Of a stretch of DNA of 64,000 bases, positions 1-64,000 are shown one piece after another; the stretch's first letter is position 1, and every line of letters starts with the position of its first letter. The notes below the pieces were generated by a model. It ran no database searches. It was given only the letters and a program-made list of their open reading frames with translations, and was not told the DNA's origin. Location of the stretch: contig JAZDKA010000034.1 of the NCBI GenBank assembly GCA_043803385.1, positions 10,561 to 74,560 of the forward strand, given 5' to 3'. The DNA comes from Patescibacteria group bacterium (GTDB lineage Bacteria > Patescibacteriota > Minisyncoccia > Moranbacterales > JAKLHP01). Made by a program: the position numbers and the translations under genes.

Positions 1-1970
1 ATTCCCGAATTTTCTTCTTCTACTTTCTTTTCTTCCTCGGTCTTTTCCGTATATTTGCATTTGGGAAAGTTAGCGCAGGCAATGAATTTTCCAAATCTTC
101 CAAAGCGGACCAGAAGGTCTCCCCCGCACTCCGGGCATTTTTTTTCAAGTTTCTCTAAAACATTTTCTTTCTTTACTTCTTTAGTCTTTTTTTCCAAATG
201 TTCATGGAAAGGGCCATAGAATTCGCGGATTACCGGAACCCATTCTTTTTTCCCTTCAGCGATTTCATCAAACTCCGCTTCAATAATAGCAGTGAATTTG
301 ATATCCATTATCTCCGGAAAATGTTCCGATAAAAGATCGTTCACTAATAATCCGATCTCCAGGGGATACAGTTTTTTCTCTTCATTTTTATCGACATATT
401 TCCTGTCAATGATAGTTGAAATAGTGGGAGCATAAGTTGAAGGGCGTCCGATTCCGTTTTCTTCCAGCACCTTAACTAATGCCGCTTCGCTGTATCTTGG
501 CGGGGGAGTGGTTGATTTTTGCTGGGTCAAAACATCAATTAAATCCAATCCGTCTCCCATTTTCATTTTGGGAAGGATATTCTCGCTAGCAGGCTTATCT
601 CCATATATTTTTAGAAAACCATCGAATTTTATTGTTGAACCATTAGCTCGCAAAAGATAAGCCCCCACACCAATATTATTATTGTGATTGATTGAGGGTG
701 AAGAGTTATTGCTATTGGTGTGGGGGTAAATATTTTTATCCACTTTTGCTTCAATATCGGCTCGCACTGAATCCATAATAGCCGGCTGCATTTGGGAAGC
801 AACCATTCTTTTCCAGATGAGATTGTATAATTTGTATTGGCTTTCTTCTAATTTTCCTCTCAATTCTTCAGGAAGCTTTTCGGGGTATGATGGACGAATT
901 GCTTCATGAGCTTCCTGGGCTCCTTTGCTTTTAGTTTTGAAAAATCTCGGATCAGTAAGAGCGTAATTCTTTCCAAATTCTTTTTCAATTACCTTCTTGG
1001 CTTTGAGCATTGATTCCAGGGACAAATTAACGCTGTCAGTTCTCATATAGGTGATGAATCCCTGTTCGTAGAGTTTTTGGGCAGTTATCATTGTTGTCTT
1101 AGCGGAAAAACCAAGCGTATTAATTGCAATTTGTTGAAGAGTTGAAGTCGTGAAAGGCGCGGAAGGATAGCGCAAAATCTCTTTTTCCTCAATGTCGTTT
1201 ACCTTGAAAGAAGATGATTTGAGCTCGGAGGCGATTTCTTCAGCCGTTTTCTCATCGGTTAAAATAGTTTTTTTGGTCTTGTAATCGCCGGCAAAAAGCT
1301 TTAACGTTATTATTTGTTCGACTTTTTCTCCATTTTTTTCGATTAAATTTGAATCGAATTCAGCATTGTCCTTTTTAAGCCTGGCTGAAATTGTCCAGAA
1401 TTCTTCTTTCTTGAATTTTTCAATTTCGCGCTCTCTTTCCACTATCAATCTCAAGGCTACCGATTGCACCCGTCCGGCAGAAAGCCCCCTTTTTATTTTT
1501 TTCCAGAGGAAGGGAGAAAGTTCATATCCGACCAATCTGTCCAGAATTCTTCTTGCTTGCTGGGCATTTACCAGATTTATGTCCAACTCCCTCGGTCTTT
1601 CAAGTGCTTTTTCAATAGCAGTCTTAGTAATCTCATGGAATGCTATTCTCTCGTATTTTTTTCCATTTTTCTTATTAAGCCCGAGCGCTTCAAGCAAGTG
1701 CCAAGCAATTGCTTCTCCTTCCCGATCTTCATCAGTCGCAAGAATTATTTCACTGGCATCTTCAGCCGCACCCTTAAGAATAGCCACTTTATCCTTGGCT
1801 TTTTTAGGAATGATATATTTAGGAGTAAAATCATTTTCAATATCTACTCCCATGGTGCTAGTCGGGAGATCCCTAACGTGGCCATAGGATGATTTCACAA
1901 CATATTCCTTGCCTAAGAATTTAGAAATAGTTCTGGCTTTAGTCGGAGACTCGACGATGATTAATTTCAT
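1..1970 (-). CDS. topA: DNA topoisomerase I (partial; C-terminal end runs past window start, start codon at 1968-1970)
   Basis: Reverse translation gives the Toprim N-terminus MKLIIVESPTKARTISKFLGKEYVVKSSYGHVRDLP. Mid-gene it gives GIGRPSTYA, and near position 1 the zinc-ribbon CPECGG...CANFPKC. The reading frame is continuous across 1-1970. Confidence 0.85.
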   Translation of the reverse strand, partial: MKLIIVESPTKARTISKFLGKEYVVKSSYGHVRDLPTSTMGVDIENDFTPKYIIPKKAKDKVAILKGAAEDASEIILATDEDREGEAIAWHLLEALGLNKKNGKKYERIAFHEITKTAIEKALERPRELDINLVNAQQARRILDRLVGYELSPFLWKKIKRGLSAGRVQSVALRLIVEREREIEKFKKEEFWTISARLKKDNAEFDSNLIEKNGEKVEQIITLKLFAGDYKTKKTILTDEKTAEEIASELKSSSFKVNDIEEKEILRYPSAPFTTSTLQQIAINTLGFSAKTTMITAQKLYEQGFITYMRTDSVNLSLESMLKAKKVIEKEFGKNYALTDPRFFKTKSKGAQEAHEAIRPSYPEKLPEELRGKLEESQYKLYNLIWKRMVASQMQPAIMDSVRADIEAKVDKNIYPHTNSNNSSPSINHNNNIGVGAYLLRANGSTIKFDGFLKIYGDKPASENILPKMKMGDGLDLIDVLTQQKSTTPPPRYSEAALVKVLEENGIGRPSTYAPTISTIIDRKYVDKNEEKKLYPLEIGLLVNDLLSEHFPEIMDIKFTAIIEAEFDEIAEGKKEWVPVIREFYGPFHEHLEKKTKEVKKENVLEKLEKKCPECGGDLLVRFGRFGKFIACANFPKCKYTEKTEEEKKVEEENSG
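662..726. repeat. Perfect 13-bp inverted repeat (cccccacaccaat / attggtgtggggg) with a 39-bp spacer, inside the topA coding sequence
   Basis: Read directly from the sequence. It encodes an in-frame low-complexity insert, PHTNSNNSSPSINHNNNIGVG. Confidence 0.6.
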
Positions 1971-2064
1971 ATTGCGGGATTGAACGATTAACGGATTAAC
2001 GTATTAAAGAATTGTTTTTCAATTCGTTAATTCTTTAATTCGCCAATGCTTTAATTTAATAATT

Positions 2065-3150
2065 TTATAGTATTATATAATTTTGCCCTCCAATATCTTT
2101 CACCATCCCTTTCATTTCCATCATAACCAGCGCGGAGCTTAAAGTTGCTGTTTTAAGTTTAGTTATTTTAAGCAGCTTGTCAATGTGAATAGGTTCATTT
2201 CCCAAATTTTTTAGGATAATTTCTTCTTCCGGAGAATCGGGGATTATTTCTCTGGCTTTTTCTATTCCAGCCCTTTTTTCCAGTCGAAGCTCTTCTAAAA
2301 TATCCTGAACGCCGGAAACCAATTTTGCGCCTTTTTTGATTAGCTTATTTGTCCCTTGCGAACTTTCGGAAAATATTGGTCCGGGAACGGAAAATACTTC
2401 CCGATTAAATTCCAAAGCCAAATTGGCGGTTATCAAACTTCCGCTGTCAAGCTGGGCTTCAATTACTAAAGTTCCAAGAGTAAGACCGGCCATGAGTCTA
2501 TTGCGAGCAGGAAAATTTCCCGGAATCGATTGGACTCCCAACGGGAAATCACTTAAAAGCGCGCCACTGTCAATTATTTTTTTGGAAAGCTGAAAGTTGG
2601 CGCGCGGTCCGATATTATTGTCTTCCAAGCTGCTTCCAAGTACAGCAATTGTTTTTCCCTTGGCTTCAAGCGCTCCAATATGCGCTTCAGCGTCAACTCC
2701 CAACGCCATTCCACTCACCACGGTTATTCCGGCCATCACTAAATCTCTGGCAAAACTATAGGCGGCTTGTTTCCCATAGCTGGTCATTTTTCTCGATCCG
2801 ACAATAGCTATGGCGGGATTTTTAAATAACTCCGTGATTTCCAAACTACTCTTTATATATAATATGTAGGGGGCGCTGGGTATTTCACGAAGAAGCGGAG
2901 GATAATCAGGATTTTGAAAATCAATTGCTTTAATATTTTCTTTGGCGAGCTTTTCCATTTCTTCTTCTGGATTTATTTTCTCTCTTTCGGATATTATTTT
3001 ATTCAATAGGCTTTCTCCAATCCCGCTTTGGATAAGTTCCTTGCAATTTGCTTTCCAAATGCTTTCAGAAGAATCGAAAAAATCTAAAAGCATTTTCATC
3101 TTCTGGGGGCCAAGTCCCTGGATTTTGTTGAGAGCATTAAGATATTTCAT
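2065..3150 (-). CDS. dprA: DNA processing protein DprA (Smf)
   Basis: Motifs GSRKMTSYGKQ and VVSGMALGVDAEAHIGAL (Rossmann-like DprA core) plus a C-terminal winged-helix region. Lies next to topA, which is a conserved gene pair. Confidence 0.85.
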   Translation of the reverse strand: MKYLNALNKIQGLGPQKMKMLLDFFDSSESIWKANCKELIQSGIGESLLNKIISEREKINPEEEMEKLAKENIKAIDFQNPDYPPLLREIPSAPYILYIKSSLEITELFKNPAIAIVGSRKMTSYGKQAAYSFARDLVMAGITVVSGMALGVDAEAHIGALEAKGKTIAVLGSSLEDNNIGPRANFQLSKKIIDSGALLSDFPLGVQSIPGNFPARNRLMAGLTLGTLVIEAQLDSGSLITANLALEFNREVFSVPGPIFSESSQGTNKLIKKGAKLVSGVQDILEELRLEKRAGIEKAREIIPDSPEEEIILKNLGNEPIHIDKLLKITKLKTATLSSALVMMEMKGMVKDIGGQNYIIL

Positions 3151-3184
3151 AATACTCCTTTGAATATACCAGGATTTTCATTGC

Positions 3185-3213
3185 TTGACAAAAGACAAAT
3201 AGTTTGCTATATT
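3185..3213 (+). promoter_or_regulatory. Sigma70-like promoter (ttgaca, 17 bp spacer, tatatt)
   Basis: Exact -35 ttgaca at 3185-3190 and -10 tatatt at 3208-3213. A leader of about 200 nt follows before the ORF at 3429. Confidence 0.45.
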
Positions 3214-3377
3214 AGACCGTTATAGTAGTTATTTAAAAAGATACAAAAAGTGCCTACTTTTGGCATTTTGAAGACTAAATGGTTTTCGGTATTTCGCCCG
3301 CAGATCTGAAGCGGCGATCCTCCTTACGTCCGTTAGGTGAAATATATCTGATCTTGAAATTTCAAGAGAAGATATTA

Positions 3378-3401
3378 CTGCAGGCGAAATTCCGGAAATC
3401 A
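3378..3401. repeat. Direct repeat copy 1 (ctgcaggcgaaattccggaaatca)
   Basis: Matches 3809-3832 at 21 of 24 positions. The two copies bracket ORF 3429-3785. Confidence 0.6.
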
Positions 3402-3428
3402 ATTTTTTTAAAATAAAGGGAGGATAAG

Positions 3429-3785
3429 ATGGAAAAATATTACAGATGGGCTGAAGATGCGTTAGGGGTTTTGCTGGGGATAGTGTTATTTTTATTGGCT
3501 ACTGTAGTCTATTCTGATATAAAAGAGGGGACTTCCTTCACATTTATGGGGCTAGCTGTGATTTTTATGTTCTTTGTTGTCAGCGTAGCCTCTATTCTTC
3601 TCGGCAAGTATGTTTATCAATCCAGGGAAAACGAAAAAGCAATCGTGCTAGGCAAGGAAATTTATGAGGAAATAGAAAAAAATACTCCGAAGTCAGGCAT
3701 CGCTCAAAAAGTAATCGTAGAAATGAGAGTGGTGGCAGATACGAAGTATGGGCAGATAAAGAAATTGAGGTGGGGAAAAATATAG
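3429..3785 (+). CDS. Hypothetical membrane protein (two N-terminal TM helices)
   Basis: Clean ORF with an RBS (aagggaggataag before ATG) and hydrophobic helices at the N-terminus. Confidence 0.55.
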   Translation: MEKYYRWAEDALGVLLGIVLFLLATVVYSDIKEGTSFTFMGLAVIFMFFVVSVASILLGKYVYQSRENEKAIVLGKEIYEEIEKNTPKSGIAQKVIVEMRVVADTKYGQIKKLRWGKI

Positions 3786-3808
3786 AATTCATACAGAGGA
3801 AAATACTA

Positions 3809-3832
3809 CTGCAGACTAAATTCCGGAAATCA
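3809..3832. repeat. Direct repeat copy 2 (ctgcagactaaattccggaaatca)
   Basis: Partner of the 3378-3401 copy. Confidence 0.6.
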
Positions 3833-4040
3833 TTTTATATTATTGGAGGTGGCATAAGTTTAATACCTAACACAACAAGGGAGGTGGGAGAAGAAAGAGA
3901 ATAAGGATGAAGTATGGGAGAAGATTTGCGTCGTCGCATTGCAATAATTGCAATAAATGCGATGGCAAAAACCTTCTCCTGTTTTTTATTTTCCAAATCG
4001 CTTCTTTTTCTAAAGATTCTTATTTTTCATTTAATTTCAG

Positions 4041-4076
4041 TATAACATTTTTCTTCGATCGCGGAAATGTGTTATA
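4041..4076. repeat. 36-bp imperfect palindrome, copy 1 (tataacatttttcttcgatcgcggaaatgtgttata)
   Basis: Inverted termini tataaca / tgttata around a cgatcg core. A second copy at 4742-4777 differs by 2 mismatches. Confidence 0.7.
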
Positions 4077-4100
4077 CTATTTGCATGAGTTAATTTTTCA

Positions 4101-4406
4101 TTGTATCCGTCCTATCTTATGAATAAAAATAAAAATTTAAAAGTAAAAAGCGGAAGATTTATTGCGGAAAAAATAATTAAAAATTCTATAAGTGCTTCAG
4201 CCTGGGCATTTTCTATGCTTATTGATTTGGGAGAATTGACCATTGAATCTTTTCTTAATCCTTCATACTATGCCGACTTTCCAAATACTTCGGCAATGCT
4301 ATTTACGGAATCAAAATCTTCCAAAAAGAAGAAAGTAAAATTTAGCGAACCGGCGATAAGGCAAAGTATCTGGAGATTGAAAAAACTGGGATTTGTGGAA
4401 AAGTAA
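4101..4406 (+). CDS. N-terminal fragment of a winged-helix (PaaX-like) regulator, upstream of an apparent frameshift
   Basis: The ORF ends ...IRQSIWRLKKLGFVEK. The wing continues in a different frame as GRFTLSLVGK (see ORF 4393-4719). Confidence 0.45.
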   Translation: MYPSYLMNKNKNLKVKSGRFIAEKIIKNSISASAWAFSMLIDLGELTIESFLNPSYYADFPNTSAMLFTESKSSKKKKVKFSEPAIRQSIWRLKKLGFVEK

Positions 4407-4719
4407 AGAAGGGAGATTCACACTTTCATTGGTTGGAAAGATTTTAGCTAAATATATAATCAGCCGAAAAAAAGTTCTAAACAAAAAATGGGATGGGAAA
4501 TATAGGGTGGTTATTTTTGATATTCCTGAAGAAAAGAGGAAAATCAGGGACTGGCTAAGAGGGGAGCTGGACTTACTGGATTATAAAAAACTTCAAAAAA
4601 GTGTTTTTATAAGTAAATTTTCGCTGACTAGTGATTTGATAAAAGAAATAAAAAACAAAAAAATAGGTAGCTATGTAAATTATCTACTAGTTGATAAAGT
4701 ATACAAAAATATTATTTAG
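4393..4719 (+). CDS. C-terminal part of the same regulator, carrying a Cas2-like domain
   Basis: YRVVIFDIPEEKRKIRDWLRGELDLLDYKKLQKSVF matches the Cas2 N-terminal pattern hhhhFDhP..eRk..r..L...G....Q.SV[FY]. It overlaps the upstream ORF in another frame, and the track gives it a TTG start. Confidence 0.45.
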   Translation: MWKSKEGRFTLSLVGKILAKYIISRKKVLNKKWDGKYRVVIFDIPEEKRKIRDWLRGELDLLDYKKLQKSVFISKFSLTSDLIKEIKNKKIGSYVNYLLVDKVYKNII

Positions 4720-4741
4720 ATTATGCAACGTAATTTATTGC

Positions 4742-4777
4742 TATAACACTTTTCTTCGATCGCGTAAATGTGTTATA
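4742..4777. repeat. 36-bp imperfect palindrome, copy 2; overlaps the pth stop codon
   Basis: tataacacttttcttcgatcgcgtaaatgtgttata. The pth stop (tta on the plus strand, 4773-4775) lies in the right arm. Confidence 0.7.
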
Positions 4778-5300
4778 AAATTATTTTTATTTTTTTCGCC
4801 AGATTTTTTATTGTTTCCAATTCTTCTTCTGAAAAATCTTGAAGTACAAAAACATCGCCGGGAATCACTCGGTTTTTTCTTTGCTCTATTCCTTCAATTC
4901 CGATTCGAGTTCTTTTGAAATTTCGAGTTCCGAGTTTATCGATGATGTCTTGCACGCCATTATGTCCGGCTGGTCCCGAATCGTTTGAGATTTTAAATTC
5001 GCCTAAGTTTATATCCAGGTCATCATGGATGACAGTAATATCTTCCGGAACCAGTTTGCAGAAATTGATTATTTTCCGGACTGCTTCACCGGATTCATTC
5101 ATAAAGGTTTGTGGTTTGGTTAAAATAATTTTATCGTTCTCAAAATTTCCTTCGGAGATATCCGCGTTGAATTTTTTGGAAAATTCAAAATCAGGAAAGT
5201 TCCATTCTCTCTTAAGCTCATCAAGAATTATAAAACCGGCATTGTGGCGATTGTTTTTATATTTTTCTCCGGGATTTCCGAGTCCGATTATTATCTTCAT
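4773..5300 (-). CDS. pth: Peptidyl-tRNA hydrolase
   Basis: MKIIIGLGNPGEKYKNNRHNAGF and the HDDLDI motif. The start was moved to the internal Met because the ORF's upstream extension is encoded by gaacat tandem repeats. Confidence 0.85.
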   Translation of the reverse strand: MKIIIGLGNPGEKYKNNRHNAGFIILDELKREWNFPDFEFSKKFNADISEGNFENDKIILTKPQTFMNESGEAVRKIINFCKLVPEDITVIHDDLDINLGEFKISNDSGPAGHNGVQDIIDKLGTRNFKRTRIGIEGIEQRKNRVIPGDVFVLQDFSEEELETIKNLAKKIKIIL

Positions 5301-5367
5301 GGAACATTGAACATAGAACATGGAACAAAATAGCCGTTTCATGTTTTATGCTATGTGTTATATGGTT

Positions 5368-6939
5368 TTATTTTTTTATTAAATCAAAATATTCCTGTTT
5401 TTCTTCCGCGTTCTTGAACTCTTCAATGTTTCCTTCCTCGAAAGATTCAATGTTCCCAAGATCACTTCCTAAAATTAGCACCAAATCACTCTCGCTTTCT
5501 ATTATATCACGATAATTATTATTCAGCTTTGCGTCCAATTTTTTGACAATTTCATCAAGCGTAAATAATTTTTGTCCCCGAGTATTATCATACACCGTAG
5601 TTTTCTCTGAAATTTTGTTGTTTACCGAAGATTCTATTGAAACGTTTTTAATCCCCATTTTATCATTGAGCAATTCTTTTATTTTTTGCGGCAAATTGGG
5701 ATATCCGCTTTGGTTGGCAATTATTATGCTAGCATTTTCTTTTTCTATTTCCGCTTTTCTCCGTCGAATGCTATCTAAGTCAAAAATATTTTCAAAAATA
5801 TCCTGAATCTCGCTGTAATTTCCAACTCTTGGGACAAGGACAAAAGCCTGAACGCCTCCTGCGAATACGTGGGAAACCTTGAGGACGCTGTCCTTCTCCC
5901 AGGCATCAATTACCGCATTAGCAATGTTTTGAGTATCGAGCTCTTTGCTTAGGTTGAGAAAGCTTTCAATGTCGTCTATTTTTATGTCAGTTTTGATATT
6001 GTCTCCAAGATCTGTGAGTAAACTGTTAAGCCTCAAGGGATTTATAAAAATTTTGAGCGAAAAAATTTTATTTTTAGCCGATTGCATGACTTGCTGCTGC
6101 CTCTTAGCTCTTCCGAAATCTCCTTCCGGATCATCGTGCCTTTCGCGGACGTACTTAAGTGCCGTATCGCCATTCATAAGATAGGTTCCTTTTTTAATTT
6201 CGAAAGTCTCATAGCTGTAATTCGGTCCCGGATATCTCGGATCGTAGATATCTCTTTCTACGGAAACATTTATTCCTCCGATGTCGTCAATTATTTTTTT
6301 GAATCCGTCAAAGTCCAAAATGACGAAATAATTAACAGGAGCTCCAATTATATCTTCAATGGTTTTTCTGATTGGCTGGACGCTTTCATTGCGGTTTATT
6401 CCGTATTGGTAGATGGAATTTATTTTTGTATAATATGAAGTTTCGGGAATATTAGCGTAGAAATCTCGAGGAAGCGAAAAAAGGGAATTTTTTTTGTTTT
6501 TTGTATCAATACTCATTACCATTATCGTATCAGTAAGATTTTGTCCGGGTTTTCCTTTACCGGCGGTGCCGAGAAGCAAAATATTTATTCTTCCGTTTTC
6601 TTCTCCTCTTAATGGCTTTCTTTTGTCAGGAATAAAAGATGAGATTAGTGAACTCACATTTCCAATCACAGAGCTTTTTTCATTTTCAATTCCTATTTTT
6701 TTTCCAACGAACCCGATTTTGAAAGCGAAATATCCTCCCCAAGCAATTGCCAGAATTAACACGGCAAAAATAATTATCTTTGCTATTTTTTTCAAAAAAG
6801 CCCGAGCAGGCTTTTTTTCTTTAGCCTCTTTCACAAGCTCTCTTTCCTTCAGATAAATATCCCGGTTATTGTTGATAAATGATTCATAAGAAGAATAAGG
6901 ATTCTCCGATTCCTTTTTTCTGATTTTTGTTATATCCAT
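5368..6939 (-). CDS. LytR-CpsA-Psr (LCP) family cell-envelope phosphotransferase
   Basis: N-terminal TM helix, then ILLLGTAGKGKPGQNLTDTIMVMSIDTKNKKNSLFSLPRDFYANIPE and the LCP core, plus a C-terminal LytR_C-like region. Confidence 0.8.
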   Translation of the reverse strand: MDITKIRKKESENPYSSYESFINNNRDIYLKERELVKEAKEKKPARAFLKKIAKIIIFAVLILAIAWGGYFAFKIGFVGKKIGIENEKSSVIGNVSSLISSFIPDKRKPLRGEENGRINILLLGTAGKGKPGQNLTDTIMVMSIDTKNKKNSLFSLPRDFYANIPETSYYTKINSIYQYGINRNESVQPIRKTIEDIIGAPVNYFVILDFDGFKKIIDDIGGINVSVERDIYDPRYPGPNYSYETFEIKKGTYLMNGDTALKYVRERHDDPEGDFGRAKRQQQVMQSAKNKIFSLKIFINPLRLNSLLTDLGDNIKTDIKIDDIESFLNLSKELDTQNIANAVIDAWEKDSVLKVSHVFAGGVQAFVLVPRVGNYSEIQDIFENIFDLDSIRRRKAEIEKENASIIIANQSGYPNLPQKIKELLNDKMGIKNVSIESSVNNKISEKTTVYDNTRGQKLFTLDEIVKKLDAKLNNNYRDIIESESDLVLILGSDLGNIESFEEGNIEEFKNAEEKQEYFDLIKK

Positions 6940-7026
6940 ATCCCTATGTTAGCCTACTTTATGGGACACTTGCAAGAGCCGAAAATTTGTGCTACAATGC
7001 TTTTGTTTGCTAGTATTTTTGCATAA

Positions 7027-7665
7027 ATGGAAGAAAAAAATCCCGAAAAAAGCAATGTTTTTCAAGGAAAGAAAGAATCTTACCTGGGAGTGGGGAATTT
7101 TCTGCTGGAAATTGTCAAAGTATTCATTCTCGCTTTTGTGATAATTGTGCCGATAAGAGTCTTTCTTTTCCAGCCGTTTTTTGTCCAAGGAGCCAGCATG
7201 GAGCCGAATTTTGAAGATGGACAATACCTGATTATCAATGAATTAGGATATAAGGAGACAAGCATAGGAATTGCCGGCAAGCAGTTATTTGCAATGAGCT
7301 CATTTAAAGAGCTGAAAAGAGGCGATGTAGTGGTTTTTAGATATCCCAAGGATCCCAAGCAATTTTTCATAAAGAGAATTGTTGCTCTTCCCGGAGAGAA
7401 AATGAAAATAAGCGAGGGAAAGGTTTTTATTTTCAACAAGGAAAATCCGGAGGGATTTGTTTTGGATGAAAGTATGTATTTATCCGGAAATGCTAAGACC
7501 TCCGGAGATTTGACGGAACAGCTTAGTGAAGACCAGTACTTTGTAATGGGAGATAACCGTTCATATAGCCATGATTCGAGAGCTTTCGGTCCCATAGGAA
7601 AAGAATTTATTGTCGGAAGGGTTTTGGTTAGAGCTTGGCCGTTCGATAAAGCGGAAGTATATTAA
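7027..7665 (+). CDS. lepB: Signal peptidase I
   Basis: The catalytic Ser box GASMEPNF, the Lys box RGDVVVFRYPKDPKQFFIKRIVALPGE, and GDNRSYSHDSR. Confidence 0.85.
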   Translation: MEEKNPEKSNVFQGKKESYLGVGNFLLEIVKVFILAFVIIVPIRVFLFQPFFVQGASMEPNFEDGQYLIINELGYKETSIGIAGKQLFAMSSFKELKRGDVVVFRYPKDPKQFFIKRIVALPGEKMKISEGKVFIFNKENPEGFVLDESMYLSGNAKTSGDLTEQLSEDQYFVMGDNRSYSHDSRAFGPIGKEFIVGRVLVRAWPFDKAEVY

Positions 7666-7805
7666 AAATTTCTAATTCACCTAATTTCTAATTTCTAATC
7701 AATTTATAATGACAAAATATCTAATGTCCAAAATTTTATTCAGTTGGACAATTGGGGTTTGATTAGGTCAATTAGGTCAATTAGAAATTAATAAAATTTA
7801 TTTTT

Positions 7806-9170
7806 ATGGTTAAGAAAGTAAAAATTAAGAAAAAATATAAGAAGAAAGGAAAAGTAATTAAAACAAGTGTAATTGATACTATTCTCTTGCAGCCTCCTCG
7901 CGGTATGCGGGATATTTTGCCAGAAGACCAGCCTTATTGGGAACACATAAGAAAAAATTTATCCAGGCTTTCATATGAATATGGATTTCAGAGAATAGAT
8001 GTTCCTCTGGTTGAATATGCCAATTTGTTCAATCGTTCAATCGGAGAAGGAACTGACATTATCGATAAAGAAATGTATGCTTTTACTACTCGAGGGGGAG
8101 ATAGAGTAGCACTTCGTCCGGAAATGACAGCTGGGATATGCAGGGCTTACATCCAGCACGGGATGAACGTTCTTTCTAAACCGATCAAGCTATTTTCAAT
8201 TGGCCAGATTTATCGATATGACAGGCCCCAGGAGGGAAGATACCGCGAGCATTGGCAAGCCAATTTTGACATTTTCGGAGAAGATAATCCCATTATGGAC
8301 GCCCACCTTATCCAGCTTGCTCATCGTTTAGTGACGTCGCTAGGGATAAAAAATATCGAATTTCAAATAAACAGCATCGGATGCGCCCAATGCCGAAAAG
8401 ACTATCGAAATCTTTTAGTGAGCTACTTTGAATCAAGAAAGCAAAAGCTTTGCCAGAATTGCAAAAGAAGATTGGAAGTTAATCCACTTCGCATTCTTGA
8501 CTGTAAAGAAGACAAGTGTGTTCAAGTGGGATCAAATGCTCCGCAAACAGTCGACCATTTGTGCGCTGATTGCCATTTGCATTTCAAAAATCTGCTTGAA
8601 TATCTTGATGAACTGAATTTGCCGTATGTTATTAATAATAGATTGGTAAGAGGACTGGATTATTATACCCGAACAGTTTTTGAAATTTGGTCCGGAGAAA
8701 AAGGAGGAAAGAATTTTTCTTTGGGCGGAGGAGGAAGATATGACAGGCTTATTAAAATGCTCGGGGGGGAAGATACTCCCGCAATCGGTTTCGGGCTGGG
8801 GCTCGATAGAATTGCTATTGAAATGAAGAGAACTAATGTGAAAATACATAAAACTCCGGCTCCGAGAGTGTTTTTGGCTCAATTAGGAGAATTGGCTAAG
8901 AAAAAAAGTTTGAATATGTTTTCTGAACTGGAAAAAAATGGAATTCCAGTGGCAGAGAGTTTTGGAAGAGGAAGCCTCAAATCCCAGCTTAGAGTGGCAG
9001 ACAAATTTCAGGTTGAAATAACTTTAATTATCGGGCAGAAGGAAGCTTTGGATGACACAGTGATTGTTAAAAATATGAAAACCGGTTCACAGGAAACAGT
9101 GGCAAATGAGAAAATAATCAATGCAGTAAAAAAAATACTTAAGAACGATATAATAGTTTCGCACGCATAA
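7806..9170 (+). CDS. hisS: Histidyl-tRNA synthetase
   Basis: Class II motifs: LLQPPRGMRDILPED, LRPEMTAGICRAY and QIYRYDRPQEGRYREHWQANFDIFG. A C-terminal anticodon-binding domain is present, and there is a Cys-rich insertion. Confidence 0.9.
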   Translation: MVKKVKIKKKYKKKGKVIKTSVIDTILLQPPRGMRDILPEDQPYWEHIRKNLSRLSYEYGFQRIDVPLVEYANLFNRSIGEGTDIIDKEMYAFTTRGGDRVALRPEMTAGICRAYIQHGMNVLSKPIKLFSIGQIYRYDRPQEGRYREHWQANFDIFGEDNPIMDAHLIQLAHRLVTSLGIKNIEFQINSIGCAQCRKDYRNLLVSYFESRKQKLCQNCKRRLEVNPLRILDCKEDKCVQVGSNAPQTVDHLCADCHLHFKNLLEYLDELNLPYVINNRLVRGLDYYTRTVFEIWSGEKGGKNFSLGGGGRYDRLIKMLGGEDTPAIGFGLGLDRIAIEMKRTNVKIHKTPAPRVFLAQLGELAKKKSLNMFSELEKNGIPVAESFGRGSLKSQLRVADKFQVEITLIIGQKEALDDTVIVKNMKTGSQETVANEKIINAVKKILKNDIIVSHA

Positions 9171-9289
9171 TAATAACCGATTCGAATCAACGAATTAAAT
9201 TCGAATTTACGAATATATTTAAAAATTAGAAATTCGTAGATTCGCATGCATTTGTAGTTTCGCATTGCGTTTATAGAAAGGGGGTTTTT

Positions 9290-9544
9290 GTGATCGAAGT
9301 AAGAAAAAAGGATAAAGAAACATCAGAAAGCCTAATTAGAAGATTTTCCCGCAGAGTTCAACAAAGCGGTGTTTTGGTGCATGCCAGAAAGTCAAGATTT
9401 CTCAAAGATGAAAAAAGCAAAAGAGAGAAAAGAAACGAAGCGCTATATAAGATTAAAATTAGGAAAGAAATCGACAAGCTCAAAAAGCTAGGAAAATTCG
9501 ACGAAGAAGCTTTGAAGAACATTAAGAGGAAGATGGAAGGATAA
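9290..9544 (+). CDS. rpsU: 30S ribosomal protein S21 (GTG start)
   Basis: IEVRKKDKETSESLIRRFSRRVQQSGVLVHARKSRFLKDEKSKREKRNEA. The RBS is agaaaggggg. Confidence 0.85.
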   Translation: MIEVRKKDKETSESLIRRFSRRVQQSGVLVHARKSRFLKDEKSKREKRNEALYKIKIRKEIDKLKKLGKFDEEALKNIKRKMEG

Positions 9545-9586
9545 ATATTGGAAATTTTAAATTTAGATTTTAAAATTGCGTTTATG

Positions 9587-10039
9587 TCTCTTAAAGAAAA
9601 AATATTAAATGACCTTAAGAAATCTTTGAAATCGAGAGATGCTCTTAAACGCGATACTTTGCGCTTAATTTCCAGTGCTATAAAAAATGCAGAAATAGAA
9701 AAAATGAAAAAAGAAGAAGGGCTCAATGACCAGGAAGTGCTTGAAGTTTTGAAAAAAGCAGTCAAGCAGAGAAACGATAGCATAGAGCAGTATGAAAAAG
9801 GAGGGAGAAGCGATTTGGCAGAAAAGGAGAAAAAAGAATTGGAAATAATCTCTGTATACCTTCCAGAGCAAATGAACGAGGAAAAGGTGCGCGAAGAAAT
9901 TAAAGCTGTTATTTTCAAGACCGGAGCAACTTCCATGAAAGATTTCGGAAAAGTAATGGGAGTGGCGATGAAGAAATTGCAAGGACAAGCAGACGGAAGC
10001 GTTGTTAAAGAGATATTAGAAGAAGAGCTAAATAAATAA
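9587..10039 (+). CDS. GatB/YqeY domain protein
   Basis: A full-length match to the YqeY family, including LKKSLKSRD...TLRLISSAIKNAEIE...EQYEKGGRSDLAEKEKKELEIIS. The start was moved to the internal Met. Confidence 0.8.
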   Translation, partial: SLKEKILNDLKKSLKSRDALKRDTLRLISSAIKNAEIEKMKKEEGLNDQEVLEVLKKAVKQRNDSIEQYEKGGRSDLAEKEKKELEIISVYLPEQMNEEKVREEIKAVIFKTGATSMKDFGKVMGVAMKKLQGQADGSVVKEILEEELNK

Positions 10040-10071
10040 TATCCAATATCCAATTTCCAATAAAAAATCAA

Positions 10072-10497
10072 ATGAAATTAATTATCGAAATAAATAATAA
10101 AGCCAAATGCCCGCTTTCCAAGAAATATTTCAAGAAAGTTATCTTAAAATCGATAGGCTTAAACAAGTTTAAATTATTAAGCATAAGCATAGCTATTGTT
10201 TCTGAAAGAGAAATAAAAAGAATAAACAAGATATATAGGAAAAAGGACAAAGCTACCGACATTCTTTCTTTCCCGGATTATTTGAAGAACAAAACTGGAG
10301 AATTTTCCTGCGAGCTGATAATCTGCTATCCTTATATTAAGAAATCAGCTAGAGAAGATAAAGTATCAATTGAAAAAGAAATGGCTTATGTTGTTTCACA
10401 CGGAATATTGCACTGTTTGGGATTGGAGCACAGTAAGAAAATGTATGAAATACAAGATAAAGTTTGTAATTCTTTACGAATTGCAAATCTGTACTAA
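10072..10497 (+). CDS. ybeY: rRNA maturation endoribonuclease YbeY
   Basis: TDILSFP and the zinc triad HGILHCLGLEH. Confidence 0.8.
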   Translation: MKLIIEINNKAKCPLSKKYFKKVILKSIGLNKFKLLSISIAIVSEREIKRINKIYRKKDKATDILSFPDYLKNKTGEFSCELIICYPYIKKSAREDKVSIEKEMAYVVSHGILHCLGLEHSKKMYEIQDKVCNSLRIANLY

Positions 10498-10574
10498 TAT
10501 ACTAATCATTTTTTTGTTAATTTGTTAATTTAAACATTCGTACATTTGTAATAATTCGTAGTTCGTAAAAATTT

Positions 10575-10964
10575 ATGGAAGAAGCAAAAAACCAAGCTAA
10601 AGAGCTTTACCAAAGTTTTTCCTATGCTTTGAGAGGGCTTAAATACGCCATTTCTATGGAAAGGAATTTTCAAACAGAGATTGTTATTGCCGTTTTCGTA
10701 ATAGCTTTAATCCTGATTTTTAAAGTTAAAAATTGGGAAGCAGTGGTTCTTGTTTCCGTGATAATATGGGTTCTTACTATGGAACTTTTTAATACTGTGG
10801 TCGAAAGGGTGGCAGACATTTTAAAACCCAGGGTTCATCCGTACATAAGGCTCATTAAAGATATGATGGCGGCAGTGGTTCTGATCTCGGTTGTTTTTGC
10901 AATAGCCATAGGGATAATTATTTTTTACCCCTACTTCAAGGATCTCGCATCTCCCATATACTAA
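10575..10964 (+). CDS. dgkA: Diacylglycerol / undecaprenol kinase family protein
   Basis: Three TM helices and an NTVVERVAD-like segment typical of the DgkA family. Confidence 0.7.
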   Translation: MEEAKNQAKELYQSFSYALRGLKYAISMERNFQTEIVIAVFVIALILIFKVKNWEAVVLVSVIIWVLTMELFNTVVERVADILKPRVHPYIRLIKDMMAAVVLISVVFAIAIGIIIFYPYFKDLASPIY

Positions 10965-11079
10965 TTTTGCTCAAAAGATATTTTTAAACTATAATTAAAT
11001 AAAGCAAGCCTTTTATATAGTTGCAATTTTTGTGTATTGTCGGAAATAATTGCCCACGAATCCGTTCGTGGGAACGGAT

Positions 11080-12333
11080 ATGTCTAAAGAAAATATTATA
11101 GTCGGAATAGATATTGGATCGTCCAATGTAAAAACTGTGATAGCACAGTCTTTTTCCGACGTGGAAGTTCCCAGAATAATAGGTGTGGGAATAGTTCCTT
11201 CTTCTGGAATAAGAAGGGGCGTTATTACTGATTTAGAAGAAGTTGTGAAGAATATAAACGAATCAGTGGAAAAAGCAGAAAGAATGGCTGGGCTCACAGT
11301 TAAAAGTGCTAATGTAAATATTGGAGGGACAGAAATAGGATTCCAGGATTCCAAAGGAGTGATAGCCGTTGGCAAGGCCGACGGAGAAGTAACCGAAGAT
11401 GACCTGGAAAGGGTAATCGTTGAAGCCCAAAATGTCGCTCTACCGCTTAATAAAGAGATAATTTATATTATTCCTAAAAGCTACAGGCTGGATGATCAGG
11501 AAAACATCAACGATCCCTTGGGAATGAAAGGAGTGCGCCTTGAAATGAATGCTTTGATAATAGAATGTTCTTCTAATCAAGTCAAAAATCTTACCAAATG
11601 CGTCCATCAATCAGGAATCGATATAAATGAAATAGTGCTTGAACCTTTGGCGGCGGCCGCGTCAGTTTTGAGTAAGAAACAAAAAGAGCTGGGAGTCGTT
11701 TTAATAAATATCGGAGGAGGAACAACTTCCATAGCAGTTTTTGAAGATGGAGACTTGCTTCACACCGCCGTTCTCCCGGTAGGAGCCGGGCACGTCACTA
11801 ATGATATCGCCATTGGGCTTCGCACCTCTATTGAAGTTGCAGAAAAAGTGAAGATAGAATTCGGAAGCGCTATCCCGGAAGAAATTGATAAAAAAGAAGA
11901 AATAGATTTATCACAAATTGATTCCCAAGAATCGGGGTTTGTTTCACGCCATCATGTCGCGGAAATTATCGAAGCAAGACTCGAAGAAATAGTCGGAATG
12001 GTAAACAAAGAACTCAAGGGCATTGGAAAAGCCGGACTTCTTCCTGCTGGAGCAGTAATTACTGGAGGAGGGGCCAATCTTCCTCAAATTGTTGATCTTG
12101 CAAAAAATATTTTAGGACTTCCAGCCCAAATCGGATTTCCAATAAATCTTGGAGGAATTATGAATAAGGTAGACGATCCTTCTTTTTCAACTGTTATCGG
12201 ACTTGTTATTTGGAATAAAGAACAGAAACTGAATGCGCAGAAGGGGAATAAAGGAGTTTTGGGAGATATTTCAAACACCACCGAAGAAACTGTGAAAAAA
12301 ATGAAAAAATGGATGGAAAAATTTCTGCCGTAA
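11080..12333 (+). CDS. ftsA: Cell division protein FtsA
   Basis: IVGIDIGSSNVKTVIAQ, the actin-like ATPase fold, and GGGTTSIAVFEDG. Confidence 0.9.
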   Translation: MSKENIIVGIDIGSSNVKTVIAQSFSDVEVPRIIGVGIVPSSGIRRGVITDLEEVVKNINESVEKAERMAGLTVKSANVNIGGTEIGFQDSKGVIAVGKADGEVTEDDLERVIVEAQNVALPLNKEIIYIIPKSYRLDDQENINDPLGMKGVRLEMNALIIECSSNQVKNLTKCVHQSGIDINEIVLEPLAAAASVLSKKQKELGVVLINIGGGTTSIAVFEDGDLLHTAVLPVGAGHVTNDIAIGLRTSIEVAEKVKIEFGSAIPEEIDKKEEIDLSQIDSQESGFVSRHHVAEIIEARLEEIVGMVNKELKGIGKAGLLPAGAVITGGGANLPQIVDLAKNILGLPAQIGFPINLGGIMNKVDDPSFSTVIGLVIWNKEQKLNAQKGNKGVLGDISNTTEETVKKMKKWMEKFLP

Positions 12334-12496
12334 GGTATTGTGCGGGATTCCACAGGGTAAACTTGACACCAATCTAGCTAGTGTGCTAGATTTAGATACT
12401 AAAATAAGTTTCTTAAATTGCAAATTTTTAAGTATTTCAGGGGTCAATAATCAAAAATGGCGATTAAAGATCAATGCTTAATAAATAAAATATTTT

Positions 12497-13705
12497 ATGG
12501 CTGAAATAAAACCAGATATAGAAACCTTTGCAAAAATAAAAGTGATTGGAGTGGGAGGTTCCGGAAACAGCGCGATTAGCCGGATGATAGAATCCAAAAT
12601 AAAAGGGATTGAATTCGTGGCGATCAATACCGATGCCCAGGCTCTTCATCATTCCAAAGCTTCGGAAAAAGTTCATATTGGAAAAAATTTAACCAAGGGA
12701 TTGGGAGCAGGAATGAATCCGGAAATTGGAAGACAAGCGGCTGAAGAAAATAGAGATGAAATTCAAGAAGTTCTAAAAGGTTCTGACATGGTTTTTGTTA
12801 CTTGCGGGCTTGGAGGAGGAACAGGAACAGGCGCGGCTCCAATTGTTGCTGAAACTGCCAAGGAGCTTGGAGCACTGACAGTATCAGTAGTCACGAAACC
12901 GTTTGCCTTCGAAGGAGCACAAAGAAAAGCGATTGCCGAAGAAGGACTCGATAATTTGAAAGACAGAGTTGATTCTCTCATCACAATTCCTAACGACAAA
13001 CTGCTTTCCATAATTGACAGAAAAACAACCTTAATCAGCGCCTTTAGAATTGTTGATGATGTGCTTAGACAAGGCGTTCAGGGAATTTCAGACCTTATTA
13101 CCAAGCCAGGAGTGGTTAATGTTGATTTTGCCGATGTTAGAGCTATTTTAGAAGATAGTGGCTCTGCTCTTATGGGCATCGGGATTGCGAGCGGAGAAAA
13201 TAGGGCAGTTGAAGCAGCCAGGCACGCTATCAGCAGTCCGCTGCTTGAGCTTTCAATTGACGGAGCCAAAGGAGTACTGTTTAATGTTTCCGGGTCAAAC
13301 GACTTAACAATGCTAGAAATCAATGAAGCAGCCAATGTGATTACTGAAAATATTGATCCCAATGCTAAAGTAATTTTCGGAGCTGTGACCGATGACCAAA
13401 TCAGAAAAGGAGATATTCATATTACCGTAATAGCTACCGGTTTCGATACCAATAAAGTAAATGAAACTTCGGAAAAAATTTCCAGAGCTTTCTCCGGAGC
13501 GTCAATTTCCGTAGAAACTAAAAAGAAAGAAGACCACCGCAAAGAAGAAAGAATAACCTTTCCCTCAAAGAAACTTGAAACAAAGATGATTATCGAAGAA
13601 AAAATCCAACCGAGAGGAATTTCTATGAGAGGAGAGACAAACAAGGAAATGGAAGAAGATGAATTGGAAATCCCGGCGTTCATTCGAAGGAAGATGGAAA
13701 AATAG
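12497..13705 (+). CDS. ftsZ: Cell division GTPase FtsZ
   Basis: [14 protein letters not shown], the [14 protein letters not shown] tubulin signature, and NVDFADV. Confidence 0.95.
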
Positions 13706-13754
13706 ATTTTTATAATACGCATATTGCATAGCTTACTGCATATTTCATTCATAA

Positions 13755-13781
13755 AAACCGAGTTTCAGGCTCGGTTTTTTA
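13755..13781 (+). terminator. Rho-independent terminator after ftsZ
   Basis: aaaaccgagtttcaggctcggtttttt: a 7-bp stem followed by a T run. Confidence 0.6.
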
Positions 13782-13862
13782 GTTGCATTATTTTATAAGA
13801 GTGATATATTATAACTGAAATAGAAAATATCCCCAGAAAAGGAGAAAAAAGGAGGAATTGTT

Positions 13863-14243
13863 ATGAAAAAAAAGATTGCGTTAATGGTAATAATGGCGGT
13901 TTTTTTTATTTTTTCTGTGTCTGCAATTTTTGCTCAGGTTCAGGTTAAAGGAATGTCATGGGCCGGGTCATCTACTGGGTCGATTCGCAATTCGATCAGG
14001 ACAGAAATCGTGGTAAAAATAGAAGACGTCTCGGCAGAAAGGAATAGGATGACAATATCTTATTCCCGAAAAAGTTTCAGGGAAGACAGAAAAGATATTT
14101 TTGAAGCTGAAATAAGAGGAACGAATCCCCTGAAGTTCAGTTTTGTAAATGCTGAAGGGTACGAGATGACCTGTGAGCTTCAGCCTGATAATAGGCTAAT
14201 GCTCACAGGAGGATTGAGATTTACATATCTCGATCCTCTATAA
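13863..14243 (+). CDS. Hypothetical secreted protein (signal peptide)
   Basis: MKKKIALMVIMAVFFIFSVSAIFAQ has the form of a signal peptide. The RBS is aaaggagg. Confidence 0.55.
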   Translation: MKKKIALMVIMAVFFIFSVSAIFAQVQVKGMSWAGSSTGSIRNSIRTEIVVKIEDVSAERNRMTISYSRKSFREDRKDIFEAEIRGTNPLKFSFVNAEGYEMTCELQPDNRLMLTGGLRFTYLDPL

Positions 14244-14330
14244 AAGAGTATTGGCGAGCAAAGTTGCGAGTTATTATCGCAACAATGCCCGCCGTTTTTT
14301 TATTTCCCGATTCTGTTGTAGAATACAATA

Positions 14331-15431
14331 ATGAAAGAAAAGTTTATTCCTAAAAGTTTTTATCTGCAATGGCACATAACGGAACGATGCAATTGGAGAT
14401 GCAAACATTGCTATCAAGAAAGTTATAAAACGCCAGAGATGAGCCTTGAACAGCTCTATGGCGTTTTAGACCAGTATCTGGCTTTAATAAAGAAGTGGAA
14501 TATTCCGAAAAGCAGAGCTCGAATGTCGTTAACTGGAGGAGAGCCTCTGATAAGATCCGATTTTTTTTCACTCTTAGCCAGAATGCATAAATTCGGCAAT
14601 TTTTTTAACTATACAATTTTGTCAAACGGTTCCCTTATTGACAAAGAAATTATAAAAAAACTTAAATTTCTGGGAGTAAATAATTTTCAAGTTAGCCTGG
14701 AAGGAATGGAAAAAAATAATGATGAAATAAGAGGAAAAGGATCTTTTCTGAAGGTGATAAATTCGATTAAGCTTTTATTGGATAACAAAATTCTAAATAT
14801 CAGAGTTTCTTTAAGCCTGAATAAAAAAAATGCTGGCGATGTTGAAAAATTAGCCGATTTTTTAACACCTATAGCTAAGGGGAAAGGTAATATAACTTTA
14901 GCCGCTCGAAGAATGGTTCCATGGGGAAGCGCTTCCGAAATGAAGGAATTCATTCAGGAGCCGTTAGAATTGAAAAATTTTTATGAAAGCGTCGAGCGGA
15001 TAAATAAAAGAATGACAGAAAAAAAATGTAATGTAAGAGTAGTGGGCGGATGCGAAAACGGCATTTTCAATGGTCTAGTTTCCAATAATTTAATGAGTAT
15101 AAGTCATTGCGGTATTGTTGACGGAAGGTTGATAATCGTTATGCCTAATGGAGACGTCCTTCCCTGCCGCCGTCTTCCTATTAAAGCAGGAAATGTCCTG
15201 AAACAATCGCTGGAGGAAATTTATTATTCCGATTTTATGGAAAAGTTGCGAAGTAAAAATAATAAACATAAACAGTGCAAAAATTGCGATAATTACCAAA
15301 ATTGTTTCGGCGGAGCCCCATGTGTTACCTATGCCTATACTGGAAAAATTAATATTCCTGATGTTCAATGCTGGAGAGCTTATGATAATCTAGAAGAAGT
15401 AAGAAATAATAAATATTCAGAAGAATTATGA
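14331..15431 (+). CDS. Radical SAM enzyme with a C-terminal SPASM domain
   Basis: CNWRCKHC (CxxxCxxC) near the N-terminus. The C-terminus has HCGIVDG...LPCRR and CKNCDNYQNCFGGAPC, which form a SPASM/twitch Cys pattern. Confidence 0.8.
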   Translation: MKEKFIPKSFYLQWHITERCNWRCKHCYQESYKTPEMSLEQLYGVLDQYLALIKKWNIPKSRARMSLTGGEPLIRSDFFSLLARMHKFGNFFNYTILSNGSLIDKEIIKKLKFLGVNNFQVSLEGMEKNNDEIRGKGSFLKVINSIKLLLDNKILNIRVSLSLNKKNAGDVEKLADFLTPIAKGKGNITLAARRMVPWGSASEMKEFIQEPLELKNFYESVERINKRMTEKKCNVRVVGGCENGIFNGLVSNNLMSISHCGIVDGRLIIVMPNGDVLPCRRLPIKAGNVLKQSLEEIYYSDFMEKLRSKNNKHKQCKNCDNYQNCFGGAPCVTYAYTGKINIPDVQCWRAYDNLEEVRNNKYSEEL

Positions 15432-16729
15432 AAATATGTTTTTTTTCTAAATATCCGCCTATTGAAGGAGGAGTTTCCTCTCGAACGTATTGGCTAGCCA
15501 AAGGATTGGGCAAGGCTGGACATGAAATTCACATCGTAACTAATGCTCTTGAAGTTGAGGATGAGTATCGAGAAAAGCTGGATTTTGAGAATCCGGAAGA
15601 GCTGGAAAAGTATCAGCCCCAAAATGTGTTTGTCCATTCCTTAAATTATGGGCCGCCGAAACATATACCATATTCCCAAGAATATTTAGCTCGACTCATT
15701 AATCTGGGTTTGGAAGTTGTCAGGGATTATGATTGCGATGTTATTGATTCATACTATTTTCTTCCCTATGGGTTAGCGGCGATGTTTGTTAAAATTCTTT
15801 CTGGAAAGCCGTTAATCATTCGCCATGCCGGAAGTGACATAACTCGGCTTTTTGGAAATGAGAATTTTCACACTATTTTTTTAGAACTTTTTAAAAATGC
15901 TGATTTTATAATTTCTAACCAAACGGTTAAAAATAGAATATTGGAGAGGCATAGGATAGAAAAGAACAAAATAATCACCGGAAAACTTTGGGGGGTGGAT
16001 AAAAATGAATTTAATCCCGACATAGAGCCGATCAATTTTAGAAAAGAATTTAGCATTGAAATTTCTCCGGAAACGCCAGTCATAACTTATATTGGTAAAT
16101 ATGACAATAATAAAGGAATAAACGAACTTTTGGAAGCTCTCTCTGGCATTGATGACGATTTTTTCCTTCTTCTTTTGGCAGGAGGCTTGCAGAACGAATT
16201 GCTTGAGAAAAAAATTTCTTCCTTTTCTTCGCTAAAAGGAAAGTATCTAATAGCGGGTTTTGTCCCTCCCTGGAAAATTCCGGCTATACTGAAAAGATCA
16301 AATTGCCTCGTTCAGCTGGAGAATAATTTTCCCATTAGTGTTCATATGCCCATACAGCCGCTGGAAGCATTTTCGGTTGGCACTCCTGTTATTTTGAGCA
16401 GTGAAATTTTCAATAAATATGAGGTAAAACTGGGACTCGTTGATCAAAAAAATGTTTTTACTGTCAATCCCCAGGATAAAGAACAACTTCGAAAGAAGTT
16501 GAAATTAATAATAAAAGATAATGATTTACGTCGCGATGTTGGAGAAAAATCGCTGGAAATCATTAGAAAAGATAATTTTGAAAGAGCCATAAAAAATAAT
16601 ATTGAAATTTATGAAACAGCAATTTCCAGGGGATTTCGCCTAAATTTAGTATATGAAGAAGTTTCCAAATCATTTTGGAATTTTTTTGAAGGAAATTTCA
16701 AAAATAAGATCAATAAATGGATAAAATGA
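15428..16729 (+). CDS. Glycosyltransferase family 4 (GT-B fold)
   Basis: KICFFSKYPPIEGGVSSRTYWLAKGLGKAGHEIHIVT at the N-terminus, with an EX7E-like region in the C-terminal half. Overlaps the radical SAM stop by 4 bp (atga). Confidence 0.75.
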   Translation: MKICFFSKYPPIEGGVSSRTYWLAKGLGKAGHEIHIVTNALEVEDEYREKLDFENPEELEKYQPQNVFVHSLNYGPPKHIPYSQEYLARLINLGLEVVRDYDCDVIDSYYFLPYGLAAMFVKILSGKPLIIRHAGSDITRLFGNENFHTIFLELFKNADFIISNQTVKNRILERHRIEKNKIITGKLWGVDKNEFNPDIEPINFRKEFSIEISPETPVITYIGKYDNNKGINELLEALSGIDDDFFLLLLAGGLQNELLEKKISSFSSLKGKYLIAGFVPPWKIPAILKRSNCLVQLENNFPISVHMPIQPLEAFSVGTPVILSSEIFNKYEVKLGLVDQKNVFTVNPQDKEQLRKKLKLIIKDNDLRRDVGEKSLEIIRKDNFERAIKNNIEIYETAISRGFRLNLVYEEVSKSFWNFFEGNFKNKINKWIK

Positions 16730-16763
16730 AGGTGTGCATAACTTTTTTCAATAATTGTCTTTT

Positions 16764-16785
16764 TGTGGTATAATTTTGGTATAAT
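16764..16785 (+). promoter_or_regulatory. Extended -10 promoter (tgtggtataat, then a second tggtataat)
   Basis: The TGnTATAAT motif occurs twice, 20-40 nt upstream of ATG 16804. Confidence 0.4.
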
Positions 16786-16803
16786 TTTATCAACAAAAAC
16801 ATT

Positions 16804-18111
16804 ATGATAAAATTAAAGTTTATGATTTTTGGAAATAAAAAGAAAATATTTCTTTTTTTGAGCTTTGCTTTATTTTTGCTAGCTGTTCCCTTATTTTTTC
16901 AACAGCTTCTTTCTAAAAAAGAAGCAGATGCCAATACCTTATTTAATAATCCTCAAAAGACTTTTCTCACTAATTACGGAGCTTATATATATGTTTTTAA
17001 TAGCGGAAATAAAACAATTACAAAAATCAGAACTAGCGATAGCAAAGAGATGCTCAAAATTAAATTTGACCCCGAACCTACTACAGTTTTTTATACGTCT
17101 CAATTTCAAAAAATTTACGCTCCTTCTTTTATTGATGGGAACGTAAGTATTTTAAAGCTACCAGGAGATGCTTCCGGCACCAAAACTATTTCTCTCGGCA
17201 AAATGATGCATTTGAAATTCAGGTCATTTTTATTTGATGCGGAAAATAAAAAACTTTTTGTTCTGGCCGAAAATTATGAAGAATCTCCCAATGGAGCTGT
17301 TTTAGTTATTGATTTGGAAAAAGATTCCATATCCAATGTAATCAAGCTAGATAGTAGCATTAGAGCTGACTTTTCCAGCCTTTCAAACGGGAAATTATTC
17401 GTTTACGATCCTTTAAAAAACGAGTTTTTCGTTATTGATTGCGGAAAAGAAGAAGTAAACAAAAAAATACAATTAGAGAGTGATGTCAAAGTAGAAGATT
17501 CCGTAATCTCGAAGCAAGGCAAAGTAATATATTTTTTAGCAGGGGGAAATCTCGTAGCACTAGATGCTGAATCAGGGAATATTATATCAAAACTAAAGGT
17601 TAAATCTGGAGTTAAAAAAATAAGAGCAGATGAAAACTCTGAACTAGTATATGTAGTTAGCTCTAGCGAAGATGAAACTAATGGTTTTTTGACGATGGCA
17701 GTTCCTAATGAAAATAGAATAATTTCAGAAGTTGAAGTTGGAAATAACCCGATCAATCTGTTTATCGGCAAAAATTATGTGTACGTGTTAAATAATGGAA
17801 GCAATTCTATTTCTGTGTTTGATAAAAAAACAAATAGAGTGGTCGGAACCATATCATCGGGAGGGCTTAACCCTATATATATGAATATTGATGAAAGTAA
17901 AGATATAATGTATATATCTAATTTTGCAAATAATACGATAGGAATTGTTGATTTAAATACGCAGAAACTGGTAGGCATTATTCCCGAAAAAGAGAATATT
18001 TTCAAGCAATACTGGTTGTTTATTGCCCTTTTTCTTTCGGCAATTATTTCATTAGTGCTTTTCTTTTTTCTGTCGAGTAGGACCAGCGGAGATAGCGCCT
18101 ATCAAGGTTAA
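16804..18111 (+). CDS. YVTN-family beta-propeller repeat membrane protein (N- and C-terminal TM anchors)
   Basis: Repeated YVxN blades: YIYVFNSGNKTITKI, YVYVLNNGSNSISVFDKKTNRVVGTI and MYISNFANNTIGIVDLNTQKLVGII. A C-terminal hydrophobic helix follows. Confidence 0.7.
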   Translation: MIKLKFMIFGNKKKIFLFLSFALFLLAVPLFFQQLLSKKEADANTLFNNPQKTFLTNYGAYIYVFNSGNKTITKIRTSDSKEMLKIKFDPEPTTVFYTSQFQKIYAPSFIDGNVSILKLPGDASGTKTISLGKMMHLKFRSFLFDAENKKLFVLAENYEESPNGAVLVIDLEKDSISNVIKLDSSIRADFSSLSNGKLFVYDPLKNEFFVIDCGKEEVNKKIQLESDVKVEDSVISKQGKVIYFLAGGNLVALDAESGNIISKLKVKSGVKKIRADENSELVYVVSSSEDETNGFLTMAVPNENRIISEVEVGNNPINLFIGKNYVYVLNNGSNSISVFDKKTNRVVGTISSGGLNPIYMNIDESKDIMYISNFANNTIGIVDLNTQKLVGIIPEKENIFKQYWLFIALFLSAIISLVLFFFLSSRTSGDSAYQG

Positions 18112-18131
18112 TAATTAAAGTTTTAATACAA

Positions 18132-18449
18132 ATGAGCAAAATCAGGAATAAATATAAAATTAAAAACTTTGTCTTGCTTTGCGCCGTTTTTATTGTGCTG
18201 GGACTTTTTAGCTTTATTTTTAAAAAAACAGGAATTGCAAATAGCAGTCATTTTGTAAAAATAGCCTCAGCAGATATTCCGTCTAGCGGTGGCAGTTGCA
18301 GCAGTTGCAACAGTTGCGGCGGTTGGGGCAGTTGCGGTGGCGGCGGCGGTGCCGGTTGCGGCGGCAGTGCCGGCGGTTGTGGCGGTGCCGGTTGCGGTGG
18401 CGGTTGTGGCGGTTGCGGTTGTGGCGGTTGCGGTGGCGGTTGTGGCTAA
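18132..18449 (+). CDS. Small membrane-anchored protein with a C-terminal Gly/Cys-repeat tail
   Basis: ATG start, a TM helix, then SCSSCNSCGGWGSCGGGGGAGCGGSAGGCGGAGCGGGCGGCGCGGCGGGCG, and a stop directly after the repeat. An alternative frame has no start context. Confidence 0.5.
   Translation: MSKIRNKYKIKNFVLLCAVFIVLGLFSFIFKKTGIANSSHFVKIASADIPSSGGSCSSCNSCGGWGSCGGGGGAGCGGSAGGCGGAGCGGGCGGCGCGGCGGGCG
18286..18449. repeat. GC-rich (about 70% GC) coding microsatellite of degenerate 12-mers (ggyggyggttgy)
   Basis: Read directly from the sequence. It contrasts sharply with the low-GC background. Confidence 0.7.
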
Positions 18450-18497
18450 AAATGAAAACAGGTTTTCGCTAGGATTCTAAGTTGTTTTTTAGAAGTA

Positions 18498-19340
18498 ATG
18501 AAATTTGTATCGAAGAATAGGAAATCGTTGCTAATATATATTCTGTTGCTGGTGTTTGTTTTGTCCAGTTGTTTGTTCGGAAATGATATAAAAAAATTAA
18601 TTTCCGCGAAGATTTTTATAGGAGCAGAATATTATTTTAACGGAGGAAAGTATAATCTGAATAAGGCGGAAAAATTATATAAAATTTCACTCAAAATAAA
18701 CTCGGATATCCCCATAGCCCATTATCAGCTGGGAAGAATCTATTTTTTAGGCGGAAAATTCGACTTAGCGATTGCTGAATTCGACAAAGAACTGAAAAAC
18801 AATCAGGAAAGCAAGCATCCGTATTATATGCGAGGGCTGACAAACGGTTACGCTGGAAATTACGATGAAGCGATTTCTGATTTGCAAAAATATATCGCCT
18901 GGAATCCAAAAACTTGGGCAGGATATAACGATTTGGTTTGGGTATATTTGCTGAAAAAAGATTATCAAAAGGCCGAAGAATCATCCAGAAAAGGCCTGGA
19001 AAACAGTTCAAATAATCCCTGGCTTCTTTCAAACTTAGGCACTGCTCTTTTGAATCAAGAAAAATATCAAGAAGCGAAAGAAAAATTAACTTTGGCCAAA
19101 GATTTTGGAGAAAAACTTACCGCACAAGATTGGTCAAAGACTTACCCGGGAAATGATCCGAGAATTGCCGAATCAGGACTCCGGGATATGAAAGCGGCGA
19201 TTCAGCTCAATATCGCTATTGCTTCCAAACGGATGAACCGGAAAGAAGAAGCCAAAAAAGAATATGAAGAATATCTAGCTATGCTTCCGGAAGATGATAA
19301 CAGAAGGGTATCAGTAGATTATTTTTTGTTAATGCCGTAG
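18498..19340 (+). CDS. TPR-repeat lipoprotein
   Basis: Lipobox-like LLVFVLSSC followed by several TPR-like 34-residue repeats (AHYQLGRIYFLGGKFDLAIAEFDKEL...). Confidence 0.7.
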   Translation: MKFVSKNRKSLLIYILLLVFVLSSCLFGNDIKKLISAKIFIGAEYYFNGGKYNLNKAEKLYKISLKINSDIPIAHYQLGRIYFLGGKFDLAIAEFDKELKNNQESKHPYYMRGLTNGYAGNYDEAISDLQKYIAWNPKTWAGYNDLVWVYLLKKDYQKAEESSRKGLENSSNNPWLLSNLGTALLNQEKYQEAKEKLTLAKDFGEKLTAQDWSKTYPGNDPRIAESGLRDMKAAIQLNIAIASKRMNRKEEAKKEYEEYLAMLPEDDNRRVSVDYFLLMP

Positions 19341-19343
19341 ATT

Positions 19344-20495
19344 ATGAAAAAAAATAAAAAAATATCAATAATATCTTCATCCATCTTTTTAATAATGTTG
19401 TTTTCAATGGCCCTTTTCTTTTTATGGTTTCACGGTGTTGGAAATAACAGTCCTTTTTCAGTTGAAGCGAAACTTTTTTCCTTTTCCGGCATTCAAAATG
19501 GCGCTCCTCTTTCCGCTTCCTGCGACGCCGCGCCTCCTTACGAACATACTCCAGGAGAATTCGACAATCCAACGATCACTGTTGCTAAATTAGGTGTCGG
19601 GGCAGGAAGCATAACTGTGTGCAATGATTCTATGAATTGTAAAATTACAGGTTGCGCAGGTATATGCTCTGCAACCTATGGTCGGGGAGAAAATATTATG
19701 GTCGGCAGAAGCCCTATCTATCCTCCAACCGTTTTTTCCGGATGGGGAGGAGATTGCAGTGGCCAACTATGCAATTTGACGATGGATTATTGCAATAAAT
19801 ATGTGACAGGTACGTTTGATCTTAATTATACTCTTTATGTTGCCAAGGCAGGAACAGGCTCTGGTACTATAACTTCAAATCCAGTGGGGATAAATTGCGG
19901 AGCGGATTGCACGGAGTCGTATGTGGATGGAACATCAACAGTTCTTACTGCCGTTGTCGATACCGGTTCAACTTTTGCGGGTTGGAGTGGAGATTGCAGC
20001 GGGACTGACTTATGCAATTTAACGATGGATAATACCAAATCAGTTACGGCTACTTTTAATTCTAATAATCCAACGCTCACTGTTAAAAAAACTGGAACCG
20101 GAACAGTAACTTCGGATCCAACTGGAATCAATTGCGGTACCACTTGTTCTGCAACTTACCCTCTCAATACTTCCGTAACGCTTACCGCTAATCCGCTAAC
20201 GGGAGTATTCAGCGGAGGGTGGTGTAATTATGGTAATGGTGTTGGTACTTGCAACGTTGGCATGAGCAGATCAAAAGAAGTTACGGCTACTTTTAGCAGC
20301 AGTTGTGGGGTATTTTCATGTGTTAAAATAAATTCTGTTTGCAATGGATGCGGAGGTACAGCGACAGGAACAGCAATATGTATTGATTCTTGTAATAATG
20401 TTGATTCTTCAAAATGTAGCAACTGTTCTCCTGAAACGATTAACTGCTCCGCTTGCTCTAATTCTGACGCTAACTGGAAAGAAGTAGCGCCGTAA
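19344..20495 (+). CDS. Cys-rich surface protein, paralog 1 (3 divergent InlB-B-like repeats, ends NWKEVAP)
   Basis: Signal/TM N-terminus. Repeats of the form AKAGTGSGTITSNPVGINCGADC..Y..GT..LTA....GSTFAGWSGDCSG...C.LTM....VTATF. A Cys-rich C-terminal module. Confidence 0.8.
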   Translation: MKKNKKISIISSSIFLIMLFSMALFFLWFHGVGNNSPFSVEAKLFSFSGIQNGAPLSASCDAAPPYEHTPGEFDNPTITVAKLGVGAGSITVCNDSMNCKITGCAGICSATYGRGENIMVGRSPIYPPTVFSGWGGDCSGQLCNLTMDYCNKYVTGTFDLNYTLYVAKAGTGSGTITSNPVGINCGADCTESYVDGTSTVLTAVVDTGSTFAGWSGDCSGTDLCNLTMDNTKSVTATFNSNNPTLTVKKTGTGTVTSDPTGINCGTTCSATYPLNTSVTLTANPLTGVFSGGWCNYGNGVGTCNVGMSRSKEVTATFSSSCGVFSCVKINSVCNGCGGTATGTAICIDSCNNVDSSKCSNCSPETINCSACSNSDANWKEVAP

Positions 20496-20532
20496 AATGA
20501 CAGTTGACAGTTGACAGTTAACATTTGACAGC

Positions 20533-20561
20533 CAGTCCCGATTTGTCGGGACTGGTTTTTC
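20533..20561 (+). terminator. Rho-independent terminator
   Basis: ccagtcccgatttgtcgggactgg (a 10-bp stem) followed by ttttt. Confidence 0.7.
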
Positions 20562-20594
20562 GTTATCTGCAGGTCATTCAGTTTTAATTTCTTT

Positions 20595-20605
20595 TGTGGT
20601 ATAAT
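20595..20605 (+). promoter_or_regulatory. Extended -10 promoter element tgtggtataat
   Basis: Lies 43 nt upstream of ATG 20648. The same 11-mer recurs upstream of several other genes. Confidence 0.45.
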
Positions 20606-20647
20606 AAAACTAGTAAAAAAGTTAACTTGATAGGGGAAATAAAAAAA

Positions 20648-23600
20648 ATGAAAATGAAATTAATAAGGGTTGCTTTAATTGCCATTTTTATTTTTGCTAT
20701 CTTGCCATTTTCTGTTAAAGCTCAAAATTTGACAACCAGTGAAACTGTTTCTAATTCAACCAGATCCGGATTTGAAACTAGAGGTGGAATGATTATTTCT
20801 CAAGAAGCAAACAAACTAAAAATTCTCTTCGGGGCAATTAATAATGAAGAAGTAATTCAACCAGGAGTTCAATATTCGATTCAATTAATTCATAAAGAAT
20901 ATGGATATCTCGTTGATGAGAAAGTTTTTCCGGAAGTGATTAGCATCGGCAAAAAAGAGAAAATATCTAAAGAAATAGAATATCAGGCACCGGAATTTCT
21001 TAATGGAGATTACTTAATTTTTATCGTTTTCAGGAACTCCAAGGCCAATATATTGGGTACGGATATAATTGGAAAAGTTTCCCTAAAAGGAAGTGAGGGA
21101 TATGTCAATATAAACACATGTTTATTGTCAGTTAAAGACGATAAAATTAAAAACGAATTTTTTCCAAATGGATACCCAATTAATGCTGGAATCGATCTTG
21201 CTCCAGAAGAGGAATTAATCGCCAAATGTAAAATTTCAAATAATTTTAGCGAAGCGGTTGAGTTCACTCCTCAATTTGAGAATTATTTTCGTTCAATATT
21301 CGGAACTCTGATTTCCACCGAGAAACAAAGTTCTGTCAATATCAATGCCGGAGAGACAAGAGAAGTTTCCTTTACTGTTCCAAAAATTTCCAAACCCCAA
21401 GCCTATGATGCGGTATTATCCCTTTTTAATAATGGAGAAATTATTTCCAATAAAATCGTTTTTCATTATGTCATTCAAGGATTTTCCGGGACTATTCAAA
21501 ACTTGCTTTCCGATGAAGCTACCTATCAAAAAGGAGAAACGGCCAAAATTTCTTTCTATTTGACCGGATCGGCTGATTATTTTCCGGGTGCCAGGGGCCA
21601 AGGATCTCGCTTGGAAGGCGGAGTGATGGAAATTTCAATAAGCAATAAAGATGGGTCAAAATGTTCCGAAACGGTCCAAAAACAGTTGACGTCAATTAAA
21701 GAATTAACCAATCAAAAGCAAGGTTTAGAAGTTCCAATTATTGCGGATTGTTCTCTTCCGCAAATAAAAGCGGAATTTAAGGATCGCAACGGCAACGTGC
21801 TGGATCGAGCTACTTATAATATTTTTAGTAATGATGCGGAGAAGAAAGAACTTGAAAAAGAAAAAAGCGCCGAGAAAAAAATGAATAAATGGATTTTAAT
21901 TTCTGGTTTGATATTGATTATTTTGTTAATCTCCGTTTTAGCTTATCTTTTTTATAAAAAAAAATCTGAAAATAAAAGCATAGCGACACTTATTGGTATA
22001 TTAGCAGCAACAGGAGTTTTCTTTCTTTGGGGAGGTGTTTCTTATGGAGCCAGTGTAAATTTCTCCGCACCCGCCTTAAATGAAGACTGGTCATCTATAC
22101 CCGTTACAGGATTTCTGGGAACAGAAGGGGGTATATATGGGGAAGATGAAGTAATATTTAGTCCCGGGCAAGAATTTCTAATAGGTGCTAAAGAAGCATA
22201 TACTCTGGTATGTTCTAATAGTGAAGTAGTAAGAGCTCATGTCAACGCAACCGTATTGGATTCAAACAATACAGTGATAAGTGAAAAAAAGTCATTCCTC
22301 CCAAATATAGTATATTATTCAGATGGATCACCGTGGTATTTATATATATCATTTCATTGGTATAATGCACCGATGATTCCAGGTAGTTACAAAGTTGAGT
22401 TTGAAGCTTATGAAGCATTGAGTAATGTAGGAGTTGCATATTTAAATTTTAAAGTTATGGCTCCCAATCCAATTTTAGCGGTCAATAAAGCCGGAACCGG
22501 TTCAGGAACTATAACCTCCGATCCGGCGGGAATAAATTGCGGAACGGATTGTGCAGAATCTTATGTACAGGGAACATCGGCAACTCTTACCGCCACTCCC
22601 GATGCCAATTCAACCTTTGCTGGTTGGAGCGGAGATTGTACGGGAACTGGCCCATGCAATTTGACAATGAATACTAATAAATCAGTGACGGCTAATTTTA
22701 AAATCAATACTCCGCCTACGGCTGAAGCCGGAGGACCATATGCGGTTCCGCGCAATGGCACGGTTACAATTGATGGATCTCAATCTTCCGATCCGGATGA
22801 AATATTAAGCAATTTAGCTTTTAATTGGGATTGTAATAAATGTATTAATGGTGGAGGAAATAATGGTAATTGCCCAGGATACGCGAATATGAGATACGTT
22901 GGCTTTAAGAGTTTTACTTTTAATCCTAATGCAAATTTCAATACCGGATACAATGCTAAAGCCGGCAATGTTTTCACCTGTACCCTAACTGTAACAGACA
23001 ATAAAGGTGCTACGAGTACTGATACGGCCACAATTACTGCTACTGAAACAGCACCCAATGCTCCTACTGGTTTAACTGCCACTGCTCCTTCCTGTTCTAG
23101 TGTTACTCTTACTTGGGTCGATACTTCCGACAATGAAACCGGGTTTAAAATAGAACGCTCCGCTAATTCTAATGGTCCCTGGACTCAGATTGCCACCACG
23201 GCTGCTAATGCTACTTCCGCTGACACTATTGCGGCTGCTACCACCCAATATTACTATCGAGTAAGAGCCACAAATTTAATTGCTGATTCGGATAATACAA
23301 ATGTTGCCGGAGCTTATGTGCCAGCTTGTACTAATGTAAATCTTAGTCTTTACACATCTAGCTGCAGACAATCAGTTCTTTATATAAGTTCAAATTATGA
23401 GTTTGACTATTATACAATACGTAAATGGTATTATAGCAGCTGGTGGGGTTGGTATTATAATGGTCAATATAATCTATGGACTAATCGGAGCGATCATCTT
23501 TATAAATATTATGATAATAATGTTTCGTCGGGTTCTTTTTATGGTTATCAAGTATATGGTTGCTATAATTCTGGTCAATGCCCTTCTGCTTCCCTGTTTT

Positions 23601-25141
23601 ATTGGATTTATATCCCATCATGTCCCGCTCTCAATCTTTCAATCAGCCCGTCAGCTGTTGCTTGCGGGGCATCGTCTGGCGGTGCTTCTAGCTTAACCTG
23701 GAGTTCTACGAATGCCAACTATTGCATTCCTAGTGGCACTAACTGGCCGGGAAATCCTGCCCAGCTTCCAACTTCTTCAAATTTAGCTCCTTTAGTAAAT
23801 AAAACTATAATTTCTCCTACTTCTTCTCAAACTTATAGTTTGACATGCTATGGTGCTGGCGGATCAATTACTAAAAGTGTTAATCTTGGCTGCTCCTGTA
23901 CGGCAAATAACTGTGCTGATAATATATGTGGAAATGAGCAGTGTTATAATGGTTGCATTTGGGTTTGGGGTAATATGCCTGTCCGTTCTCTCTCTATAAC
24001 CAAAGCCGGTACCGGCTCCGGCACCGTTACCGGTAGTCCGGCTGGCTGTAGTTCTGCTGGCATCAACTGCGGTCCTACTTGTTCGGCAACGTACAAATAC
24101 GATACTGCTGTCAATTTAACTGCTACTGCTTTCACTGGCTCTGAATTTACTAACTGGTCAAATGCTTGCAACGGTACCGCTAATTCTTGCACAGTTTTCA
24201 TGAGAAATAATTATTCAGTAAATGCTAACTTTAATGCCAAAACCCTTAATGTTTCTTTAACTGCTTCTCCGCCTTCCGGCAGTCAGCCTTTAACTTCCAC
24301 TCTAACGGCTAATGTTTCTGGCACGTCCGTTGGAACGATTAATTACAAATTTTACTGCAACCGCAATGACGATGGCACTAATATTACTCAACCAGTTGAT
24401 GGAAAATTTGACGGTGAATCAGCCACCAGCAAATCGTTCAATTGTACTTATTCAACCCCCGGCGCTTTCTTTCCAAAAGTTATTGTGGAGCGGGATAGTG
24501 GTGTGCCAAATGCAACTGATAAAAAAACAGTGACGGTTGCTGCAATTCTTTCCATTGACAAAACCGGTACTGGCTCCGGCTCCAGCACAGTTATCAGCAT
24601 TCCGCCTGGCATCAATTGCGGTCCTACTTGTTCGGCTTCATATAATTACAATACCCTCATTGCTTTAACCGCCACTGCCATTCCTTCTACTGATTTTGCT
24701 TTTGCCGGCTGGTCAGGAGCTTGCTCGGGCACTGGTCCCTGTACGGTTACTATGAATGAAGCCAAATATGTGACCGCTAATTTTGGTTGCGAAATTAATG
24801 ATTGTCCGCCTGGATCGGTCAGCTGTAGCGGAAACAGTAGGGTAGTTTGTTCTGAAGTTCCTGTGGGAAGTGGGTGTTATAGAAATATAACAATAGATTG
24901 TGGAATAGAAACATGTGTTGATGGATCATGTCTTCCGAAACAACCAGGAGTATGTGGTGATGCGCAAGACATAATTTGGGACAAATCACCCAATAGTGAA
25001 TTTTGCAATTCATTCGGAGGATATACGGAACCAATCAGGGAAGGTGAAAGTTGGTGCTGGACATGCATTGGAATGCTTGGCGGGTCAGATACGGAATGTT
25101 GCGCGCAGAGAGATTTGAATTGGAAGGAAATAGCGCCGTAG
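20648..25141 (+). CDS. Giant Cys-rich surface protein, paralog 2 (ends NWKEIAP)
   Basis: Signal peptide and an N-terminal domain of about 400 aa that is paralogous to the one in 25822-28605. A TM hairpin follows, then four divergent InlB-B-like repeats, a PKD-like segment, an FN3-like segment and a Tyr/Trp-rich stretch. Ends with a Cys-rich C-terminal module. The start was moved to ATG 20648 (MKMKLIRV). Confidence 0.8.
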   Translation: MKMKLIRVALIAIFIFAILPFSVKAQNLTTSETVSNSTRSGFETRGGMIISQEANKLKILFGAINNEEVIQPGVQYSIQLIHKEYGYLVDEKVFPEVISIGKKEKISKEIEYQAPEFLNGDYLIFIVFRNSKANILGTDIIGKVSLKGSEGYVNINTCLLSVKDDKIKNEFFPNGYPINAGIDLAPEEELIAKCKISNNFSEAVEFTPQFENYFRSIFGTLISTEKQSSVNINAGETREVSFTVPKISKPQAYDAVLSLFNNGEIISNKIVFHYVIQGFSGTIQNLLSDEATYQKGETAKISFYLTGSADYFPGARGQGSRLEGGVMEISISNKDGSKCSETVQKQLTSIKELTNQKQGLEVPIIADCSLPQIKAEFKDRNGNVLDRATYNIFSNDAEKKELEKEKSAEKKMNKWILISGLILIILLISVLAYLFYKKKSENKSIATLIGILAATGVFFLWGGVSYGASVNFSAPALNEDWSSIPVTGFLGTEGGIYGEDEVIFSPGQEFLIGAKEAYTLVCSNSEVVRAHVNATVLDSNNTVISEKKSFLPNIVYYSDGSPWYLYISFHWYNAPMIPGSYKVEFEAYEALSNVGVAYLNFKVMAPNPILAVNKAGTGSGTITSDPAGINCGTDCAESYVQGTSATLTATPDANSTFAGWSGDCTGTGPCNLTMNTNKSVTANFKINTPPTAEAGGPYAVPRNGTVTIDGSQSSDPDEILSNLAFNWDCNKCINGGGNNGNCPGYANMRYVGFKSFTFNPNANFNTGYNAKAGNVFTCTLTVTDNKGATSTDTATITATETAPNAPTGLTATAPSCSSVTLTWVDTSDNETGFKIERSANSNGPWTQIATTAANATSADTIAAATTQYYYRVRATNLIADSDNTNVAGAYVPACTNVNLSLYTSSCRQSVLYISSNYEFDYYTIRKWYYSSWWGWYYNGQYNLWTNRSDHLYKYYDNNVSSGSFYGYQVYGCYNSGQCPSASLFYWIYIPSCPALNLSISPSAVACGASSGGASSLTWSSTNANYCIPSGTNWPGNPAQLPTSSNLAPLVNKTIISPTSSQTYSLTCYGAGGSITKSVNLGCSCTANNCADNICGNEQCYNGCIWVWGNMPVRSLSITKAGTGSGTVTGSPAGCSSAGINCGPTCSATYKYDTAVNLTATAFTGSEFTNWSNACNGTANSCTVFMRNNYSVNANFNAKTLNVSLTASPPSGSQPLTSTLTANVSGTSVGTINYKFYCNRNDDGTNITQPVDGKFDGESATSKSFNCTYSTPGAFFPKVIVERDSGVPNATDKKTVTVAAILSIDKTGTGSGSSTVISIPPGINCGPTCSASYNYNTLIALTATAIPSTDFAFAGWSGACSGTGPCTVTMNEAKYVTANFGCEINDCPPGSVSCSGNSRVVCSEVPVGSGCYRNITIDCGIETCVDGSCLPKQPGVCGDAQDIIWDKSPNSEFCNSFGGYTEPIREGESWCWTCIGMLGGSDTECCAQRDLNWKEIAP

Positions 25142-25232
25142 AATTCTAGCTTACAACATACAACATACGACTGACAACAAATAATTTGCAACTCACAACT
25201 ATTTTATAACTAATAATTTAATTTAAAAAAAT

Positions 25233-25694
25233 ATGGAAAGCGGAATTAAAAAATTAATAATTATACTGGTTGTCCTGGCTATTTTGGCAGGAGGAGGATT
25301 TTATATCTTTAGGCTTCTAGCGAGATCATGTAATTTCAGCCAATTGCCTTCTGATTTTCCTACTCCTTCTGTTATTCCTCCAACCGCGAATAAAAATCAA
25401 ACTCCGGCTGGCGTTGAAGAAAATAATCAGCCAGTTCAGCCAGGACAACCAGCGCAGGCAAATGATGAAATCAGGGAAGTAAAAGGGAAAGCCACAGGTA
25501 TTAATGGAAACTTTATTTTTGTGGAAAGTGAAAGCGAACTTTTCCAATTGGGAATCAATGCTCAAACTCCAGTTTTTACCTTAACCGGAACAGAAAAGAC
25601 AAAAGCCGGACTGCCGGATATTAAAATAAACGGGGGAGTCTCGGTAAAATACGATTATCTGAAAAATGCCACGGAGATTGTTATCGGGGAATAA
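25233..25694 (+). CDS. Hypothetical membrane-anchored protein
   Basis: N-terminal TM helix and a Pro/Gln-rich linker. Confidence 0.5.
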   Translation: MESGIKKLIIILVVLAILAGGGFYIFRLLARSCNFSQLPSDFPTPSVIPPTANKNQTPAGVEENNQPVQPGQPAQANDEIREVKGKATGINGNFIFVESESELFQLGINAQTPVFTLTGTEKTKAGLPDIKINGGVSVKYDYLKNATEIVIGE

Positions 25695-25768
25695 GGCAAA
25701 GCAATATCAACTTTTCAAAACCGGGCTTTAGGAATTTCCAAAGCTCGGCTTTAGTTATAATGACAAAT

Positions 25769-25779
25769 TGTGGTATGAT
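25769..25779 (+). promoter_or_regulatory. Extended -10-like element tgtggtatgat
   Basis: A variant of the recurrent tgtggtataat motif. tataat also occurs at 25756-25761. Confidence 0.35.
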
Positions 25780-25821
25780 AAAGTTGTCAAGAAGTTAACT
25801 CGACTGGGGGAAAATAAAAAA

Positions 25822-28605
25822 ATGAAAACAAAATTAAAATTAATAACGCTAATTGGCGTCGGAATTTTTTGCTTTGCGTTTGCGGTTAATGCTCAGACAC
25901 CAGGACCATTATTGCAGGAAGGTTTTCTTGTCGCTACGGTCAACATCTACAACGCCGCTTTAGCCAGTCAGTCGTCTGACGGATTGCATATTGTTTTTGA
26001 CTTAAGTAATCGCGTTAATGTTCAGCCACAAGTTAAATATGCAGTGAATCTAGCGAAAGAAGAAAAAGACAGTCAGATAATTATTGATACAAAAATCTAT
26101 CCGGAAGAAATTTCTCTCAAAGAAAATGAAACTATCAATAAAAAAATTACCTATGTTCCGCCGGCTTTCTTAAGCGGCGACTACAAACTTTATATTGAAG
26201 CTAAAAATCCCGAAGGTCTCATTTTGGCTATGGCTTATATTGGAGACGTTCAGCTAAATGGAAATAATCAGGGTCTTTTTCTTGATCCAGCCGCTTGCCA
26301 TCTTACTTTGGAAGGAGACGAGACTCAAAAAAAATATACCTTGCAGGGGGTGGATGTAAAACCGGAAGAAAATATTTTGCTTAATTGCGAAGTGGAGAAC
26401 AAATTTAATTCTTCCATAACAGTTATTCCTAATGTTGCCACTTACTACCGTAGCGTCTTTGGTAAATTCCTCGGCGCCAAAGATTTTGAGTCTATCACTC
26501 TTAATAAAGGCGAAAAGACAGTTAAATCTTTTGTCCTGCCCAAAGCCGTTGACCCTCAATCTTACGACGCTGTCCTTACTTTTTACAACGAACGAAAACA
26601 GCTCATTTCCAATCAAATTATCGCTCATTATATAATTCAAGGACCCAGCGCCACCATTCAAAATGTTCTTTTGGACAAAGCGGTTTATCAAAAAGGGGAA
26701 ATTGCTAAACTCTTTTTTTACTACACCCAGTCGGACAGCAATTTTCCTGGTTCCCGCAGTGGCATTACAGATATAGGTGTTCTGACTGCTAGTATTAATC
26801 TTAAAAATCAAAATAATCAAAACTGCGCCGATCTATTTCAAAAAGAATTAACCGAAAAAGAAAGTTTTTTTAACTTTGGCATACCCATTATTAATACTTG
26901 TCAGAGTCCTCAAGCCGAAGTGGTTATTAAAGGCAAAGACAGCCGGGTATTGGCCCAAAATACTTTTAAATTTTTCAATGAAGAAAAAAAAGAATCCGAG
27001 ACCGGCGGCAAAACAGCCGCCAACAAGCAGGCGATGATCATTATTTTAATAGTTATTATTTTAATCGCTATTGTTGCAACTTACTTTATCAAGAAAAAAT
27101 TAAATAAATCCAATAATTTCAGTTTATTTATTTTTCTCTTTATGTTTTTGGTTATCGCAGGAATGTTTACGGGCGAAATAGCAAAAGCAGACACATATGC
27201 TGCTGGTTATGGCATTACAGTTAATTACGGCTTAAACAAAAAGGTGTATTCCCCCGGGGAAACTATGTCTTATTATCTTTCTGCCTCTAGACCCGCTATT
27301 ATGTGGAATGCTACAGCTTCAATGAATGGCGTTACGCGAAGTGGCAATTATGGTGGATATGGTACAAATACTACTATTTATCTCTCTTTTACTGCTCCGA
27401 ATAACTCAGGTAATAATTTGGTCTCTTCTTCCGCTGCTATTTGGGCTCAGTGTGATTGGTTTCTCTACTGCTCCTATACCGTTCAACTTCCAGCTCTTTC
27501 TTCTAGCGTTCTTGGTGACGGCGTTTGTGGTTCTTCTAATGGTGGAAATTCAGGCGTTGCTCCAACTGTTAATCTTTGTAGCGCAGGGGCTGCTTCGGCT
27601 GTATCCGGCTCTGGTCCCTGGACTTGGACCTGTACTGGATCTCCTGGGTACTCAATCGCTACTTGCGGAACTAATCTTTTAACCCGAACTCTTACCGTCA
27701 ACAAAACTGGCACTGGCTCGGGTACTGTCACTAGCACTCCTGCGGGCATCAACTGCGGTTCTGATTGTTCAGCTTCATATAATGACGGTACTTCCGTTAC
27801 TTTAACCGCCACTCCTTCGGAGGGTTCTACTTTTACTGGATGGTTAGGCGCTTGTTCGGGCACTGGCGCCTGCACGGTTAAGATGATTGCGGCTAGATCT
27901 GTAACCGCTACTTTTAAGAGTTATAATTTAACTGTCACTAAAACCGGCACCGGCTCTGGCACAGTTACTCCTTCAACTGGAACTTTAACTTGGTCCGGTA
28001 AAAGCGGTTCAGCTTCGTATTATTACAACACTCCCATTACTTTAACCGCTGCATCTGACACCGGCTCTACCTTTACCGGCTGGTCAGGTACAGGCATTAA
28101 ATGTCCTGGCACCGGTGATTGTACGGTTATCATGACTGTATCTAGGTCTGTGAGAGCTAATTTTAATATTAATACTTATTTTTTAACCGTTACCAAAAAT
28201 GGTACCGGTTCGGGTACTGTTAGAAGTAATTGGTGGGGCATTAATTGTGGTTTTACTTGTTCGGCAAAATATAATTACAATACCTCTGTCACTTTAACCG
28301 CCACGGCTGCTGCTGGTTATACTTTCACCGGTTGGTCAGGAGATTGTTCTGGCAATAGTGCTTGCGTGGTAACTATGGATGCGGCTAAATTTGTAACAGC
28401 TACATTTAATTCTTCCTGCATTCCGAATTCTGCTTGCATCTCGATAACTCCTGATTGTTCAACTAATTGCGGCAAGTCGGTAAGTTCTCAAACATGCATA
28501 GATCTAAATAATTGTGGAACTAGCTTTTCTTGCAGTCCTCCTTGTAGTGGAACGACAACCTGTCCCGCTTGCTCTGACACTAACTGGAAAGAAGTGGCGC
28601 CGTAA
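25822..28605 (+). CDS. Giant Cys-rich surface protein, paralog 3 (ends NWKEVAP)
   Basis: Signal peptide and the paralogous N-terminal domain. A TM hairpin follows, then four divergent InlB-B-like repeats and a Cys-rich C-terminal module. The start was moved to ATG 25822 (MKTKLKL). Confidence 0.8.
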   Translation: MKTKLKLITLIGVGIFCFAFAVNAQTPGPLLQEGFLVATVNIYNAALASQSSDGLHIVFDLSNRVNVQPQVKYAVNLAKEEKDSQIIIDTKIYPEEISLKENETINKKITYVPPAFLSGDYKLYIEAKNPEGLILAMAYIGDVQLNGNNQGLFLDPAACHLTLEGDETQKKYTLQGVDVKPEENILLNCEVENKFNSSITVIPNVATYYRSVFGKFLGAKDFESITLNKGEKTVKSFVLPKAVDPQSYDAVLTFYNERKQLISNQIIAHYIIQGPSATIQNVLLDKAVYQKGEIAKLFFYYTQSDSNFPGSRSGITDIGVLTASINLKNQNNQNCADLFQKELTEKESFFNFGIPIINTCQSPQAEVVIKGKDSRVLAQNTFKFFNEEKKESETGGKTAANKQAMIIILIVIILIAIVATYFIKKKLNKSNNFSLFIFLFMFLVIAGMFTGEIAKADTYAAGYGITVNYGLNKKVYSPGETMSYYLSASRPAIMWNATASMNGVTRSGNYGGYGTNTTIYLSFTAPNNSGNNLVSSSAAIWAQCDWFLYCSYTVQLPALSSSVLGDGVCGSSNGGNSGVAPTVNLCSAGAASAVSGSGPWTWTCTGSPGYSIATCGTNLLTRTLTVNKTGTGSGTVTSTPAGINCGSDCSASYNDGTSVTLTATPSEGSTFTGWLGACSGTGACTVKMIAARSVTATFKSYNLTVTKTGTGSGTVTPSTGTLTWSGKSGSASYYYNTPITLTAASDTGSTFTGWSGTGIKCPGTGDCTVIMTVSRSVRANFNINTYFLTVTKNGTGSGTVRSNWWGINCGFTCSAKYNYNTSVTLTATAAAGYTFTGWSGDCSGNSACVVTMDAAKFVTATFNSSCIPNSACISITPDCSTNCGKSVSSQTCIDLNNCGTSFSCSPPCSGTTTCPACSDTNWKEVAP

Positions 28606-28710
28606 ATATTTAGCTAACAACTAACAACTGATAACATATAACTGACAGTATTAGAAAACCGGCTTTTGTATTTGAGGCTGGTTTTTGTTATAGGCTGTGG
28701 ATAACTTTGA

Positions 28711-28739
28711 TTTGCTTGAAATATGGCTTGTGGTATAAT
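28711..28739 (+). promoter_or_regulatory. Sigma70-like promoter (tttgct, 17 bp spacer, tgg tataat)
   Basis: Extended -10 at 28729-28739 and a -35-like tttgct at 28711-28716, upstream of nrdR. Confidence 0.45.
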
Positions 28740-28869
28740 AGTAGTATCATATACAAGATGTAGTATAAATTAGTTATAAAGTCCATAAAGTTAAAAGTCT
28801 ATAAAGCTTAAAGTTTTAAAAATTTTGCTTTAAGACTTTATGAACTTTAGGCTTTTGACTCCGATTTTT

Positions 28870-29349
28870 ATGAATTGCCCTTTTTGCAATAACAGTGAAA
28901 CAAAAGTAGTTGATTCCCGCGACACCAATGACGGGAAAGCAATCAGAAGAAGAAGAGAATGTGAAAAATGCCAGGCTCGCTTCAGCACGTATGAAGAGGT
29001 TGAAATTATGCGGCTGGCGGTTATCAAAAAAGATGGAAGTAAGGAAGAATATGACCGGAGAAAAATTGAATCGGGAATTCAAAAAGCATTGGAAAAAAGG
29101 CCGGTAAGCGAAGAAAAGATAAAGAAAATTATCGGAGATATTGAATATGAAATCCAGTCGCGAGAAACCGCCTGCAATGTTCCTAAAGGCGATGGGAATT
29201 GCGAAATAACCAGTAAAGAAATAGGAAGAATTGTTCTGGAAAAACTTAAAGAAATAGATGATGTTGCTTATCTTAGATTTGCCAGTGTGTATAAATCATT
29301 CGGTAGCGCGGAAAGTTTCAAAAAAGAAGCTGATAAAATTACACAGTAA
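28870..29349 (+). CDS. nrdR: Transcriptional repressor NrdR (alternative start 28840)
   Basis: MNCPFCNNSETKVVDSRD...RRRRECEKCQARFSTYE (zinc ribbon) followed by an ATP-cone. Confidence 0.85.
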   Translation: MNCPFCNNSETKVVDSRDTNDGKAIRRRRECEKCQARFSTYEEVEIMRLAVIKKDGSKEEYDRRKIESGIQKALEKRPVSEEKIKKIIGDIEYEIQSRETACNVPKGDGNCEITSKEIGRIVLEKLKEIDDVAYLRFASVYKSFGSAESFKKEADKITQ

Positions 29350-29364
29350 TACTAGGTTATCCCA

Positions 29365-29519
29365 GCACCAATTCCGAGTAAGTCTGGTGATAATAAATGT
29401 ATGTTTGTCTCTCGGAAACGCCTTACTCGAGGCGAGTACGGCTTAACTAGCTTAATATATAAGTTTTAATTCTGAATTGGTGCGGGATGCTCATTTTTGT
29501 AGTCCCGCCCAAGGCGGGA
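29365..29519 (+). promoter_or_regulatory. Structured 5' leader of nrdD: a long-range helix plus an SD-sequestering hairpin
   Basis: gcaccaattc (29365-29374) pairs with gaattggtgc (29474-29483). An inner helix is cgagtaag / cttactcg. The hairpin tcccgcc-caa-ggcggga (29503-29519) sits 6 nt before ATG 29526. Confidence 0.3.
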
Positions 29520-29525
29520 ACAAAA

Positions 29526-31727
29526 ATGGCAAATACAAAAATGAAGAAGAAAAAGAAAGTAGCCAGAAAGACTACAAAGAAAGTAAAAAAAGTAAAAAAA
29601 TCTGTTGGCTTTAAGAATCAAATCCACAAAGTAGTGAAGCGCAGCGGCAGAGTGGTTTCTTTTGATCCAAAAAAGATAACAGTTGCCGTTTCCAAAGCTT
29701 TTGCCGCCACCGGAGAAGGGAATTTTAAAGATGCCCAAAAAGTGGCCGACAAAGTAACCCAGCTTCTCAATAAAAATTACAAAAAAGGATATATTCCTGA
29801 AATTGAAGAAATCCAGGATTTAGTAGAAAGAGTTTTGATGATCCTTGATTATGATGAGACAGCCAAGTCGTATATTTTATATCGAAGCCAGCATGAAAAA
29901 ATTCGTGAAACTGAAAAAACCCTTGATGAAGCGGTAAATTTGGTCGACAGCTATATTCAGGAAATGGACTGGAAGGTGAAAGAAAATGCCAATATGTCGT
30001 ATTCTCTTCAGGGTCTTAATAATTACGTGGCTTCCATAGTTAGCTCGAAGTATTGGATGGGAAGGGTTTATCCGGAAGAAGTCAGGAATGCCCACAAAGG
30101 AGGAGATTTTCATATCCACGACCTTCAGCTTATCGCCGCCTATTGCTGCGGATGGGATCTCCAGGATCTTTTGCGCCGGGGTTTTACTGGAGTTTCCGGA
30201 AAGGTTTCTTGCAAGCCCGCCAAACATTTCGGTTCAGCCTTGGGTCAGATGGTTAATTTTATCTATACTCTCCAAGGAGAAGTAGCCGGAGCCCAGGCAT
30301 TTTCCAATTTTGATACGCTGCTGGCTCCATTTGTCCGCTATGATAATTTGAGCTACGAACAAGTAAAACAAAATATCCAGTCGTTCGTTTTCAATATGAA
30401 TGTGGCAACCAGGGTTGGTTTTCAGACGCCATTTTCCAATATAACGATGGACATTACCGCTCCGAAAACTTTAGCCAAAGAAGCGGCAATAATCGGAGGG
30501 GAGCCGCAAGAAGAAACTTATGGAGATTTTCAGGAAGAGATGGATATGATTAACAAAGCTTTCGCGGAAGTAATGATCGAAGGCGATTCAACCGGAAGAA
30601 TTTTCACTTTTCCCATCCCGACTTATAATATCGGAAAGAATTTTGATTGGAAAAATGAAAATTTCAATCCAATTTGGGAAATGACAGCCAAATACGGCAT
30701 TCCCTATTTCGCTAACTTCATAAATTCCGATATGGATCCGGAAGATGCAAGGAGCATGTGTTGCCGGCTGCGTCTTGATAATCGCGAGCTTTACAAAAGA
30801 GGAGGAGGACTTTTTGGCGCCAATCCTCAAACGGGATCTATTGGCGTTGTGACAATCAATATGCCAAGATTAGGGCATATATCTAAAAATAAAAAAGAAT
30901 TTTACAAAAATCTGGACCATCTTATGGATCTCGCCAAAGAAAGCCTGGAAATTAAGAGAAAAATAATAGAAAATCTCACCGATAAAGGACTATATCCCTA
31001 CACAAAGTTTTATCTCGATTCAATCAAAAAACGCAGAGGGCAATACTGGGCCAACCATTTTTCAACTATCGGGCTGGTTGGAATGAATGAAGCGCTTCTT
31101 AATCTTATTGGGAAAAATATAGCTGCCAAAGAAGGGCAGAAGCTAGCTGAAGAAATTCTTACCCATATGAGAGATAGAATCATTGGCTATCAAAAAGAAA
31201 CAGGAGATCTTTTTAATCTTGAGGCTACTCCGGCCGAGGGAACATCATACCGATTGGCAAGGATCGATCGCGAAAAATATCCGGATATGATTTTTGCCAA
31301 CAATGAAGCGGTAAAAAGCAAAAAAGCCGAACCGTATTACACTAATTCTTCCCAGCTTCCCGTTAACCACACTGATGATATTTTTGAAGCTTTGGAACTT
31401 CAGGACAAGCTTCAAACAAAATATACCGGCGGGACAGTCCTTCACGGATTTTTGGGAGAAAGGATAAATGACATTGAAACCACGAAAAAACTAGTCAGAA
31501 AGATCGCAGAAAATTATGCGCTTCCGTATTTTACTATCACCCCGACATTCAGCGTTTGCCCGGTTCACGGATATCTTGCCGGAGAACACTATACTTGCCC
31601 CAAATGCGTTATTGAACAGAAAACGGAAGTATATTCCAGAGTCGTCGGATATATTCGGCCGGTCCAGCAATGGCATGAAGGAAAACAAGCAGAATTTGCA
31701 GACAGGAAAGAGTTTATCGTTAAATAA
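29526..31727 (+). CDS. nrdD: Anaerobic ribonucleoside-triphosphate reductase (class III)
   Basis: N-terminal ATP-cone (VVKRSGRVVSFDPKKI). C-terminal Cys4 ribbon (CPVHGY...CPKC) and glycyl-radical region (RVVGYIRP). Confidence 0.85.
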   Translation: MANTKMKKKKKVARKTTKKVKKVKKSVGFKNQIHKVVKRSGRVVSFDPKKITVAVSKAFAATGEGNFKDAQKVADKVTQLLNKNYKKGYIPEIEEIQDLVERVLMILDYDETAKSYILYRSQHEKIRETEKTLDEAVNLVDSYIQEMDWKVKENANMSYSLQGLNNYVASIVSSKYWMGRVYPEEVRNAHKGGDFHIHDLQLIAAYCCGWDLQDLLRRGFTGVSGKVSCKPAKHFGSALGQMVNFIYTLQGEVAGAQAFSNFDTLLAPFVRYDNLSYEQVKQNIQSFVFNMNVATRVGFQTPFSNITMDITAPKTLAKEAAIIGGEPQEETYGDFQEEMDMINKAFAEVMIEGDSTGRIFTFPIPTYNIGKNFDWKNENFNPIWEMTAKYGIPYFANFINSDMDPEDARSMCCRLRLDNRELYKRGGGLFGANPQTGSIGVVTINMPRLGHISKNKKEFYKNLDHLMDLAKESLEIKRKIIENLTDKGLYPYTKFYLDSIKKRRGQYWANHFSTIGLVGMNEALLNLIGKNIAAKEGQKLAEEILTHMRDRIIGYQKETGDLFNLEATPAEGTSYRLARIDREKYPDMIFANNEAVKSKKAEPYYTNSSQLPVNHTDDIFEALELQDKLQTKYTGGTVLHGFLGERINDIETTKKLVRKIAENYALPYFTITPTFSVCPVHGYLAGEHYTCPKCVIEQKTEVYSRVVGYIRPVQQWHEGKQAEFADRKEFIVK

Positions 31728-31840
31728 ATTTCTAATTATTCTAATTGACCTAATTAACCTAAAAAAATTCCAATGAATTAATTTCTAAATTTGGGATTTG
31801 GGATTTGATTAGAAATTAGAAATTAGAAATTAGAAATTTC

Positions 31841-32536
31841 GTGATACTTGGCGGTTATCAAAAGTTGACCCTTATTGATTATCCCGGAAAATTGGCAACC
31901 ACTGTTTTTACCGTCGGTTGCTCTTTTCGCTGCCCATTTTGCCATAATCCGGAATTAGTTCACAGTTCACAGTTCACAGTTCACAGTAATTTGGAAAAAG
32001 AGTTCTTTAAGTTTTTAAGTAAGAGAAAAGAAAAGCTGGAAGGGGTTTGTATTACTGGAGGTGAACCTACTATTCAGCCCGATTTAGTGGGTTTTATTAA
32101 TAAAATAAAGAAGATGGGATTTCTGGTAAAATTGGATTCTAACGGAAGCCGGCCGGATGTCCTTAAAAAAATTATTGGCGGAAAAATGGTGGATTTTATC
32201 GCCATGGACATCAAAAATTCTCCGGAGCGCTATAGCGAAACTAACGGGGTAAAAACCGACATTGAAAGAATAAAATTGAGCGTAAATATGATAATGAATA
32301 GCAGTATTCCATATGAATTTAGAACGACAGTTGTTCCTGGAATTCACACAGAAAAGGATTTTGACCAAATTGCCAAATGGATAAAAGGGGCAAAAGCATA
32401 TTATCTTCAGGAGTATCGGGAAATTAAAATCCTAGATCCGAAACTCAAAAAGAAGACTAAGAATAAAAAAATAAATTTGGAAAAAATAAAAAAGAAAATA
32501 GAGAAAAATTTTAAGTTTATGGGAATCAGAGAATAA
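31841..32536 (+). CDS. nrdG: Anaerobic RNR activating radical SAM protein (GTG start)
   Basis: LIDYPGKLATTVFTVGCSFRCPFCHNPEL (CxxxCxxC). Confidence 0.8.
   Translation: MILGGYQKLTLIDYPGKLATTVFTVGCSFRCPFCHNPELVHSSQFTVHSNLEKEFFKFLSKRKEKLEGVCITGGEPTIQPDLVGFINKIKKMGFLVKLDSNGSRPDVLKKIIGGKMVDFIAMDIKNSPERYSETNGVKTDIERIKLSVNMIMNSSIPYEFRTTVVPGIHTEKDFDQIAKWIKGAKAYYLQEYREIKILDPKLKKKTKNKKINLEKIKKKIEKNFKFMGIRE
31957..31987. repeat. Heptamer tandem repeat (agttcac) x4.4 inside nrdG
   Basis: Read directly from the sequence. It encodes VHSSQFTVHSN. Confidence 0.7.
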
Positions 32537-32577
32537 ATCGAATCAGTCAATTATTATAGGATAATAGTAAAAATAAA

Positions 32578-32799
32578 ATGGCAAGAATATATGTCAAAGT
32601 GATTCCAGAATCATCGCATAATAAAATAGAAAAAATTTCCGAGGAAGAATATAAAATTTGGCTAACCGCTCCGCCGGTTGACAATAAAGCCAATAGGATG
32701 CTAATACAAGTATTATCGGAGTATCTTAATATTCCGAAAAGTTCCTTGGCAATAATTGGCGGAAAAACCGCCAAAGTAAAAATAATCGAAATCTTGTAA
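32578..32799 (+). CDS. DUF167 / YggU (UPF0235) family protein
   Basis: IYVKVIPESSHNKIE...WLTAPPVDNKANRMLIQVLSEYLNIPKSSLAIIGGKTAKVKIIEI. Confidence 0.6.
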   Translation: MARIYVKVIPESSHNKIEKISEEEYKIWLTAPPVDNKANRMLIQVLSEYLNIPKSSLAIIGGKTAKVKIIEIL

Positions 32800-32812
32800 G
32801 GAGGAGGTTTTT

Positions 32813-33277
32813 ATGGACAGTGAAGATAAGCTGAAAGTTGTGGATGAGAGAGCGGTTGCAGGTAAGTTCGGAAGATTTCAACTAAATAGTGTATCATACT
32901 ACCCCGTAAAGAAGGTTATAAACAGGATAATGCTAAATGTTTACGGAGTGGATTTAAAGGAGGGGCTGTATTCCTCGGAAAAATATAACCGAGAAGAAAA
33001 AGAGGGATGTCGGCATATTGATGTCAGTGTACCGATGAGTCATTGTGCTGTTGAAGGTGAATTTATTCTTCTGATTCCGCAAGATGAACCGGCATGTGGA
33101 CTTTTGGACATCAGAATGATTAAACATCGCCGGGCAGACGTAAACTTGTCTATTGTTTCTCCCTCGGCATTGATGCCACATTTATTGCATGTAGTGCGAG
33201 GCGCTGCGTGTGCGGAGAGGTCATTGTTTGTTGTCGTGGACCAGGACGGTTCGACATGGACATTGCATTGCAAATGA
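32813..33277 (+). CDS. Hypothetical protein of GC-rich, atypical composition
   Basis: Strong SD (ggaggaggtttttATG). The ORF is visibly GC-richer than its neighbours, and codons such as CTG/GTG/GAC are more frequent than elsewhere. A terminator-like hairpin follows at 33292-33336. Confidence 0.5.
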   Translation: MDSEDKLKVVDERAVAGKFGRFQLNSVSYYPVKKVINRIMLNVYGVDLKEGLYSSEKYNREEKEGCRHIDVSVPMSHCAVEGEFILLIPQDEPACGLLDIRMIKHRRADVNLSIVSPSALMPHLLHVVRGAACAERSLFVVVDQDGSTWTLHCK

Positions 33278-33351
33278 AATCATGCTGGCATCGTTTATTT
33301 TCAAAGGGGTTTGCACAATGCGGCCCCTTTTTTATTTGCTATAATATATTC

Positions 33352-34839
33352 ATGGCAAAGTCGCGGATTTTTTTGATTTTATCTTTAAGTTTCATCGCGG
33401 GAATTTTTTGGCGTTCGTTTTCGGAAAATTATCAAGCTTTTATTATTTATCTTCTTTTGATTTTAGCAATCATATTACTTGCGATTTTTTACAGAAATAA
33501 ATATGCGTTGGTGGTTTCCGGCGCTGTTTTCATTTTTGTTTTTGGCGCGTGGATAACGGAAAATAAATTAGAAAATCTAAAAAACCTTAATTTAGACAGG
33601 AAAGATTTTTCAGGAAAAGTAATAGTAGCCAAAGAGCCGATAGCGAAAGATAAATATCAAAACGTTATCGTTAAAACTTCTGATAATCTCAAAATTTTGC
33701 TCAATGCCAATCTTTATAGAAATTTCAATTATGGCGATGAATTGGATTTGAAATGCATTTTGAAAATTCCGGAAAACAAGGAAGGGGAATTTGATTACAG
33801 AATGTACCTGGCCAAAGACGGAATCTTTTATCTTTGCCAAGGCGCTTCTTTCGAAAAAACCGGAGAAAATAAAGGAAACAAAATTTATAAGGCAATCCTG
33901 AACTTTAAAAATAAATTATCAGATAATATAAACTTGGTAATTCCCGAACCGGAAGCGGCATTGGCCAATGGGTTAATTTTTGGCGGGAATAGCCTGCTTT
34001 CAAAAAATGTGGCTGACAACTTTTCCAAAACCGGGCTCTCCCACATTATCGCCGTTTCCGGTTTCAACGTGACAATTATTGCCGAATACTTGATGCTTTT
34101 TGGAATTTGGGTTGGGCTTTGGAGAAAACAGGCTTTCTGGTTTTCAATTGTCGGGATATTTTTATTTGTTATCGCAGTTGGCTTTCCCTCTTCGGCAATT
34201 CGCGCCGGGGTAATGGGTTCGCTTCTCCTTTGGGCGATGAAGAATGGAAGACTGGCGAATTCTTTCAACGCGATTATTTTTGCGGCGGGAGTCATGCTTT
34301 TTCTTAATCCATTACTTTTACGATGGGATATCGGTTTACAGCTTTCTTTTTTGGCGGCTTTGGGAATTATTGAACTTTCTCCATTTTGGGAAAATTATTT
34401 AATCAGAAAAAATAAAATAGTAGGCGAGATACAGGAAACAATTTTCCTTACCATTAGCGCGACTATTTTTGTTTTGCCGATAATTCTTTATAACTTCAAT
34501 ATGCTTTCAATTATTTCAGTGCTTGCCAACGCTCTTATTCTTTCAATTATTCCGCTGGCTATGCTGCTTGTTTTTTTGACAGCCTTGGCCGGCTTGATCT
34601 GGGCTCCAATTTCACTGCCTTTCGCCTGGGTTACATTTTTGCCCCTGAAATATATAGTTGAAACGGTAAATTATCTGGCAGGATTAAGCTGGGCAAGTAG
34701 AACAGTGGAAAATTTTAATGCCGGATATTTGATAGTTTGGTATATAATATTATTTGCCGGAGTATATTTGATTAAATTCAAAATGCAAAAATCTCCGCCC
34801 AAGGCGGATCAGCCTATGGCTGAAAAATTTAGCCTTTAA
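33352..34839 (+). CDS. comEC: ComEC/Rec2 DNA internalisation channel (DUF4131 plus competence domain)
   Basis: GLSHIIAVSGFNVTIIAEYL...AIRAGVMGSLLL and multiple TM helices. The start was moved to ATG 33352. Confidence 0.8.
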   Translation: MAKSRIFLILSLSFIAGIFWRSFSENYQAFIIYLLLILAIILLAIFYRNKYALVVSGAVFIFVFGAWITENKLENLKNLNLDRKDFSGKVIVAKEPIAKDKYQNVIVKTSDNLKILLNANLYRNFNYGDELDLKCILKIPENKEGEFDYRMYLAKDGIFYLCQGASFEKTGENKGNKIYKAILNFKNKLSDNINLVIPEPEAALANGLIFGGNSLLSKNVADNFSKTGLSHIIAVSGFNVTIIAEYLMLFGIWVGLWRKQAFWFSIVGIFLFVIAVGFPSSAIRAGVMGSLLLWAMKNGRLANSFNAIIFAAGVMLFLNPLLLRWDIGLQLSFLAALGIIELSPFWENYLIRKNKIVGEIQETIFLTISATIFVLPIILYNFNMLSIISVLANALILSIIPLAMLLVFLTALAGLIWAPISLPFAWVTFLPLKYIVETVNYLAGLSWASRTVENFNAGYLIVWYIILFAGVYLIKFKMQKSPPKADQPMAEKFSL

Positions 34840-34842
34840 AAT

Positions 34843-35712
34843 TTGCCTATTATGTTTTATCGCAAGCTAAAATACGGAATAATATTATTTTTGCTGGCTC
34901 TCTGCCTGGTTTTAGCCGGTATTATTTATTTTTCTGAAAAAAACGATAATTTAAAAGTTATCTTTCTTGATATTGGGCAGGGAGACGCGATTCTTGTTTC
35001 GAAAGGATCATATCAGATGCTAATTGACGGAGGGCAGAACGGAAAATTGCTCTTGGAAAAACTGGGCAAATACATCCCTTTCTGGGACAGAAAAATAGAA
35101 GTGATGGTCGCTACCCATCCCGACCAGGATCATATCGCGGGTCTTGTTGGTGTTTTGGAAAAATATAAAGTCGAATCAATAATAAAAACGCAAGACAAAG
35201 GAAGCTCTCAAACATACAAAAAATTTGAAGAAGATATAACTGATGAAAAGGCCAATAATATCGATGCAATGAAGAACACTATTATTGATTTTTCTGATGG
35301 GGCACTGGCTAGAGTCTTGTACCCTTTTTCCGAAACCGGAGACGTAAGCGACAATGGATCCAATAGCGAAAGCGTAGTGATAAAAATCAACTATGGAGAA
35401 AATAGTTTTCTTTTGGCAGGGGATTTACCGAAAGACAAAGAGTTGGCGCTTATTAATTCCGGAGAAGATATTAGTTCAAAATTTCTTAAAGTTTCCCACC
35501 ATGGCTCGAAATATTCTACTGGAATGGATTTTCTGGAAAAAGTAAATCCAATAGACGCGATTATTTCCGTCGGGAAAAATAATTCCTATGGCCATCCGAA
35601 TGCGGAAATTCTGGATAGGCTGAAAGAAAAGATATCCAATATCCTAAGAACAGACGAAAAAGGCGATATTGTTTATGAATGCAGAAAGGATCTTGTTTGC
35701 AGAGCGAATTAA
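34843..35712 (+). CDS. ComEC C-terminal-type metallo-beta-lactamase domain protein (separate ORF)
   Basis: LDIGQGDAILV, ATHPDQDHIAGL and VSHHGSKYS: an MBL fold. N-terminal TM helix. Starts 4 nt after the comEC stop. Confidence 0.75.
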   Translation: MPIMFYRKLKYGIILFLLALCLVLAGIIYFSEKNDNLKVIFLDIGQGDAILVSKGSYQMLIDGGQNGKLLLEKLGKYIPFWDRKIEVMVATHPDQDHIAGLVGVLEKYKVESIIKTQDKGSSQTYKKFEEDITDEKANNIDAMKNTIIDFSDGALARVLYPFSETGDVSDNGSNSESVVIKINYGENSFLLAGDLPKDKELALINSGEDISSKFLKVSHHGSKYSTGMDFLEKVNPIDAIISVGKNNSYGHPNAEILDRLKEKISNILRTDEKGDIVYECRKDLVCRAN

Positions 35713-35782
35713 AGTTTGCGCTAATTCGACATAAATAGTAAAATAAAGCATACAAAAATAAAAATAGAAAGGAAGGTGATTA

Positions 35783-36247
35783 TTGATGAATAGCTACAAT
35801 TACGATTATTCGGCTCCAACGTCAGCAGCTGTCGGAGGAGGGATGATGGCAATATTCGGAGCAATGCTGCTCATTTGGCTCCTGGTAATGGCTGCAATTT
35901 ATATTTACTTTGCAATTTGTCTTATGAAAATTGCTAAGAAAACTAATACTCCCAATGCCTGGTTTGCTTGGATTCCGATTCTTAATTTGATTCTGATGAT
36001 CCAAGTCGCAAAAAAACCAATGTGGTGGATTATTATGTTTTTTATTCCATTTGTGAATATAATTTTCTCAATTTTGATTTGGATGGGAGTGGCTGAAGCT
36101 GTGGGAAAACCGAGCTGGGTGGGAGTTTTGATGATTGTGCCTATTGCCAATGTTATTGTTCCTGGATATTTAGCTTTTTCAAAAATGGATAGCGGAACTC
36201 CCAATGTTATGGCTCCGCCAGTTCCGCCAATTCAGCCAGTGGTATAA
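35783..36247 (+). CDS. Small polytopic membrane protein (DUF5684-like)
   Basis: Four hydrophobic helices: AWFAWIPILNLILMIQVAKKPMWW. Confidence 0.45.
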   Translation: MMNSYNYDYSAPTSAAVGGGMMAIFGAMLLIWLLVMAAIYIYFAICLMKIAKKTNTPNAWFAWIPILNLILMIQVAKKPMWWIIMFFIPFVNIIFSILIWMGVAEAVGKPSWVGVLMIVPIANVIVPGYLAFSKMDSGTPNVMAPPVPPIQPVV

Positions 36248-36327
36248 TATTTAAAAAATATGTCTGAAAATAAACAGCTTGTCCCTCACCATTTTTTAGG
36301 TAAGGTTAAGTTTATTGTTGAATTTAA

Positions 36328-36639
36328 TTGATAGCTATGGAAAATAATAGCTCGGGGGATAAAAAACTAAAAAATGGTGCGGGATTTAATTCCGAAGACG
36401 CAAGTTCTGTCGGAGAACAGTTAAACATTGATTGGAGTAAATTTGATGTGGAACAATTCAGGATGAGCATGGATGTTGAATTAGAGCATGGAAAACGCAA
36501 TTTAAACACCAATGTCACGGAAGACGATCCTTTGATAACTGGAAAAATTGCACTGGCTCATCTTAATGAATTTCCGGATTATTATACAAGGCTTTCGAAA
36601 ATGGAAAACGAGGCCGAAGAATACTGGAAAAATAAGTAA
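36328..36639 (+). CDS. Hypothetical protein (ELEHG motif)
   Basis: ORF with VELEHG...IALAHLNEFPDYY. Confidence 0.45.
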   Translation: MIAMENNSSGDKKLKNGAGFNSEDASSVGEQLNIDWSKFDVEQFRMSMDVELEHGKRNLNTNVTEDDPLITGKIALAHLNEFPDYYTRLSKMENEAEEYWKNK

Positions 36640-36667
36640 AAAATAATTCAATAAAATTTAATATCCC

Positions 36668-36763
36668 ATGAAAAAACAGGATACTCTGTTTAAAGTTGCC
36701 ATTGGAATAATGGCGACGATATTTCTTATTTTGGCTGCAGGCGCGGTGCTGTCGTTTATTTAA
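36668..36763 (+). CDS. Possible 31-aa single-TM peptide
   Basis: MKKQDTLFKVAIGIMATIFLILAAGAVLSFI. Not in the ORF track because it is short. Confidence 0.25.
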   Translation: MKKQDTLFKVAIGIMATIFLILAAGAVLSFI

Positions 36764-36861
36764 TAGAAATACATTGCATTTTTTTGATAAATTGCTACAA
36801 TAATGAAGAATCCCGAGGGAGGAGTTTTTTGTTTAATTTATTAACATAATATAATAGAAAA

Positions 36862-37941
36862 ATGAAATACGAAAAAGAATTTCCGATTTTCAAAACGAAA
36901 GTCGAAGGAGCAACAAAAAAATTAGATCTGTCTGATCCGGAGCAAAGGAAAGAATATTTTGAACTTAAAGCTGGGAAGGAAATCGCGAAACTGAAAAAAT
37001 ATCTTAATGAAGGAAAAACTTTCATAGTTTATCTTCTTGGGAAGAAAAATGCCGGAAAAGGGACTTATACCAAGCTGATGATGGAAATTTTCGGCAAAGA
37101 CAAAATCGGCCATATTTCAGTGGGAGATGTGGTGCGGGATGTGCATGCTTGCATGGAAGATGAAAAAGAAAAAAAAGATTTGCTGGAATATCTCCACAAA
37201 AATTACCGGGGATATATTTCTCCGGAACAAGGAATAGAAACTCTTCTGGGAAGGGACCAAAAAACTCTTCTTCCCGATGAATTTATTTTAGCACTGGCGA
37301 AAAGAGAGATTGATAAAATGGGAAAGAAGGCTCTTTTCCTTGACGGATTTCCGAGAAATTTGGATCAAGTTTCTTATTCGCTTTTTTTTAAGGAGCTTAT
37401 AGATTATCGCCAGGATCCTGATATTTTCGTGGCGATTGATATTCCCGAAGCGGTAATTGACGAGCGAATGAGGTGGAGGGTAGTTTGCCCGGACTGCCAT
37501 ACTCCTCGCAACCTCAAACTTTTCGCGACCAAAAAAGTGGGATATGACAAGGAGAAAAAGGAATTTTATTTGATCTGCGATGATCCTAATTGCGCCGAAA
37601 AAAGAATGGTGGCAAAAGTGGGAGATAATTTGGGAATCGAATCAATTCGGGACAGGATAGAGATGGATCAAAAACTTATTGATAAAGTTTTCTCGCTCCA
37701 TGGAATTCCTAAAATACTTTTGCGAAATGCAATGCCAGTTTCAGTTGCTGGCGAATATGCCGATGATTATGAAATTACTCCGGAATATTATTACGGATAT
37801 GACGAAACTTCTGACAGCGTGAATATTTTCACTAAGCCTTTCGCGGTGAAAGATGATGAAGGAGTAGAAGTTTACAGTTTGCTGGCTCCGCCGGTAGCAT
37901 TAGCTTTGATAAAAAATTTAGTGAAAGTTTTGGGGTTGTAG
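36862..37941 (+). CDS. Adenylate-kinase-like nucleoside monophosphate kinase with a Cys4 LID and a C-terminal extension
   Basis: P-loop LLGKKNAGKGTYTK, and VVCPDCHTPRN...LICDDPNCAEKRM (zinc LID). At 359 aa it is longer than canonical Adk. Confidence 0.5.
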   Translation: MKYEKEFPIFKTKVEGATKKLDLSDPEQRKEYFELKAGKEIAKLKKYLNEGKTFIVYLLGKKNAGKGTYTKLMMEIFGKDKIGHISVGDVVRDVHACMEDEKEKKDLLEYLHKNYRGYISPEQGIETLLGRDQKTLLPDEFILALAKREIDKMGKKALFLDGFPRNLDQVSYSLFFKELIDYRQDPDIFVAIDIPEAVIDERMRWRVVCPDCHTPRNLKLFATKKVGYDKEKKEFYLICDDPNCAEKRMVAKVGDNLGIESIRDRIEMDQKLIDKVFSLHGIPKILLRNAMPVSVAGEYADDYEITPEYYYGYDETSDSVNIFTKPFAVKDDEGVEVYSLLAPPVALALIKNLVKVLGL

Positions 37942-38061
37942 ATTAGTTCGTAAAGTTTATAAAGTTCGTAAAGTTTTAAAGTTTATAAAATTTTTTATTG
38001 AAAGAGGCTTTCCAGTCTCTTTTAATTTGTATTTAATTGTGATAGTTTAATTTATATTATG

Positions 38062-38132
38062 CGGGACGTAGTATAATGGTAGTACGCGAGGCTGGGGGTC
38101 TTGTAGCGGGAGTTCGATTCTCCCCGTCCCGA
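38062..38132 (+). tRNA. tRNA-Pro (anticodon GGG)
   Basis: Manual fold. Acceptor cgggacg / cgtcccg (7 bp), D-arm gtat / gtac, anticodon loop cuGGGgg, T-arm gggag-ttcgatt-ctccc. No encoded CCA. Confidence 0.7.
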
Positions 38133-38154
38133 CTAGATTAAAGTAAAACAAAAA

Positions 38155-38176
38155 CCCCGCCAAGGCGGGGTTTTTT
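38155..38176. terminator. Bidirectional terminator hairpin (ccccgcc aa ggcgggg plus T run)
   Basis: A GC-rich stem with an A run upstream and a T run downstream. Lies between the tRNA (+) and the convergent minus-strand gene. Confidence 0.6.
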
Positions 38177-38190
38177 AAGTTTGGATTAGA

Positions 38191-38415
38191 TTAGAATCGG
38201 TTTCTTCCACCGAAATCTCGTCTTGGTCCTCTGCTCATTCTTCTTTTTTTATTGCATTCGTAGCAATAAATTCTTCCGAAAGTTCCATCTTCTTTTTCAG
38301 TTGGTTGGAATGGAAGCTTGTCGATTTTTGCTCCGCATTCTGCGCAAGTGATATTAAGTTCCGTAACATCGAATAATTGTGCTTGAGGACGATTTCCATC
38401 GTTTTGAAAAGCCAT
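38191..38415 (-). CDS. Small zinc-ribbon protein
   Basis: CAECGAKI...CYECNKKRR (CxxC...CxxC) and a basic C-terminus. Confidence 0.5.
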   Translation of the reverse strand: MAFQNDGNRPQAQLFDVTELNITCAECGAKIDKLPFQPTEKEDGTFGRIYCYECNKKRRMSRGPRRDFGGRNRF

Positions 38416-38621
38416 TTGAATAGTTCACCTTCCTTTCTAACTTTCCGCCGATGAGGCGGATTAAGATTTATTTTGGTGATCTACTTTGATAGCTTCTCAA
38501 AAACTAATGTTTTATGGTTGAATCCGATCGCTATATTTCACCTGGAAATGATGATAGCATAAATGAAGAAATGAGTCAAGTCTTGAAAAGATACGAAATT
38601 AAGGTATAATTCAAAAGTTAG

Positions 38622-38708
38622 GGAAGAGTGCCTGAGAGGCTGAAAGGGGCTCCGTGCTAAGGAGTTGTCCTCGCAAGGGGACCGTGAGTTCGAATCTCAC
38701 CTCTTCCG
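38622..38708 (+). tRNA. tRNA-Ser (anticodon GCU), long variable arm
   Basis: Acceptor ggaagag / ctcttcc, anticodon loop guGCUaa, T-arm gtgag-ttcgaat-ctcac. Closely parallels E. coli tRNA-Ser(GCU). There is a tataat 12 nt upstream. Confidence 0.8.
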
Positions 38709-38793
38709 CATCTGAAATTAACAAAAAAGTTATCCACAGGAGAGACTGACTGGTATTTGAATAGTGATATAATATCACTATGGACCAACTAAT

Positions 38794-39990
38794 ATGAAAA
38801 AGAAAAAACTTCTAATTAATTTTGTTTATTACCGACCGGTTGGCCATGTGGTAGAAGCTTTGAAATATGCCAAGGGATATTACGAAGCAAATAATAATAA
38901 ATTGGATATTTACCTGTTGCTTAATGCAGATTCGCCCATAGAGTTAGCGGAAGCTTGCTATTGGATTAAAAAAACTTATCCGATATCCTTATCTGATATG
39001 ATGAAGCGAAAAGAAAAATCAGTATTGCTAAAGAATGTTCCAAAAATCTGGGATTATATAATATCAGATCATCGGGTAAATGAATTTAAAGCAGGCTGGG
39101 ATGAAAATGATTTGATTGAGACGCAAAAAATACTCCAGAATTATTTTATAGCCAGAATTAAAAAGGGGATTACACCGAAAAATGTTTTAACGACTTATCC
39201 AATTGATAAACTTAAAAAATCACAGACTTTACCATACAAGTTTAATCAACCAATCAGCATTCCTATTCCAACTAAATCAAAAAAGTTTATCCAGAAATAT
39301 AAACATAATGGGCTCAAAATTTGTATAATGCTTGGAGGTTCAGCCGGTGAAATTCAAAGCCCTTCAATAAAAATGTGGCTTAAAATTTGCCAAGCCTTAT
39401 TCCACAAATTTAAAAATTTAAGAATATATTTTACAGGAATTACCGAGAGCACCAGTGGCAGAACTAAAACAGTTGGATTTGCAAAAAAGGATGTTGAATA
39501 TTTAATTAAAAATCTTCCATTAGCGACCGACTGCTATAACATCGGATTTTGGAACCAATTAGCTCTAATTCAAATGTGTGATATTTTTCTTTCTCCTCAC
39601 ACAGGTTTTGCTTTTCTAGCTCCGACTGTCGGTACCCCCTGGTTGGCTTTATCCAATTGCCGCTGGCAAGAATATCTTTTCAACGAGTTGCCTTTCTATT
39701 CAGTTTTACCTTCTTGCGGTTATTATCCAGCCCAAGAAAATATTACTGAAGGTTGCGGGAAAAGATTAGCAAATAATAAAAAATGTTTGTGTATGAACGA
39801 AAAAAATTTGGCAACAAAAATTCCAGATGTCGTCAAAGGAGCCAAATTGCTATTCGATAATACGTTCACTTATGAAAAAGCAATGAAGCTTCACATAAAT
39901 AAAATCAAAAAAAATGATTTATATGATTTCAATAAATTTTTCTTTTTTGATGGTCCGTCAGTTTTAAAGAAAAGTATCAAAATTAAATAA
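38794..39990 (+). CDS. Glycosyltransferase family 9-like (heptosyltransferase-like) protein
   Basis: A KICIMLGGSAGEIQSPSIKMW region and a C-terminal GT-B half (PHTGFAFLA). The assignment is tentative. Confidence 0.4.
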   Translation: MKKKKLLINFVYYRPVGHVVEALKYAKGYYEANNNKLDIYLLLNADSPIELAEACYWIKKTYPISLSDMMKRKEKSVLLKNVPKIWDYIISDHRVNEFKAGWDENDLIETQKILQNYFIARIKKGITPKNVLTTYPIDKLKKSQTLPYKFNQPISIPIPTKSKKFIQKYKHNGLKICIMLGGSAGEIQSPSIKMWLKICQALFHKFKNLRIYFTGITESTSGRTKTVGFAKKDVEYLIKNLPLATDCYNIGFWNQLALIQMCDIFLSPHTGFAFLAPTVGTPWLALSNCRWQEYLFNELPFYSVLPSCGYYPAQENITEGCGKRLANNKKCLCMNEKNLATKIPDVVKGAKLLFDNTFTYEKAMKLHINKIKKNDLYDFNKFFFFDGPSVLKKSIKIK

Positions 39991-40081
39991 CAGATTGAGC
40001 GGTTGCTAGTTATTAAGGATAAAAAAGTTCGAACTTCGTCCAAAAAACACCGCTAAATTTAAAAATTGAGATAATAAACAT

Positions 40082-40498
40082 ATGAACGAAGAAATACCCA
40101 AAGTGTTAACCCCGGAGCAACAGCTGTCGCAAGAACGGGAAGATCGATACGCGCAGTGGATGAAAGACCATCCGGAAGTGGTAATTGCTCCAGAGAATAG
40201 GAGGGAATGCGATCCGGAAATCGCGGAATTAGAAAAGCTGATTGATTTGTTTGAATCCGAGTATTCACTTGAGGAACTGCATTTGATTATTGATCTGACG
40301 GTGGAAGAAGCTCCGCAACATCCTGTGCGAGAACCGGCGAGTTTAGCGCTTATTCCTATTAATGCGAAACTTAATAGTATAAAAGAGGAAACAAATATTT
40401 CTCGTAAGAAGCACGAAGAATTAAGAGCACGATATACGCGCCTCTCAAAAGCTGTTGGAATTATAAATAATAACAAAGTTGACCACGATTGTCCATGA
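40082..40498 (+). CDS. Hypothetical acidic protein of GC-rich composition
   Basis: The ORF is visibly GC-richer than the surrounding sequence. The overlapping antisense ORF is Ser-rich and low-complexity. Confidence 0.4.
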   Translation: MNEEIPKVLTPEQQLSQEREDRYAQWMKDHPEVVIAPENRRECDPEIAELEKLIDLFESEYSLEELHLIIDLTVEEAPQHPVREPASLALIPINAKLNSIKEETNISRKKHEELRARYTRLSKAVGIINNNKVDHDCP

Positions 40499-40589
40499 TG
40501 AGATACATAAGTAATCAAGCAACGACCGCCAATAAAAAATTACGTAATTCGTTACGTAATTTTTGTTATCCTATAATTTCAAAATTTAG

Positions 40590-41027
40590 TCAAAAATCTT
40601 CCAAGGGATCTCCATGCTCGTCAATTCCTCTTTTCAAATTTTCTTTCTTTAGCTTTTCTGCTCCGCTTATCATTCTTTTTCTTTCTAATTTAGTTATTGG
40701 AATTTTCGGTTTTCTGTCATTGAGAATTTTTCCTATCTGGCTTTTTAAGGTATGCCATAAATTTTCCTTAATCCCATTCTCTCTAAAAACCTGAGTGGAT
40801 ATTTTTAAAAATGTATCACTTCTGCTTTTATCTTCTAAAGTTGGCATCTGCTTTTCTTTTTCTAGCGCAATTATCCTGTTCTCCAGCCTTAATCTATCCA
40901 TTATTTCATCAGCAAGCATGTTTAATTTTTCTTCCGAGTAAGAGCTTATATCTTTTTGCCTCGGAAGTTCTGGTTTTCGTTTCGGATATTCCGTTTTTCG
41001 TTTCGGAAATTTTTGTGTTTCAAACAT
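40590..41027 (-). CDS. Hypothetical protein (downstream of comF on the same strand)
   Basis: ORF with a charged, coiled-coil-like composition. Co-oriented with comF and the clpC-like gene. Confidence 0.4.
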   Translation of the reverse strand: MFETQKFPKRKTEYPKRKPELPRQKDISSYSEEKLNMLADEIMDRLRLENRIIALEKEKQMPTLEDKSRSDTFLKISTQVFRENGIKENLWHTLKSQIGKILNDRKPKIPITKLERKRMISGAEKLKKENLKRGIDEHGDPLEDF

Positions 41028-41032
41028 ATTTT

Positions 41033-41731
41033 TTATTTATACCCTTGCCTGGCGATGACAATCGCGAAAACTTCGCTGGCGCCGGATTTTTTGAGCGTCT
41101 TGGCGCATTCAAAAATGGTGGCGCCGGTAGTCGAAATGTCATCGACCAGAAGGATTCTTTTGCTTTTTATGTATTTTAGCATATTTCTGGGAACTGCGAA
41201 CGCTTCAGCAATGTTCTTTTTTCTTGCTCCGCTATCCTTGATTTTCATTTGGGGATGGGTGTATTTTTTTCTAGTTAAAACTTCTTTCAGTATCGGAATG
41301 GAAAATCCGGGAGTTATATTTTTTCCCAGATAATCAGCCAGAAGTTCCGATTGGTTGAATCCGCGGTAGCGAAGCCTTCTTTTATGGAGAGGAACCGGAA
41401 TTATGGCATCGGGAAGGGGAAATTCATATTTCAAAATGGATCTCAAAAGCAGTTCTCCTAGCGGTTCGTGCAAGCCCGAAATAAAACGGTATTTGTAAAG
41501 ATGGATTAAATGGGAAACTAATTTATTTTGGTAAGAAACCGCCACCAGCATTCCATCGAGCGAATATTTCTTTTTGCATTCAAAACAAACATATCCGCTG
41601 GGGGTTATTTTCTTTTCGCAATAAGGGCAGAACTGCGTTTCTTTAAGGATTATTTTGTTCAGGCAATCATCGCAAAGCCAAATGCCCGGCTTGTTGCAAG
41701 AAATGCATTGAATTGGAAACAATGTATCCAA
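41033..41731 (-). CDS. comF: ComF-family phosphoribosyltransferase-domain competence protein
   Basis: N-terminal Cys4 zinc finger (CISCNK...CDDC, CPYC...CFEC). C-terminal PRTase motif ILLVDDISTTGAT. Confidence 0.8.
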   Translation of the reverse strand: MDTLFPIQCISCNKPGIWLCDDCLNKIILKETQFCPYCEKKITPSGYVCFECKKKYSLDGMLVAVSYQNKLVSHLIHLYKYRFISGLHEPLGELLLRSILKYEFPLPDAIIPVPLHKRRLRYRGFNQSELLADYLGKNITPGFSIPILKEVLTRKKYTHPQMKIKDSGARKKNIAEAFAVPRNMLKYIKSKRILLVDDISTTGATIFECAKTLKKSGASEVFAIVIARQGYK

Positions 41732-41766
41732 AACGATATCTTTTATCTTTTGTAATATTTTATTTT

Positions 41767-44274
41767 TTATAAAACTATAATTTTATCATCTTTAATATCC
41801 AATGATATTTTATTATTTTTCACCTTTCCTTCCACAATCTCTTTGGCTATTTTGTTTTCAACCAGTTCCTGGATATTTCTTCGGACCAGGCGCGCTCCCT
41901 GATCAAAGGCCAGGCTTTTTTTGGCAATGAAACTGATTATTTTGCCCGAATAGGACATTGAAATTCCCTGAAGGCCCAGCCTTTTTTTGAATTTTTCCAT
42001 TTCCAGCCTGGATATTTTTTTAATGCTTTTTTCTGATAAGGGGCTGAAAACTACAATGTGATCCAATCTGTTGATAATTTCCGGCTTTATTTGGCGCTTA
42101 AGCTCCCCAATTACTTTATCCCGGATTTCTTCGAACCTTTCATTTCCTTTTTTGCTTTTTGAACTGAATCCAATTCTGGAAGAATCGGTGAATTCTGAAG
42201 TTCCGAGGTTAGAAGTGAGGATTATTACCGTATTTTTGAAATTTATTTCTTTTCCCTCGGCATCAGTGAGAGTGCCATCTTCCAGAATCTGAAGAAGGAT
42301 ATTAAAGACATCTGGATGAGCTTTTTCAATTTCATCAAAAAGAACAACGCTGTAAGGCTGGTGGCGGATTTTTTCCGTGAGTTTTCCGCCTTCCTCATAT
42401 CCGACATATCCGGCCGGAGCGCCGATAAGCCTTGAAACATTATGCCTTTCCATAAGTTCGCTCATGTCGATCCTCACCAGGTTTTGCGAGCTTCCAAAAA
42501 AATCTTGGGCTAAAATTTTCGCTGTGAGTGTTTTTCCGACTCCGGTCGGGCCCAAGAACAGGAAAGATCCCAAAGGCCGGTCAGGATTGGCGATTCCGGA
42601 AGAAGATCTTACCAGCGTGTCGGATATTTTTTTAGTTGCTTCTTTTTGCCCGATTATTTTCGAATCCAGATTTTTTTCAAGATTTTTTATTTTCGCTGTC
42701 GATTTTTGAGTTCTAAACTTATCAGATGGGATTCCGGTTATCCTCGAGACTGTTTCCGCGATATCCGAATCGTTAATTTCCAAAATTCCTTCTTTTTCTT
42801 TTTCCTTCTGCTTATTTTTCAATTTTTCAATCCGGGCTGACAAATCTTTTTCCTTTTGCCGCAAAAGCAAAGCTTCATCGTATTTTTCTTCATTTACCAG
42901 ATAATTCTTTTTCTCGATCACTTTATTCCTTTCATTTTCCAAAGACTTCATTTCTCTTAGAAAATCAGGAGTTTCCCCCCTGTTTCGGATAGAAGAAGCG
43001 GTTTCATCAATAAGGTCAATGGCCTTGTCGGGAAGAAAGCGGTTATTGATGTATCTGGAGCTTAAATTCACCGCCTGTTCGATAGCTTCTCCGGTTATTG
43101 AAACATTATGGAATTTTTCATAGCTTTTCTTTATCCCTTCAAGTATCGATTTTGTTTCTTCCAAACTCGGCTCTTGAATTTTGATTGGCTGAAATCTTCT
43201 TTCGAGAGCCGGATCTTTTTCAAAGTGCTTTTTATATTCAGAAAATGTCGTGGCTCCGATGCACTGGATTTCTCCTTTGGAAAGAGCCGGTTTCAGGATA
43301 TTGGCGGCATCAAGGCCTCCGGACAAATTTCCCGCTCCAACAACGCTATGGATCTCGTCGATAAAGAGAATGATGTTTTTGTTTTCCGAAGCTTCCTTGA
43401 TTATTTCTTTAATTCTGGCTTCAAATTCTCCCCGAAAACTTGTTCCGGCAACAACTAACGCCATATCCAGAGACAAAATCCTTTTATCTGCCAGTTTTTC
43501 GGATATGCTTCCCTCGTTGATTTTTTGGGCTAATTTTGAAACGATGGCTGTTTTTCCGACTCCCGGGTCGCCAATCAGGACCGGATTATTTTTATTTTTT
43601 CTGCCTAAAATATCAACGACTCTTTCGATTTCTTTTTCTCTTCCTACGATGATTTCTTTCCTTCTTTCAACTTCCTTGTTCAAATCTACGCAAAATTGGT
43701 TAAGATAGGGAGTTGCCGGCGAACTCTTGCTGTTTTTGGCGATTGCCATATCCGGAAGGTCGAATATTTTTGAAAGATGGGCGAGGGAATCGCTAGTTAT
43801 CATTGATGATTTCAAGATATTATCCATGTTTATTTTACTGCTTATTTTTTTCGCCCCAGAAAGCTCTTCCTTGGCGGATGATTGCTGAAGAATTTTTTTA
43901 ATTTCTAAATCGTTTGATTCTAAAATAGCATAAACCAAGTGCTCGGTGCCAACATAGGGATAATTCAAATTGCTGGCGATAAAGTAAGCCTTGGTTATTA
44001 TAATTTTAAGTTCAGGAGAAATTTCAATTTCCGGTTTAGCGTTTGGCGGAAAATATTTTTTTGCCGGCGTTGCGTTTTTTTTCAGCAAGTCCTTGCTTAT
44101 GCCGATATTTTTCAGGATATTGCTTCCTAAACAGCTTTCTTCAAAAAAAATGGCATGGAGAAGATGATCGGGGTTTATTTCTGCCGATTTTTCAGCAAAT
44201 GCCAAATTGCCGGCTTCTTTCAAGCATTTTTTGGCATTTGAAGTGAGCTTTTGGGATATTTTGGCTTCAAGCAT
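41767..44274 (-). CDS. ClpC-like AAA+ ATPase (two nucleotide-binding domains, Clp_N repeats)
   Basis: Walker A motifs GDPGVGKT and GPTGVGKT. Also FIDEIH, SVVLFDEIEKAH and an N-terminal Clp_N double repeat. Confidence 0.85.
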   Translation of the reverse strand: MLEAKISQKLTSNAKKCLKEAGNLAFAEKSAEINPDHLLHAIFFEESCLGSNILKNIGISKDLLKKNATPAKKYFPPNAKPEIEISPELKIIITKAYFIASNLNYPYVGTEHLVYAILESNDLEIKKILQQSSAKEELSGAKKISSKINMDNILKSSMITSDSLAHLSKIFDLPDMAIAKNSKSSPATPYLNQFCVDLNKEVERRKEIIVGREKEIERVVDILGRKNKNNPVLIGDPGVGKTAIVSKLAQKINEGSISEKLADKRILSLDMALVVAGTSFRGEFEARIKEIIKEASENKNIILFIDEIHSVVGAGNLSGGLDAANILKPALSKGEIQCIGATTFSEYKKHFEKDPALERRFQPIKIQEPSLEETKSILEGIKKSYEKFHNVSITGEAIEQAVNLSSRYINNRFLPDKAIDLIDETASSIRNRGETPDFLREMKSLENERNKVIEKKNYLVNEEKYDEALLLRQKEKDLSARIEKLKNKQKEKEKEGILEINDSDIAETVSRITGIPSDKFRTQKSTAKIKNLEKNLDSKIIGQKEATKKISDTLVRSSSGIANPDRPLGSFLFLGPTGVGKTLTAKILAQDFFGSSQNLVRIDMSELMERHNVSRLIGAPAGYVGYEEGGKLTEKIRHQPYSVVLFDEIEKAHPDVFNILLQILEDGTLTDAEGKEINFKNTVIILTSNLGTSEFTDSSRIGFSSKSKKGNERFEEIRDKVIGELKRQIKPEIINRLDHIVVFSPLSEKSIKKISRLEMEKFKKRLGLQGISMSYSGKIISFIAKKSLAFDQGARLVRRNIQELVENKIAKEIVEGKVKNNKISLDIKDDKIIVL

Positions 44275-44437
44275 AATAGTATTCTATTTTAATGGCAAAA
44301 AAAGGTCAATGAAGAGAATGATGATGCTGGCTTTTGCATTGATTTCTAAAATATGTTATTATTTACGTAAAGTTGAAAACTTTCTAATTTCAGACGAAAG
44401 TTTGTTTAAGGTTAGGAAACAATAATATAAAAACAAA

Positions 44438-45643
44438 ATGTTCAGTTTTTTTGGCGGTAAAAAAAATTACTCGATAGGAATAGATTTTGGCACGTCAGCC
44501 ATAAAAGTTGTGGAACTTTCCCACAAAAACCAGAAAGCATGCTTGGAAAATTATGGCTGGGTTGATTTGGGCTTAATAAATCCTTCCTCGGTAAATAGGG
44601 TATCGGTTTCTAAGGAGCAAGTATCTTACAATAAAAAACTTCAAAAATATCTTGAAAAATTAATTAAGTCAATGAAACCAAAGTCCGATTCGGCTTATAT
44701 TTCGCTTCCCGGATTCAGCGGACTCCTTACGGTAATAGAATTTCCGGCCATGAGCGAAAGCGAATTAGAAGAAGCAATTAGATTTGAAGCCAGAAAATAT
44801 ATTCCGATGTCTCTTGACGAAGTAGCGCTGGATTGGGAGATAATTAAAAATGAATCCGAATCCGAGAAAGCTCCCGTTAAAAATAATAACACTCTTCCCG
44901 TAAAAGAAGAAACGAAAGAAGAAATAAAAAAAGAGTCATCCTGGAATAAGGACATCGGAAGCTTTATTAAAAAAAAGCCTGAAAATACAAAGAAAAAAAA
45001 TGAAATACTTTTAGTTGCCGCTCCCAAGAACGAAGTGATGAGATGCGGAAATATCGTCAAAGAAGCGGGACTTTCCGTAAAAAATGTAGAGATAGAACTT
45101 TTTTCAATGACCAGGGCTATTATTGGCAATGATCCCGGCTGTTTTCTCATAGTGGACATCGGATCTAGGATAACTAATATGATTCTGGTTGAAAAAGGAA
45201 CAATTAGGGTAAATAGAAATATTGAAGGAGGAGGAAATGAGATAACTAATGTGATAGCCGATAGCCTGAATATATCCAAGCAAAGAGCAGAAGAACTCAA
45301 AAAAGAAAACAAAGACCTTCTTAACAACAAAGAGATGTCATTAATTATTCCCGTAATAGACATGGTTATTAATGAATCAATAAGAATTGTAAACGCCTAT
45401 AAAGAAAAGAAAGGCGGATCTTTTAGAGTGGACGGAATAATTCTTTCGGGGGGTTCCTCAAGGCTTCAGGGAATTGAAAATTATTTTCAGAGTAAAACCG
45501 GAATTCAAACCAGCCTGGGAAATCCTTGGAAGAAAATTTCTTACGATGAGAAACTAAAGCCTTTTGTGGAAAAAATGGGAGCATCATTTTCAGTAGCTTT
45601 GGGATTGGCGGAAAGAGGACTAGAGGAGAGCAATAATAAGTGA
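44438..45643 (+). CDS. pilM: Type IV pilus assembly ATPase-like protein PilM
   Basis: IGIDFGTSAIKVVEL and an actin-like fold, at the head of the pilMNO order. Confidence 0.8.
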   Translation: MFSFFGGKKNYSIGIDFGTSAIKVVELSHKNQKACLENYGWVDLGLINPSSVNRVSVSKEQVSYNKKLQKYLEKLIKSMKPKSDSAYISLPGFSGLLTVIEFPAMSESELEEAIRFEARKYIPMSLDEVALDWEIIKNESESEKAPVKNNNTLPVKEETKEEIKKESSWNKDIGSFIKKKPENTKKKNEILLVAAPKNEVMRCGNIVKEAGLSVKNVEIELFSMTRAIIGNDPGCFLIVDIGSRITNMILVEKGTIRVNRNIEGGGNEITNVIADSLNISKQRAEELKKENKDLLNNKEMSLIIPVIDMVINESIRIVNAYKEKKGGSFRVDGIILSGGSSRLQGIENYFQSKTGIQTSLGNPWKKISYDEKLKPFVEKMGASFSVALGLAERGLEESNNK

Positions 45644-45668
45644 AGTTAAATTTTTTAAATATAAAAAA

Positions 45669-46187
45669 ATGAACAATATAAATCTTTTGGAATCAGCTCA
45701 AAACAAAGATGGCTATAATCAAGATAAAAAAGGGAAAAATAGCGCCTTAGTCACTTCCTCGTTAATTTTAATTCTTACTTTTCTCGTATGGGGAGGCGCG
45801 AAATTTTATTCCTCATACCTCGATAAACAAATAGCCGGATTGCAGTCAGAAAGCCAGGCAGAAAGTGCTAGTTTAAGCGGCAAAAGCGTAGATAGGGTAG
45901 CTGATTTTGATGAGAGAATGAACAGGGCGCTGAAAGAATCTTCTTCAAGAAGCAACTTCGTCAATTGCCTTAAAGATTTGGAAAATGTTGTCGTAAGCGG
46001 AGCCAGGATCGACTTAGTTAACTATTCTAAAGAAAAAACAGAAATGAAAGTAGCGGTGGATAGTTTTCAGACAATTGCAAGACAAATTTTAAGTTTTAAA
46101 AATTCCCAATGCTTTAAAGACTTAGAAATGGGAGAAACTACGCGCGATACAAACGGGAAAATAAGCTTTACTCTAAAAAATAATTAA
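45669..46187 (+). CDS. pilN: PilN-like protein
   Basis: NINLL N-terminal motif, a single TM helix, and its position after pilM. Confidence 0.6.
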   Translation: MNNINLLESAQNKDGYNQDKKGKNSALVTSSLILILTFLVWGGAKFYSSYLDKQIAGLQSESQAESASLSGKSVDRVADFDERMNRALKESSSRSNFVNCLKDLENVVVSGARIDLVNYSKEKTEMKVAVDSFQTIARQILSFKNSQCFKDLEMGETTRDTNGKISFTLKNN

Positions 46188-46260
46188 ATTTTCTAATTTT
46201 ATTACACTTTTCGATCCCGGATGTTTTGAAAAGCAACTGGAATCTAAAAAGGTAAAACAT

Positions 46261-47049
46261 ATGCGCTTAAAAATATTTTTCATGCCTCTTGCCATTCTTG
46301 TCGCCATTGTAATGTCCATTTGGTATATTTGGCCCGTTGCCAAAGAAATTATGGAAAAAAGAGCTAATTTAGGCAAAGTCAAAGAAAACCTGAACTCAAT
46401 ATTAGAAAAAAAACAAAATTTAGAATCGCTCAAAGCTTCCCTGGACAAAAATAAAGACAAGGAAGATTTCATTTTGAATTATCTTCCCGTTTCAAGAAAT
46501 GAAAGCAGGATAGTCAATGGAATAAATTATATAGCAACCAATTCCGGTTTGAGCTTAATTAGTTTGGCAATAAGCGAAGTGAAAGCTCTCGAAAACTCAA
46601 GTAATGTTCCAGTAAATACTTCTCCCGTTTCAGCTGAGCTATTGATTAATGCCGGAAGTTCGGAAATTGGGGAAACACCTCAAAATCCAAAACCAGAAAC
46701 CCGATTTTCCGAAGTAAAGACAGTCGTTTCGGGAAAGTATGAAAGCATAAAGATGTTTCTGGATCAGCTATACAGCATGGAAATGCTTAATAAAATAAGT
46801 ATAATTAATATATCCAAAGGCATAAACGAAGGCGAAAACCAATCAGGAAGCGATATTTTGGTCGCAACTATAAATATTGAATTTGGCTATATGCCGGCGG
46901 TTCATGAAGAAAATGGAAGTTCTTTGCCAGTTTTTGCTAAAAATAACTTTGATTTTAGCGCATATTCAAAACTAAATGAATCAATAAAGAAAATAGTGCC
47001 CGTTCTCGATGAAGGACAAAAGGGAAAGAGCAATCCATTTATGCCGTAA
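46261..47049 (+). CDS. pilO: PilO-like protein
   Basis: N-terminal TM helix, coiled coil, and its position in the cluster. Confidence 0.5.
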   Translation: MRLKIFFMPLAILVAIVMSIWYIWPVAKEIMEKRANLGKVKENLNSILEKKQNLESLKASLDKNKDKEDFILNYLPVSRNESRIVNGINYIATNSGLSLISLAISEVKALENSSNVPVNTSPVSAELLINAGSSEIGETPQNPKPETRFSEVKTVVSGKYESIKMFLDQLYSMEMLNKISIINISKGINEGENQSGSDILVATINIEFGYMPAVHEENGSSLPVFAKNNFDFSAYSKLNESIKKIVPVLDEGQKGKSNPFMP

Positions 47050-47072
47050 ATGTTCTAAAATTTAGTTAAGTT

Positions 47073-48740
47073 ATGAAGGATAGCAAAAGCAAAATGAAAG
47101 ATCCGGAGGAAGTTAAACTGACAGAAAGGTCCAAGGAATTGGGAGTTCCTTATGTATATAAAATTCCATCTAAAATTGATAAAAAAGTTCTTTTTATAAT
47201 CCCCGAAAACTTAGCCGAAAAGCATCAGATGGCTGCTTTTAGCAGGGAAGAAGATATTATCAAAGTAGCGATGGTCAATATCAATAATATCGAAGCTCTT
47301 AACGTTCTGAGATTTTTGACTAGGAAAGAAGGATTGCAAATGGAAATTTATCTTGCTAATCTTAATGGGATTCAAGAAGCTCTCAAACAGTACAGTACTC
47401 CCGAAAGAATTACGGCAGAAGCAGCCAGATCCCTTGAAGCTGAAGAAAAAGAGTTTAAAAAAACAAAGGTGACCGGTGGGGAAAAAATAAAAGAAATACT
47501 TCAAGATGCTCCGGTTGCTAAACTGGTTGAGGTAATTATAAAGCATGCCATCGAAGGGAGAGCTAGCGATATTCACATTGAGCCTGTAGATGAAAAGTAC
47601 AGAGTAAGATTCAGAGTGGATGGCATATTGCATTCTTCGCTTGATATGCCAAAAGAAGTGGGGAAAGCGGTTGTTTCAAGAATAAAAATACTTTCCAATC
47701 TCAAAATAGACGAGCAAAGAAAACCGCAGGATGGAAGATTTCAAATACGGGACAACGGGAAAATAACCGATTTCAGAATTTCCACCTTACCGGTTGTCGA
47801 AGGAGAAAAAACGGTAATGCGCGTTTTGGATAGAAGCAACCAGCTGTTTGACTTGAAATCTTTGGGGCTTTTAGGAAGAAATTATGAAATTTTTGAAAGA
47901 AGAATAAAAGATCCTTACGGAATAATTTTAATTACTGGTCCAACCGGGTCCGGAAAATCAACAACTCTATATGGTTTTTTGAAAATTCTTAACCAGGAAG
48001 AAAGAAACATAGTAACGCTTGAAGATCCAGTCGAATATTACATTGGGGGAATAAATCAAAGCCAAATAAAGCCAGAAATAGGATATACTTTTGCCAATGG
48101 ACTCCGGTCTATCCTACGCCAGGACCCCAATGTTATAATGGTGGGAGAAATAAGAGATAACGAGACCGCGGAACTTTCCATCCACTCGGCTCTTACGGGG
48201 CATCTTGTTTTCTCAACGCTTCACACTAACAATGCCGTTGGCGCAATTCCAAGGCTTATTGATATGGGAGTAGAATCGTTTCTTTTGGCGTCATCACTTC
48301 GAGTAGTTGCTGCCCAGCGTTTAGTCAGGAGAATTTGCGAGAATTGCAAGGAAGAAGTTGAAATACCGGAAGAAGTATCCAATGAGGTAAAAAATGAACT
48401 TTCCGGCATATCAGAGGAAGAACTAAAAAAATATGAAATTGATTTATCAAAAAAACTAACATTTTATAGGGGAAAAGGATGTGAAGAATGCGGAAATCTT
48501 GGATTCAAGGGCAGAATGGCCATATACGAGGTGATAGAAGTAAACGACAAGATACAAGAACTGATAGTGAGCGGAAAAGGAAGTGATTTGGAAATAAAAG
48601 AACAAGTGAAGAAGGACGGAGTAATCACCATGAGGCAAGATGGAATCCTAAAAGTTCTCAAGGGAATCATTGATATGTCTGAAATAGAAAGGGTCACCAA
48701 GGGAAGCATGAGTATAGGAGGAGAATTGGAAGACGCATAA
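47073..48740 (+). CDS. pilB: Type IV pilus extension ATPase PilB (GspE family)
   Basis: T2SE N-terminal domain. Walker A GPTGSGKST. Asp box, His box, and a tetra-Cys motif (CENC...CEEC). Confidence 0.9.
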   Translation: MKDSKSKMKDPEEVKLTERSKELGVPYVYKIPSKIDKKVLFIIPENLAEKHQMAAFSREEDIIKVAMVNINNIEALNVLRFLTRKEGLQMEIYLANLNGIQEALKQYSTPERITAEAARSLEAEEKEFKKTKVTGGEKIKEILQDAPVAKLVEVIIKHAIEGRASDIHIEPVDEKYRVRFRVDGILHSSLDMPKEVGKAVVSRIKILSNLKIDEQRKPQDGRFQIRDNGKITDFRISTLPVVEGEKTVMRVLDRSNQLFDLKSLGLLGRNYEIFERRIKDPYGIILITGPTGSGKSTTLYGFLKILNQEERNIVTLEDPVEYYIGGINQSQIKPEIGYTFANGLRSILRQDPNVIMVGEIRDNETAELSIHSALTGHLVFSTLHTNNAVGAIPRLIDMGVESFLLASSLRVVAAQRLVRRICENCKEEVEIPEEVSNEVKNELSGISEEELKKYEIDLSKKLTFYRGKGCEECGNLGFKGRMAIYEVIEVNDKIQELIVSGKGSDLEIKEQVKKDGVITMRQDGILKVLKGIIDMSEIERVTKGSMSIGGELEDA

Positions 48741-48831
48741 GTTTGACATTTGACAACTGACAATTGGCACAAAAACTATTAATAATTGGTCAATAGTTAA
48801 TTGTCAATAGTTAATTGTTAAATAAATTTTT

Positions 48832-49206
48832 ATGGACAAAAAAACAATATTATTAGTGGAGGATGATTCTTTTGTTTCTGACATTTACCAGACAAAAATA
48901 AGCGCTGAAGGGTTTGATATTGTATTGGCAGAAAATGGATTGGAGGCAATGAAAAAACTGGAGGAAAAAGTTCCTGATTTGATTCTCCTGGACATAGTAA
49001 TGCCCTATATGGACGGGATAGAGGTTTTAAAAAAGATTAAAGCAGAGGAAAAATTGAAAAAAATCCCCGTAATTTTGCTTACAAATTTGTCAGAAAAGGA
49101 AAAGATAGAAGAAGCGCTAGAAATGGGAGCTGATGATTATTTAATTAAATCCCACTTCACTCCTTCGGAAGTGATAGAAAAAGTGAAGATGGTATTAAAA
49201 AATTAA
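48832..49206 (+). CDS. Stand-alone CheY-like response regulator receiver
   Basis: ILLVEDD, the phospho-acceptor Asp in LILLDIVMP, and a conserved Lys. Confidence 0.8.
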   Translation: MDKKTILLVEDDSFVSDIYQTKISAEGFDIVLAENGLEAMKKLEEKVPDLILLDIVMPYMDGIEVLKKIKAEEKLKKIPVILLTNLSEKEKIEEALEMGADDYLIKSHFTPSEVIEKVKMVLKN

Positions 49207-49333
49207 AAGTTAAAAGTGCAAAGTTAAAAGTTTAGGTGTTGCTTCGCGACAAATTATTTTATCATAATAAATACGTCCCGCTTGCGGGACACTATAATTT
49301 TGAACTTTGAATTTTGCATTTTGAATTATTATT

Positions 49334-50410
49334 ATGCTTCATTCAGAACAAAGGTTAAAAAGCTTGCTAAGAACAGTGGCCCAGCAAAATGGTTCTGATT
49401 TGCATTTGGTCGTGGGCCGTTATCCTACCATGAGGCTGGACGGAAAGCTTTATCCACTATCCCAGGAAAGCGTGCTTACCCCAGAAGATACTCAATCGCT
49501 AAGTGACTCAATGCTTTCCGAAGATAAAAAGAAGAAATTGATTGAAGAAGGACAGGTAGATTTTTCCTATAACTTTGAAGATAAAGCCAGATTTAGAACT
49601 AACGTATTCTTTCAGAAAGGATATATAAGCGTGGCCATGAGGCTTATCCCTGATAAAATAAGAACACTCGAGGAACTTAATATGCCTGTTGCTCTTTATG
49701 ACCTGTTGAATTTTTCACATGGACTTATCTTGATAACAGGGCCGGTGGGCCATGGAAAATCAACAACTTTGGCAGCGATGATTGATTACATCAACCACAA
49801 CCAGGAGAAAAACGTTATTACGATTGAAGATCCTATTGAATATGTGTACGTGCAAGACCGTTCAATAATAAACCAGAGAGAAGTCGGACAAGACACAAAA
49901 TCATTCCATAACGCACTCAAAGCAGTTTTTCGCGAGGATGCTAACGTGGTTTTAATTGGTGAAATGAGGGATTTGGATACCATTGGAACCGCAATGACGG
50001 CAGCGGAAACAGGGCATTTAATATTAGGAACACTTCACACTAATGACAGTTCCCAGACAATTGACAGGATTATTGATGTTTTTCCCGCCCATCAGCAAAA
50101 CCAGATACGTTACCAGCTTTCCAATGTTCTCCTGGGGGTAGTTTCCCAAAGGCTTATCCCGCAAATTGGAGGAGGGAGAACGCCGGCAGTGGAAATTATG
50201 TTCAAGAATCATGCTGTTGAAAATCTGATACGAGAAAACAAATCTTATCAGATTGACAATGTCATAGAAACATCGCTCAAGGAAGGAATGATATCTCTTG
50301 ATAAGTCTCTGGTTGATTTAGTGCATAGGGGAATTATTACCGCCGAAGACGCGTTTGTTTACGCGAAAAACAAAGATTATTTCCAAGTTTTAATGAATAA
50401 AAATAGCTAA
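49334..50410 (+). CDS. pilT: Twitching motility (retraction) ATPase PilT
   Basis: GLILITGPVGHGKSTT, IEDPIEY and AHLILGTLHTN. Confidence 0.9.
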   Translation: MLHSEQRLKSLLRTVAQQNGSDLHLVVGRYPTMRLDGKLYPLSQESVLTPEDTQSLSDSMLSEDKKKKLIEEGQVDFSYNFEDKARFRTNVFFQKGYISVAMRLIPDKIRTLEELNMPVALYDLLNFSHGLILITGPVGHGKSTTLAAMIDYINHNQEKNVITIEDPIEYVYVQDRSIINQREVGQDTKSFHNALKAVFREDANVVLIGEMRDLDTIGTAMTAAETGHLILGTLHTNDSSQTIDRIIDVFPAHQQNQIRYQLSNVLLGVVSQRLIPQIGGGRTPAVEIMFKNHAVENLIRENKSYQIDNVIETSLKEGMISLDKSLVDLVHRGIITAEDAFVYAKNKDYFQVLMNKNS

Positions 50411-50476
50411 TGCAGGACATTTACCCTGTATTTATCATGTGGTTACCCTGTTAAATAAAAATTTTAAATTAATTGT

Positions 50477-51688
50477 ATGAACTTTCTATTCACCGCCAGG
50501 GATCAATTTGGCAAAACTAGAGAAGGGGAAGTCGAAGCAATCAGCAAAGAAGTTGCTATTCAAACTGTTCAAAAGAACGGGCTGATCCCCATATCAATAA
50601 CCGAAAAAGAAAAAACGCCTCCCTTTATAAAGGATTTAAAAAGGATTTGGGAGGGTATAAGCCTCAAGGAAATGGTTATTTTTTTCCGCCAACTTTCAAC
50701 CTTGATAGATTCAAAAGTTCCAATTGTGCCGGCCCTCGAAGCCTTGCGTGAACAAGCGGAAAACCAATTTTTAGGATTAGTTATAAAAGAAATGGAAGAA
50801 GATATTAAAGACGGAATGTCCTTGTCTGAAAGCATGGAAAAACATCCAACAGTTTTCAGCAAACTTACCGTGAATATGATAAGGTCGGGAGAAATGTCCG
50901 GAAATCTCCAAAAATCGATCACTTATATTGCCGATAATATAGAAAAAAATTACCAGCTAACTTCTAAAATAAAAGGCGCCCTTTTTTATCCTGCTTTCGT
51001 CATAGGGGCAGCAACAATAATAGGATTTATAGTCATCACTTTTGTTCTTCCTAAGCTAACCGGAGTCATCAGGGAAATGGAGTTAGCAGTGCCCTGGTAC
51101 ACAAAGGTTTTGATGGTTACAGGAGATTTTATGAACAAGTACTGGTGGGCAGTTCTCATTGCTATAATGGGGGCTGTTGGAGGTGCTTTGTATTATATAA
51201 AAACAGAGGAAGGAAAAAAAGAATGGGATCAGATAAAATTAAAACTGCCTGTTTTTGGCAAGTTCTTCCGGGCTGTTTATGTCGCAAGATTTGCGGACAA
51301 TTTTTCGGTTTTGATAGACGGAGGAATTCCGATAGTAAACGCTCTTCAGGAAGTGGCGGGAGTGGTGGGAAACAGCGTTTTTCAAAATATAATTTTAAAA
51401 TCGGCGGATGAAGTCAAGAAAGGAGGCAATATGAGCGAGGTTTTTATGCGTTCTCCGGAAATACCGCCGATTGTTTCCAAAATGATGAAAATTGGCGAAG
51501 AAACCGGAAGAATAAGTGAAGTTTTGCGGAAGACAGCGTCATTTTATGAACAAGAAGTTGAAGTGATGACCAGAAACATTTCTACAATGATCGAACCTAT
51601 TTTGATTTCAATTCTGGGAATCGGCGTTGCCATAATGGTTTTTGCCGTCCTAATGCCGATTTACGATATTGCGAATAAAATCCAGTAG
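50477..51688 (+). CDS. pilC: Type IV pilus platform protein PilC (GspF family)
   Basis: Two T2SSF repeats and three TM segments. Confidence 0.85.
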   Translation: MNFLFTARDQFGKTREGEVEAISKEVAIQTVQKNGLIPISITEKEKTPPFIKDLKRIWEGISLKEMVIFFRQLSTLIDSKVPIVPALEALREQAENQFLGLVIKEMEEDIKDGMSLSESMEKHPTVFSKLTVNMIRSGEMSGNLQKSITYIADNIEKNYQLTSKIKGALFYPAFVIGAATIIGFIVITFVLPKLTGVIREMELAVPWYTKVLMVTGDFMNKYWWAVLIAIMGAVGGALYYIKTEEGKKEWDQIKLKLPVFGKFFRAVYVARFADNFSVLIDGGIPIVNALQEVAGVVGNSVFQNIILKSADEVKKGGNMSEVFMRSPEIPPIVSKMMKIGEETGRISEVLRKTASFYEQEVEVMTRNISTMIEPILISILGIGVAIMVFAVLMPIYDIANKIQ

Positions 51689-51780
51689 GAAGAATGATAT
51701 TATATCTGAAGATTTAGTAGTATAGTAAAAGCAAAGTAGTTTGAATAATAAAAAAATAAAATATAGAACGGAGGTGAACT

Positions 51781-52218
51781 ATGGCTAAAAAGAAAAAAAC
51801 AAACAAAAAGAAAAGAGGCTTTACTCTGATCGAACTTTTGATAGTTATTGCCATTATTGGAATTCTAGCAAGCATCGTCGTAGTTAATTTAAATAATGCC
51901 AGAGTTAAGGCCAGAAAAGCTTCTGCTGTGTCATCTCTTTCAAGTGTCATGGGCGAACTTTCCATATGCGATAACGATGAAGGGGAAGCTACTGCTTCAG
52001 CTCCAAGTGGAGGAATAACAAATATTTGCTGCACTGATGATACTTGCGATACGCCTGCAGATGGACATAGTATAATCTGGCCCAATATATCAACTACCGG
52101 ATTTACTTATGATACTCCAGCAGGATCTGTTTCTGGCGGAGATTATGTCTTTACGGCTACAAACAGTACGACTAGCGTGACTATAACCTGCAGTTTCTCG
52201 AGCAAGAGTTGCCAATAG
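51781..52218 (+). CDS. Type IV pilin (prepilin, class III signal peptide)
   Basis: [25 protein letters not shown], with a Cys-containing C-terminal domain. Confidence 0.8.
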   Translation: MAKKKKTNKKKRGFTLIELLIVIAIIGILASIVVVNLNNARVKARKASAVSSLSSVMGELSICDNDEGEATASAPSGGITNICCTDDTCDTPADGHSIIWPNISTTGFTYDTPAGSVSGGDYVFTATNSTTSVTITCSFSSKSCQ

Positions 52219-52285
52219 AAATTAGCTATGTGGTATAATATAAATTGATTGAATATAAATATAAAAAATAGAAAGGCGGTGAAAT

Positions 52286-52672
52286 ATGAAAAAGAAAAAA
52301 AACAAAAAGAAAAAAGGATTTACTCTTATCGAGTTGTTAATAGTTATCGCCATTATCGGAATTTTGGCATCGATTGTGTTGGTGAGTTTGGGTAATGCTA
52401 GAACAAAGTCTTTGGCGGCTGGGTTTAAAGCGTCTTCTACGAGCTTAAGGCCAGCTCTTATTGTGGCTTGCGATGGGGTGGTTGGCAGTATAGCATCAAG
52501 CACTATAAATCCTCCAGCGGAGCTTTCTCTTCCTGGTACTATAACATGTAATGATGGTACATGGACTGCGTTTGCCGTAACTCCTACTGCCGGTCAAAAA
52601 TATGCCGGACTGGCTTGTTCAGCAACTATCTCCGTAGAAAGTGCAGTGTTTAGTGGTGCAGACTGTTTATAA
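52286..52672 (+). CDS. Type IV pilin, paralog 2
   Basis: [35 protein letters not shown]. Preceded by tgtggtataat at 52239-52249. Confidence 0.8.
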
Positions 52673-52785
52673 ATGGCAAACGATTTTTTGTATCCATTAA
52701 TATTCTGGTAATTTTTAACTTGATGAGGTTTCCGCAATACCCATTTTTTTGGGATTACGGAGCAAAGTAGAAAGCGAGGTGAAAT

Positions 52786-53196
52786 ATGAAAAAGAAAAAA
52801 AACAAAAAGAAAAAAGGATTTACTCTTATCGAACTTTTGATTGTTATTGCGATCATCGGAATTTTAGCAAGTATTGTGCTGGTAAGTTTGAATAGTGCGA
52901 GAACCAAAGCCAGAGCGGCTTCTTGGAAAGCAACCGTTGCTAGTGTTCAAAAATCGGCGATTGCTTGCTGTGCTAGTGGAAATACTATTAATGGATATTC
53001 GGATGGGGGAGTAATGTGTACTGGATCTACTTCGGTGTGGCCGGCGGCAGCGAATGTTGGTACGGGTATCACTATATCAAACTGTTCGAATGCTAATCCC
53101 GCATTTACAATCAGTATTAGCACTCCTCCGACTCTTGCGACTGGATGCACGAGTGCTAGTTGTACTATTACTAATTGCGCATTTGTGGGGTGTTAG
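52786..53196 (+). CDS. Type IV pilin, paralog 3
   Basis: N-terminal 31 aa identical to paralog 2. Divergent Cys-rich C-terminal domain. Confidence 0.8.
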
Positions 53197-53204
53197 CAAT
53201 CTCC

Positions 53205-53224
53205 ATCGAGGTTCGACCTCGATA
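53205..53224. repeat. REP-like palindrome (atcgaggttcgacctcgata)
   Basis: Same element as the four copies around the RAYT gene at 56.6-57.4 kb. Confidence 0.7.
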
Positions 53225-53250
53225 TCTATCGATAGCTATAAAATTTTCAA

Positions 53251-53281
53251 AAGAGCGGGTTTTTCCCGCTCTTTTGTTTTT
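53251..53281 (+). terminator. Rho-independent terminator after the pilin genes
   Basis: aagagcgggtttttcccgctctt followed by ttgttttt. Confidence 0.6.
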
Positions 53282-53336
53282 GGCGGTTTTGTGGTAATAT
53301 TTAAATGCAAATTATCTTTTAAAACAAACACAAAAT

Positions 53337-54140
53337 ATGATTATAACAATCTTTTTTATTCTCGGCCTTATTATCGGAAGTTTTCTGAACGTTGTGGTTT
53401 ATCGTCTGAATGTGGCAGAAACGCTTTTGGGCCGTTCGCATTGCCCGCATTGCCAAAAGCAAATCCGCTGGTACGACAATATTCCGCTTCTAAGCTTTAT
53501 TTTGTTAAGAATGAAATGCCGGGATTGCCAGAAGAAAATTTCCTGGCAGTATCCACTGGTTGAATTTTTTACCGGTGTAATTTTTGCCCTCGTTGGAAAT
53601 TATTTTTTCTTTGTTATGGATCCGCAAAGCTGGATAACCGCCTTTTATCATTTAGTCCTATTCGCGCTATTATTGGTTATATTCGTATATGACTGGAAGT
53701 TTATGGAAATCCCGATGATTATTTTTTGGATAACTCTGGGAATTTCTATTTTATATGCCCTTTTTTCCGATTGGGTTAATTTCGTTCCCGATTTTGGAAT
53801 TTGGAATCTTTCAATATTTTCCGGCTTAATTGGCGCCGCGATCGCGTTTCTGTTCTTTTTTATCCTCGTTGCCGTTTCCAAGGAAAAATGGATGGGAATG
53901 GGAGACGCATACTTGGCGTTTCTCGCCGGTTTCGTAGTTGGCTATCCCAAGGTTCTCTTTACCTTGGTTTTAGCCTTCTTTATCGGTTCAGTTTGCAGTA
54001 TAATATTGTTAGCGCTCAAGAAGAAAACGATGAAAAGCCAAATTCCATTCGCGCCGTTTTTGGTAAGCGCGGTTATTCTGGTAATTTTATTGCCTGAAAT
54101 ATTTCCGGCGTTAAATTATTATTATCTATTATTTTATTAA
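53337..54140 (+). CDS. pilD: Prepilin peptidase PilD (A24 family)
   Basis: N-terminal CPHC...CRDC zinc motif and the polytopic A24 core. Confidence 0.85.
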   Translation: MIITIFFILGLIIGSFLNVVVYRLNVAETLLGRSHCPHCQKQIRWYDNIPLLSFILLRMKCRDCQKKISWQYPLVEFFTGVIFALVGNYFFFVMDPQSWITAFYHLVLFALLLVIFVYDWKFMEIPMIIFWITLGISILYALFSDWVNFVPDFGIWNLSIFSGLIGAAIAFLFFFILVAVSKEKWMGMGDAYLAFLAGFVVGYPKVLFTLVLAFFIGSVCSIILLALKKKTMKSQIPFAPFLVSAVILVILLPEIFPALNYYYLLFY

Positions 54141-54203
54141 CGAGTTCACGGGTTAACGAGTTTATTGAATAAATACTCAACCCGTTAACTCTTTAGCTCG
54201 TTA

Positions 54204-54695
54204 ATGATTAATGAATTAATGAAAAAGAAAAAGGCTTTTTCTATAATTGAGGTGCTGATCGTTATTGCCATAATCGGAATAATGACTGCCGCCACGATTG
54301 TTTCTCTGCAAAGCGGAAAAACGGACAAAGAATTGGAGACTGCCGCGCGGGAAGTTTCTGCCGCAATCCGCGAAGCGCAAAACAACGCGTTGACGGGGAA
54401 AAATGCCAGTTCTAGTTGTCAGTATTATGACTTTACTTATACCGCAAGCAGCACAAATTATTCAGTAGGAACCGTTAGCGGGTCAGGGTGTCCACTGGCG
54501 AGCTATACTCTAAAAAACGGAGTAACTTTTGTAAACGGAGGAAGTTTTAATTTTTCTATTCCATTTGGGGGAGTGACTGGAATAAGTGGAATAAAAATAA
54601 CGAAAAATAATGTTTGTTATTGCGTATCTATAAATTCTTCCGGTTCGGTTGAAGAAAGAGGAAAACTTTCTACTTGTAGCGCTTCTTGCTCATGA
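54204..54695 (+). CDS. Minor pilin / pseudopilin
   Basis: [23 protein letters not shown] prepilin N-terminus. Confidence 0.65.
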   Translation: MINELMKKKKAFSIIEVLIVIAIIGIMTAATIVSLQSGKTDKELETAAREVSAAIREAQNNALTGKNASSSCQYYDFTYTASSTNYSVGTVSGSGCPLASYTLKNGVTFVNGGSFNFSIPFGGVTGISGIKITKNNVCYCVSINSSGSVEERGKLSTCSASCS

Positions 54696-54736
54696 TTTTA
54701 GGATTTCAAAGTTGATTTTTATGTTTTTCAATTATT

Positions 54737-55318
54737 ATGTTTTTAAAAAATATTAAAAATTTTATTGGAAATTGGAAATTGGAAATTGGAAATTCTTCGA
54801 AGAAGGCGGGTTTTTCTCTTGTGGAAGTAATGTTCTCTGTTTGCGTGCTGTCCATCGGAATCGTGGCGGTGCTGTCTTTGATGACGGGAAATATTAAAAA
54901 TTCCATCGAAAGCCGCGACGCGATAATCGCTTCCGAACTGGCGCAAGAGGGGATAGAATTGGTCAGGAATGTCAGGGATAATAATTTCGTAAATGTCAGA
55001 ACCGCTTTCGAGCAAAATTTTCCCAATAACGATAGGGATAATTGCAAGATAGATAAAGGTTCTGATAATATTACAGATTGCAATAGTGGACACAGTAAAG
55101 TTCTTAATTATAGTAGCGGTTTTTACATTCATGGAAGCGGGACAGCAACAAAATTTCAAAGAAAAATAGCCATCGATTATGATACGTGGCCAAACCCAGT
55201 TCAAGCAACAATTACCAGCACGGTTTGGTGGAATGGAAGTTCAAGTTCTCCTGCTAGTTGTAATATGGCGACAAAGTGCATTTATGTTGAAGATATTTTG
55301 ACGGATTGGGCAAACTGA
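54737..55318 (+). CDS. Minor pilin with a leader encoded by a heptamer repeat
   Basis: KKAG/FSLVEVMFSVCVLSIGIV. The N-terminal [10 protein letters not shown] segment is encoded by (ggaaatt)x4. Confidence 0.6.
   Translation: MFLKNIKNFIGNWKLEIGNSSKKAGFSLVEVMFSVCVLSIGIVAVLSLMTGNIKNSIESRDAIIASELAQEGIELVRNVRDNNFVNVRTAFEQNFPNNDRDNCKIDKGSDNITDCNSGHSKVLNYSSGFYIHGSGTATKFQRKIAIDYDTWPNPVQATITSTVWWNGSSSSPASCNMATKCIYVEDILTDWAN
54769..54796. repeat. (ggaaatt)x4 heptamer tandem repeat
   Basis: Read directly from the sequence. Confidence 0.7.
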
Positions 55319-55342
55319 TTAATTTTCTATTATTTTATTATA

Positions 55343-55939
55343 ATGATTAACAAGCTAATGAAAAATAAAGGAGGTTTTTCTTTTATTGAAGTAATAATAG
55401 CGGTGTTTATTTTTGTGCTGATAATGACAGCCGTATCGCTGATGTTCACCAGTCTTTTTAGCGGATACAAAAATGCCAAAGCTATCCAAAAAGATTTGGA
55501 AAGTGCGCAATTTGCGATGAATTTAATGGCAAAAAATTTGAGAACTAGCAGTATTGTTAGCAATGGCGGAACGTCTGATGACATAAAATTCTACAATTAT
55601 TCCGATGGGGGAAAATGCATCTCGTATAAATTAGCAGGAAGCAATAAAATCCAAGTTGCTTCCGCTCCTGACCCAGGAGATTTGGAACCCGATAAATTAG
55701 CTTGGTGCACTAGTAAAGTTTTAAGTTATTCCGACTTAACTTCCACCAATTCAACCTATATTAACAAACTTAGTTTTTATGCCGTTCTTTCGGATGGTGT
55801 TAGTGCCGCTAAAGTCGTCGGAAAAGTCACGATTTCAATGGAAATTTGCGCGACTTCAAATTGCAGTGGAACAGAAAAAGACAAAGCCCGGATCCAAACC
55901 ACCGTATCCCTTCGGGATTATCAGGAGACAATGCCATAA
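55343..55939 (+). CDS. Minor pilin (PilW/PulJ-like)
   Basis: NKGG/FSFIEVIIAVFIFVLIMTAV. Confidence 0.65.
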   Translation: MINKLMKNKGGFSFIEVIIAVFIFVLIMTAVSLMFTSLFSGYKNAKAIQKDLESAQFAMNLMAKNLRTSSIVSNGGTSDDIKFYNYSDGGKCISYKLAGSNKIQVASAPDPGDLEPDKLAWCTSKVLSYSDLTSTNSTYINKLSFYAVLSDGVSAAKVVGKVTISMEICATSNCSGTEKDKARIQTTVSLRDYQETMP

Positions 55940-55980
55940 TCTATGCTATAATTGATTCATTAACTATTTAATAAAAACAT

Positions 55981-56604
55981 ATGCAAAAAATAAGAAAAAA
56001 GTATGGGTCAGCGTTAGTTTTCTCCCTAATAATTCTTTTCATCGGAGTCGTGATGGCGCTGGGAATCGCTTCGACGGCCGTAATTTCCAAAAAAATGTCA
56101 GGAACAACCGGAAAATCAACAAGCTCGTTCCAGATTGCCGACAGCGGCGCGGAAATAGTCTTGCAGAAGATTTACAAAGACGACACTTTAACCGACTTGC
56201 AATCATTGGCTAGTTCGCTAGGAACTAGTTGCTCTAGCGGGAATATAGCAAGTTCTATCTCTTCCGGAAAAGATTATTCTATAACTTTTTTCAAGGATGA
56301 TGGTTCTGGAAATGACGTGCCCGTTATCGATTGTAGCACAACGCAGATATCCGATATTACAAAAATAAAATCCGTCGGAACTTACGCCAGCACCTCCCGC
56401 GCGGTGGAAGTAGCAGTAGCGGCAGGAGGAGTATTGAGCGGGACGGTATGCGGGCACTGGTCATCTACTGGTCAGGATGGACAGATTCCTTGTGACGGTC
56501 TAAATCCTTCCATTGAATGTCCTAACGGTTATACCAAAAGAGGACAGCGTACCATGATTGATGGCAGTATTCAAGTAGTAATATATTTTTGTACGAAAGA
56601 TTAA
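55981..56604 (+). CDS. PilX-like minor pilin
   Basis: GSALVFSLIILFIGVVMALGIAS is PilX_N-like. Confidence 0.55.
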   Translation: MQKIRKKYGSALVFSLIILFIGVVMALGIASTAVISKKMSGTTGKSTSSFQIADSGAEIVLQKIYKDDTLTDLQSLASSLGTSCSSGNIASSISSGKDYSITFFKDDGSGNDVPVIDCSTTQISDITKIKSVGTYASTSRAVEVAVAAGGVLSGTVCGHWSSTGQDGQIPCDGLNPSIECPNGYTKRGQRTMIDGSIQVVIYFCTKD

Positions 56605-56640
56605 GCTTCGCCAAGGCTGAACCTTAGAAGAAAATAACCC

Positions 56641-59612
<2,972 letters not shown>

Positions 59613-59619
59613 TTTTTCT

Positions 59620-59907
59620 ATGCTTTCCAGGGAAGAAGTAAAAAATATAGCCAGTTTAGCCAGAATTGGAATTAAAGAAAAAGAAATCGATGATTATCAA
59701 AAAAATCTTTCGGGGATTTTGGATTATTTCAAGGAGCTTCAGGAGCTAAATACCGATAATATAGAGCCAATTGGGCATATTACTGGCAGAAATAATGTTT
59801 CAAGGGAAGATGAGAGAAGAGAAGTTATTAAGAAGGAAAGAGAAGATATTTTAAATAACGCTCCGGAAAGAAAAGGTAATTATGTAAAAGTCAAAAGTGT
59901 CTTGTGA
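59620..59907 (+). CDS. gatC: Glu/Asp-tRNA amidotransferase subunit C
   Basis: A full-length match to the GatC family. Confidence 0.8.
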   Translation: MLSREEVKNIASLARIGIKEKEIDDYQKNLSGILDYFKELQELNTDNIEPIGHITGRNNVSREDERREVIKKEREDILNNAPERKGNYVKVKSVL

Positions 59908-61352
59908 TACGAGAACTGCACGAAAAGCTAGTTAACGGCGAAACGACTTCAGCTAAACTTACTGAAGAATATCTTGATGCTATTGAAAAAAAAGATAAAG
60001 ACATCCAGGCTTATCTCACTATCACAAAAGAATTGGCCATGGATAAAGCGGGAGAAGTTGACAAAAAAATAAAGAACGGAGAAGAGGTAGATATTTTAGC
60101 CGGAATTCCATGCGCGATCAAGGACAATATGTGCATCAAAGGAATAAGAACAACGGCCGCTTCAAAAATCCTCGATAACTATATTGCTCCTTATGATGCG
60201 ACGGTTATTGCAAAACTCAAAGAGAACGACGCCGTGTTTCTCGGAAAAACAAATATGGATGAGTTTGCCATGGGCTCATCAACGGAAAACAGCGCTTATC
60301 AAAAAACCAAAAATCCTAATGATCTCGAAAGAGTTCCGGGCGGTTCTTCCGGAGGAAGCGCCGCGGCTGTGGCCGCCGAAGAGGCGGCTTGGGCTTTGGG
60401 ATCCGATACGGGAGGATCAATCCGCCAGCCAGCCTCATTTTGCGGAATTGTCGGACTCAAGCCCACTTACGGAAGAGTTTCTCGGCATGGACTCTTGGCA
60501 ATGGCATCGAGTTTGGACCAAATCGGTCCACTTACAAAAAATGTCGAAGATGCGGCGATAATTTTATCAAGGATTGCCGGCGAAGATAGAAAAGACGCGA
60601 CAGTGGCGGTTGAATTCGGGAAAAAATACGAAGATTATTTGAACGGAGATATTTCCAGAATTAAAATCGGGATCCCCAAGGAATATATGCAGGAAGGATT
60701 AGATGATGAGATTAAAGAAAAATTCGAAAAGGCGGTAGAAAAATTTAAAAAACTTGGAGCGGAAATAAAACAAATAAGCTTGCCTCATAGCAAATATTCC
60801 CTAGCCGCTTATTATCTGATCATGTTTTCTGAAGCAAGCTCAAATCTGGCCCGATTCGACGGGATAAAATACGGATTTAGGGCGGATGACAAAAAAGATT
60901 CTGATTTTGACGGAATTTCAAAAAATCTTTTTGAAACCTATCTTGATACCAGGGGATACGGATTTGGAGAAGAAGTAAAAAGAAGAATAATGCTGGGAAC
61001 ATACGCTCTTTCCGCTGGGTATTATGATGCCTATTATCTCAAGGCTCAAAAGGTGCGCGCGCTTATCAAGAAAGATTTTGAAAAAGCTTTTAACGGAGTT
61101 GACTTGATTTTTTCTCCTACTACTCCGGAAACAGCTTTCAAATTCGGAGAAAAAACCGAGGATCCGCTGAAGATGTATCTTTCTGATATCTTCACTATTT
61201 CAGCCAATCTATCCGGAGTCCCGGCAATATCTTTTCCAATCGGAAGTATCAGCAAGAGCGGAAAAGATCTTCCGATCGGAGGGCAATTAATGGGAAAGTG
61301 GTTTGACGAAGAGGGAATTCTGAACGCAGCCTATGCAGTTGAGATTAATTAA
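59904..61352 (+). CDS. gatA: Glu/Asp-tRNA amidotransferase subunit A
   Basis: Amidase signature [13 protein letters not shown] and the catalytic Ser-cisSer-Lys context. GTGA overlap with gatC. Confidence 0.9.
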
Positions 61353-61369
61353 TAAAATTTAAAATTATT

Positions 61370-61891
61370 ATGAATTGGGATATTATTTTAAACCAGATAC
61401 CCGCGCTATATCAAGGATTTATCAAATCCCCGTTCTTCTTTACTTTGAAATTTGTTCTGGCTATTTATACCACCGTTCTTTTCGCTAACATAATAATACT
61501 CATCATATTTAGAGGAATGAAAGATGTGCGTACGACATTCAGGGGAATGAATTATCCTATGGTTTCCAGCAAAAAGATGCGGAAAAAATGGAATGAGATA
61601 ATGGAAAAAATGGATAGTAATGAGCAGTCCAAATACAAGCTGGCAATTATAGAAGCGGACGCAATAGTTGATAAGCTGATAGGATCTATGGGGCTTAAAG
61701 GAAATGATATGATAGAAAGGCTTGATACTTTGAGGCCGGCGCAAATGGAAGAAGCGGAAGATCTGAAAAAATATCACAGGATAAGAAACCAGATTATCCA
61801 TGATCCAAATTTTGAAATGAGCAAAGAAACCGCAATGGAAATCCTCAAATTTTACGAAAAATTCCTAGTGAATTATGAGTTTATGGATTGA
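61370..61891 (+). CDS. Hypothetical membrane-anchored protein
   Basis: ORF with one TM helix, immediately after gatA. Confidence 0.5.
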   Translation: MNWDIILNQIPALYQGFIKSPFFFTLKFVLAIYTTVLFANIIILIIFRGMKDVRTTFRGMNYPMVSSKKMRKKWNEIMEKMDSNEQSKYKLAIIEADAIVDKLIGSMGLKGNDMIERLDTLRPAQMEEAEDLKKYHRIRNQIIHDPNFEMSKETAMEILKFYEKFLVNYEFMD

Positions 61892-61940
61892 CAATGTTAT
61901 TTTTTTCTTATACAATGTCCTAGCTATTCATTTTCATTAT

Positions 61941-62015
<75 letters not shown>

Positions 62016-62130
62016 ATAGTTTATGCAAAGTTTAAAAATCAAAATGTAAAGTGACAGTTAAAAATTTAAAATTATTTAAAATTTTAAATTATCATTTTGT
62101 ATTTTGAAGTTTGCATTTTTATTTTACTTT

Positions 62131-62204
62131 GCCGGGGTAGCTCAGTTGGTTAGAGCGCGGGACTCATAAGCCCGAGGTCGTGAGTTCAACTCTCACCCCC
62201 GGTA
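62131..62204 (+). tRNA. tRNA with CAU anticodon (elongator Met, or Ile2 if lysidinylated)
   Basis: Acceptor gccgggg / ccccggt. Anticodon loop cuCAUaa. T-arm gtgag-ttcaact-ctcac. Confidence 0.75.
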
Positions 62205-62333
62205 CATTAAGAATTTTCAATTTTCAATTCACAATTTTCAAACAATTTTCAATGATTAAATTTTCAAAATTTTATCATTTGGTTATTATAAGTTGTTTAG
62301 AAATTAGAAATTGGAAATTAGAAATTTCCAATT

Positions 62334-62407
62334 GGGGGCGTAGCTCAGTTGGTTAGAGCGTCTGCCTGTCACGCAGAAGGTCGCCGGTTCGAGCCCGGTC
62401 GTCCCCG
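62334..62407 (+). tRNA. tRNA-Asp (GUC)
   Basis: Acceptor gggggcg / cgtcccc. Anticodon loop cuGUCac. T-arm gccgg-ttcgagc-ccggt. A weak terminator follows. Confidence 0.85.
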
Positions 62408-62531
62408 CAAAAAAGCAGGTTTTCGAAAGCCTGTTTTCCTATTTGCATATTTTCTATTTGTGCTATAATTTATTATGATAAAATTAACAAATCAAAAAAT
62501 TAGCGAGATATAATTCAGTTTAATAAATATT

Positions 62532-63077
62532 ATGATTCCTAAAAAAATTTTTTTAACAAAGGGTGTAGGCGTACACAAGGACAAACTTGCAAGTTTTGAG
62601 TTGGCGCTAAGAGAAGCAGGAATAGAAAAATGCAATCTGGTATGTGTATCTTCAATTTTACCTCCAAATTGCAAGATAATTTCCAAGAATGAAGGACTGA
62701 AATTTTTAAGTCCAGGAGAAATAACTTATTGCGTTATGGCAAGAATTGAAGATAATGAACCCAATAGACTAATTTCTGCTTCAGTCGGATTAGCTAAACC
62801 GAAAGATGACAATCATCATGGTTATCTTTCGGAGCATCACTCTTTTGGAGAGAAAGGAGAAAAATCCGGAGAATATGCTGAAGATTTAGCAGCAACAATG
62901 TTAGCTACCACTCTTGGAATTAAATTTGATCCCGATACTGCCTGGAAAGAAAGAGAACAAGAATATAAAGCATCAGGGCATATTTTCAAAACGATTAACG
63001 TTACTCAATCTGCCGAAGTAAATAAAGACGGGCTTTGGACAAGTGTGATTGCTTTAGCTGTTTTTATTCCAGAATAA
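62532..63077 (+). CDS. pdaD: Pyruvoyl-dependent arginine decarboxylase
   Basis: Self-cleavage motif VSSILPP (compare ISSIMPP of the archaeal PdaD) and an overall length and N-terminal pattern matching PdaD. Confidence 0.7.
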
Positions 63078-63319
63078 GATTATTTCTTTAATGTCCGGAA
63101 AAATTTACATATTATTTTATGGTTATTTTTCCCTCATATAAAGGCAATTTTGATTGCTTTTTTCTATTGCCAAACCAGGATAAATGCGCTAAAATAGATA
63201 GGTAATATTCCAAACAAAAACACCCCACACCATTTTCTGATAGCCATTTGTTTTATGAGATAAGATAGCTAAAACGCTTCGCTTTTGTTGAGCGAGAGTT
63301 CTACAATTTTCAGAAAAAA

Positions 63320-64000
<681 letters not shown>

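Follow-up and report, generated by a model that had tools for sequence, protein, structure and literature searches.

The DNA analysed here is a stretch of 64,000 nucleotides from a Patescibacteria group bacterium (the window), in which a small gene is bracketed by two palindromes of 36 bp (Table 1). Its immediate neighbours are an unannotated 118-aa ORF upstream (3429–3785) and a convergent pth downstream. The positions and the 34/36 identity that a sequence-only reading of this DNA had given for the two palindromes were reproduced; 2 differences in 36 positions separate the copies, which stand in direct orientation. Each is an imperfect hairpin with a CGATCG core, as had been described, with 14 of 18 positions self-complementary around that centre, and the symmetry of the upstream copy reaches 40 bp (4039–4078, AG...CT). 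The palindromes indeed bracket the gene, at distances of 42 nt from the end of the upstream 36-mer to the ATG at 4119 and of 22 nt from the stop codon at 4717–4719 to the start of the downstream 36-mer. The reported overlap with the end of pth is also seen, the pth stop codon (4773–4775, minus strand) lying inside the right arm of the downstream copy, after which the window continues with a T-rich stretch. Folded as RNA of the plus strand, the two copies give weak to moderate hairpins of −14.3 kcal/mol (upstream) and −7.7 kcal/mol (downstream), and both are more degenerate than the palindromes of relatives. Further copies were sought within the 64-kb window, where there are two and no more: no third 36-mer occurs at up to 3 mismatches (shuffled sequences gave 0 matches in 100), neither an arm-gap-arm pattern nor a general scan for 36-bp palindromes returns a related element, and a half-site search comes out near chance, with 7 matches against 3.5 expected.

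Table 1. Features at the mini-PaaX locus, in coordinates of the window.
Feature	Position	Strand	Description
Terminator-like hairpin (GGGAGAAG...CTTCTCC) and T-run	3916–3993	+	Closes the upstream transcription unit; left border of the cassette indel
Variable segment	3994–4772	none	Present in the window, L001 and L003; missing in five close relatives
Upstream 36-bp palindrome, centre CGATCG	4041–4076	none	Proposed operator overlapping the gene's promoter; its counterpart occupies this position in L001, L003 and some 55 further loci
Extended −10-like TGTTATACT	4070–4078	+	Right arm of the upstream palindrome plus 2 nt
mini-PaaX, 5′ part	4119–4403	+	Residues 1–95: N-terminal helices and recognition helix of the winged helix
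Extra base T	4404	+	Creates a TAA stop and a frameshift
mini-PaaX, 3′ part	4405–4719	+	Wing, linker helix, Cas2-like PaaX_M domain and stop codon
Downstream 36-bp palindrome	4742–4777	none	Proposed auxiliary operator; downstream partner family-wide
Convergent pth	4773–5300	−	PF01195 (E=9e-55), TIGR00447; 100% identical to P0121 (175 aa)

The enclosed DNA had been taken for a cassette of two ORFs. The tblastn frames and a DNA alignment show a single gene split by one extra base: residues 1–95 match at 4119–4403 and residues 96–199 at 4405–4716 in a different frame, and around position 4404 the window reads GTGGAAAAGTAAAGAAGG where the syntenic genome L001 reads GTAGAAAAA-AAAGAAGG. The frameshift falls in the wing of the winged helix, so that neither half is a complete domain. 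The extra T is either a pseudogenising mutation or an assembly error, and unless it is the latter the copy in the window is probably inactive or decaying. Programmed frameshifting at 4404 was considered and rejected, since a slip from AAG to AGU is not cognate and the break lies inside the wing. The joined translation retrieves more than 180 homologs, the best 120 of which are single proteins of 168–228 aa, mostly 190–206 aa, that cover 85–100% of it. Most belong to Candidatus Moranbacteria or to other Patescibacteria; their annotations vary between "Cas2", "PaaX family" and "hypothetical", and the family extends outside the CPR (Patescibacteria) to Micavibrio, Syntrophaceae and Thermodesulfobacteriota. 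No second member of the family is encoded in the window.

Several lines of evidence place the protein close to PaaX. The PaaX_M model PF20803 matches the second ORF at E=1.6e-17 (63.8 bits against a cut-off of 24) and, on the frame-corrected protein, at E=4.8e-17. An AlphaFold2 model of P0004, the syntenic ortholog of 69% identity, has a pLDDT of 87.7; in it a linker helix follows the winged helix and leads to a domain of beta-alpha-beta-beta-alpha-beta topology. Compared with the PDB, the model comes closest to E. coli PaaX (8A39; 198 columns, E=9e-6) and next to 3KFW, 3L09 and Cas2 chains. By sequence the Pfam winged-helix models return no match. Nor does PaaX_C, the phenylacetyl-CoA-sensing domain, the protein ending about 10 residues past the Cas2-like fold, and the TIGR02277 PaaX equivalog is far missed at 14 bits against a cut-off of 264.55; the protein therefore represents a PaaX-like subfamily rather than a PaaX ortholog. 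We call it mini-PaaX, a protein of about 200 aa that combines a winged helix with a Cas2-like PaaX_M domain and has no C-terminal ligand domain. Models of Cas2 itself remain below cut-off (PF09827 at 19.5 against 23.8, TIGR01573 at 23 against 24.5), the PADLOC defence models give only sub-threshold Cas2 matches, and no CRISPR repeat-spacer structure is found among the 20 largest direct-repeat families listed for the window.

The arrangement of site, gene and site is a property of the family. We took a census of 80 genome loci retrieved by a family profile, together with L001/L002 and L003, and used 397 other genes from the same loci as controls. Alike palindromic 36-mers occur on both flanks of 57 of the 80 family genes and of 4 of the 397 control genes (1%), and several of the unpaired loci (for example L010–L012 and L007) have versions that are somewhat shifted or degenerate. 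Of 114 sites, 104 have a CGRYCG centre, as CGATCG (60), CGGCCG (19), CGGTCG (14) or CGACCG (11). The arms are alike between the two copies of one genome and different between genomes; paralogs within a genome can differ in their arms too, as do L036 and L074 on the Daviesbacteria chromosome CP066688.1. At most loci the upstream site ends 0–50 nt before the start codon, and the start of the downstream site ranges from 14 nt ahead of the stop codon's last base to about 50 nt past it, the site often containing the codon. A downstream site accompanies the gene both at 26 loci with a co-directional next gene and at 17 loci with a convergent one. Those next genes that are co-directional are diverse, including aminoacyl-tRNA synthetases, Fpg, MPG (twice), RmuC and a U32 peptidase, and no common function was found among them; DNA repair is at most faintly suggested as a theme. 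In the neighbouring DNA of 83 loci, about 800 kb in all, additional sites are almost absent, the exceptions being L032, with one perfect solo site in the dnaB–recR interval, and Micavibrio L064, with an array of five sites; a scan of metagenomes with a DNA pattern returned a single match, the downstream copy of the L001 genome itself (L084). The layout recurs around the family in dozens of ultra-small CPR bacteria and appears to be undescribed: we found no literature that describes it or that links PaaX-like proteins to Cas2-like domains, to the CPR or to flanking palindromes, which, full-text coverage being incomplete, is absence of evidence only.

Whether such elements act as DNA or as RNA bears on the proposal, made from the sequence alone, that they are bidirectional terminators. 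More generally, they might be hairpin terminators or insulators, in RNA or as extruded DNA, that stand at both ends of the gene and work independently of any protein. Both 36-mers can indeed fold, and the downstream copy of the window lies between convergent genes and ahead of the T-rich stretch. Moreover, symmetric double changes between the copies of one genome number 58, where random placement gives 22, and 31 of them are fully compensatory and so preserve pairing; this excess could reflect a hairpin or cruciform role, or symmetric position-specific variability. Most other observations run against termination. Of 53 copies on each side, just 10 downstream and 7 upstream ones have a T-run of at least 4 within 12 nt, a terminator scan makes no call at either site in the window, and the hairpins there are AU-rich and mismatched, the downstream one in particular being weak. 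Mispairs on the sense strand are as often G.T (81) as A.C (79), so there is no RNA wobble signature. Symmetry is high at positions 2–11 and 15–18 and low at 12–14, which are poorly paired, as would be expected of two protein-contact patches per half-site and not of a continuous stem. An invariant CGRYCG and alike copies are unexpected of terminators, and the non-palindromic centres (GT, AC) would fit a half-site CGR that is read independently on each strand. Finally, relatives without the cassette use an ordinary upstream hairpin beside pth, the T-run of which reaches right up to the pth stop in L085, L089 and L092. With so few T-runs, weak hairpins in the window and no terminator call, the proposal of bidirectional terminators finds no support, and we give protein-independent hairpins very little credence. 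An RNA element as such was rejected as a candidate, there being no relevant Rfam match and no excess of G.U on the sense strand: a search of 2800–5600 with Rfam 15 at E<=1 returned nothing but a chance miRNA match on the upstream terminator hairpin, and the whole window at gathering threshold gave tRNAs only.

Comparison of relatives bears on the second proposal of the sequence-only reading, that the palindromes are terminal inverted repeats of a small mobile cassette. In L001/L002 (69% identity) and L003 (62%) the gene order is topA, dprA, a variable small gene, mini-PaaX, convergent pth, lytR, lepB and hisS, with a 36-bp palindrome at each end of the mini-PaaX gene (in L001 at 3926–3961 and 4638–4673). 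Further relatives were sampled via pth and are therefore unbiased as to the cassette. Five of these (L085, L087, L089, L091 and L092, at 73–80% pth identity) retain lytR-pth ... dprA-topA and have neither the mini-PaaX gene nor either palindrome, and in none of the cassette-less genomes is a single site left as a remnant. The search for an empty site in related genomes thus succeeded, and synteny does break among them; a failure to find such a break had been named as an argument against mobility. In a neighbour-joining tree of DprA, LytR and Pth the genomes with and without the cassette are interspersed; L001, which has the cassette, pairs with the cassette-less L087 at 90% bootstrap, and the outgroup, L003, has the cassette. 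Identity to L001 and L003 is 69% and 62% for mini-PaaX and 73% and 58% for the flanking proteins. Since the divergence of mini-PaaX tracks that of its flanks and the absences are interspersed, vertical inheritance with repeated loss is the simplest account, and repeated loss best explains the absences. The joint loss of the gene and both sites indicates in addition that the sites are tied functionally to the gene. We found no relative of mini-PaaX in the IMG/VR viral collection, and a search of plasmids gave only 4 distant, partial PaaX-family matches, to full-length PaaX genes. The cassette is dispensable, and it is not demonstrably mobile.

If the palindromes were the terminal repeats of a small transposable cassette, the enclosed gene would encode its mobility protein. 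The bracketing by alike palindromes, the possibility of several paralogs with different arms in one genome, the spread of the family to Micavibrio, Syntrophaceae and Thermodesulfobacteriota, and the presence or absence of the cassette among relatives all speak for such a cassette. Yet the copies in the window are direct (34/36) and not inverted, and across the family the orientation of the pairs is mixed (27 direct, 12 inverted, 13 tied), as would suit a symmetric binding site but neither transposon ends nor sites of recombination. The window flanks show no obvious target-site duplication, no other copy exists in the 64 kb and almost none in the neighbouring DNA of the census, and the protein has no HUH, DDE or recombinase domain. 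The position of the gene is conserved from L003 to the window, with a divergence that looks vertical. The window also holds a genuine Y1-transposase and palindrome system, with 5 dispersed copies, that differs from the one described here; its Y1_Tnp locus is at 56642–57423. A transposable cassette is on these grounds extremely improbable, and the terminal-inverted-repeat proposal is not supported, given direct copies, no further copies in the window, a syntenic gene and no relative in the viral collection.

A different kind of boundary deserves more consideration. The palindromes may delimit cassettes as recombination sites, in the manner of attC or pdif, at which genes are joined or swapped, with mini-PaaX (perhaps by way of its Cas2-like domain) or a host enzyme acting on CGRYCG. 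A suggestive locus is that of Micavibrio (L064), where an array of five sites delimits four unrelated gene units in a region resembling a defence island. The sites hug the ORF, often with the stop codon in the left arm and a start 0–20 nt past the right arm; in L019, L020 and L024 the flanks are directly repeated over 100–140 nt; close relatives either have or lack the cassette, and its slot shows other variation too; and an invariant centre with variable arms is like a crossover core with binding arms. Against this, no recombinase or integrase stands beside the gene among the ORFs examined in the window or in L064. The mixed orientation would mean excision in some genomes and inversion in others, and the cassette-less genomes keep no single site of the kind that site-specific excision leaves behind. 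The gene stays in its syntenic place, its divergence follows that of flanking housekeeping proteins, and viral relatives are lacking in IMG/VR, as are plasmid ones beyond the 4 distant partial matches. The Micavibrio array itself can be read otherwise, in that each site lies 11–51 nt upstream of one of five co-directional units, as a promoter-operator would, and the first two sites share a promoter-like sequence downstream; the array would be consistent with promoter-operators that control a small gene cluster. We regard cassette boundaries as quite unlikely.

The position of the upstream site relative to the promoter points to a regulatory function. A terminator-like hairpin and T-run, conserved in L001, L085, L087, L089, L091 and L092, ends the upstream transcription unit, so the mini-PaaX gene needs its own promoter here. 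The extended −10-like element that coincides with the right arm of the upstream palindrome has the form TGnTATAYT, as in a strong promoter at 3185–3213, and has a mirror-image TGTTATACT on the minus strand at 4039–4047. L001 carries a perfect TGTTATAAT at the corresponding −10 position. Over the family, a −10-like hexamer occurs on the gene-proximal side of 57% of upstream sites and in 15.5% of random windows. Many of the spacings between site and start codon would imply leaderless mRNAs.

On balance we think that the two 36-mers are probably paired operators for a dimeric mini-PaaX encoded between them, the assignment of the protein to the sites being by association. Autoregulation through operators was one of three functions suggested by the sequence-only reading, and it is the one that the comparative evidence supports. 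The argument combines a protein of PaaX type, pairs of sites that travel with its family, the symmetry of those sites as double-stranded DNA, and the overlap of the upstream one with a −10 element. One mini-PaaX dimer would occupy each 36-mer, the outer arms, which vary, being read by the two winged helices and the invariant CGRYCG centre lying under the conserved Cas2-like core of the dimer. Binding at the upstream site would occlude RNA polymerase and so bring about autorepression, as with E. coli PaaX at its own promoter Px. The 3′ site would be an auxiliary operator, which might loop with the 5′ site or raise local occupancy there; alternatively, it may act as a roadblock to transcription into or out of the gene. 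The centre-to-centre distances give no signal of helical phasing (Rayleigh p ~0.7–0.85), and looping is therefore unsupported.

Certain features of the system sit uneasily with operators. The 3′ copy has no obvious regulatory target, lying between convergent genes in the window and at 17 of 43 loci. A regulator whose sole visible targets are its own flanks is odd, the surplus of symmetric double changes between copies could point to hairpins or cruciforms instead, and the tight wrapping of the ORF together with direct-repeat flanks resembles cassette boundaries. Sites at other promoters, namely in the L064 array and the solo site of L032, speak for operators. One might also imagine an autonomous module that goes beyond autorepression, in which the Cas2-like core reads, and perhaps cuts or synapses at, CGRYCG, diverging winged helices read the arms, paralogs are orthogonal, and the sites serve as cassette junctions or topological insulators. 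The five-site array of Micavibrio, the direct-repeat flanks of 100–140 nt and the presence/absence polymorphism of the cassette offer hints of such a module, which we nonetheless hold to be unlikely.

To our knowledge, CPR genomes encode very few regulators, and their cis-regulatory code is almost unexplored. Linked to the widespread family of small regulators described here is a 36-bp site that is easily recognised by its CGRYCG centre and lineage-specific arms, and the layout, with the regulator gene bracketed by two such sites, is both unusual and consistent. If confirmed, operator function would provide ready-made orthogonal pairs of repressor and operator, allow the prediction of promoters and regulons in uncultured bacteria, offer a first clue to the way in which PaaX proteins might contact DNA through their Cas2-like domain, and correct misleading "Cas2" annotations. 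For the window itself the consequences are modest, as its copy is frameshifted and the cassette dispensable. Autorepression by PaaX is itself known; what would be new is a repressor/operator system of PaaX type with a self-bracketing layout and a conserved site grammar.

Comparison with known systems helps to delimit this one. The C-terminal domain of mini-PaaX shares with Cas2 and VapD the ferredoxin-like fold and a signature (VVIFDIPE ... LQxSVF), but in contrast to Cas2 it stays under the cut-offs of the Cas2 models and follows a winged helix in one fusion protein. A weak similarity of winged-helix profiles, marginal at E=1.6e-3, connects mini-PaaX with AspA, the PadR-like centromere-binding protein of the archaeal plasmid pNOB8. 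AspA reportedly binds a palindrome beside its own gene; it has no Cas2-like domain, however, and no partition genes are found at the mini-PaaX locus. Like integron attC sites and pdif sites, the imperfect palindromes abut ORF ends, and L064 is an array of units separated by sites. They are unlike both in that there is no integrase in the examined ORFs of the window and L064 and no Xer-type conservation of arms, in their mixed orientation, and in that cassette-less genomes keep no site. From attC they also differ as 36-bp sites with a conserved centre rather than conserved outer R and L boxes.

REP elements around a RAYT transposase are a known precedent for a gene flanked by palindromes. As in these Y1/IS200-like systems, short palindromes bracket the mini-PaaX gene and co-vary with it; here, by contrast, the protein is of PaaX type and lacks an HUH/Y1 domain, its palindromes are not scattered through the genome, and the pair has no fixed orientation. 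Auxiliary operators that act by looping are found with LacI (O1, O2 and O3), GalR (OE and OI) and lambda CI (OL and OR). The mini-PaaX loci are like these in that two alike putative operators, the first at the promoter and the second farther downstream, are separated by a few hundred bp, and unlike them in that the second lies past the end of the regulator's own gene and that helical phasing is lacking.

The closest parallel is PaaX itself. Mini-PaaX differs from it in size, with about 200 aa and no PaaX_C ligand domain against 305 or more aa, in having no paa genes nearby and in belonging to a family that is mostly of the CPR. Its sites differ in their invariant CGRYCG centre and hypervariable arms, and a second site follows the gene. 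The likeness extends from protein to DNA. As in PaaX of E. coli and Pseudomonas, the repressor of the phenylacetate catabolon, an N-terminal winged helix is followed by the Cas2-like PaaX_M domain, and the structural alignment with 8A39 takes in almost all of the protein. In E. coli, PaaX recognises the 39-bp site TGATTC-N27-GAATCA and keeps RNA polymerase off its own promoter, which is thereby repressed (PMC9493321). The putative operator described here is likewise a long split palindrome, of 36 bp where that of E. coli PaaX has 39 bp, and like the PaaX site it is predicted to lie at the promoter of the regulator's own gene.

Upstream of the cassette, which consists of the mini-PaaX gene (winged helix plus Cas2-like domain) and the two 36-bp palindromes that bracket it, lies a candidate structured non-coding RNA with its own promoter, a near-consensus TTGACA-17-TATATT with a TG. 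The RNA is conserved across seven related genomes, among them L092, a close relative lacking the cassette, in which the RNA is present and no ORF follows it. For the 3′ domain (3279-3403) 40 pairs are predicted, 11 of which show compensatory changes, and this domain contains an invariant, unpaired segment, GAUCCUCCUUA, that resembles the 3′ end of 16S rRNA. A search of Rfam 15 gave no match to the candidate RNA.

The final 38 nt of the candidate RNA (3368-3405) recur at 87% identity just beyond the small membrane-protein ORF that follows it. In the slot extending from the RNA to the hairpin and T-run terminator at 3916-3993 the small ORF differs in each relative, and the contents range from an ORF of 125-158 aa to a Band_7 gene to nothing at all. 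This slot looks like a gene-replacement hot spot. In another cassette-less relative, L087, a perfect but unrelated 26-bp palindrome with a CTAG centre (ATACTAATATACTAGTATATTAGTAT, L087 positions 3043-3068) occupies the slot that runs from the terminator to the pth stop codon.

Coordinates of features in the window and in the Micavibrio locus L064
Feature	Position	Strand	Description
Candidate structured non-coding RNA	3185-3405	+	~190 nt; between dprA and small ORF
118-aa membrane-protein ORF	3429-3785		second 38-nt repeat copy (3799-3836) directly after
L064 array	Micavibrio sp. DYDB01000001.1, 3233-6298		five copies of local 36-bp CGGCCG palindrome
L064 unit			Mrr-type nuclease with zinc ribbon
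L064 unit			74-aa ORF, DUF1801 and OmdA proteins
L064 unit			membrane protein
L064 unit			mini-PaaX
IS200-like Y1 transposase gene	56676-57377	minus	PF01797, E=5e-9

An exact copy of the arm half-site of the window's palindromes, ATGTGTTATA, falls at 5353-5362, in the short intergenic stretch that separates lytR from pth, immediately upstream of the latter, and the search for this half-site is statistically weak, with 7 matches versus 3.5 expected. At the related locus L032 a solo, perfect 36-bp palindrome with a CGATCG centre (8741-8776) lies between dnaB and recR. Its arms do not match those found around the mini-PaaX gene 2 kb away, so the site may be the target of another paralog. At L064 the palindromes mark off four units, and a NUDIX gene comes after the array. 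As a group, the adjoining genes have the look of a defence island; their products are a TaqI-like specificity domain, a ThsB-TIR-like protein and an 8xMP protein.

Elsewhere in the window, type IV pilin-like genes in tandem (51779-54695) share a conserved N-terminal segment of 18 residues; this set and the large repeated-domain genes at 19.7-28.6 kb seem unremarkable for CPR genomes. GGAAATT heptamers make up a perfect inverted repeat of 37 nt (54758-54794 and 57785-57821), which has related copies near 7683, 10038, 31780 and 62268. Both of its arms are coding: one falls within the N-terminal part of a pilin-like ORF, the other within a 23-residue insertion in the large ORF 57465-59612. The Y1 transposase gene is bracketed by a 21-bp palindrome, TATCGAGGTCGAACCTCGATA (locus 56642-57423), with two more copies in frame within the transposase ORF and one 3.4 kb from the locus, at 53204-53224. 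The transposase and its palindromes constitute a REP/RAYT-like arrangement.

Follow-up and report, generated by a model that had tools for sequence, protein, structure and literature searches.

A radical SAM/SPASM enzyme coupled to a GT4 glycosyltransferase in a Patescibacteria genome: a probable maturation pathway for a Gly/Cys-repeat peptide

A 64,000-nucleotide stretch of a Patescibacteria group bacterium genome (GCA_043803385.1 JAZDKA010000034.1:10561-74560; hereafter the window) encodes a radical SAM (rSAM) enzyme with a SPASM domain, translationally coupled to a GT4 glycosyltransferase, and this arrangement raises the question of what the pair acts on. The first-pass annotation saw no obvious substrate gene, and proposed as a possibility that a peptide-modifying rSAM/SPASM enzyme and a glycosyltransferase serve the Gly/Cys-repeat peptide encoded downstream. 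The statement on the substrate gene is superseded, as that peptide is an obvious candidate, and the proposal itself gains support from Cys-rich precursors near rSAM orthologs, from PqqD proteins and from the recurrence of the GT4 enzyme. We consider it probable that the rSAM is a peptide maturase with the Gly/Cys peptide as its substrate, and that the coupled GT4 enzyme serves the same pathway in a tailoring role. Gene order, domain content, protein folds and the association of rSAM orthologs, across phyla, with Cys-repeat precursors, PqqD and GT4 are described below. From these we infer the substrate in this genome and, for the model given further on, each chemical step, the topology, cleavage and the biological role.

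Table 1. Features of the putative cluster, with positions counted from the first nucleotide of the window
Feature	Position	Strand	Description
Small secreted protein	13863-14243	+	126 aa, with signal peptide MKKKIALMVIMAVFFIFSVSAIFAQ; uncertain cluster member, possibly an accessory
rSAM/SPASM gene	14331-15431	+	366 aa; predicted peptide maturase; without N-terminal RRE domain
GT4 (GT-B, retaining-type family) glycosyltransferase	15428-16729	+	433 aa; translationally coupled to rSAM via ATGA
YVTN-type beta-propeller protein	16804-18111	+	435 aa; predicted extracytoplasmic accessory
Predicted precursor peptide	18132-18449	+	105 aa; candidate substrate of rSAM
TM helix of peptide	residues 13-30; nt 18168-18221	+	Lys-rich N-terminus before, linker after
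ASADIP junction of peptide	residues 45-50; nt 18264-18281	+	
Gly/Cys/Ser core of peptide	residues 51-105; nt 18282-18446	+	55 residues: 30 Gly, 12 Cys, 8 Ser
TPR protein	18498-19340	+	280 aa; N-terminal signal; predicted extracytoplasmic accessory
Cys-rich InlB-B-repeat surface protein	19344-20495	+	383 aa; C-terminus NWKEVAP; same putative transcription unit
Terminator-like hairpin	20530-20557	+	12-bp stem, 7 G-C pairs, T-run

The rSAM protein has both hallmarks of a superfamily member with a SPASM domain, a CX3CX2C motif (CNWRCKHC, residues 20-27; residues 18-29 read ERCNWRCKHCYQ) and a C-terminal array of seven to eight Cys residues. Pfam scores for Radical_SAM (PF04055, 78.8 bits; gathering cutoff 29.5 bits), SPASM (PF13186, 43.1 bits; cutoff 21.5 bits) and Fer4_12 (27.6 bits) all exceed the gathering cutoffs. 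In an alignment of 32 family sequences, C20, C24 and C27 are kept, and the full SPASM set reads C241, C260-x13-G274-x4-C279, C316-x2-C319-x5-C325-x5-C331, C347, with all eight Cys residues invariant and the last spacing CX2CX5CX5C in place of the usual CX2CX5CX3C. The enzyme is thus just as first annotated, in its open reading frame as in its motifs, and this Cys pattern predicts two auxiliary [4Fe-4S] clusters. An AF2 model (pLDDT 91.7) agrees in fold with rSAM structures, the top Foldseek matches being SuiB, SkfB, CteB, PqqE and anSME, with thioether maturases matching at TM 0.64-0.68. An N-terminal winged-helix domain is absent from this model, and the protein is without an RRE domain because the CX3CX2C motif begins already at residue 20, with 19 residues before it. 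The MAG's public record has this gene annotated, with the protein as P0001 (100% identity, Patescibacteria group bacterium), and its family counts more than 1000 database proteins at E<=1e-10, the top 120 of which are 43-100% identical. A literature search found no description of this rSAM/SPASM family.

The nearest curated families in an NCBIfam profile search are peptide maturases (ACGX, 154 bits; SbtM, 144; GeoRSP, 116; DynA, 115), and the enzyme falls below the cutoff of every curated family, so that its chemistry cannot be transferred by homology. Cofactor-maturing SPASM families are far under their cutoffs (bits/cutoff: PqqE 79.6/381, MftC 105/265, AhbD 98.8/500, NirJ2 114.8/500), as are MoaA (69/284) and the tungsten-cofactor maturase (66.3/380); the comparison with SPASM subfamilies that the first-pass annotation had proposed thus gives no indication of a housekeeping clade.

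The top full-length curated match, both of the window enzyme and of every relative tested, is the ACGX rSAM (TIGR04340, "hypothetical equivalog"), whose 341-aa profile is about as long as the window enzyme and which likewise lacks an N-terminal RRE. ACGX rSAMs are paired with small peptides of Cys-containing tetrapeptide repeats (TIGRFAMs description); the system is uncharacterised, and a literature search found no paper on it. Membership was rejected because the window enzyme reaches only 153.8 bits of the required 400, with six relatives at 145-195 bits; on these profile scores it represents a sister family of ACGX. The window peptide and six related peptides gave no match to the ACGX peptide model at E<=10. 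Unlike ACGX, the window has GCGG/CSSC-type repeats behind a TM anchor, a GT4 partner and relatives in CPR, DPANN and Omnitrophota lineages; the related peptide closest in look to ACGX repeats is that of locus L028 (…SCGACVGCGSCACGSCGCAGCS).

The second-best curated match, SbtM (TIGR04082), is a thio(seleno)oxazole-forming rSAM/SPASM maturase (Lewis et al. 2021, cited in PMC11626156 and PMC12668002); it acts on Cys (or Sec) of a ribosomal peptide, and its product contains a 5-thiooxazole (PMC12668002). The match covers the catalytic and SPASM regions. Identity with SbtM was rejected at 143.8 bits against a cutoff of 350, with only profile positions 195-502 of 516 aligned; the first 190 or so residues of the SbtM profile have no counterpart in the window enzyme, and no selenocysteine context was seen at the window. 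Among PDB entries, a profile search ranks SkfB (95 bits) and CteB (81 bits, full length) as the closest solved structures, and gives anSME 68 bits. SkfB, CteB and PapB are thioether-forming maturases whose substrates have Cys-rich cores, like the window peptide. However, CteB and SkfB carry N-terminal RRE-type extensions, such that the window enzyme aligns only from their residues 98-111, and the Cys spacing of the window peptide differs from the SCIFF pattern. A classification as SCIFF/ranthipeptide or sactipeptide maturase was rejected on scores (PapB 94.3 against 340, StsB 83.3 against 625) and on the missing N-terminal RRE.

The candidate substrate has a Kyte-Doolittle 19-residue maximum of 2.65 at residues 12-30, and its core reads PSSGGSCSSCNSCGG... 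and continues in GCGG-type repeats. Overall the repeats are of GCGG/CSSC type, with Cys spaced as CxxC or CxC among Gly and Ser, and are encoded by imperfect 12/27/36-nt tandem repeats. The peptide conforms to the generic description of a RiPP precursor, in that a small protein with an N-terminal non-core part and a C-terminal core is encoded near a modifying enzyme on the same strand. Counting against the assignment, the gene lies 2.7 kb from that of the rSAM, past the propeller gene. NCBI lists the peptide as P0241, "hypothetical protein"; it has no family match in Pfam or NCBIfam, peptide models included, and a search of 5.8 billion proteins returned only the peptide itself. Given this isolation, and given tandem repeats that leave every one of the three forward frames open, the frame could be suspected to be no gene and to arise from GC-rich tandem DNA repeats. 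We give this hardly any credence, as the same build, with a Lys-rich N-terminus, a single TM helix, a conserved junction and a Cys-rich tail, recurs in the same frame and at the equivalent position in at least eight other loci with diverged DNA, and a conserved TPR gene follows. By inspection and alignment, peptides of this build occur at L004, L005, L007, L046, L084, L167, L168 and L169. The junction [SRK]AD[IV]P is common to the peptides of the window, L004, L005, L007 and L046, with AQAQCW/AEACW as an alternative elsewhere, and a core motif C-S-S-C-x-x-C appears as CSSCNSC in the window, CSSCSTC in L017, CSSCASC in L018 and L005 and CSSCHGC in L085 and L086.

Public gene callers missed one precursor gene of this class and mis-framed another, and the class is therefore systematically under-annotated.

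To place the window in context, it was compared as one of 47 orthologous loci with 34 distant-homolog loci and 506 kb of far flanks. A strict Cys-repeat screen finds peptides within 5 kb of the rSAM gene in 8 of the 47 orthologous loci, in 0 of the 34 distant-homolog loci and nowhere in the far flanks. Leader homology and inspection together extend the count to Cys-rich or His-Xaa-Ser repeat precursors in 18/47 orthologous loci; the lineages represented are Patescibacteria, DPANN archaea and Omnitrophota. That the share is no larger counts against our reading, with the caveat that detection was crude and many of the contigs short. Where the rSAM is at least 52% identical and DNA is available, a TM-anchored Cys-rich peptide is encoded within 3 kb in seven of eight loci, and in the eighth the contig stops at the rSAM gene. 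PqqD-family chaperones are present at 12 orthologous loci (Omnitrophota and Planctomycetes-labelled genomes), an HprK-related kinase at nine and NTP_transf_5 at seven. The Omnitrophota relatives are textbook RiPP clusters, in which a precursor ending …SCSSCSTCSSCACGS accompanies two PqqD proteins, the rSAM, an HprK-like kinase, the orthologous GT4 enzyme and a transglutaminase-like protease; at L017 the order is precursor, two PqqD, rSAM, kinase, orthologous GT4, Transglut_core3 protease and GT2. At the P0021 locus, other Cys-modifying enzymes, a YcaO protein plus a nitroreductase, are encoded next to a related peptide. The synteny that the first-pass annotation had asked about is therefore borne out, with orthologous rSAMs adjoining Cys-rich repeat precursors in many lineages and GT4 recurring, and the window pair most likely belongs to a family of modified-peptide clusters common to ultra-small bacteria and archaea.

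The role of the glycosyltransferase is a separate matter. The junction reads ...gaattATGAaaatatgt..., the GT ATG (15428-15430) overlapping the rSAM TGA (15429-15431), which confirms at 15428-15431 the overlap noted earlier. The protein (P0121 in the public database, 100% identity, Patescibacteria group bacterium) combines an N-terminal Glyco_transf_4 domain (PF13439, 35.3 bits) with a C-terminal Glycos_transf_1 domain (PF00534, 69.2 bits) in two Rossmann-like halves, as expected of a GT-B fold GT4 enzyme, and also matches Glyco_trans_4_4 (34.9 bits), all above gathering cutoffs. Its AF2 model (pLDDT 90.3) is closest in Foldseek to the GT4 enzymes MshA and BshA (TM about 0.7, identity 18-19%), with which it shares the GT-B fold, the GT4 Pfam domains and a glycine loop, KYPPIEGG. 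Profile scores are low for both BshA (41.8 bits, cutoff 273.7; about 30 bits against PDB BshA chains) and MshA (16.8 bits, cutoff 462.5). The canonical GT4 motif is EX7E, in place of which this family has E298-x14-E313 with an invariant H306.

A GT ortholog adjoins the orthologous rSAM in 10 of the 47 loci, window included (9/46 reference-genome loci), and also in L084, L167 and L169, spanning CPR, Woesearchaeota, Omnitrophota and other lineages. At L028 the two genes are about 0.5 kb apart, and at least 10 of the best 25 GT homologs lie on contigs of the same size as those of listed rSAM homologs. In one alternative, which we regard as unlikely, the rSAM would modify the peptide but the GT4 would belong to envelope-polysaccharide or glycolipid metabolism and have nothing but the operon in common with it. 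This would account for the absence of the GT from most orthologous rSAM loci and for the lack of rank correlation between rSAM and GT divergence (Spearman about 0, the Pearson value of 0.66 being driven by few close pairs), and both observations count against a shared pathway, as does the use of small-molecule, non-peptide acceptors by the closest structural matches, MshA and BshA. At JGI, homologs carry the name "glycosyltransferase involved in cell wall biosynthesis", and the L004 pair abuts teichoic-acid-like genes, with TagF-like Glyphos_transf and Sulfatase/LtaS-family proteins by Pfam and two further ORFs that by eye resemble SDR and cytidylyltransferase. Yet the 4-nt start/stop overlap is found in three independent loci (window, L001 and L084), one GT orthogroup sits beside one rSAM orthogroup in both bacteria and archaea, and within the 47 loci this GT orthogroup was not found outside the 10 where it is paired with the rSAM. 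Moreover, the L017 GT is part of an overlapping rSAM-kinase-GT chain, and each of the four further GT-homolog neighborhoods inspected is RiPP-like; L085 and L086, whose GT homologs are more distant, also lie within rSAM-PqqD-precursor clusters.

The same comparisons bear on whether the pair acts on a peptide at all. A non-peptide substrate (sugar, glycolipid, low-molecular-weight thiol or cofactor), with the peptide nearby by coincidence, would fit the lack of an RRE in the window and the fact that the nearest GT relatives, BshA and MshA, start bacillithiol and mycothiol synthesis; SPASM/twitch rSAMs also act on sugars and tetrapyrroles, and BtrN, AhbD and NirJ are among the weaker matches. 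This is very improbable given that PqqD chaperones, lasso-type B2-like proteases and precursor peptides flank the orthologs and that Cys-repeat peptides are specifically enriched near this rSAM family, while cofactor and sugar families all score far under cutoffs and the identity to BshA/MshA is generic for GT4 enzymes.

The remaining neighbors are those described initially, comprising a secreted protein, a YVTN propeller, the Gly/Cys peptide and Cys-rich proteins downstream. The secreted protein has no Pfam, NCBIfam or PADLOC match. Signal-peptide proteins of 143-166 aa are encoded beside orthologous rSAMs (151 aa at the P0002 locus, 146 aa at the P0021 locus), and others of similar size at L084, L005, L167, L168 and L169; no sequence homology to them is detectable. 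The propeller protein has N- and C-terminal TM segments, as read from its sequence, and scores 47.7 bits for TIGR02276 beta_rpt_yvtn (cutoff 27.85) and 26.2 bits for Lactonase. Several orthologous loci also have beta-propellers, drawn from various families (L007, 551 aa; L020, L025 and L051, about 600 aa; also L168, L169, L005 and the P0021 locus), though no homolog of the window propeller is detectable among them; that neither this protein nor the secreted one has detectable homologs elsewhere counts against our reading. The TPR protein (TPR_2, 66 bits, plus other TPR models in Pfam), in which a lipobox-like VLSSC can be read, has an ortholog in L004 (16267-17007; 35% identity, 1e-46), and a TM-anchored TPR protein is encoded directly 3' of the precursor gene in L007, L046, L084, L167 and L169. 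Across the seven cluster proteins, Pfam and NCBIfam detect no PqqD/RRE, leader peptidase or dedicated exporter, which counts against our preferred reading, as does the lack of an RRE domain in the rSAM.

The hairpin probably ends the transcription unit, being the only terminator-like one on the + strand within 13600-20700 in a consensus scan whose total site count is not above that of shuffles. The unit would then include the 383-aa surface protein (Flg_new_2, 54.2 bits in Pfam), possibly an additional substrate or unrelated cargo, and more Cys-rich surface proteins follow (20594-25141 and 25768-28605). That the rSAM, with or without the GT, matures such large Cys-rich surface proteins in an anSME/QhpD-like manner, instead of or besides the peptide, strikes us as quite unlikely. 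CSNC and CSAC in the C-terminal region of the 383-aa protein do resemble the peptide core, very large surface proteins lie near the rSAM in L004 and L006, and anSME is a structural neighbor of the enzyme. Nevertheless, the partners conserved across phyla are PqqD and small precursor peptides, whereas large surface proteins are not among them, and the NWKE[VI]AP tag was detected on proteins of the window and L011 and nowhere else. An assignment of the rSAM as anSME (TIGR03942) was rejected at 69.5 bits against a cutoff of 349, and no sulfatase is among the seven cluster proteins.

Two described systems offer partial parallels for modification ahead of export. In the HXS antiphage system, reported as 99.7% Pseudomonadota, the cytoplasmic rSAMs HxsB and HxsC mature an exported, N-terminally processed HxS-repeat protein, HxsA (PMC13128918). 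DPANN relatives of the window rSAM lie beside HxsD and HxsA3/HxsA4-like repeat proteins whose leaders match NF038309. The window itself was rejected as an HXS locus, as no HxsD, HxsB/HxsC or His-Xaa-Ser repeats occur among the cluster proteins; neither HxsB nor HxsC is one of the 25 best-scoring models for its rSAM, and PADLOC reports nothing antiphage beyond generic viperin-core similarity. Bufferins start as precursors with a Sec signal; their Cys residues are modified while still in the cytoplasm, ahead of export, and the products bind metal (PMC11626156). The related CPR locus L004 has an MNIO (PF05114, 248 bits) adjoining its Cys-rich peptide. In contrast to bufferins, the window lacks MNIO/DUF2063, its modifying enzyme is an rSAM, and its peptide core is a low-complexity Gly/Cys repeat instead of a folded small protein.

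For the Gly/Cys peptide as substrate, we envisage the following route. The precursor would be made with its Lys-rich N-terminus and single TM helix serving as a Sec-type signal-anchor. In the cytoplasm, the rSAM would apply 5'-deoxyadenosyl radical chemistry, assisted by its two predicted auxiliary [4Fe-4S] clusters, to the Cys-rich C-terminal core. Most likely, Cys sulfur would become joined to a backbone or side-chain carbon of the same peptide, giving thioether cross-links of the sactionine or ranthionine type; alternatively, Cys could be converted to 5-thiooxazole-type heterocycles as by SbtM. The GT4 enzyme may then move a sugar from an NDP-sugar onto the core, at a Ser hydroxyl or at a Cys thiol. 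After export, the product could stay membrane-tethered or be freed by a cut at the AXA-like ASA|D site, and outside the cell it may function, with the TPR lipoprotein and the beta-propeller predicted to lie there, as an element exposed on the surface that binds thiols or metal. Among GT4 enzymes, GtfA provides a precedent: it takes part in glycosylating serine-rich-repeat adhesins, a protein O-glycosylation that precedes export.

It is conceivable, if doubtful, that the locus exemplifies a class of RiPP-like surface peptides spanning bacteria and archaea, of poly(Cys-Gly) or poly(Cys/His-x-Ser) type, exported by Sec, glycosylated and tethered to the membrane, with novel rSAM chemistry and a metal- or thiol-reactive product. 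Such a class would be largely specific to ultra-small, host-dependent lineages (CPR, DPANN, Omnitrophota); its chemistry might, for example, lay Cys-to-Gly C-alpha thioether ladders or thiooxazole arrays along the low-complexity repeat, and its products might help to capture metal, attach to hosts or exclude phage.

Very few natural-product pathways are generally credited to CPR bacteria and DPANN archaea, and little is known about the biology of their cell surface. The present analysis connects a large rSAM/SPASM family, still without a name, to repeat peptides extremely rich in Cys or in His/Ser. The connection spans ultra-small lineages and Omnitrophota, and in many cases includes a dedicated GT4 enzyme. 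If our reading is correct, this would constitute a new subclass of rSAM RiPPs, marked by a low-complexity core of Gly and Cys, by a signal-anchor replacing the classical leader and possibly by glycosylation. It would also join the HXS paradigm, the ACGX system and bufferin-like Cys chemistry in one continuum, and would provide a testable handle on the surface and metal biology of not-yet-culturable organisms.

Open reading frames for the radical SAM/SPASM enzyme (rSAM) and the GT4 glycosyltransferase (GT) sit where the first-pass annotation had put them, and the overlap it described between the rSAM stop and the GT start is a classical ATGA at the junction …gaattATGAaaatatgt…; the window sequence carries ERCNWRCKHCYQ close to the rSAM N-terminus. 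The public record of this Patescibacteria (CPR) MAG annotates rSAM, GT, and the Gly/Cys peptide, with no functional names given. All cluster genes from ftsA/ftsZ to the large surface proteins lie on the + strand with short gaps between them, and because a single + strand terminator-like hairpin was found between 13600 and 20700, the cluster may form one transcription unit, as judged by a consensus terminator scan only. No RRE, protease, or exporter was found in the window cluster.

Positions of cluster genes in the window and of features at comparison loci (L-numbers, loci in other genomes with rSAM or GT homologs)
Feature	Locus	Positions	Strand	Remark
ftsA, ftsZ	window	11050-13705	+	first in layout, ahead of the 126-aa gene
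126-aa signal-peptide protein	window	13863-14243	+	
rSAM, 366 aa	window	14331-15431	+	
GT, 433 aa	window	15428-16729	+	
YVTN beta-propeller	window	16804-18111	+	TM segment on either side
105-aa peptide	window	18132-18449	+	candidate precursor
TPR protein	window	18498-19340	+	lipobox-like VLSSC
Three large Cys-rich surface proteins	window	19344-20495, 20594-25141, 25768-28605	+	downstream of TPR gene
Terminator-like hairpin	window	20530-20557	+	3' of 383-aa surface protein
MNIO (PF05114)	L004	12345-13247	-	CPR, Giovannonibacteria
190-aa MNIO partner	L004	13220-13792	-	no Pfam match
NifS-like and NifU-like genes	L005	3259-4853	+	Patescibacteria
Tandem radical SAM paralogs	L011	8619-16555		CPR-labelled genome
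Protein ending in DWKEISP	L011	17739-18848		
Tandem radical SAM paralogs	L012	748-7650		CPR-labelled genome
rSAM with C-terminal extension	L020	9941-11686		DPANN
rSAM with C-terminal extension	L051	9980-11680		DPANN
Second rSAM/SPASM, 456 aa	L084	2450-3820	+	unrelated to first
Small acidic Cys-rich peptide	L084	3789-3932	+	MSNEEILVISESETDNTASANECQCGDCDCPDGDCCTDY
Gly/Cys precursor	L167	1432-1695	-	absent from public gene calls
FtsW/RodA, YceG, TsaD	L169	248-3397	-	adjoin cluster
Precursor	L169	5989-6273	-	wrong frame in public call

The three consecutive surface proteins share the extreme C-terminus NWKE[VI]AP, and a protein of another CPR-labelled genome (L011) has a related ending; this type of C-terminus may be a lineage-specific sorting or processing tag. 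ftsA/ftsZ adjoin CPR versions of the cluster in the window and at the loci of two database homologs (P0002 and P0021), and other cell-division and envelope genes do so at L169. Compactness of the genomes could by itself account for this repeated proximity, or the proximity could point to an envelope role.

The rSAM matches Radical_SAM (78.8 bits), SPASM (43.1), and Fer4_12 in Pfam, each above its gathering cutoff. Alignment of 32 family sequences shows the three radical SAM cysteines and eight more (C241; C260-x13-G-x4-C279; C316-x2-C-x5-C-x5-C331; C347) to be invariant or nearly so, a complete SPASM set predicted to be able to ligate two auxiliary clusters. No NCBIfam model reached its cutoff; the best match, over the full length, is the ACGX-system rSAM TIGR04340 (153.8 bits; cutoff, 400), followed by SbtM (143.8; cutoff, 350), GeoRSP (116), and DynA (115). 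These top-scoring families are peptide maturases, in line with the maturase architecture that the first-pass annotation had proposed, and cofactor families lie farther under their cutoffs (NirJ2, 115 versus 500; MftC, 105 versus 265; AhbD, 99 versus 500; PqqE, 80 versus 381). TIGR04340 is also the top match for six relatives in other phyla (145-195 bits), so that on profile scores the family is placed as a consistent sister of the uncharacterised ACGX group and not within it.

Among solved structures, SkfB (95 bits, partial) and CteB (81, full length) match the family profile best, followed by anSME (68), PqqE (63), and SuiB (49), and the AlphaFold2 model (pLDDT 91.7) has SuiB, SkfB, CteB, PqqE, anSME, and ChlB as nearest folds (TM 0.64-0.71). 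These matches fix the enzyme class, a SPASM rSAM that modifies peptides or proteins, but not the reaction. A housekeeping or cofactor role is ruled out by the family scores together with the neighbourhood evidence, and an anSME role by its score (69.5; cutoff, 349) and by the lack of a sulfatase among the seven cluster proteins. Neither the family alignment nor the model contains an N-terminal RRE domain, and PADLOC defence models detected only generic rSAM-core similarity to viperins in the cluster.

The family comprises 1059 proteins at E<=1e-10, the top 120 being 43-100% identical to the window enzyme. A species-level scan (one genome per species) returned 80 rSAM loci, and a threshold of >=230 bits defined 47 orthologous loci, window included, carrying the taxon labels of their deposited bins: Patescibacteria, DPANN archaea (Woese-, Aenigmat-, and Nanoarchaeota), Omnitrophota, and a few other bacteria. 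Distant homologs (32-36% identity) belong to Firmicutes and Bacteroidota. Relatives from a metagenome-contig scan with the rSAM alignment (<=35% identity), among which a generic TGGEP…RxD pattern dominated the matches, were left out of the counts. Many DPANN orthologs (L020 and L051; also L019, L025, L029, L035, L037, L041, L044, and L047) have a C-terminal extension of ~190-200 aa in which a Pfam search found no domain. Five to seven tandem radical SAM paralogs surround the ortholog at L011 and L012. At L005, the genes directly 3' of rSAM, identified by eye, are a NifS-like cysteine desulfurase and a NifU-like scaffold, which may provide a local Fe-S supply for the rSAM.

Of the first 11 residues of the candidate precursor, five are basic; a TM helix (residues 13-30; maximum of 2.65 on the Kyte-Doolittle scale with a 19-residue span), a linker, and an ASADIP junction follow. 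The 55-residue tail contains 30 Gly, 12 Cys, and 8 Ser, and imperfect tandem repeats (12/27/36 nt) encode it. Against a 5.8-billion-protein database, it matched only itself among 8000 candidates, which low-complexity words filled. Decisive evidence for the proposed rSAM-precursor relationship comes from comparative genomics. Under strict criteria (length, 30-170 aa; >=4 Cys per 15 residues; >=90% small residues; first 20 residues excluded), 8 of the 47 orthologous loci had a Cys-repeat peptide within 5 kb of rSAM; the 34 distant loci had none, and neither did 506 kb of sequence lying >5 kb from rSAM. Leader-based searches and inspection brought the count to 18 of 47, a synteny that supports the suggested link to Cys-rich ORFs; detection is heuristic, and many loci are short metagenomic contigs. 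An exact-protein look-up added four CPR-type loci with precursors (L084, L167, L168, and L169). Where the rSAM is >=52% identical, a TM-anchored Cys-rich peptide lies within 3 kb in seven of the eight loci with DNA; at the eighth, L006, the contig stops at rSAM.

Precursors fall into three styles. The conserved ADIP junction and an EGK[IL] leader motif are candidate recognition segments. The CPR style has a Lys-rich N-terminus, a single TM helix, a junction, and a Cys-rich tail (…SCGGGCMASCAGPSCASCSGCNSCGGY in L004; …GSCSCGCGCGCGCGCGCGCGCGCA in L169), the junction being [SRK]AD[IV]P in the window, L004, L005, L007, and L046 and AQAQCW/AEACW in L167, L169, and L084. In Omnitrophota and some archaea, a hydrophilic leader (KKxYxKPxxKK…) precedes a short core: SCSSCSTCSSCACGS (L017), SCSSCASCTSCA (L018), SSCGACVGCGSCACGSCGCAGCS (L028), or CVQCSSCHGCR (L085, L086). 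The DPANN-style leader, MFPKxKKRxxSFLLSEEGKI…, matches the NCBIfam HxsA3 N-terminus below cutoff (E 1e-8 to 2e-4), and its cores are (CG)n, (CHSS)n, or long (His-Xaa-Ser)n arrays with terminal Cys motifs such as SCGCGY. A C-S-S-C-x-x-C motif is common to the window (CSSCNSC), L017, L018, L005, and L085/L086. Repeat-encoded precursors of the L167/L169 class are systematically under-annotated: the former is missing from public gene calls, and at the latter the caller took a 58-aa Ala/Val-rich ORF. L084 also encodes a second rSAM/SPASM followed by its own small Cys-rich peptide, and this locus therefore contains two rSAM-precursor pairs.

Neighbours of the 47 loci were clustered and representatives annotated. 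PqqD-family peptide chaperones occur at 12 loci, an HprK-related (ScmC-like) kinase at 9, NTP_transf_5 at 7, and HxsD at 11 DPANN loci, along with HxsA3/HxsA4-like repeat proteins and extra rSAM paralogs. L017 holds, in the compact Omnitrophota region 9004-13742, a 50-aa precursor with a classical leader, and its gene order is that of a textbook RiPP-type cluster (NTP_transf_5, precursor, two PqqD, rSAM, kinase, orthologous GT4, a lasso-B2-like Transglut_core3 protease, and GT2). We considered that the peptide ORF might be spurious, or that the large Cys-rich proteins downstream might be the substrates; both explain the co-occurrence, across phyla, with small Cys-repeat precursors and PqqD less well than a RiPP system does.

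At CPR loci, a TM-anchored TPR gene lies directly 3' of the precursor gene, with one TPR family in L007, L046, L084, L167, and L169 and another in the window and L004. Beta-propellers recur at orthologous loci, as do small secreted proteins; because homology was undetectable between the window propeller and those at other loci, and among the small secreted proteins, both are counted in the system by position only. At L004, an MNIO (248 bits; MbnB/TglH/ChrH family) and its partner separate the rSAM-GT pair from the gene for the Cys-rich precursor, and two Cys-modifying enzyme classes may act there on one peptide; the MNIO is present at L004 only, so it is anecdotal and rejected as a general partner. 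The P0021 rSAM, 54% identical and without GT, adjoins ftsZ; its neighbours are YcaO, a nitroreductase-family protein, a PQQ-type propeller, 146- and 95-aa ORFs, and a TPR protein, a setting that points to a variant of the system that forms azoles.

The GT is a bona fide GT4 enzyme by Pfam (Glycos_transf_1, 69.2 bits; Glyco_transf_4; Glyco_trans_4_4; all above gathering cutoffs) and AlphaFold2, with MshA and BshA as nearest structures (18-19% identity). It reached no named subfamily (BshA model, 41.8; cutoff, 273.7). GT4 enzymes usually show an EX7E motif; the invariants of this family are E298, H306, and E313, an E-x14-E with a central His, as well as KYPPIEGG and RHAGSD motifs. GT orthologs (196-323 bits) flank rSAM in 10 of the 47 loci, window counted, and in L084, L167, and L169, and L001 and L084 show the 4-nt overlap as well. 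When the GT is taken as the starting point, at least 10 of the 25 best database homologs come from contigs equal in length to that of a listed rSAM homolog, and four of four further GT-homolog contexts examined are RiPP-like. L085 has the order rSAM, PqqD, precursor, cyclase-like, Asn-synthase-like, then GT and an ABC protein; L086 is a truncated form of the same cluster. The L017 GT4 starts MKICIISKYPPIEGGVSS…, the window GT MKICFFSKYPPIEGGVSS….

Pairing is not universal (9 of 46 reference loci), and rSAM and GT divergence correlate by Pearson (0.66; Mantel p 4e-4) but not by rank (Spearman ~0), a mixed result that is not counted in favour of the pairing. With incomplete pairing and no rank correlation, the GT is best regarded as a modular tailoring enzyme that recurs alongside rSAM. 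That the GT is an unrelated envelope enzyme, or that the pair yields a non-peptide product, was also considered; the same cross-phylum co-occurrence fits either proposal less well than it fits a RiPP system.

From sequence and context, the basis of all functional statements here, we infer that the precursor would be made with its signal-anchor, that rSAM would modify the Cys-rich core in the cytoplasm, and that GT would put a sugar on Ser or Cys. The product would then be exported, remain tethered or be freed at an AXA-like site, and meet the TPR lipoprotein and the propeller outside the cell. Modification in the cytoplasm followed by export is supported by the precedents of HxsA, an exported HxS-repeat protein matured by the HxsB/HxsC rSAMs (PMC13128918), and of bufferins, which carry Sec signal peptides and whose Cys residues are converted to 5-thiooxazoles before export (PMC11626156). 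Thioether cross-linking is tentatively judged the most likely rSAM chemistry, since no characterised relatives are closer than CteB, SkfB, and PapB. Formation of 5-thiooxazole in the manner of SbtM ranks second and is rather unlikely; it is listed because the SbtM family gives the second-best match and, according to PMC12668002, yields a product that contains 5-thiooxazole. The remaining probability is given to no particular reaction. The choice of acceptors in the (Gly/Cys)n low-complexity cores is small, in practice the alpha carbon of Gly or the Cys residue, and the reaction could therefore be new.

We found no description of the rSAM family or the ACGX system in the searchable literature ("ACGX" returned nothing relevant), nor a paper joining SPASM, radical SAM, or RiPP with CPR, DPANN, or Omnitrophota for such a system. 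Searches on ranthipeptide with glycosyltransferase gave genome-mining lists only, and those on SbtM nothing relevant beyond noise. The system failed all curated-family membership tests (NCBIfam cutoffs for the enzyme and six relatives, and peptide models), yet its predicted workings are clearly those of an rSAM-RiPP system, and for both reasons we regard it as a variant of this type, not a known family. Several of its features are unusual: a signal-anchor replaces the leader, the core is an extreme Gly/Cys repeat, a GT4 is dedicated to the system, and its range centres on CPR, DPANN, and Omnitrophota. With Cys, or His and Ser, as their shared chemistry, the cores may confer metal or thiol reactivity on the cell surface.

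Follow-up and report, generated by a model that had tools for sequence, protein, structure and literature searches.

A Gly/Cys-tailed membrane peptide gene in a radical SAM/SPASM gene array of a Patescibacteria bacterium and the possible modification of its tail

Described systems and how the locus compares

TOMM precursors with cores rich in Gly and Cys are well documented (PMC4603692; McbA, PMC6395948). In this work, we describe a small peptide gene in a Patescibacteria genome, found at positions 18132-18449 (+) of the window, that is, of the whole 64-kb stretch of DNA analysed here. Its product is similar to McbA and other Gly/Cys-rich TOMM/LAP precursors (e.g. the anabaenasin group) in having a C-terminal core with hardly any residues other than Gly, Ser and Cys. 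Cys, Ser or Thr abound in TOMM cores and the residue that is cyclised often follows a Gly; the same holds for the 58-residue tail studied here, in which 12 Cys and 8 Ser are mostly preceded by Gly. The gene context also points to this group in the case of a homolog, P0004, which is encoded directly after SagD/YcaO and SagB genes. The window copy, in contrast, has no YcaO or SagB gene within 64 kb and so does not form such a cluster. Moreover, McbA has a soluble leader of 26 aa, whereas the leader of the window peptide contains a strongly hydrophobic TM helix. The window tail has about 12 Cys and few Ser. Its resemblance to McbA is compositional and involves no sequence homology.

A second system for comparison is HXS, in which rSAM-dependent maturation of an exported HxS-repeat effector was demonstrated experimentally (PMC13128918). 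HxsA3 and HxsA4 (NF038309 and NF038313), predicted targets of rSAM enzymes, have a plan in common with the window peptide, in which a Lys-rich N-terminus leads into a TM helix, then a short linker and finally a low-complexity repeat tail ending in Cys, and the rSAM/SPASM enzymes encoded next to HxsA3/HxsA4 are 38-48% identical to the one in the window. The window tail differs in lacking His-Xaa-Ser repeats, His being absent from it altogether. Furthermore, HXS combines two rSAMs with a small protein, whereas the window has one rSAM and a GT4 glycosyltransferase; this rSAM belongs to the same broad clade as the HxsA-adjacent enzymes but to a different subclade, and its gene lies 2.7 kb from the peptide gene. 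The window peptide does not match NF038309 or NF038313, with their KKxIxxFLxxEEGxISKK leader, even at E <= 10, and homology between the leaders was considered and rejected (hhalign probability 1.4%; custom leader HMM E 5.7).

Action of an rSAM/SPASM enzyme on short Cys-containing repeats is also a feature of the ACGX system (TIGR04340) and of the Cys-Xaa-Xaa-Xaa targets of rSAM enzymes (TIGR04117). The window peptide, however, matches neither family, and its tail shows no ACGX or other regular period, with Cys residues spaced irregularly at 2 to 8 residues in a pattern not conserved between the window peptide and P0004. The best NCBIfam match of the window rSAM is the ACGX-system enzyme, at 154 bits against a cut-off of 400, followed by SbtM, at 144 bits against a cut-off of 350. 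Literature searches on ACGX and on Patescibacteria together with cysteine-rich and radical SAM returned nothing useful. SbtM is an rSAM/SPASM enzyme that converts Cys to thiooxazole (PMC11002830), a precedent for the formation of an azole-type heterocycle from Cys by an rSAM without a YcaO enzyme, although SbtM makes thio(seleno)oxazole from Cys or Sec and the window offers no selenocysteine context. A repeating TVGG core is the substrate of another rSAM enzyme, TvgB (PMC9062424). Finally, bacterial metallothioneins are likewise small and Cys-rich, but they have a defined Cys/His cluster fold, whereas the window peptide is a predicted membrane-anchored protein with a low-complexity Gly matrix, and no metallothionein family was matched in Pfam or NCBIfam.

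The peptide gene, its homolog and its GC-rich tract

The gene (NCBI V1804_02945, hypothetical protein) has an ATG start and encodes 105 aa, with the tail sequence exactly as quoted in the first-pass annotation. Its ORF matches itself in the protein database, and no family of Pfam or NCBIfam (the latter even at E <= 10) was matched. The Lys/Arg-rich N-terminus, aa 1-12 (MSKIRNKYKIKN; 18132..18167, +), contains a YKIKN motif shared with P0004 (alignment A1) and, by the positive-inside rule, is probably on the cytoplasmic side. It is followed by a single predicted TM helix or signal anchor, aa 13-30 (FVLLCAVFIVLGLFSFIF; 18168..18221, +), whose mean Kyte-Doolittle hydropathy of 2.99 over 18 residues agrees with the N-terminal helix proposed earlier. 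The conserved linker, aa 31-50 (18222..18281, +), ends in SS-x-F...A-x-A-D-[IV]-P in alignment A1, and its region includes FVKIASADIPSSGG; the motif may mark where leader and core meet or serve for recognition. Signal peptidase I is unlikely to cleave at the conserved A-x-A, the site being 17-21 residues past the TM helix.

The Gly/Cys/Ser tail, aa 48-105 (18273..18446, +), is the putative modified core. It consists of 30 Gly, 12 Cys, 8 Ser and a few other residues, and a single further Cys brings the whole protein to 13, fewer than the approximately 17 tail thiols counted in the first-pass annotation. Its codons are almost all NGY. The 30 Gly codons are all GGY, with GGA or GGG at 0/30, while GGA makes up 53% of Gly codons genome-wide.

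A single homolog of the window peptide was found among about 15 billion proteins. This is P0004, a protein of 92 aa from an independent assembly, matched at E 9e-5 in a HMMER scan of 1.84 billion representatives. The non-repetitive N-termini align with a Smith-Waterman score of 81 against 23.2 +/- 4.4 for shuffles (z = 13.2), and both the pre-TM segment (z = 4.7) and the linker (z = 6.9) stand out from shuffles when taken alone. The P0004 linker carries FAIDV, of the Fxxx[L/I/V] type, and the aligned site of the window peptide, HFVKI, reads FxxI or HxxxI. The third HMMER hit, P0005, was discarded as spurious, a TM segment and a stretch of Gly accounting for the match. A search of 5.8 billion protein clusters with the full-length peptide gave, among the matches listed, only the peptide itself, as low-complexity words filled all 8000 candidate places. 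A profile of the N-terminal leader (A2) recovered just the two known members from the protein database and had no match in JGI metagenome contigs. With two members, the family is too small for statistics on context conservation.

In its own locus, L002, P0004 comes third in the order SagD/YcaO C-terminal fragment (TIGR03604, E 6e-11, with a PHPFP end), SagB dehydrogenase (TIGR03605, 131.6 bits, cut-off 78.4) and P0004, the last gap being 129 bp. This arrangement is that of a microcin-B17-like azole-peptide (TOMM) precursor.

The DNA encoding the tail (18286-18446) reaches a GC content of 0.72-0.75 in 120-nt windows, the highest in the 64 kb, where the mean is 0.374 (sd 0.068), which bears out the earlier description of a ~70% GC tract in a low-GC genome. 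It contains 84 G, 37 T, 32 C and 8 A. The tract had also been described as a microsatellite of 12-mers with a hypervariable length due to slippage. Tandem Repeats Finder did detect a period of 12, but a degenerate one (70% matches), along with one of 36 (82% matches), and perfect self-matches extend no further than 20 bp at lag 15 (2.3 copies), 10 bp at lag 12 and 8 bp at lag 3. Thus, the period stands while the clean microsatellite does not, and with TRF identities of 70-82% the tract lacks the long perfect array of a short unit that typifies slippage-prone contingency microsatellites, which leaves the proposed hypervariability unsupported. A slow turnover of repeats over evolutionary time would fit the different tail lengths (58 aa in the window, 36 aa in P0004) and the exclusive use of GGY for Gly in both homologs.

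An open frame inside the tract is in itself no evidence of coding, because the near absence of A prevents stops from arising in all six frames. The frame is instead fixed by the upstream ATG and TM segment, by the homolog and by codon statistics over the first 51 codons (lnL -189.2 in the ATG frame against -202.4 and -204.4 in the others). In both homologs the conserved N-terminal frame enters the Gly/Cys frame, and not the Ala/Val-rich one whose conservation had been raised as a possible objection, and in both the Gly/Ser/Cys frame stops where the tract ends. Based on these data, the ORF looks like a real gene and the ATG frame appears to be the right one. The ribosome-binding site reported earlier was not recovered, as no Shine-Dalgarno motif precedes the ATG; this is normal here, since a Shine-Dalgarno motif is present in just 1 of 18 genes inspected in the window.

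The gene array and the relatives of the radical SAM enzyme

The peptide gene is part of a tight co-directional array of six genes. The array opens with the candidate maturase, a radical SAM/SPASM enzyme (14331..15431, +) with Pfam Radical_SAM and SPASM domains, in agreement with the rSAM-SPASM enzyme noticed earlier 2.7 kb upstream. A GT4 glycosyltransferase (15428..16729, +) comes next, its start overlapping the rSAM stop by 4 bp in a pairing that is conserved among relatives. A YVTN-type beta-propeller protein with TM segments at both ends (16804..18111, +) lies immediately 5' of the peptide gene; a search with it for syntenic loci returned itself and one unrelated kinase, without close database relatives. 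On the 3' side, 48 bp after the peptide gene, lies a gene for an N-terminally anchored TPR protein (18498..19340, +), followed by that of a 383-aa surface protein that combines an InlB-B-repeat (Flg_new_2) domain with a Cys-rich C-terminal module and finishes in NWKEVAP (19344..20495, +), so that the surface-protein cluster described directly downstream is indeed there. The latter gene is the last ahead of an intrinsic-terminator-like hairpin (20530..20557, +), a 12-bp stem followed by a T run. From 13600 to 20700 it is the only terminator-like site on the + strand, and the transcription unit probably ends there. The window also contains the class III ribonucleotide reductase genes NrdD and NrdG, which point to an anaerobic lifestyle suited to rSAM chemistry. 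A Rfam scan gave no match, and a PADLOC scan gave nothing specific.

Several features of the array count against a link between the rSAM and the peptide. Their genes are separated by two others over 2.7 kb, and a promoter-like site (TG-TATAAT, 16745-16774) between the GT4 and propeller genes means that the peptide may be transcribed apart from the rSAM. Modification of the tail is further disfavoured by the absence of YcaO and SagB from the 64-kb window (Pfam scans of about 40 ORFs; tblastn with the L002 enzymes), and no RRE or PqqD-type recognition domain was seen. A TM helix inside a RiPP leader is atypical, which also weighs against a modified precursor.

The relatives of the window rSAM nevertheless provide context of another kind. 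In a neighbour-joining tree the enzyme groups in a GT4-linked subclade with those of L004, L003 and L051, and in each of the four loci the rSAM gene array also encodes a Cys-rich low-complexity protein with a TM anchor. In L004 this is a Cys/Gly/Thr-rich protein with CSSCGGCGTSCGGCGW, encoded 3 nt after the rSAM; its homology to the window proteins was rejected, the similarity vanishing with composition-based statistics and hence being compositional only. In L003 and L051 it is a TM-anchored (SCHS)n peptide 3.9 kb off in the same array, directly adjoining a different rSAM pair that is not of the window type, which counts against the rSAM link. The (SCHS)n peptides of L003, L024, L026 and L051 weakly match TIGR04117. 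A GT4 gene adjoins the rSAM relatives of L003, L025, L032, L033, L036, L037 and L051; several members of the sister GT4-linked clade (L032, L033, L036 and L037) show no Cys-rich peptide, which again speaks against the link and suggests that the rSAM-GT4 module may have another substrate. Proteins of the HxsA3/HxsA4 type (Lys-rich leader, TM helix and low-complexity repeat tail ending in Cys) are encoded in at least 16 of the 52 rSAM loci, mostly directly 3' of the rSAM, and a search of all 52 for YcaO and SagB gave no match. In genome contigs, the single locus retrieved with the rSAM, L001 (45% identity), lacks a Gly/Cys ORF in its vicinity.

Possible modification of the tail and competing readings

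Since P0004 adjoins thiazole-forming enzymes and the window copy lies near an rSAM, the tail is probably modified rather than a plain metal binder. We give about even chances to the peptide being an anchored or exported precursor with a post-translationally modified Cys-rich tail. It would be a small pre-peptide anchored at its N-terminus in an N-in/C-out orientation, with about 47 N-terminal residues (Lys-rich stretch, TM helix and linker ending in A-x-A) acting as anchor and leader. The 58-residue tail would be the core, modified at Cys and possibly at Ser in the cytoplasm, before or during export, and the product would be a modified peptide tethered to the surface or released. In this genome the modifying enzyme would most likely be the rSAM/SPASM of the array, perhaps with the coupled GT4; for P0004, YcaO cyclodehydratase and SagB dehydrogenase would produce thiazoles and oxazoles as in microcin B17. 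The RiPP-like core suggested in the first-pass annotation thereby gains comparative support from the P0004 context, the four-member rSAM subclade and the HxsA3/HxsA4 neighbours. The gene architecture, the homology and the two genomic contexts are observed; the membrane topology, the modification as such, the enzyme acting in this genome and its chemistry are what we infer. A bolder version, in which one TM-leader Gly/Cys family is served by two unrelated Cys-modifying systems (YcaO with SagB; rSAM/SPASM with or without GT4) in different Patescibacteria-like lineages, the rSAM installing azole-like heterocycles or thioether crosslinks on a surface-tethered poly-Gly/Cys chain, seems to us distinctly unlikely.

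The tail might instead remain unmodified and expose free thiols at the surface, either binding metal or metal sulfide in a metallothionein-like manner or serving as a disulfide/redox anchor to the Cys-rich modules of neighbouring proteins. Twelve Cys among flexible Gly spacers, the predicted N-in/C-out topology, probable co-transcription with surface proteins having Cys-rich C-termini and the lack of a modifying enzyme directly beside the gene all suit this reading, as do the NrdD and NrdG genes, because in an anaerobic organism extracellular thiols would stay reduced. We consider it unlikely, given that no metallothionein or metal-binding family was matched, that the only homolog directly follows YcaO and SagB, where a modification substrate would be expected, that maturases are paired with such tails in related rSAM loci, and that the Cys spacing is irregular and unconserved between homologs. 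It is also conceivable, although unlikely, that the peptide is a true TOMM/LAP precursor whose YcaO, SagB and E1-like enzymes are encoded outside the window, leaving the rSAM-GT4 module to act on something else, e.g. a glycan or the Cys-rich surface-protein modules. The gene context of P0004, its FxxxV linker (the Fxxx[L/I/V] type is needed for TOMM leader binding), the microcin B17-like composition and the peptide-free rSAM-GT4 modules of L032, L033, L036 and L037 agree with this; set against them are 64 kb free of YcaO and SagB, where RiPP genes would normally cluster, and an FxxxB motif only partly kept in the window protein (HFVKI).

Very improbable, in our view, is the absence of any functional coding gene, the ORF being a by-product of a GC-rich, stop-free repeat with a role at the DNA or RNA level, e.g. 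as a hairpin or contingency tract. Such a by-product would explain six frames opened by composition alone, codon usage far from that of the genome (no GGA or GGG among 30 Gly codons), the RNA fold z-score of -2.87 and the missing Shine-Dalgarno site. It does not account for 50 non-repetitive N-terminal residues conserved in an independent assembly or for the codon statistics favouring the ATG frame; nor is there a Rfam match or a perfect tandem array, and Shine-Dalgarno sites are missing from most window genes as well.

The genomes of Patescibacteria (Candidate Phyla Radiation) are tiny and the cells rely on host contact, yet to our knowledge hardly anything has been learned about how their surface molecules are chemically modified. 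If the peptide is indeed an azole or radical-SAM substrate, RiPP-type chemistry would extend from secreted antibiotics to anchored surface structures. The uncharacterised rSAM/SPASM-GT4 module, which recurs in many metagenomes, would then have a short, testable substrate and a link to the HXS model of an exported repeat protein matured by rSAM enzymes. Should two enzyme systems really act on one family, the peptides would form a new class of cell-surface RiPPs, heavily modified and anchored in the membrane of ultra-small epibiotic bacteria, and, by analogy with HXS, might act at host contact or in anti-phage gatekeeping. Even an unmodified tail would give this anaerobe a thiol-rich surface element of an unusual kind.

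As to the neighbouring products, a TPR similarity 3' of the peptide across the window, L041 and L002 was dismissed as generic, with none in L002. The window TPR protein also resembles anchored TPR proteins of some HxsA loci, weakly and in a generic way.

Reading frame and composition of the Gly/Cys tract

The open reading frame (ORF) at 18132-18449 (+) is present as claimed in the first-pass annotation, running from an ATG through 105 aa to ...SCSSCNSCGGWGSCGGGGGAGCGGSAGGCGGAGCGGGCGGCGCGGCGGGCG and a stop, and it is listed in the NCBI Patescibacteria MAG annotation as hypothetical protein V1804_02945. Its coding tract, at 18286-18446, has the highest GC content of the 64-kb window (0.72-0.75 in 120-nt windows, for which the window mean is 0.374 and the sd 0.068) and is made up of 84 G, 37 T, 32 C and 8 A. 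Because it has almost no A, composition alone leaves all six frames open in the tract, and an open frame is therefore no evidence of coding. In the first 51 codons, which are non-repetitive, the codon log-likelihood was -189.2 for the ATG frame versus -202.4 and -204.4 for the others, and the preferred frame moved as expected when the reading offset was changed.

When 1.84 billion cluster representatives were scanned exhaustively with HMMER, one credible homolog was returned, P0004 (92 aa, E 9e-5), which comes from a Logan assembly and is independent of the window. With the tails removed, the two N-termini gave a Smith-Waterman score of 81, against 23.2 +/- 4.4 for shuffled sequences (z = 13.2), with contributions from both the segment before the transmembrane (TM) helix (z = 4.7, motif YKIKN) and the linker after it (z = 6.9, SS-x-F...A-x-A-D-[IV]-P-[SA]-SS-GG). 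In both proteins the frame of the conserved N-terminus enters a Gly/Ser/Cys tail, 58 aa long after the A-x-A motif in the window peptide and 36 aa in P0004, and meets a stop at the end of the tract. The Ala/Val frame is thus ruled out as the conserved one, since the conserved N-termini continue into the Gly/Ser/Cys tail in both cases. This conservation and shared frame also speak against an assembly artefact. A leader profile recovered no members beyond these two among 5.8 billion protein clusters and the JGI metagenome contigs; the family is extremely rare.

The tract had been described as a microsatellite with a 12-bp unit and a probably hypervariable length. Tandem Repeats Finder did detect a period of 12, but a degenerate one (70% matches), as was a period of 36 (82%), and perfect self-matches extend to no more than 8 bp at lag 3 and 20 bp at lag 15. 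The tract is cryptically simple, not a clean microsatellite, and it does not behave as a slippage microsatellite in the defining test. All 30 Gly codons of the tail are GGT or GGC, compared with 53% GGA and 13% GGG genome-wide; in P0004 the figure is 13 of 13 GGY, versus 59% GGA in the neighbouring genes. As Ser is mostly AGY and Cys TGY, the tract is effectively (NGY)n, a pattern compatible with repeats having turned over on an evolutionary timescale, through duplication or slippage. The pattern does not demonstrate contingency-type hypervariability. The GGY bias may also fit selection against Shine-Dalgarno-like GGA-GGN runs and frameshift-prone GGG runs. We counted 12 tail Cys rather than the estimated 17 or so. 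Where a ribosome-binding site had been proposed, upstream of the peptide ATG, the Shine-Dalgarno motif is absent; it occurs in one of 18 genes inspected in the window.

Putative modifying enzymes beside the homolog, and genes beside relatives of the radical SAM enzyme

P0004 is encoded in a 2.7-kb locus (L002) in which a YcaO cyclodehydratase of the SagD family, represented by its C-terminal end, lies 5' of it (TIGR03604 positions 294-377 of 377, E 6e-11, ending PHPFP), with a SagB-family dehydrogenase in between that scores 131.6 bits on TIGR03605, whose cut-off is 78.4. This order, enzymes first and the precursor right behind them, typifies clusters for thiazole/oxazole-modified peptides. 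Precursors with cores rich in Gly and Cys are known, among them those of microcin B17 (PMC6395948) and of the anabaenasin group (PMC4603692), and the window peptide shares this core composition. The leader motif Fxxx[L/I/V], required for synthetase binding (PMC6395948), fits FAIDV in the P0004 linker and is only partly kept in HFVKI, the aligned segment of the window peptide.

The window itself encodes a radical SAM (rSAM)/SPASM enzyme at 14331-15431. Among JGI metagenome contigs, a scan based on an alignment yielded 52 loci with relatives of it, mostly 35-48% identical and a few weaker or partial. At least 16 of the 52 carry a protein in which a conserved leader rich in Lys (KKxIxxFLxxEEGxISKK) is combined with a TM helix, the motif AH(S/N)SYF and a tail of low complexity, built of (His-Xaa-Ser)n or (SCHS)n and with a Cys motif at its end; in most cases its gene lies directly 3' of the rSAM gene. 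Such proteins pass the NCBIfam cut-offs for HxsA4 (71.5 and 74.7 bits versus 55) and HxsA3 (68.2 versus 65), and for the canonical HXS system an rSAM-dependent maturation pathway of an exported HxS-repeat effector was shown recently (PMC13128918).

Neighbour joining places the window rSAM outside the HxsA-adjoining subclade, in one linked to a GT4 glycosyltransferase together with loci L004, L003 and L051; rSAM-GT4 pairing was found again in seven loci. For each of the four members of this subclade, the same gene array also encodes a TM-anchored protein that is Cys-rich and of low complexity. In L004, whose rSAM is the closest to that of the window (48% identity), it is Cys/Gly/Thr-rich, at least 222 aa long (1876-2541, running off the contig end), and starts 3 nt past the rSAM stop. 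In L003 and L051 an (SCHS)n peptide lies 3.9 kb upstream of the window-type rSAM, directly beside another rSAM pair. Some results weigh against a link between rSAM and peptide. The L004 protein contains CSSCGGCGTSCGGCGW and the comparable window stretch is CSSCNSCGGWGSCGG, a likeness that is compositional only and was rejected as homology; the sister GT4-linked clade (L032, L033, L036, L037) has no such TM-anchored Cys-rich peptide; and homology between the window-type and HxsA3/4 leaders was rejected by hhalign (probability 1.4%).

Two variants were observed among the HxsA-like proteins. In one, (H-x-S)n is replaced by an (S-C-H-S)n tail with CSCTCAT at its end (L003 5716-6090, L051 3124-3498, L024 3094-3453, L026 3501-3830); this form matches the Cys-Xaa-Xaa-Xaa repeat family TIGR04117 weakly (E 6.5e-4); in L003 and L051 its gene is followed by an apparent M20-type peptidase, judged by eye, and two GT4 genes. 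The other comprises long HxsA4-like proteins of 458-575 aa (L013 8145-9518, L018 2860-4584, L021 5419-6861, L022 11136-12707, L031 3795-5513), with HxS repeats, SC-x-x-CPF and then a conserved globular C-terminal domain of ~330 aa (WNGxxFxxENNILP...EFEQEHSYF...).

Gene neighbourhood and possible fate of the tail

The peptide gene lies in a co-directional run on the + strand, from FtsA and FtsZ (11050-12333, 12497-13705) through a secreted protein of 126 aa (13863-14243), the rSAM, the GT4 (15428-16729, overlapping the rSAM stop by 4 bp), a YVTN beta-propeller with TM segments at both ends (16804-18111), the peptide itself, starting 20 bp past the propeller stop, and an anchored TPR protein (18498-19340) to an InlB-B-repeat surface protein of 383 aa (19344-20495). 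Given a TG-extended -10 promoter-like site ahead of the propeller gene (16745-16774) and a terminator-like + strand hairpin at 20530-20557, the sole one within 13600-20700, the peptide gene most likely shares a transcript with the genes for the propeller, the TPR protein and the 383-aa protein; read-through from rSAM-GT4 is possible, not certain. NrdR, NrdD and NrdG come after this cluster, and their presence points to an anaerobe. Short tandem repeats occur at 20498-20526, as (GACAGTT)3 with a degenerate continuation between the 383-aa gene stop and the terminator hairpin, and at 31811-31840, where a perfect (AGAAATT)4 immediately precedes the GTG at which the NrdG-like activase gene begins.

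Searches of Pfam, NCBIfam and PADLOC gave no family for the peptide, and the defining tests place it outside HxsA3/4 and the ACGX-repeat peptides. It may best be seen as the precursor of a modified, Gly/Cys-rich peptide, found in Patescibacteria, whose leader is unusual in serving as a membrane anchor. With five positive charges before the helix versus three after it, the positive-inside rule suggests an N-in/C-out topology. The conserved A-x-A-D-[IV]-P would be a candidate leader/core boundary; canonical cleavage there by signal peptidase I is unlikely, the site being too far, 17-21 residues past the helix. The RiPP-like core proposed in the first-pass annotation has gained comparative context, and we infer the enzyme assignment and the chemistry. 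We give an anchored or exported precursor with a modified tail about an even chance, and favour it because two independent contexts adjoin enzymes modifying Cys-rich tails, namely YcaO plus SagB for P0004, and the rSAM/SPASM subclade for the window copy. In the window genome, the rSAM, with or without the GT4, is our tentative candidate for modifying the tail Cys, and the peptide would then possibly be partnered with an enzyme class other than the usual one. Cys can be turned into thioethers or thiooxazoles by rSAM/SPASM enzymes (SbtM, PMC11002830), which can also work repeatedly along a repetitive core (TvgB, PMC9062424).

The tail might instead remain unmodified, a thiol-rich surface structure for metal binding or disulfide anchoring. 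Its 12 thiols would suit such a role; the peptide falls outside the metallothioneins by their defining family test, and we regard this reading as unlikely. An azole-peptide precursor whose modifying enzymes are encoded outside the window would agree with the core composition and with P0004. YcaO adjacency holds for P0004, not for the window peptide, and neither YcaO nor SagB was detected in the whole window by Pfam scans of about 40 ORFs or by tblastn with the L002 enzymes; we consider this azole-precursor reading quite unlikely, and the rSAM the likelier enzyme. The tail RNA folds as an imperfect long hairpin (z = -2.87), with no match in Rfam. A nucleic-acid-level element, or a non-functional ORF, seems very improbable beside the N-terminus conserved in P0004. 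For a family of two members with enzyme and chemistry at the level of inference, the context is suggestive and the peptide is cheap to test.

Other features of the window

A Cys-rich module, then NWKE[VI]AP and a stop, closes each of the three InlB-B-repeat surface proteins (19344-20495, 20594-25141 and 25768-28605). This heptapeptide (20475-20495, 25121-25141, 28585-28605) has the appearance of a conserved tag for sorting or processing at the C-terminus and is absent from 53 other loci examined. For the 1515-aa and 945-aa ORFs, the listed TTG starts fall inside the near-identical TTGTGGTATAAT and TTGTGGTATGAT (20592-20605, 25766-25779), which resemble TG-extended -10 promoters. ATG starts before conserved leaders (MKMKL... 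near 20650, MKTKL... near 25822) are more likely, and the products are probably ~18 residues shorter than listed.

A 398-aa ORF just past a tRNA-Ser gene (38794-39990) has no Pfam match. Secondary GC-rich spots (0.57-0.64) occur in a PilX-like pilin gene (56371-56500) and in an amidase (GatA-like) gene (60301-60480), and ARAGORN and Rfam detected no RNA genes in them. A full type IV pilus set, with PilM, PilO, PilB-like and PilT-like ATPases, PilC, prepilin peptidase and pilins, occupies 44438-56604 and is followed by an IS200-like Y1 transposase on the minus strand (56676-57377).

Follow-up and report, generated by a model that had tools for sequence, protein, structure and literature searches.

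In the window—the whole 64,000-nucleotide stretch of DNA analyzed here, from an ultra-small bacterium of the CPR (Patescibacteria)—three open reading frames, termed p1, p2 and p3 (Table 1), finish with the same seven residues, NWKE[VI]AP, as a sequence-only reading of this DNA had reported. The proteins end ...SDANWKEVAP (p1), ...RDLNWKEIAP (p2) and ...SDTNWKEVAP (p3); the stop codon follows directly, with nothing hydrophobic beyond, and no fourth ORF in the 64 kb has an end of this type. Should translation begin at alternative internal ATGs (20648 and 25822), p2 and p3 would shorten to 1497 and 927 aa, respectively. The DNA of the tails had also been described as conserved. This is so for p1 and p3 (23 of 24 nt identical), the only two in which the quoted string occurs exactly; in shuffled sequence, 0 matches would be expected. 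In p2 the tail, AATTGGAAGGAAATAGCGCCGTAG, differs from these at four or five of 24 positions, all of them synonymous or located in the Val-to-Ile and stop codons. Heptamer repeats lie 3' of all three stop codons; they are common throughout the window and not specific to these genes. The divergent InlB B-repeats noted earlier in the three proteins are borne out by matches to Pfam Flg_new_2 (E 1e-14 to 5e-30), and p2 additionally carries PKD, fn3 and Big_9 domains (Pfam). The Cys-rich module said to precede the motif is likewise present, with 14 Cys in the last 120 residues of each protein, but it is no part of the signal: elsewhere the tail also follows Cys-free domains.

Table 1. Features of the locus, in window coordinates
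Feature	Position	Strand	Description
TPR protein	18498..19340	+	280 aa; N-terminally anchored, extracytoplasmic; directly upstream of p1; candidate tail receptor
p1	19344..20495	+	383-aa secreted tail-bearing protein, directly 3' of TPR gene; signal anchor, N-motif FSFSGIQNGAPLSASC (aa 45-60), InlB B-repeats, Cys-rich stretch (nt 20295-20471), tail
p1 tail NWKEVAP	20472..20492	+	Stop codon 20493-20495
p2	20594..25141	+	1515 aa; tail-bearing; signal peptide, N-domain, TM and basic stretch, signal-peptide-like TM, cargo (InlB B-repeats, Big_9, fn3, PKD, GxCG...WxWxC module), tail
p2 fusion junction	21890..22051	+	TM1 (aa 433-454), KKKSENK, second hydrophobic segment (aa 463-486) ending ...SYGA
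p2 tail NWKEIAP	25118..25138	+	Stop codon TAG 25139-25141
Small N-anchored protein	25233..25694	+	153 aa, between p2 and p3
p3	25768..28605	+	945 aa; architecture as p2; N-domain, junction (nt 27031-27189; hydrophobic segments aa 422-441 and 451-474), cargo with three InlB B-repeats, Cys-rich stretch (28408-28581), tail
p3 tail NWKEVAP	28582..28602	+	
Type IV pilus cluster	44438..56604	+	Pfam; 16 kb downstream; PilM, possible PilN, PilO, PilB, PilT, PilC, prepilin peptidase, three pilins, PilX-like protein

The two large proteins do have an N-terminal domain in common, as had been proposed; it spans ~470 aa and is 35% identical across 489 aa. The three proteins are distant paralogues rather than recent duplicates, and have nonetheless retained the 7-residue tail. 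The two hydrophobic segments that follow the N-domain were earlier taken for a TM hairpin. The segments are there, but they mark instead a fusion junction, where a protein anchored at its C-terminus is joined to one with a signal peptide: in other genomes (L087, L101, L089, L018 and L112), two neighboring genes encode the N-domain part and the tail-bearing part. The second segment would then serve the tail-bearing part as an internal signal peptide, at which signal peptidase may cleave, and the macroglobulin-like N-domain, with its own TM anchor, would be a separate functional unit.

The TPR protein has a lipobox-like sequence, VLSSC, at aa 21-25, and matches Pfam TPR_2/TPR_16 and related models. 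The NCBIfam models PilW, NlpI, Tgl, MamA and PrsT match it too, each below its own cut-off (for PilW, 40 bits against 154). Its best natural sequence relative in the PDB is the pilus pilotin PilF (E 1e-6), which is also among the fold matches, and AlphaFold2 predicts a homologue to be a superhelix of ~6 TPR repeats (pLDDT 97-98). Members of the family have near-invariant Arg, Gln, Asn and Trp residues beyond the generic TPR consensus (in HYQLARIYF, WAGYNDLAW, NPWLLN and YPGNDP). The pilus genes of the window form a full cluster at some distance, and PilN among them is named from position alone, having no Pfam match. In other CPR genomes, pilus genes occur directly 3' of the TPR–cargo pair (operon maps L131, L143, L147, L160-162, L182 and L188); TPR–cargo–PilB–PilC–pilins and TPR–cargo–PilM/N/O–PilB are recurrent orders. 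TPR–tail pairs often come first in type IV pilus operons, and N-domain–cargo pairs lie directly after PilB.

The tail is widespread. A scan of GTDB species genomes with the degenerate DNA pattern AAYTGGAARGARRTNGCNCCNTRR yielded 112 matches, spread over 109 loci, against ~17 expected on uniform composition (4^-15 x 2^-6 x 1.19e12 positions). Some 68 of these terminate ORFs that are 100 aa or longer, almost all from Patescibacteria or Patescibacteria-type MAGs, so simple local paralogy is refuted. In relatives the family broadens to [WYF]-x-E-[VI]-x-P-COOH, plus truncated forms (e.g. F-E-E-F-COOH); R, Q, I, E or T can stand in for the Lys, and the position before the aromatic one is variable. 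NWKE[VI]AP itself is simply the commonest form of this broader tail. Its position is strictly terminal among TPR loci sampled blind to the tail, where W[KRQ]E[VI]xP occurs 15 times at the end and never internally. Terminal occurrences in the GTDB loci number 78 and internal ones four, all four in non-CPR ABC-transporter substrate-binding proteins. What precedes the tail varies: a Cys-knot module, a Cys-free ‘RDLG...EYAPDQ..LFP..RRI’ domain, PKD, TSP1, fn3 or Ig domains, or an InlB repeat directly. The tail is kept despite divergence elsewhere, as in p2 and p3 with N-domains only 35% identical. Over 75 genes, no synonymous site of the motif is fixed, Ala and Pro each being encoded by all four codons, and the DNA 3' of the tail genes is unrelated; these codon data show selection on the tail to act at the level of the peptide. 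The motif had not been recognized as a described signal, and we too found no name for it in Pfam, NCBIfam or the searchable literature. The evidence supports a modular, strictly C-terminal and previously undescribed signal, carried by unrelated, secreted, adhesin-like CPR proteins.

A partner gene, which the sequence-only reading had suggested looking for, emerged in the form of the TPR gene. In the window, as in L007, L038, L041 and L099, it stands immediately 5' of a tail gene and is read in the same direction, and in the closest relative (L193) it precedes a cargo ending NWKEVKP. A tail-bearing protein is fused to, or comes right after, the TPR homologue in 33 of 42 metagenomic cases (26/33 adjacent downstream genes and 7/9 fused proteins), and the background among other ORFs is 6/714 (Fisher p 2e-43, uncorrected for relatedness). 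Among the best 150 cluster representatives are ~38 TPR–cargo fusions, ~30 of which end WKEVAP, WREVAP, WIETNP, WKEIIPR or similar. Among the ~66 GTDB tail loci, only 5 have a TPR gene within 8 kb, and a many-to-one relation between tails and TPR protein is therefore an assumption. TPR-adjacent cargos also have an N-terminal motif in common, and this, rather than the tail, could underlie the gene linkage. Tail classes do not sort cleanly on the TPR tree; the WIETNP clade does sort by tail class, but is confounded with phylogeny.

By analogy with the pilotin TadD, which takes up the last residues of RcpA, we tentatively favor docking of the tail into the TPR groove, a reading that we consider quite possible though short of probable. 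The aromatic-x-Glu-[Val/Ile]-x-Pro-COOH core would be a C-terminal short linear motif on Sec-exported, adhesin-like Patescibacteria proteins, and its free end would insert non-covalently in the concave groove of the PilF/TadD-like, membrane-anchored, extracytoplasmic TPR protein. Several tail-bearing proteins—in the window p1, p2 and p3—would share one TPR protein, and docking might hold these modular adhesins in place, or organize them, on the cell surface next to the machinery of the type IV pilus. In TPR–cargo fusions the tail might be bound in cis or head-to-tail; the fused cargo is already anchored via the TM of the TPR protein, so retention alone cannot account for the tail being kept. 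AlphaFold2 models one such natural fusion, P0027, with the TPR at pLDDT 97-98 and tail residues 453-458 below 50 and undocked (99-sequence alignment); this is a weak test, of a monomer with a 180-residue low-confidence linker. The sequence-only reading had proposed recognition by a peptidase, a ligase or an anchoring factor; the comparative TPR evidence favors the last, an anchoring or docking factor, and no peptidase or ligase candidate emerged.

Less probable, but the strongest competitor, is that the tail docks another envelope partner, the TPR protein being a mere co-operonic assembly factor. Besides the TPR gene, tail genes have two recurrent neighbors, both encoding anchored proteins and both candidate partners, as are the pilus fiber or minor pilins and the wall or S-layer. 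One is the macroglobulin-like N-domain family, nearly every gene of which precedes, or is fused to, one for a tail-bearing protein (19 ORFs of GTDB loci, P0001-P0009 and L112), although L110 has N-domain and cargo without a tail. The other is the family of the small anchored protein, which directly abuts tail genes, but in only 7 of ~66 loci. The tails kept in already anchored TPR–cargo fusions suggest a third-party target, and the entire gene set sits in pilus operons. Against this, AlphaFold2 models the last 40 residues of an N-domain–cargo fusion at pLDDT ~30 and does not dock them on the N-domain, and no precedent is known for beta-sandwich arrays that recognize a free C-terminus, as TPR grooves do.

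We think it rather unlikely that the tail is a substrate signal for a C-terminal processing or ligating enzyme (a peptidase, transpeptidase or ATP-grasp-type ligase) that trims it or joins it covalently to peptidoglycan, lipid or another protein. Many-to-one C-terminal signals usually have a dedicated enzyme, as in the LPXTG, PEP-CTERM and GlyGly-CTERM systems. That precedent (cf. Haft preprint 10.1101/2023.06.07.544157) would suit the extreme conservation, strictly terminal place and free carboxylate of the tail, and the window does encode an LCP-family protein and signal peptidase I. It encodes no sortase or exosortase, however; no protease, sortase or ligase recurs beside the tail genes of ~150 loci; neither TM helix nor basic tail would keep the substrate at the membrane; and the Lys replacements and the variable pre-aromatic residue speak against a Lys nucleophile or Asn-specific cleavage.

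That the tail is no signal at all, and simply closes the structure of the preceding domain or reflects descent within one protein family, we regard as very improbable. Many Moranbacteria tails are indeed contiguous with a conserved disulfide module (C..C...[FY]..D.CG...C.G.R.C[DN][YF]NWKEVAP), and the TPR-adjacent cargos form one similarity group. Yet at least four unrelated C-terminal contexts, Cys-free ones included, precede the tail, which occurs at no internal position among the sampled CPR loci, survives flank divergence down to 35% identity, and is not packed onto the preceding module by AlphaFold2. A DNA-level recombination or regulatory element at gene ends, or chance, is ruled out by the codon data: p1 and p3 share 23/24 nt and each of the three stop codons has heptamer repeats after it, but synonymous positions are free, the p2 tail DNA is unlike that of p1 and p3, downstream DNA is not conserved, the repeats are unspecific, and 112 matches far exceed the ~17 expected.

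Several known systems resemble the proposed docking of tail to TPR groove in part. LPXTG/sortase, PEP-CTERM/exosortase, GlyGly-CTERM/rhombosortase, PGF-CTERM/archaeosortase and MYXO-CTERM also place a short conserved C-terminal signature on many otherwise unrelated secreted surface proteins of one genome. The CPR tail matches none of their models, no cognate sortase-type enzyme was found for it, and it is followed by neither TM helix nor basic tail; therefore, as the sequence-only reading held, it is not a tripartite signal of the sortase type. The β-signal of outer membrane proteins, the last strand of the barrel with an aromatic end, is read by the BAM complex, in which BamD is a TPR lipoprotein; WxL is a C-terminal wall-binding domain of ~200 aa in Firmicutes. 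Both are C-terminal recognition elements that lack a TM and end at the free carboxy terminus, but neither Pfam family matches the tail proteins.

Closer is TadD of the Tad pilus of Pseudomonas aeruginosa, a PilF-like TPR pilotin with a positively charged groove that accommodates the C-terminal 4-5 residues of RcpA: the acidic residue at the very end meets a conserved Arg, and an aliphatic side chain sits in a hydrophobic patch (PMC10499894). Here, too, a PilF-like TPR protein from pilus loci is paired with, or fused to, proteins whose conserved C-terminal tail is acidic and hydrophobic. They differ in that RcpA is a secretin, whereas the partners here are diverse adhesin-like proteins, apparently many to one; that TPR and partner are here often one polypeptide, with binding inferred; and that the TPR is here anchored in the cytoplasmic membrane by an N-terminal TM or lipobox-like segment. 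CPR envelopes lack an outer membrane, and on this general knowledge the host differs as well. With the TPR lipoproteins PilF, PilW and Tgl, the likeness lies in the superhelix of ~6 repeats, the sequence relation to PilF and the placement of genes in pilus clusters; the window TPR protein falls far below the PilW cut-off, and no PilQ secretin partner was seen. PilF seemingly makes no use of the PilQ C-terminus (PMC10499894).

The reading of free C-termini by TPR grooves has a further parallel in cytosolic, eukaryotic receptors, with which homology is limited to the TPR fold. Hop and CHIP read the EEVD-COOH of Hsp70/90, and PEX5 reads the PTS1 signal SKL-COOH. In each, as proposed here, a short, strictly C-terminal motif with a free carboxylate enters a TPR groove, and one receptor serves many cargos; some CPR tails even read EEV (YEEVAP, FEEVEP) or end in -EEF.

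Three open reading frames of the window (p1, p2 and p3) share the C-terminal motif NWKE[VI]AP, as a sequence-only reading had noticed, with the stop codon directly after Pro in each; no fourth ORF with this end occurs within the 64-kb window. We refer to this free C-terminal motif and its variants as the tail (e.g. SNSDANWKEVAP, RDLNWKEIAP and FDPDLEEF). The tail DNA had also been described as conserved; the quoted string is exact in p1 and p3, but p2 (AATTGGAAGGAAATAGCGCCGTAG) has a different stop, a Val-to-Ile codon and otherwise synonymous changes. The divergent InlB B-repeats attributed to the three proteins are borne out by Pfam PF18998 (54, 89 and 104 bits for p1, p2 and p3; gathering threshold 23.6), and p2 additionally carries PKD, fn3 and Big_9 domains (Pfam). 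Each protein has 14 Cys within its final 120 residues. The N-terminal region common to p2 and p3, about 450-470 aa and followed by two hydrophobic segments, is only 35% identical between them, and the two are thus old paralogues that have kept their seven terminal residues. Exact look-up of p1 returned no record. An in-frame stretch of 18 codons opening at TTG, MWY[ND]K..KK....GE.KK, is conserved in p2 and p3 and precedes the ATG that seems the obvious start, with the signal peptide after it; this stretch could be a genuine N-terminal extension or a conserved 5' leader.

Coordinates of the features discussed (positions in the window unless a sampled locus, L, is named)
Feature	Location	Strand	Remarks
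RiPP-like cassette	14331-18449		just upstream of TPR gene
TPR gene	18498-19340	+	280-aa protein with N-terminal anchor; just 5' of p1
p1	19344-20495	+	383 aa; ends ...SDANWKEVAP-stop
N-terminal cargo motif of p1	19476-19523		aa 45-60
Heptamer array after p1 stop	20498-20531
p2	20594-25141	+	1515 aa; ends ...RDLNWKEIAP-stop
18-codon stretch, p2	20594-20647
Heptamer array after p2 stop	25152-25179
Small anchored family, window member	25233-25694
p3	25768-28605	+	945 aa; ends ...SDTNWKEVAP-stop
18-codon stretch, p3	25768-25821
Heptamer array after p3 stop	28614-28629
Type IV pilus cluster	44.4-56.6 kb		16 kb downstream; PilM, PilO, PilB, PilT, PilC, prepilin peptidase, pilins
Further heptamer arrays	5298-5327, 31808-31838, 31957-31987, 48743-48766, 49198-49327, 54764-54794, 57784-57850, 62212-62326
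Small anchored family, other members	L070 1123-1527; L051 3443-4039; L101 4624-5196; L104 1518-2129; L046 5706-6032; L088 3006-3308
Genes with internal, extended tail core	L163/L164 6821-8572; L191 6716-8059
Tail gene with 41-nt repeats	L041, stop at locus position 1590	-
Cys/Gly/Asp-rich small protein (92 aa)	L193 72-350		upstream of TPR gene in closest related locus

The tail is not a sortase-type tripartite signal. As first described, neither a transmembrane (TM) helix nor a basic tail follows it: the stop comes directly after Pro in the three window genes and in about 68 genes from GTDB genomes. Full-length p1-p3 gave no NCBIfam/TIGRFAM or Pfam match over the tail at E<=0.1, only below-cutoff matches to repeats and TM regions, and seven isolated tails had no match to the models at E<=10. 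Neither the roughly 50 of the window's ORFs that were scanned with Pfam nor the recurrent neighbours in about 150 loci include a sortase, exosortase or rhombosortase. The motif strings are absent from searchable papers, the literature on CPR sorting signals gave nothing relevant, and a recent catalogue of C-terminal sorting signals makes no mention of CPR or of TPR partners. The motif matches no named C-terminal domain in these sources, and the tag appears, judging by the libraries available, to be neither annotated nor described before.

One genome per GTDB species was scanned with the degenerate DNA pattern AAYTGGAARGARRTNGCNCCNTRR, which gave 112 matches in 109 loci against about 17 expected (calculated for uniform composition). 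About 68 of these terminate an ORF of 100 aa or more, so that the scan of related CPR genomes proposed earlier did find the motif in long ORFs outside local paralogy. The other matches are the expected noise, including an out-of-frame ORF repeated across Acidobacteriaceae and an ABC-transporter binding protein in which NWKEIAPW is internal; a scan of viral contigs gave 0 matches. The MAGs holding the tail genes are labelled Moranbacteria/Moraniibacteriota, Woesebacteria, Parcubacteria, Portnoybacteria, ‘Patescibacteria group’ and, in some cases, ‘uncultured Bdellovibrionales’. Among genes ending in the motif, its synonymous sites are all variable (Ala uses 4 codons, Pro 4 and Val four) and the DNA 3' of the stops, often a terminator, is unrelated between genes. 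Selection therefore acts on the peptide, and conservation at the DNA level is ruled out by the codon data.

Several records call for comment in their own right. The loci titled ‘uncultured Bdellovibrionales’ (L008, L009, L015, L021, L027, L029 and others) are near-identical to Moraniibacteriota loci, the tail region of L021 matching L068 and L091, and these labels are probably wrong; L044 (‘Nanoarchaeota’), which matches the Patescibacteria locus L023, is probably mis-binned. L070 (OY762209.1), a 5.5-Mb chromosome labelled Syntrophorhabdaceae rather than CPR, has a fusion of the p2/p3 type that ends NMNWKEVAP and is accompanied by a small anchored protein, with a local GC of 43%. It could reflect horizontal transfer, an assembly chimera or a true non-CPR occurrence. 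The stops of 75 genes ending in the motif are TAG in 44, TAA in 21 and TGA in 10, and the TAG share seems high for genomes of low to medium GC.

Short tandem arrays that repeat every 7 nt occur in the window by the dozen, and several are perfect. Some follow the stops of tail genes, here and in L018, L057, L058, L083 and L112; others lie directly past the pilB stop or within ORFs with the frame intact (an NrdG-like activase, a pilin gene at its 5' end, and NAD-ligase at aa 107-129). At least 20/28 period-7 matches were found at 8/85 tail genes versus 11/1022 other ORFs, an excess that other periods do not show; in the window, the repeats are common and not specific to tail-gene ends. In L041, a 41-nt unit made of the final roughly 22 nt of a tail gene (part of the tail codons and the stop) and 19 nt of downstream DNA is repeated twice more past the stop, ahead of a terminator.

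Tail proteins begin with ordinary Sec signal peptides, and what precedes the tail is heterogeneous. It may be a disulfide module, C..C...[FY]..D.CG...C.G.R.C[DN][YF]-NWKEVAP; a Cys-free domain, ‘...RDLG...EYAPDQ..LFP...RRI-NWKEVAP’, carried by large proteins of the Woesebacteria type; PKD, TSP1, fn3 or Ig domains; a GxCG...WxWxC module (in p2, for example); or, directly, an InlB B-repeat. Clear homologues end in NWREVAP, NWIEVAP or NWREVEP, and the nearest relative of the window locus in NWKEVKP. A second set of tails, gathered through the TPR gene discussed below and hence independently of the tail, has the consensus W(F/I/L/Y)-[KIRE]-E-[VITF]-[ANI]-P-COOH, mostly with six residues from aromatic to carboxylate; some members are one residue longer (-IIPR, -LPQ) and some are truncated (-[LF]EE[FI]). 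In these independently sampled loci, W[KRQ]E[VI]xP is terminal 15 times and internal 0 times. In some TPR-adjacent genes (L163/L164 and L191) the tail core, FREVFAP or FKEVFAP, is internal, and a hydrophobic or amphipathic extension of 12-17 residues comes after it; their products could be a precursor form or a differently anchored variant.

The N-terminal region of p2 and p3 (the N-domain) is a family of its own. Most relatives stand alone, at 420-450 aa, and consist of a signal peptide, an ectodomain that is all-beta and, at the C-terminus, a TM helix with basic tail. In L087, L101, L089, L018 and L112 the N-domain gene is separate, and the gene directly after it encodes a tail protein with its own signal peptide; in p2, p3 and about a dozen further cases the two are fused. 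The ‘TM hairpin’ of the sequence-only reading does comprise two hydrophobic segments, but the second corresponds to the signal peptide of the cargo, as we call a tail-bearing secreted protein that adjoins or is fused to such a partner. Since this segment matches a signal peptide and the parts are separate adjacent genes elsewhere, the supposed hairpin is a fusion junction. Cleavage may occur past the second segment, e.g. at AKA|DT in p3. N-domain relatives end in YKEVSP, YEEVAP, YREVLP, WQEVIP, WKEVSP or SWTEVNP. In an AlphaFold2 model of one fusion, three to four beta-sandwich domains (pLDDT >90) resemble macroglobulin-domain arrays at low TM-score.

A candidate partner gene is that of the TPR protein just 5' of p1, whose family also lies directly 5' of a tail gene in L007, L038, L041 and L099. 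A metagenome scan seeded with the window TPR gave 253 relatives, and 80 loci were retained from these. Of the complete downstream neighbours of the TPR genes, 26/33 carry a family tail at their end (NWKEVAP, NWRE[VI]AP, [WF]xEIIPR, FIEVLPQ, FEEVEP and [LF]EE[FI] among them), and three further neighbours are of the extended FREVFAP/FKEVFAP form. Long TPR ORFs (n=9) have the cargo fused, and 7/9 terminate in a tail of the WKEV[ATV]P or WIETNP type. In these loci the background is 6/714 (Fisher p 2e-43, a figure that overstates independence because some loci are near-duplicates). Exhaustive HMMER searching of 1.84 billion cluster representatives found 171 TPR relatives at E<=1e-30; among the best 150, about 38 have the order TM anchor, TPR, Cys-rich region and variable domains, and about 30 of those fusions end in the tail. 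There are three cargos in the window and several per MAG; covariation between TPR clades and tail classes is mixed, or confounded by phylogeny. A further feature common to TPR-adjacent cargos (L117-L191) is an N-terminal motif past the signal anchor, S.SP.G..GG.[IV][IV]PASC or W[TS][EQ]..G.G[IFL]..PAC, which p1 carries too and whose ...AC marks the junction after the TPR in fusions. This motif, rather than the tail, could underlie the gene linkage.

An AlphaFold2 model of the homologue P0027, a natural TPR-cargo fusion, has a TPR superhelix of about six repeats, with pLDDT 97-98 over residues 20-265, and its Foldseek matches include PilF (TM(target) 0.69). The pilotin PilF is also the best natural solved sequence relative of the window TPR (E 1e-6). 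Curated cut-offs are not reached (TIGR02521 PilW, 40 bits versus 154; Tgl, 26 versus 225; likewise the NlpI, MamA and PrsT models). The window protein has a lipobox-like VLSSC; in homologues the N-terminal TM anchor is plain and lacks Cys. The family, marked by WAG[YH]NDL and YPGN[DN]P, keeps Arg, Gln, Asn and Trp nearly invariant at positions that the generic TPR pattern does not cover (among them Arg and Asn of HYQLARIYF, YND and NPWLLN), which would be consistent with a conserved site of binding. The TPR must be extracytoplasmic, since the fused cargos have extracellular-type domains behind a single N-terminal TM segment. The cassette just upstream of the TPR gene encodes a GT4 glycosyltransferase, a radical SAM/SPASM enzyme and a YVTN beta-propeller that has a TM segment at its C-terminus. 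It also encodes an N-anchored peptide of 105 aa, in which Cys and Gly make up almost all of the C-terminal half (CGGC-type repeats). The best NCBIfam match of the radical SAM/SPASM enzyme, the ACGX-system maturase TIGR04340, stays below its cut-off (154 bits versus 400).

Type IV pilus operons begin with the TPR-cargo pair in nine metagenomic loci, and the TPR is thus encoded with filament machinery genes. The order is TPR, cargo, PilB, PilC and pilins, or TPR, cargo, ComF-like, PilM/N/O and PilB. Pairs of N-domain and cargo lie directly 3' of PilB in L021, L029, L032, L033, L087 and L101. Besides its own pilus cluster, the window encodes ComEC, a ComFC-like protein and DprA.

TPR proteins read free C-termini in other systems, e.g. 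Hop with EEVD and PEX5 with PTS1. As in those cases, the candidate ligand motif here is strictly terminal and common to several cargos. The nearest mechanism on record is that of TadD and RcpA: TadD, a PilF-like TPR pilotin, binds the secretin RcpA by its final four to five residues, which lie in a positively charged groove, where a conserved Arg touches the terminal acidic residue and a hydrophobic patch accommodates a Leu (PMC10499894). By analogy, the tail would dock in the TPR groove through its aromatic residue, invariant Glu, aliphatic residue and free Pro carboxylate, with several cargos served by a single TPR (p1, p2 and p3 in the window). We favour such docking tentatively. Structure prediction does not support it, since tails have low pLDDT in both TPR and N-domain fusions (<50 in P0027, a weak test). 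Tails are kept, moreover, in fusions whose cargo is already anchored, which implies that binding there is head-to-tail or in cis, or that the target is a third party.

That last property also suits a reading in which the tail addresses another envelope partner, as does a small anchored family that adjoins tail genes in seven loci; we consider this rather unlikely. Members of the family, a possible system component, are N-anchored, lack Pfam and NCBIfam matches, and lie directly before or after tail genes on the same strand. Recognition by a processing or ligating enzyme is less likely still: no such gene recurs (among clustered ORFs of 69 tail loci, no non-tail family occurs in more than about 8), and the Lys and the residue preceding the motif's aromatic position vary. 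Isopeptide or Lys-nucleophile chemistry, conceivable with N, K and E all in the motif, is rejected because clear homologues have R, Q, I, E or T in place of Lys, and an Asn-endopeptidase site because the pre-aromatic residue is variable. That there is no signal at all is highly improbable, the case of three recent duplicates being contradicted by the GTDB genes that end in the motif and by the age of the p2/p3 duplication.

The tail, then, is a TM-less C-terminal tag, conserved over the Patescibacteria lineages sampled and apparently many-to-one, with the TPR as candidate reader in pilus loci. A large part of bacterial diversity belongs to the CPR, whose members live attached to other cells; to our knowledge, the display and organisation of their adhesins have hardly been described. 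A more speculative proposal, doubtful as a whole, is an enzyme-free, radiation-wide display in which a free [WYF]-x-E-[VI]-x-P-COOH tail of 6-7 residues is read by a repurposed pilotin-like TPR, with no outer membrane, and loads or clusters interchangeable adhesins at or on the pilus machinery that episymbionts use to find and hold hosts. If true, a searchable C-terminal tag would list the likely surface and host-contact proteome of thousands of uncultured genomes. Through the TPR family and its pilus operon link, a receptor-ligand relation could be tested directly with a soluble TPR domain and a short peptide.

Sortase and exosortase signals (LPXTG, PEP-CTERM, GlyGly-CTERM and PGF-CTERM) consist of a motif, a TM helix and a basic tail, whereas the window tail is without the latter two; if the proposal is true, a TM-less class would join the prokaryotic C-terminal sorting signals. 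The likeness to TadD-RcpA lies in a free C-terminus read by a TPR, a role for which the protein here is a candidate by analogy. PilF, PilW and TadD pilotins partner an outer-membrane secretin, whereas the partners of the CPR TPR proteins have no Secretin family match (Pfam) and carry PKD, InlB-B, BACON or CARDB domains, or none. The window TPR is not to be filed as a pilotin, though it probably acts like one, and the pilotin principle, in which a TPR reads its partner's last residues, would, if the proposal is true, extend from diderm secretins to adhesins of cells without an outer membrane.
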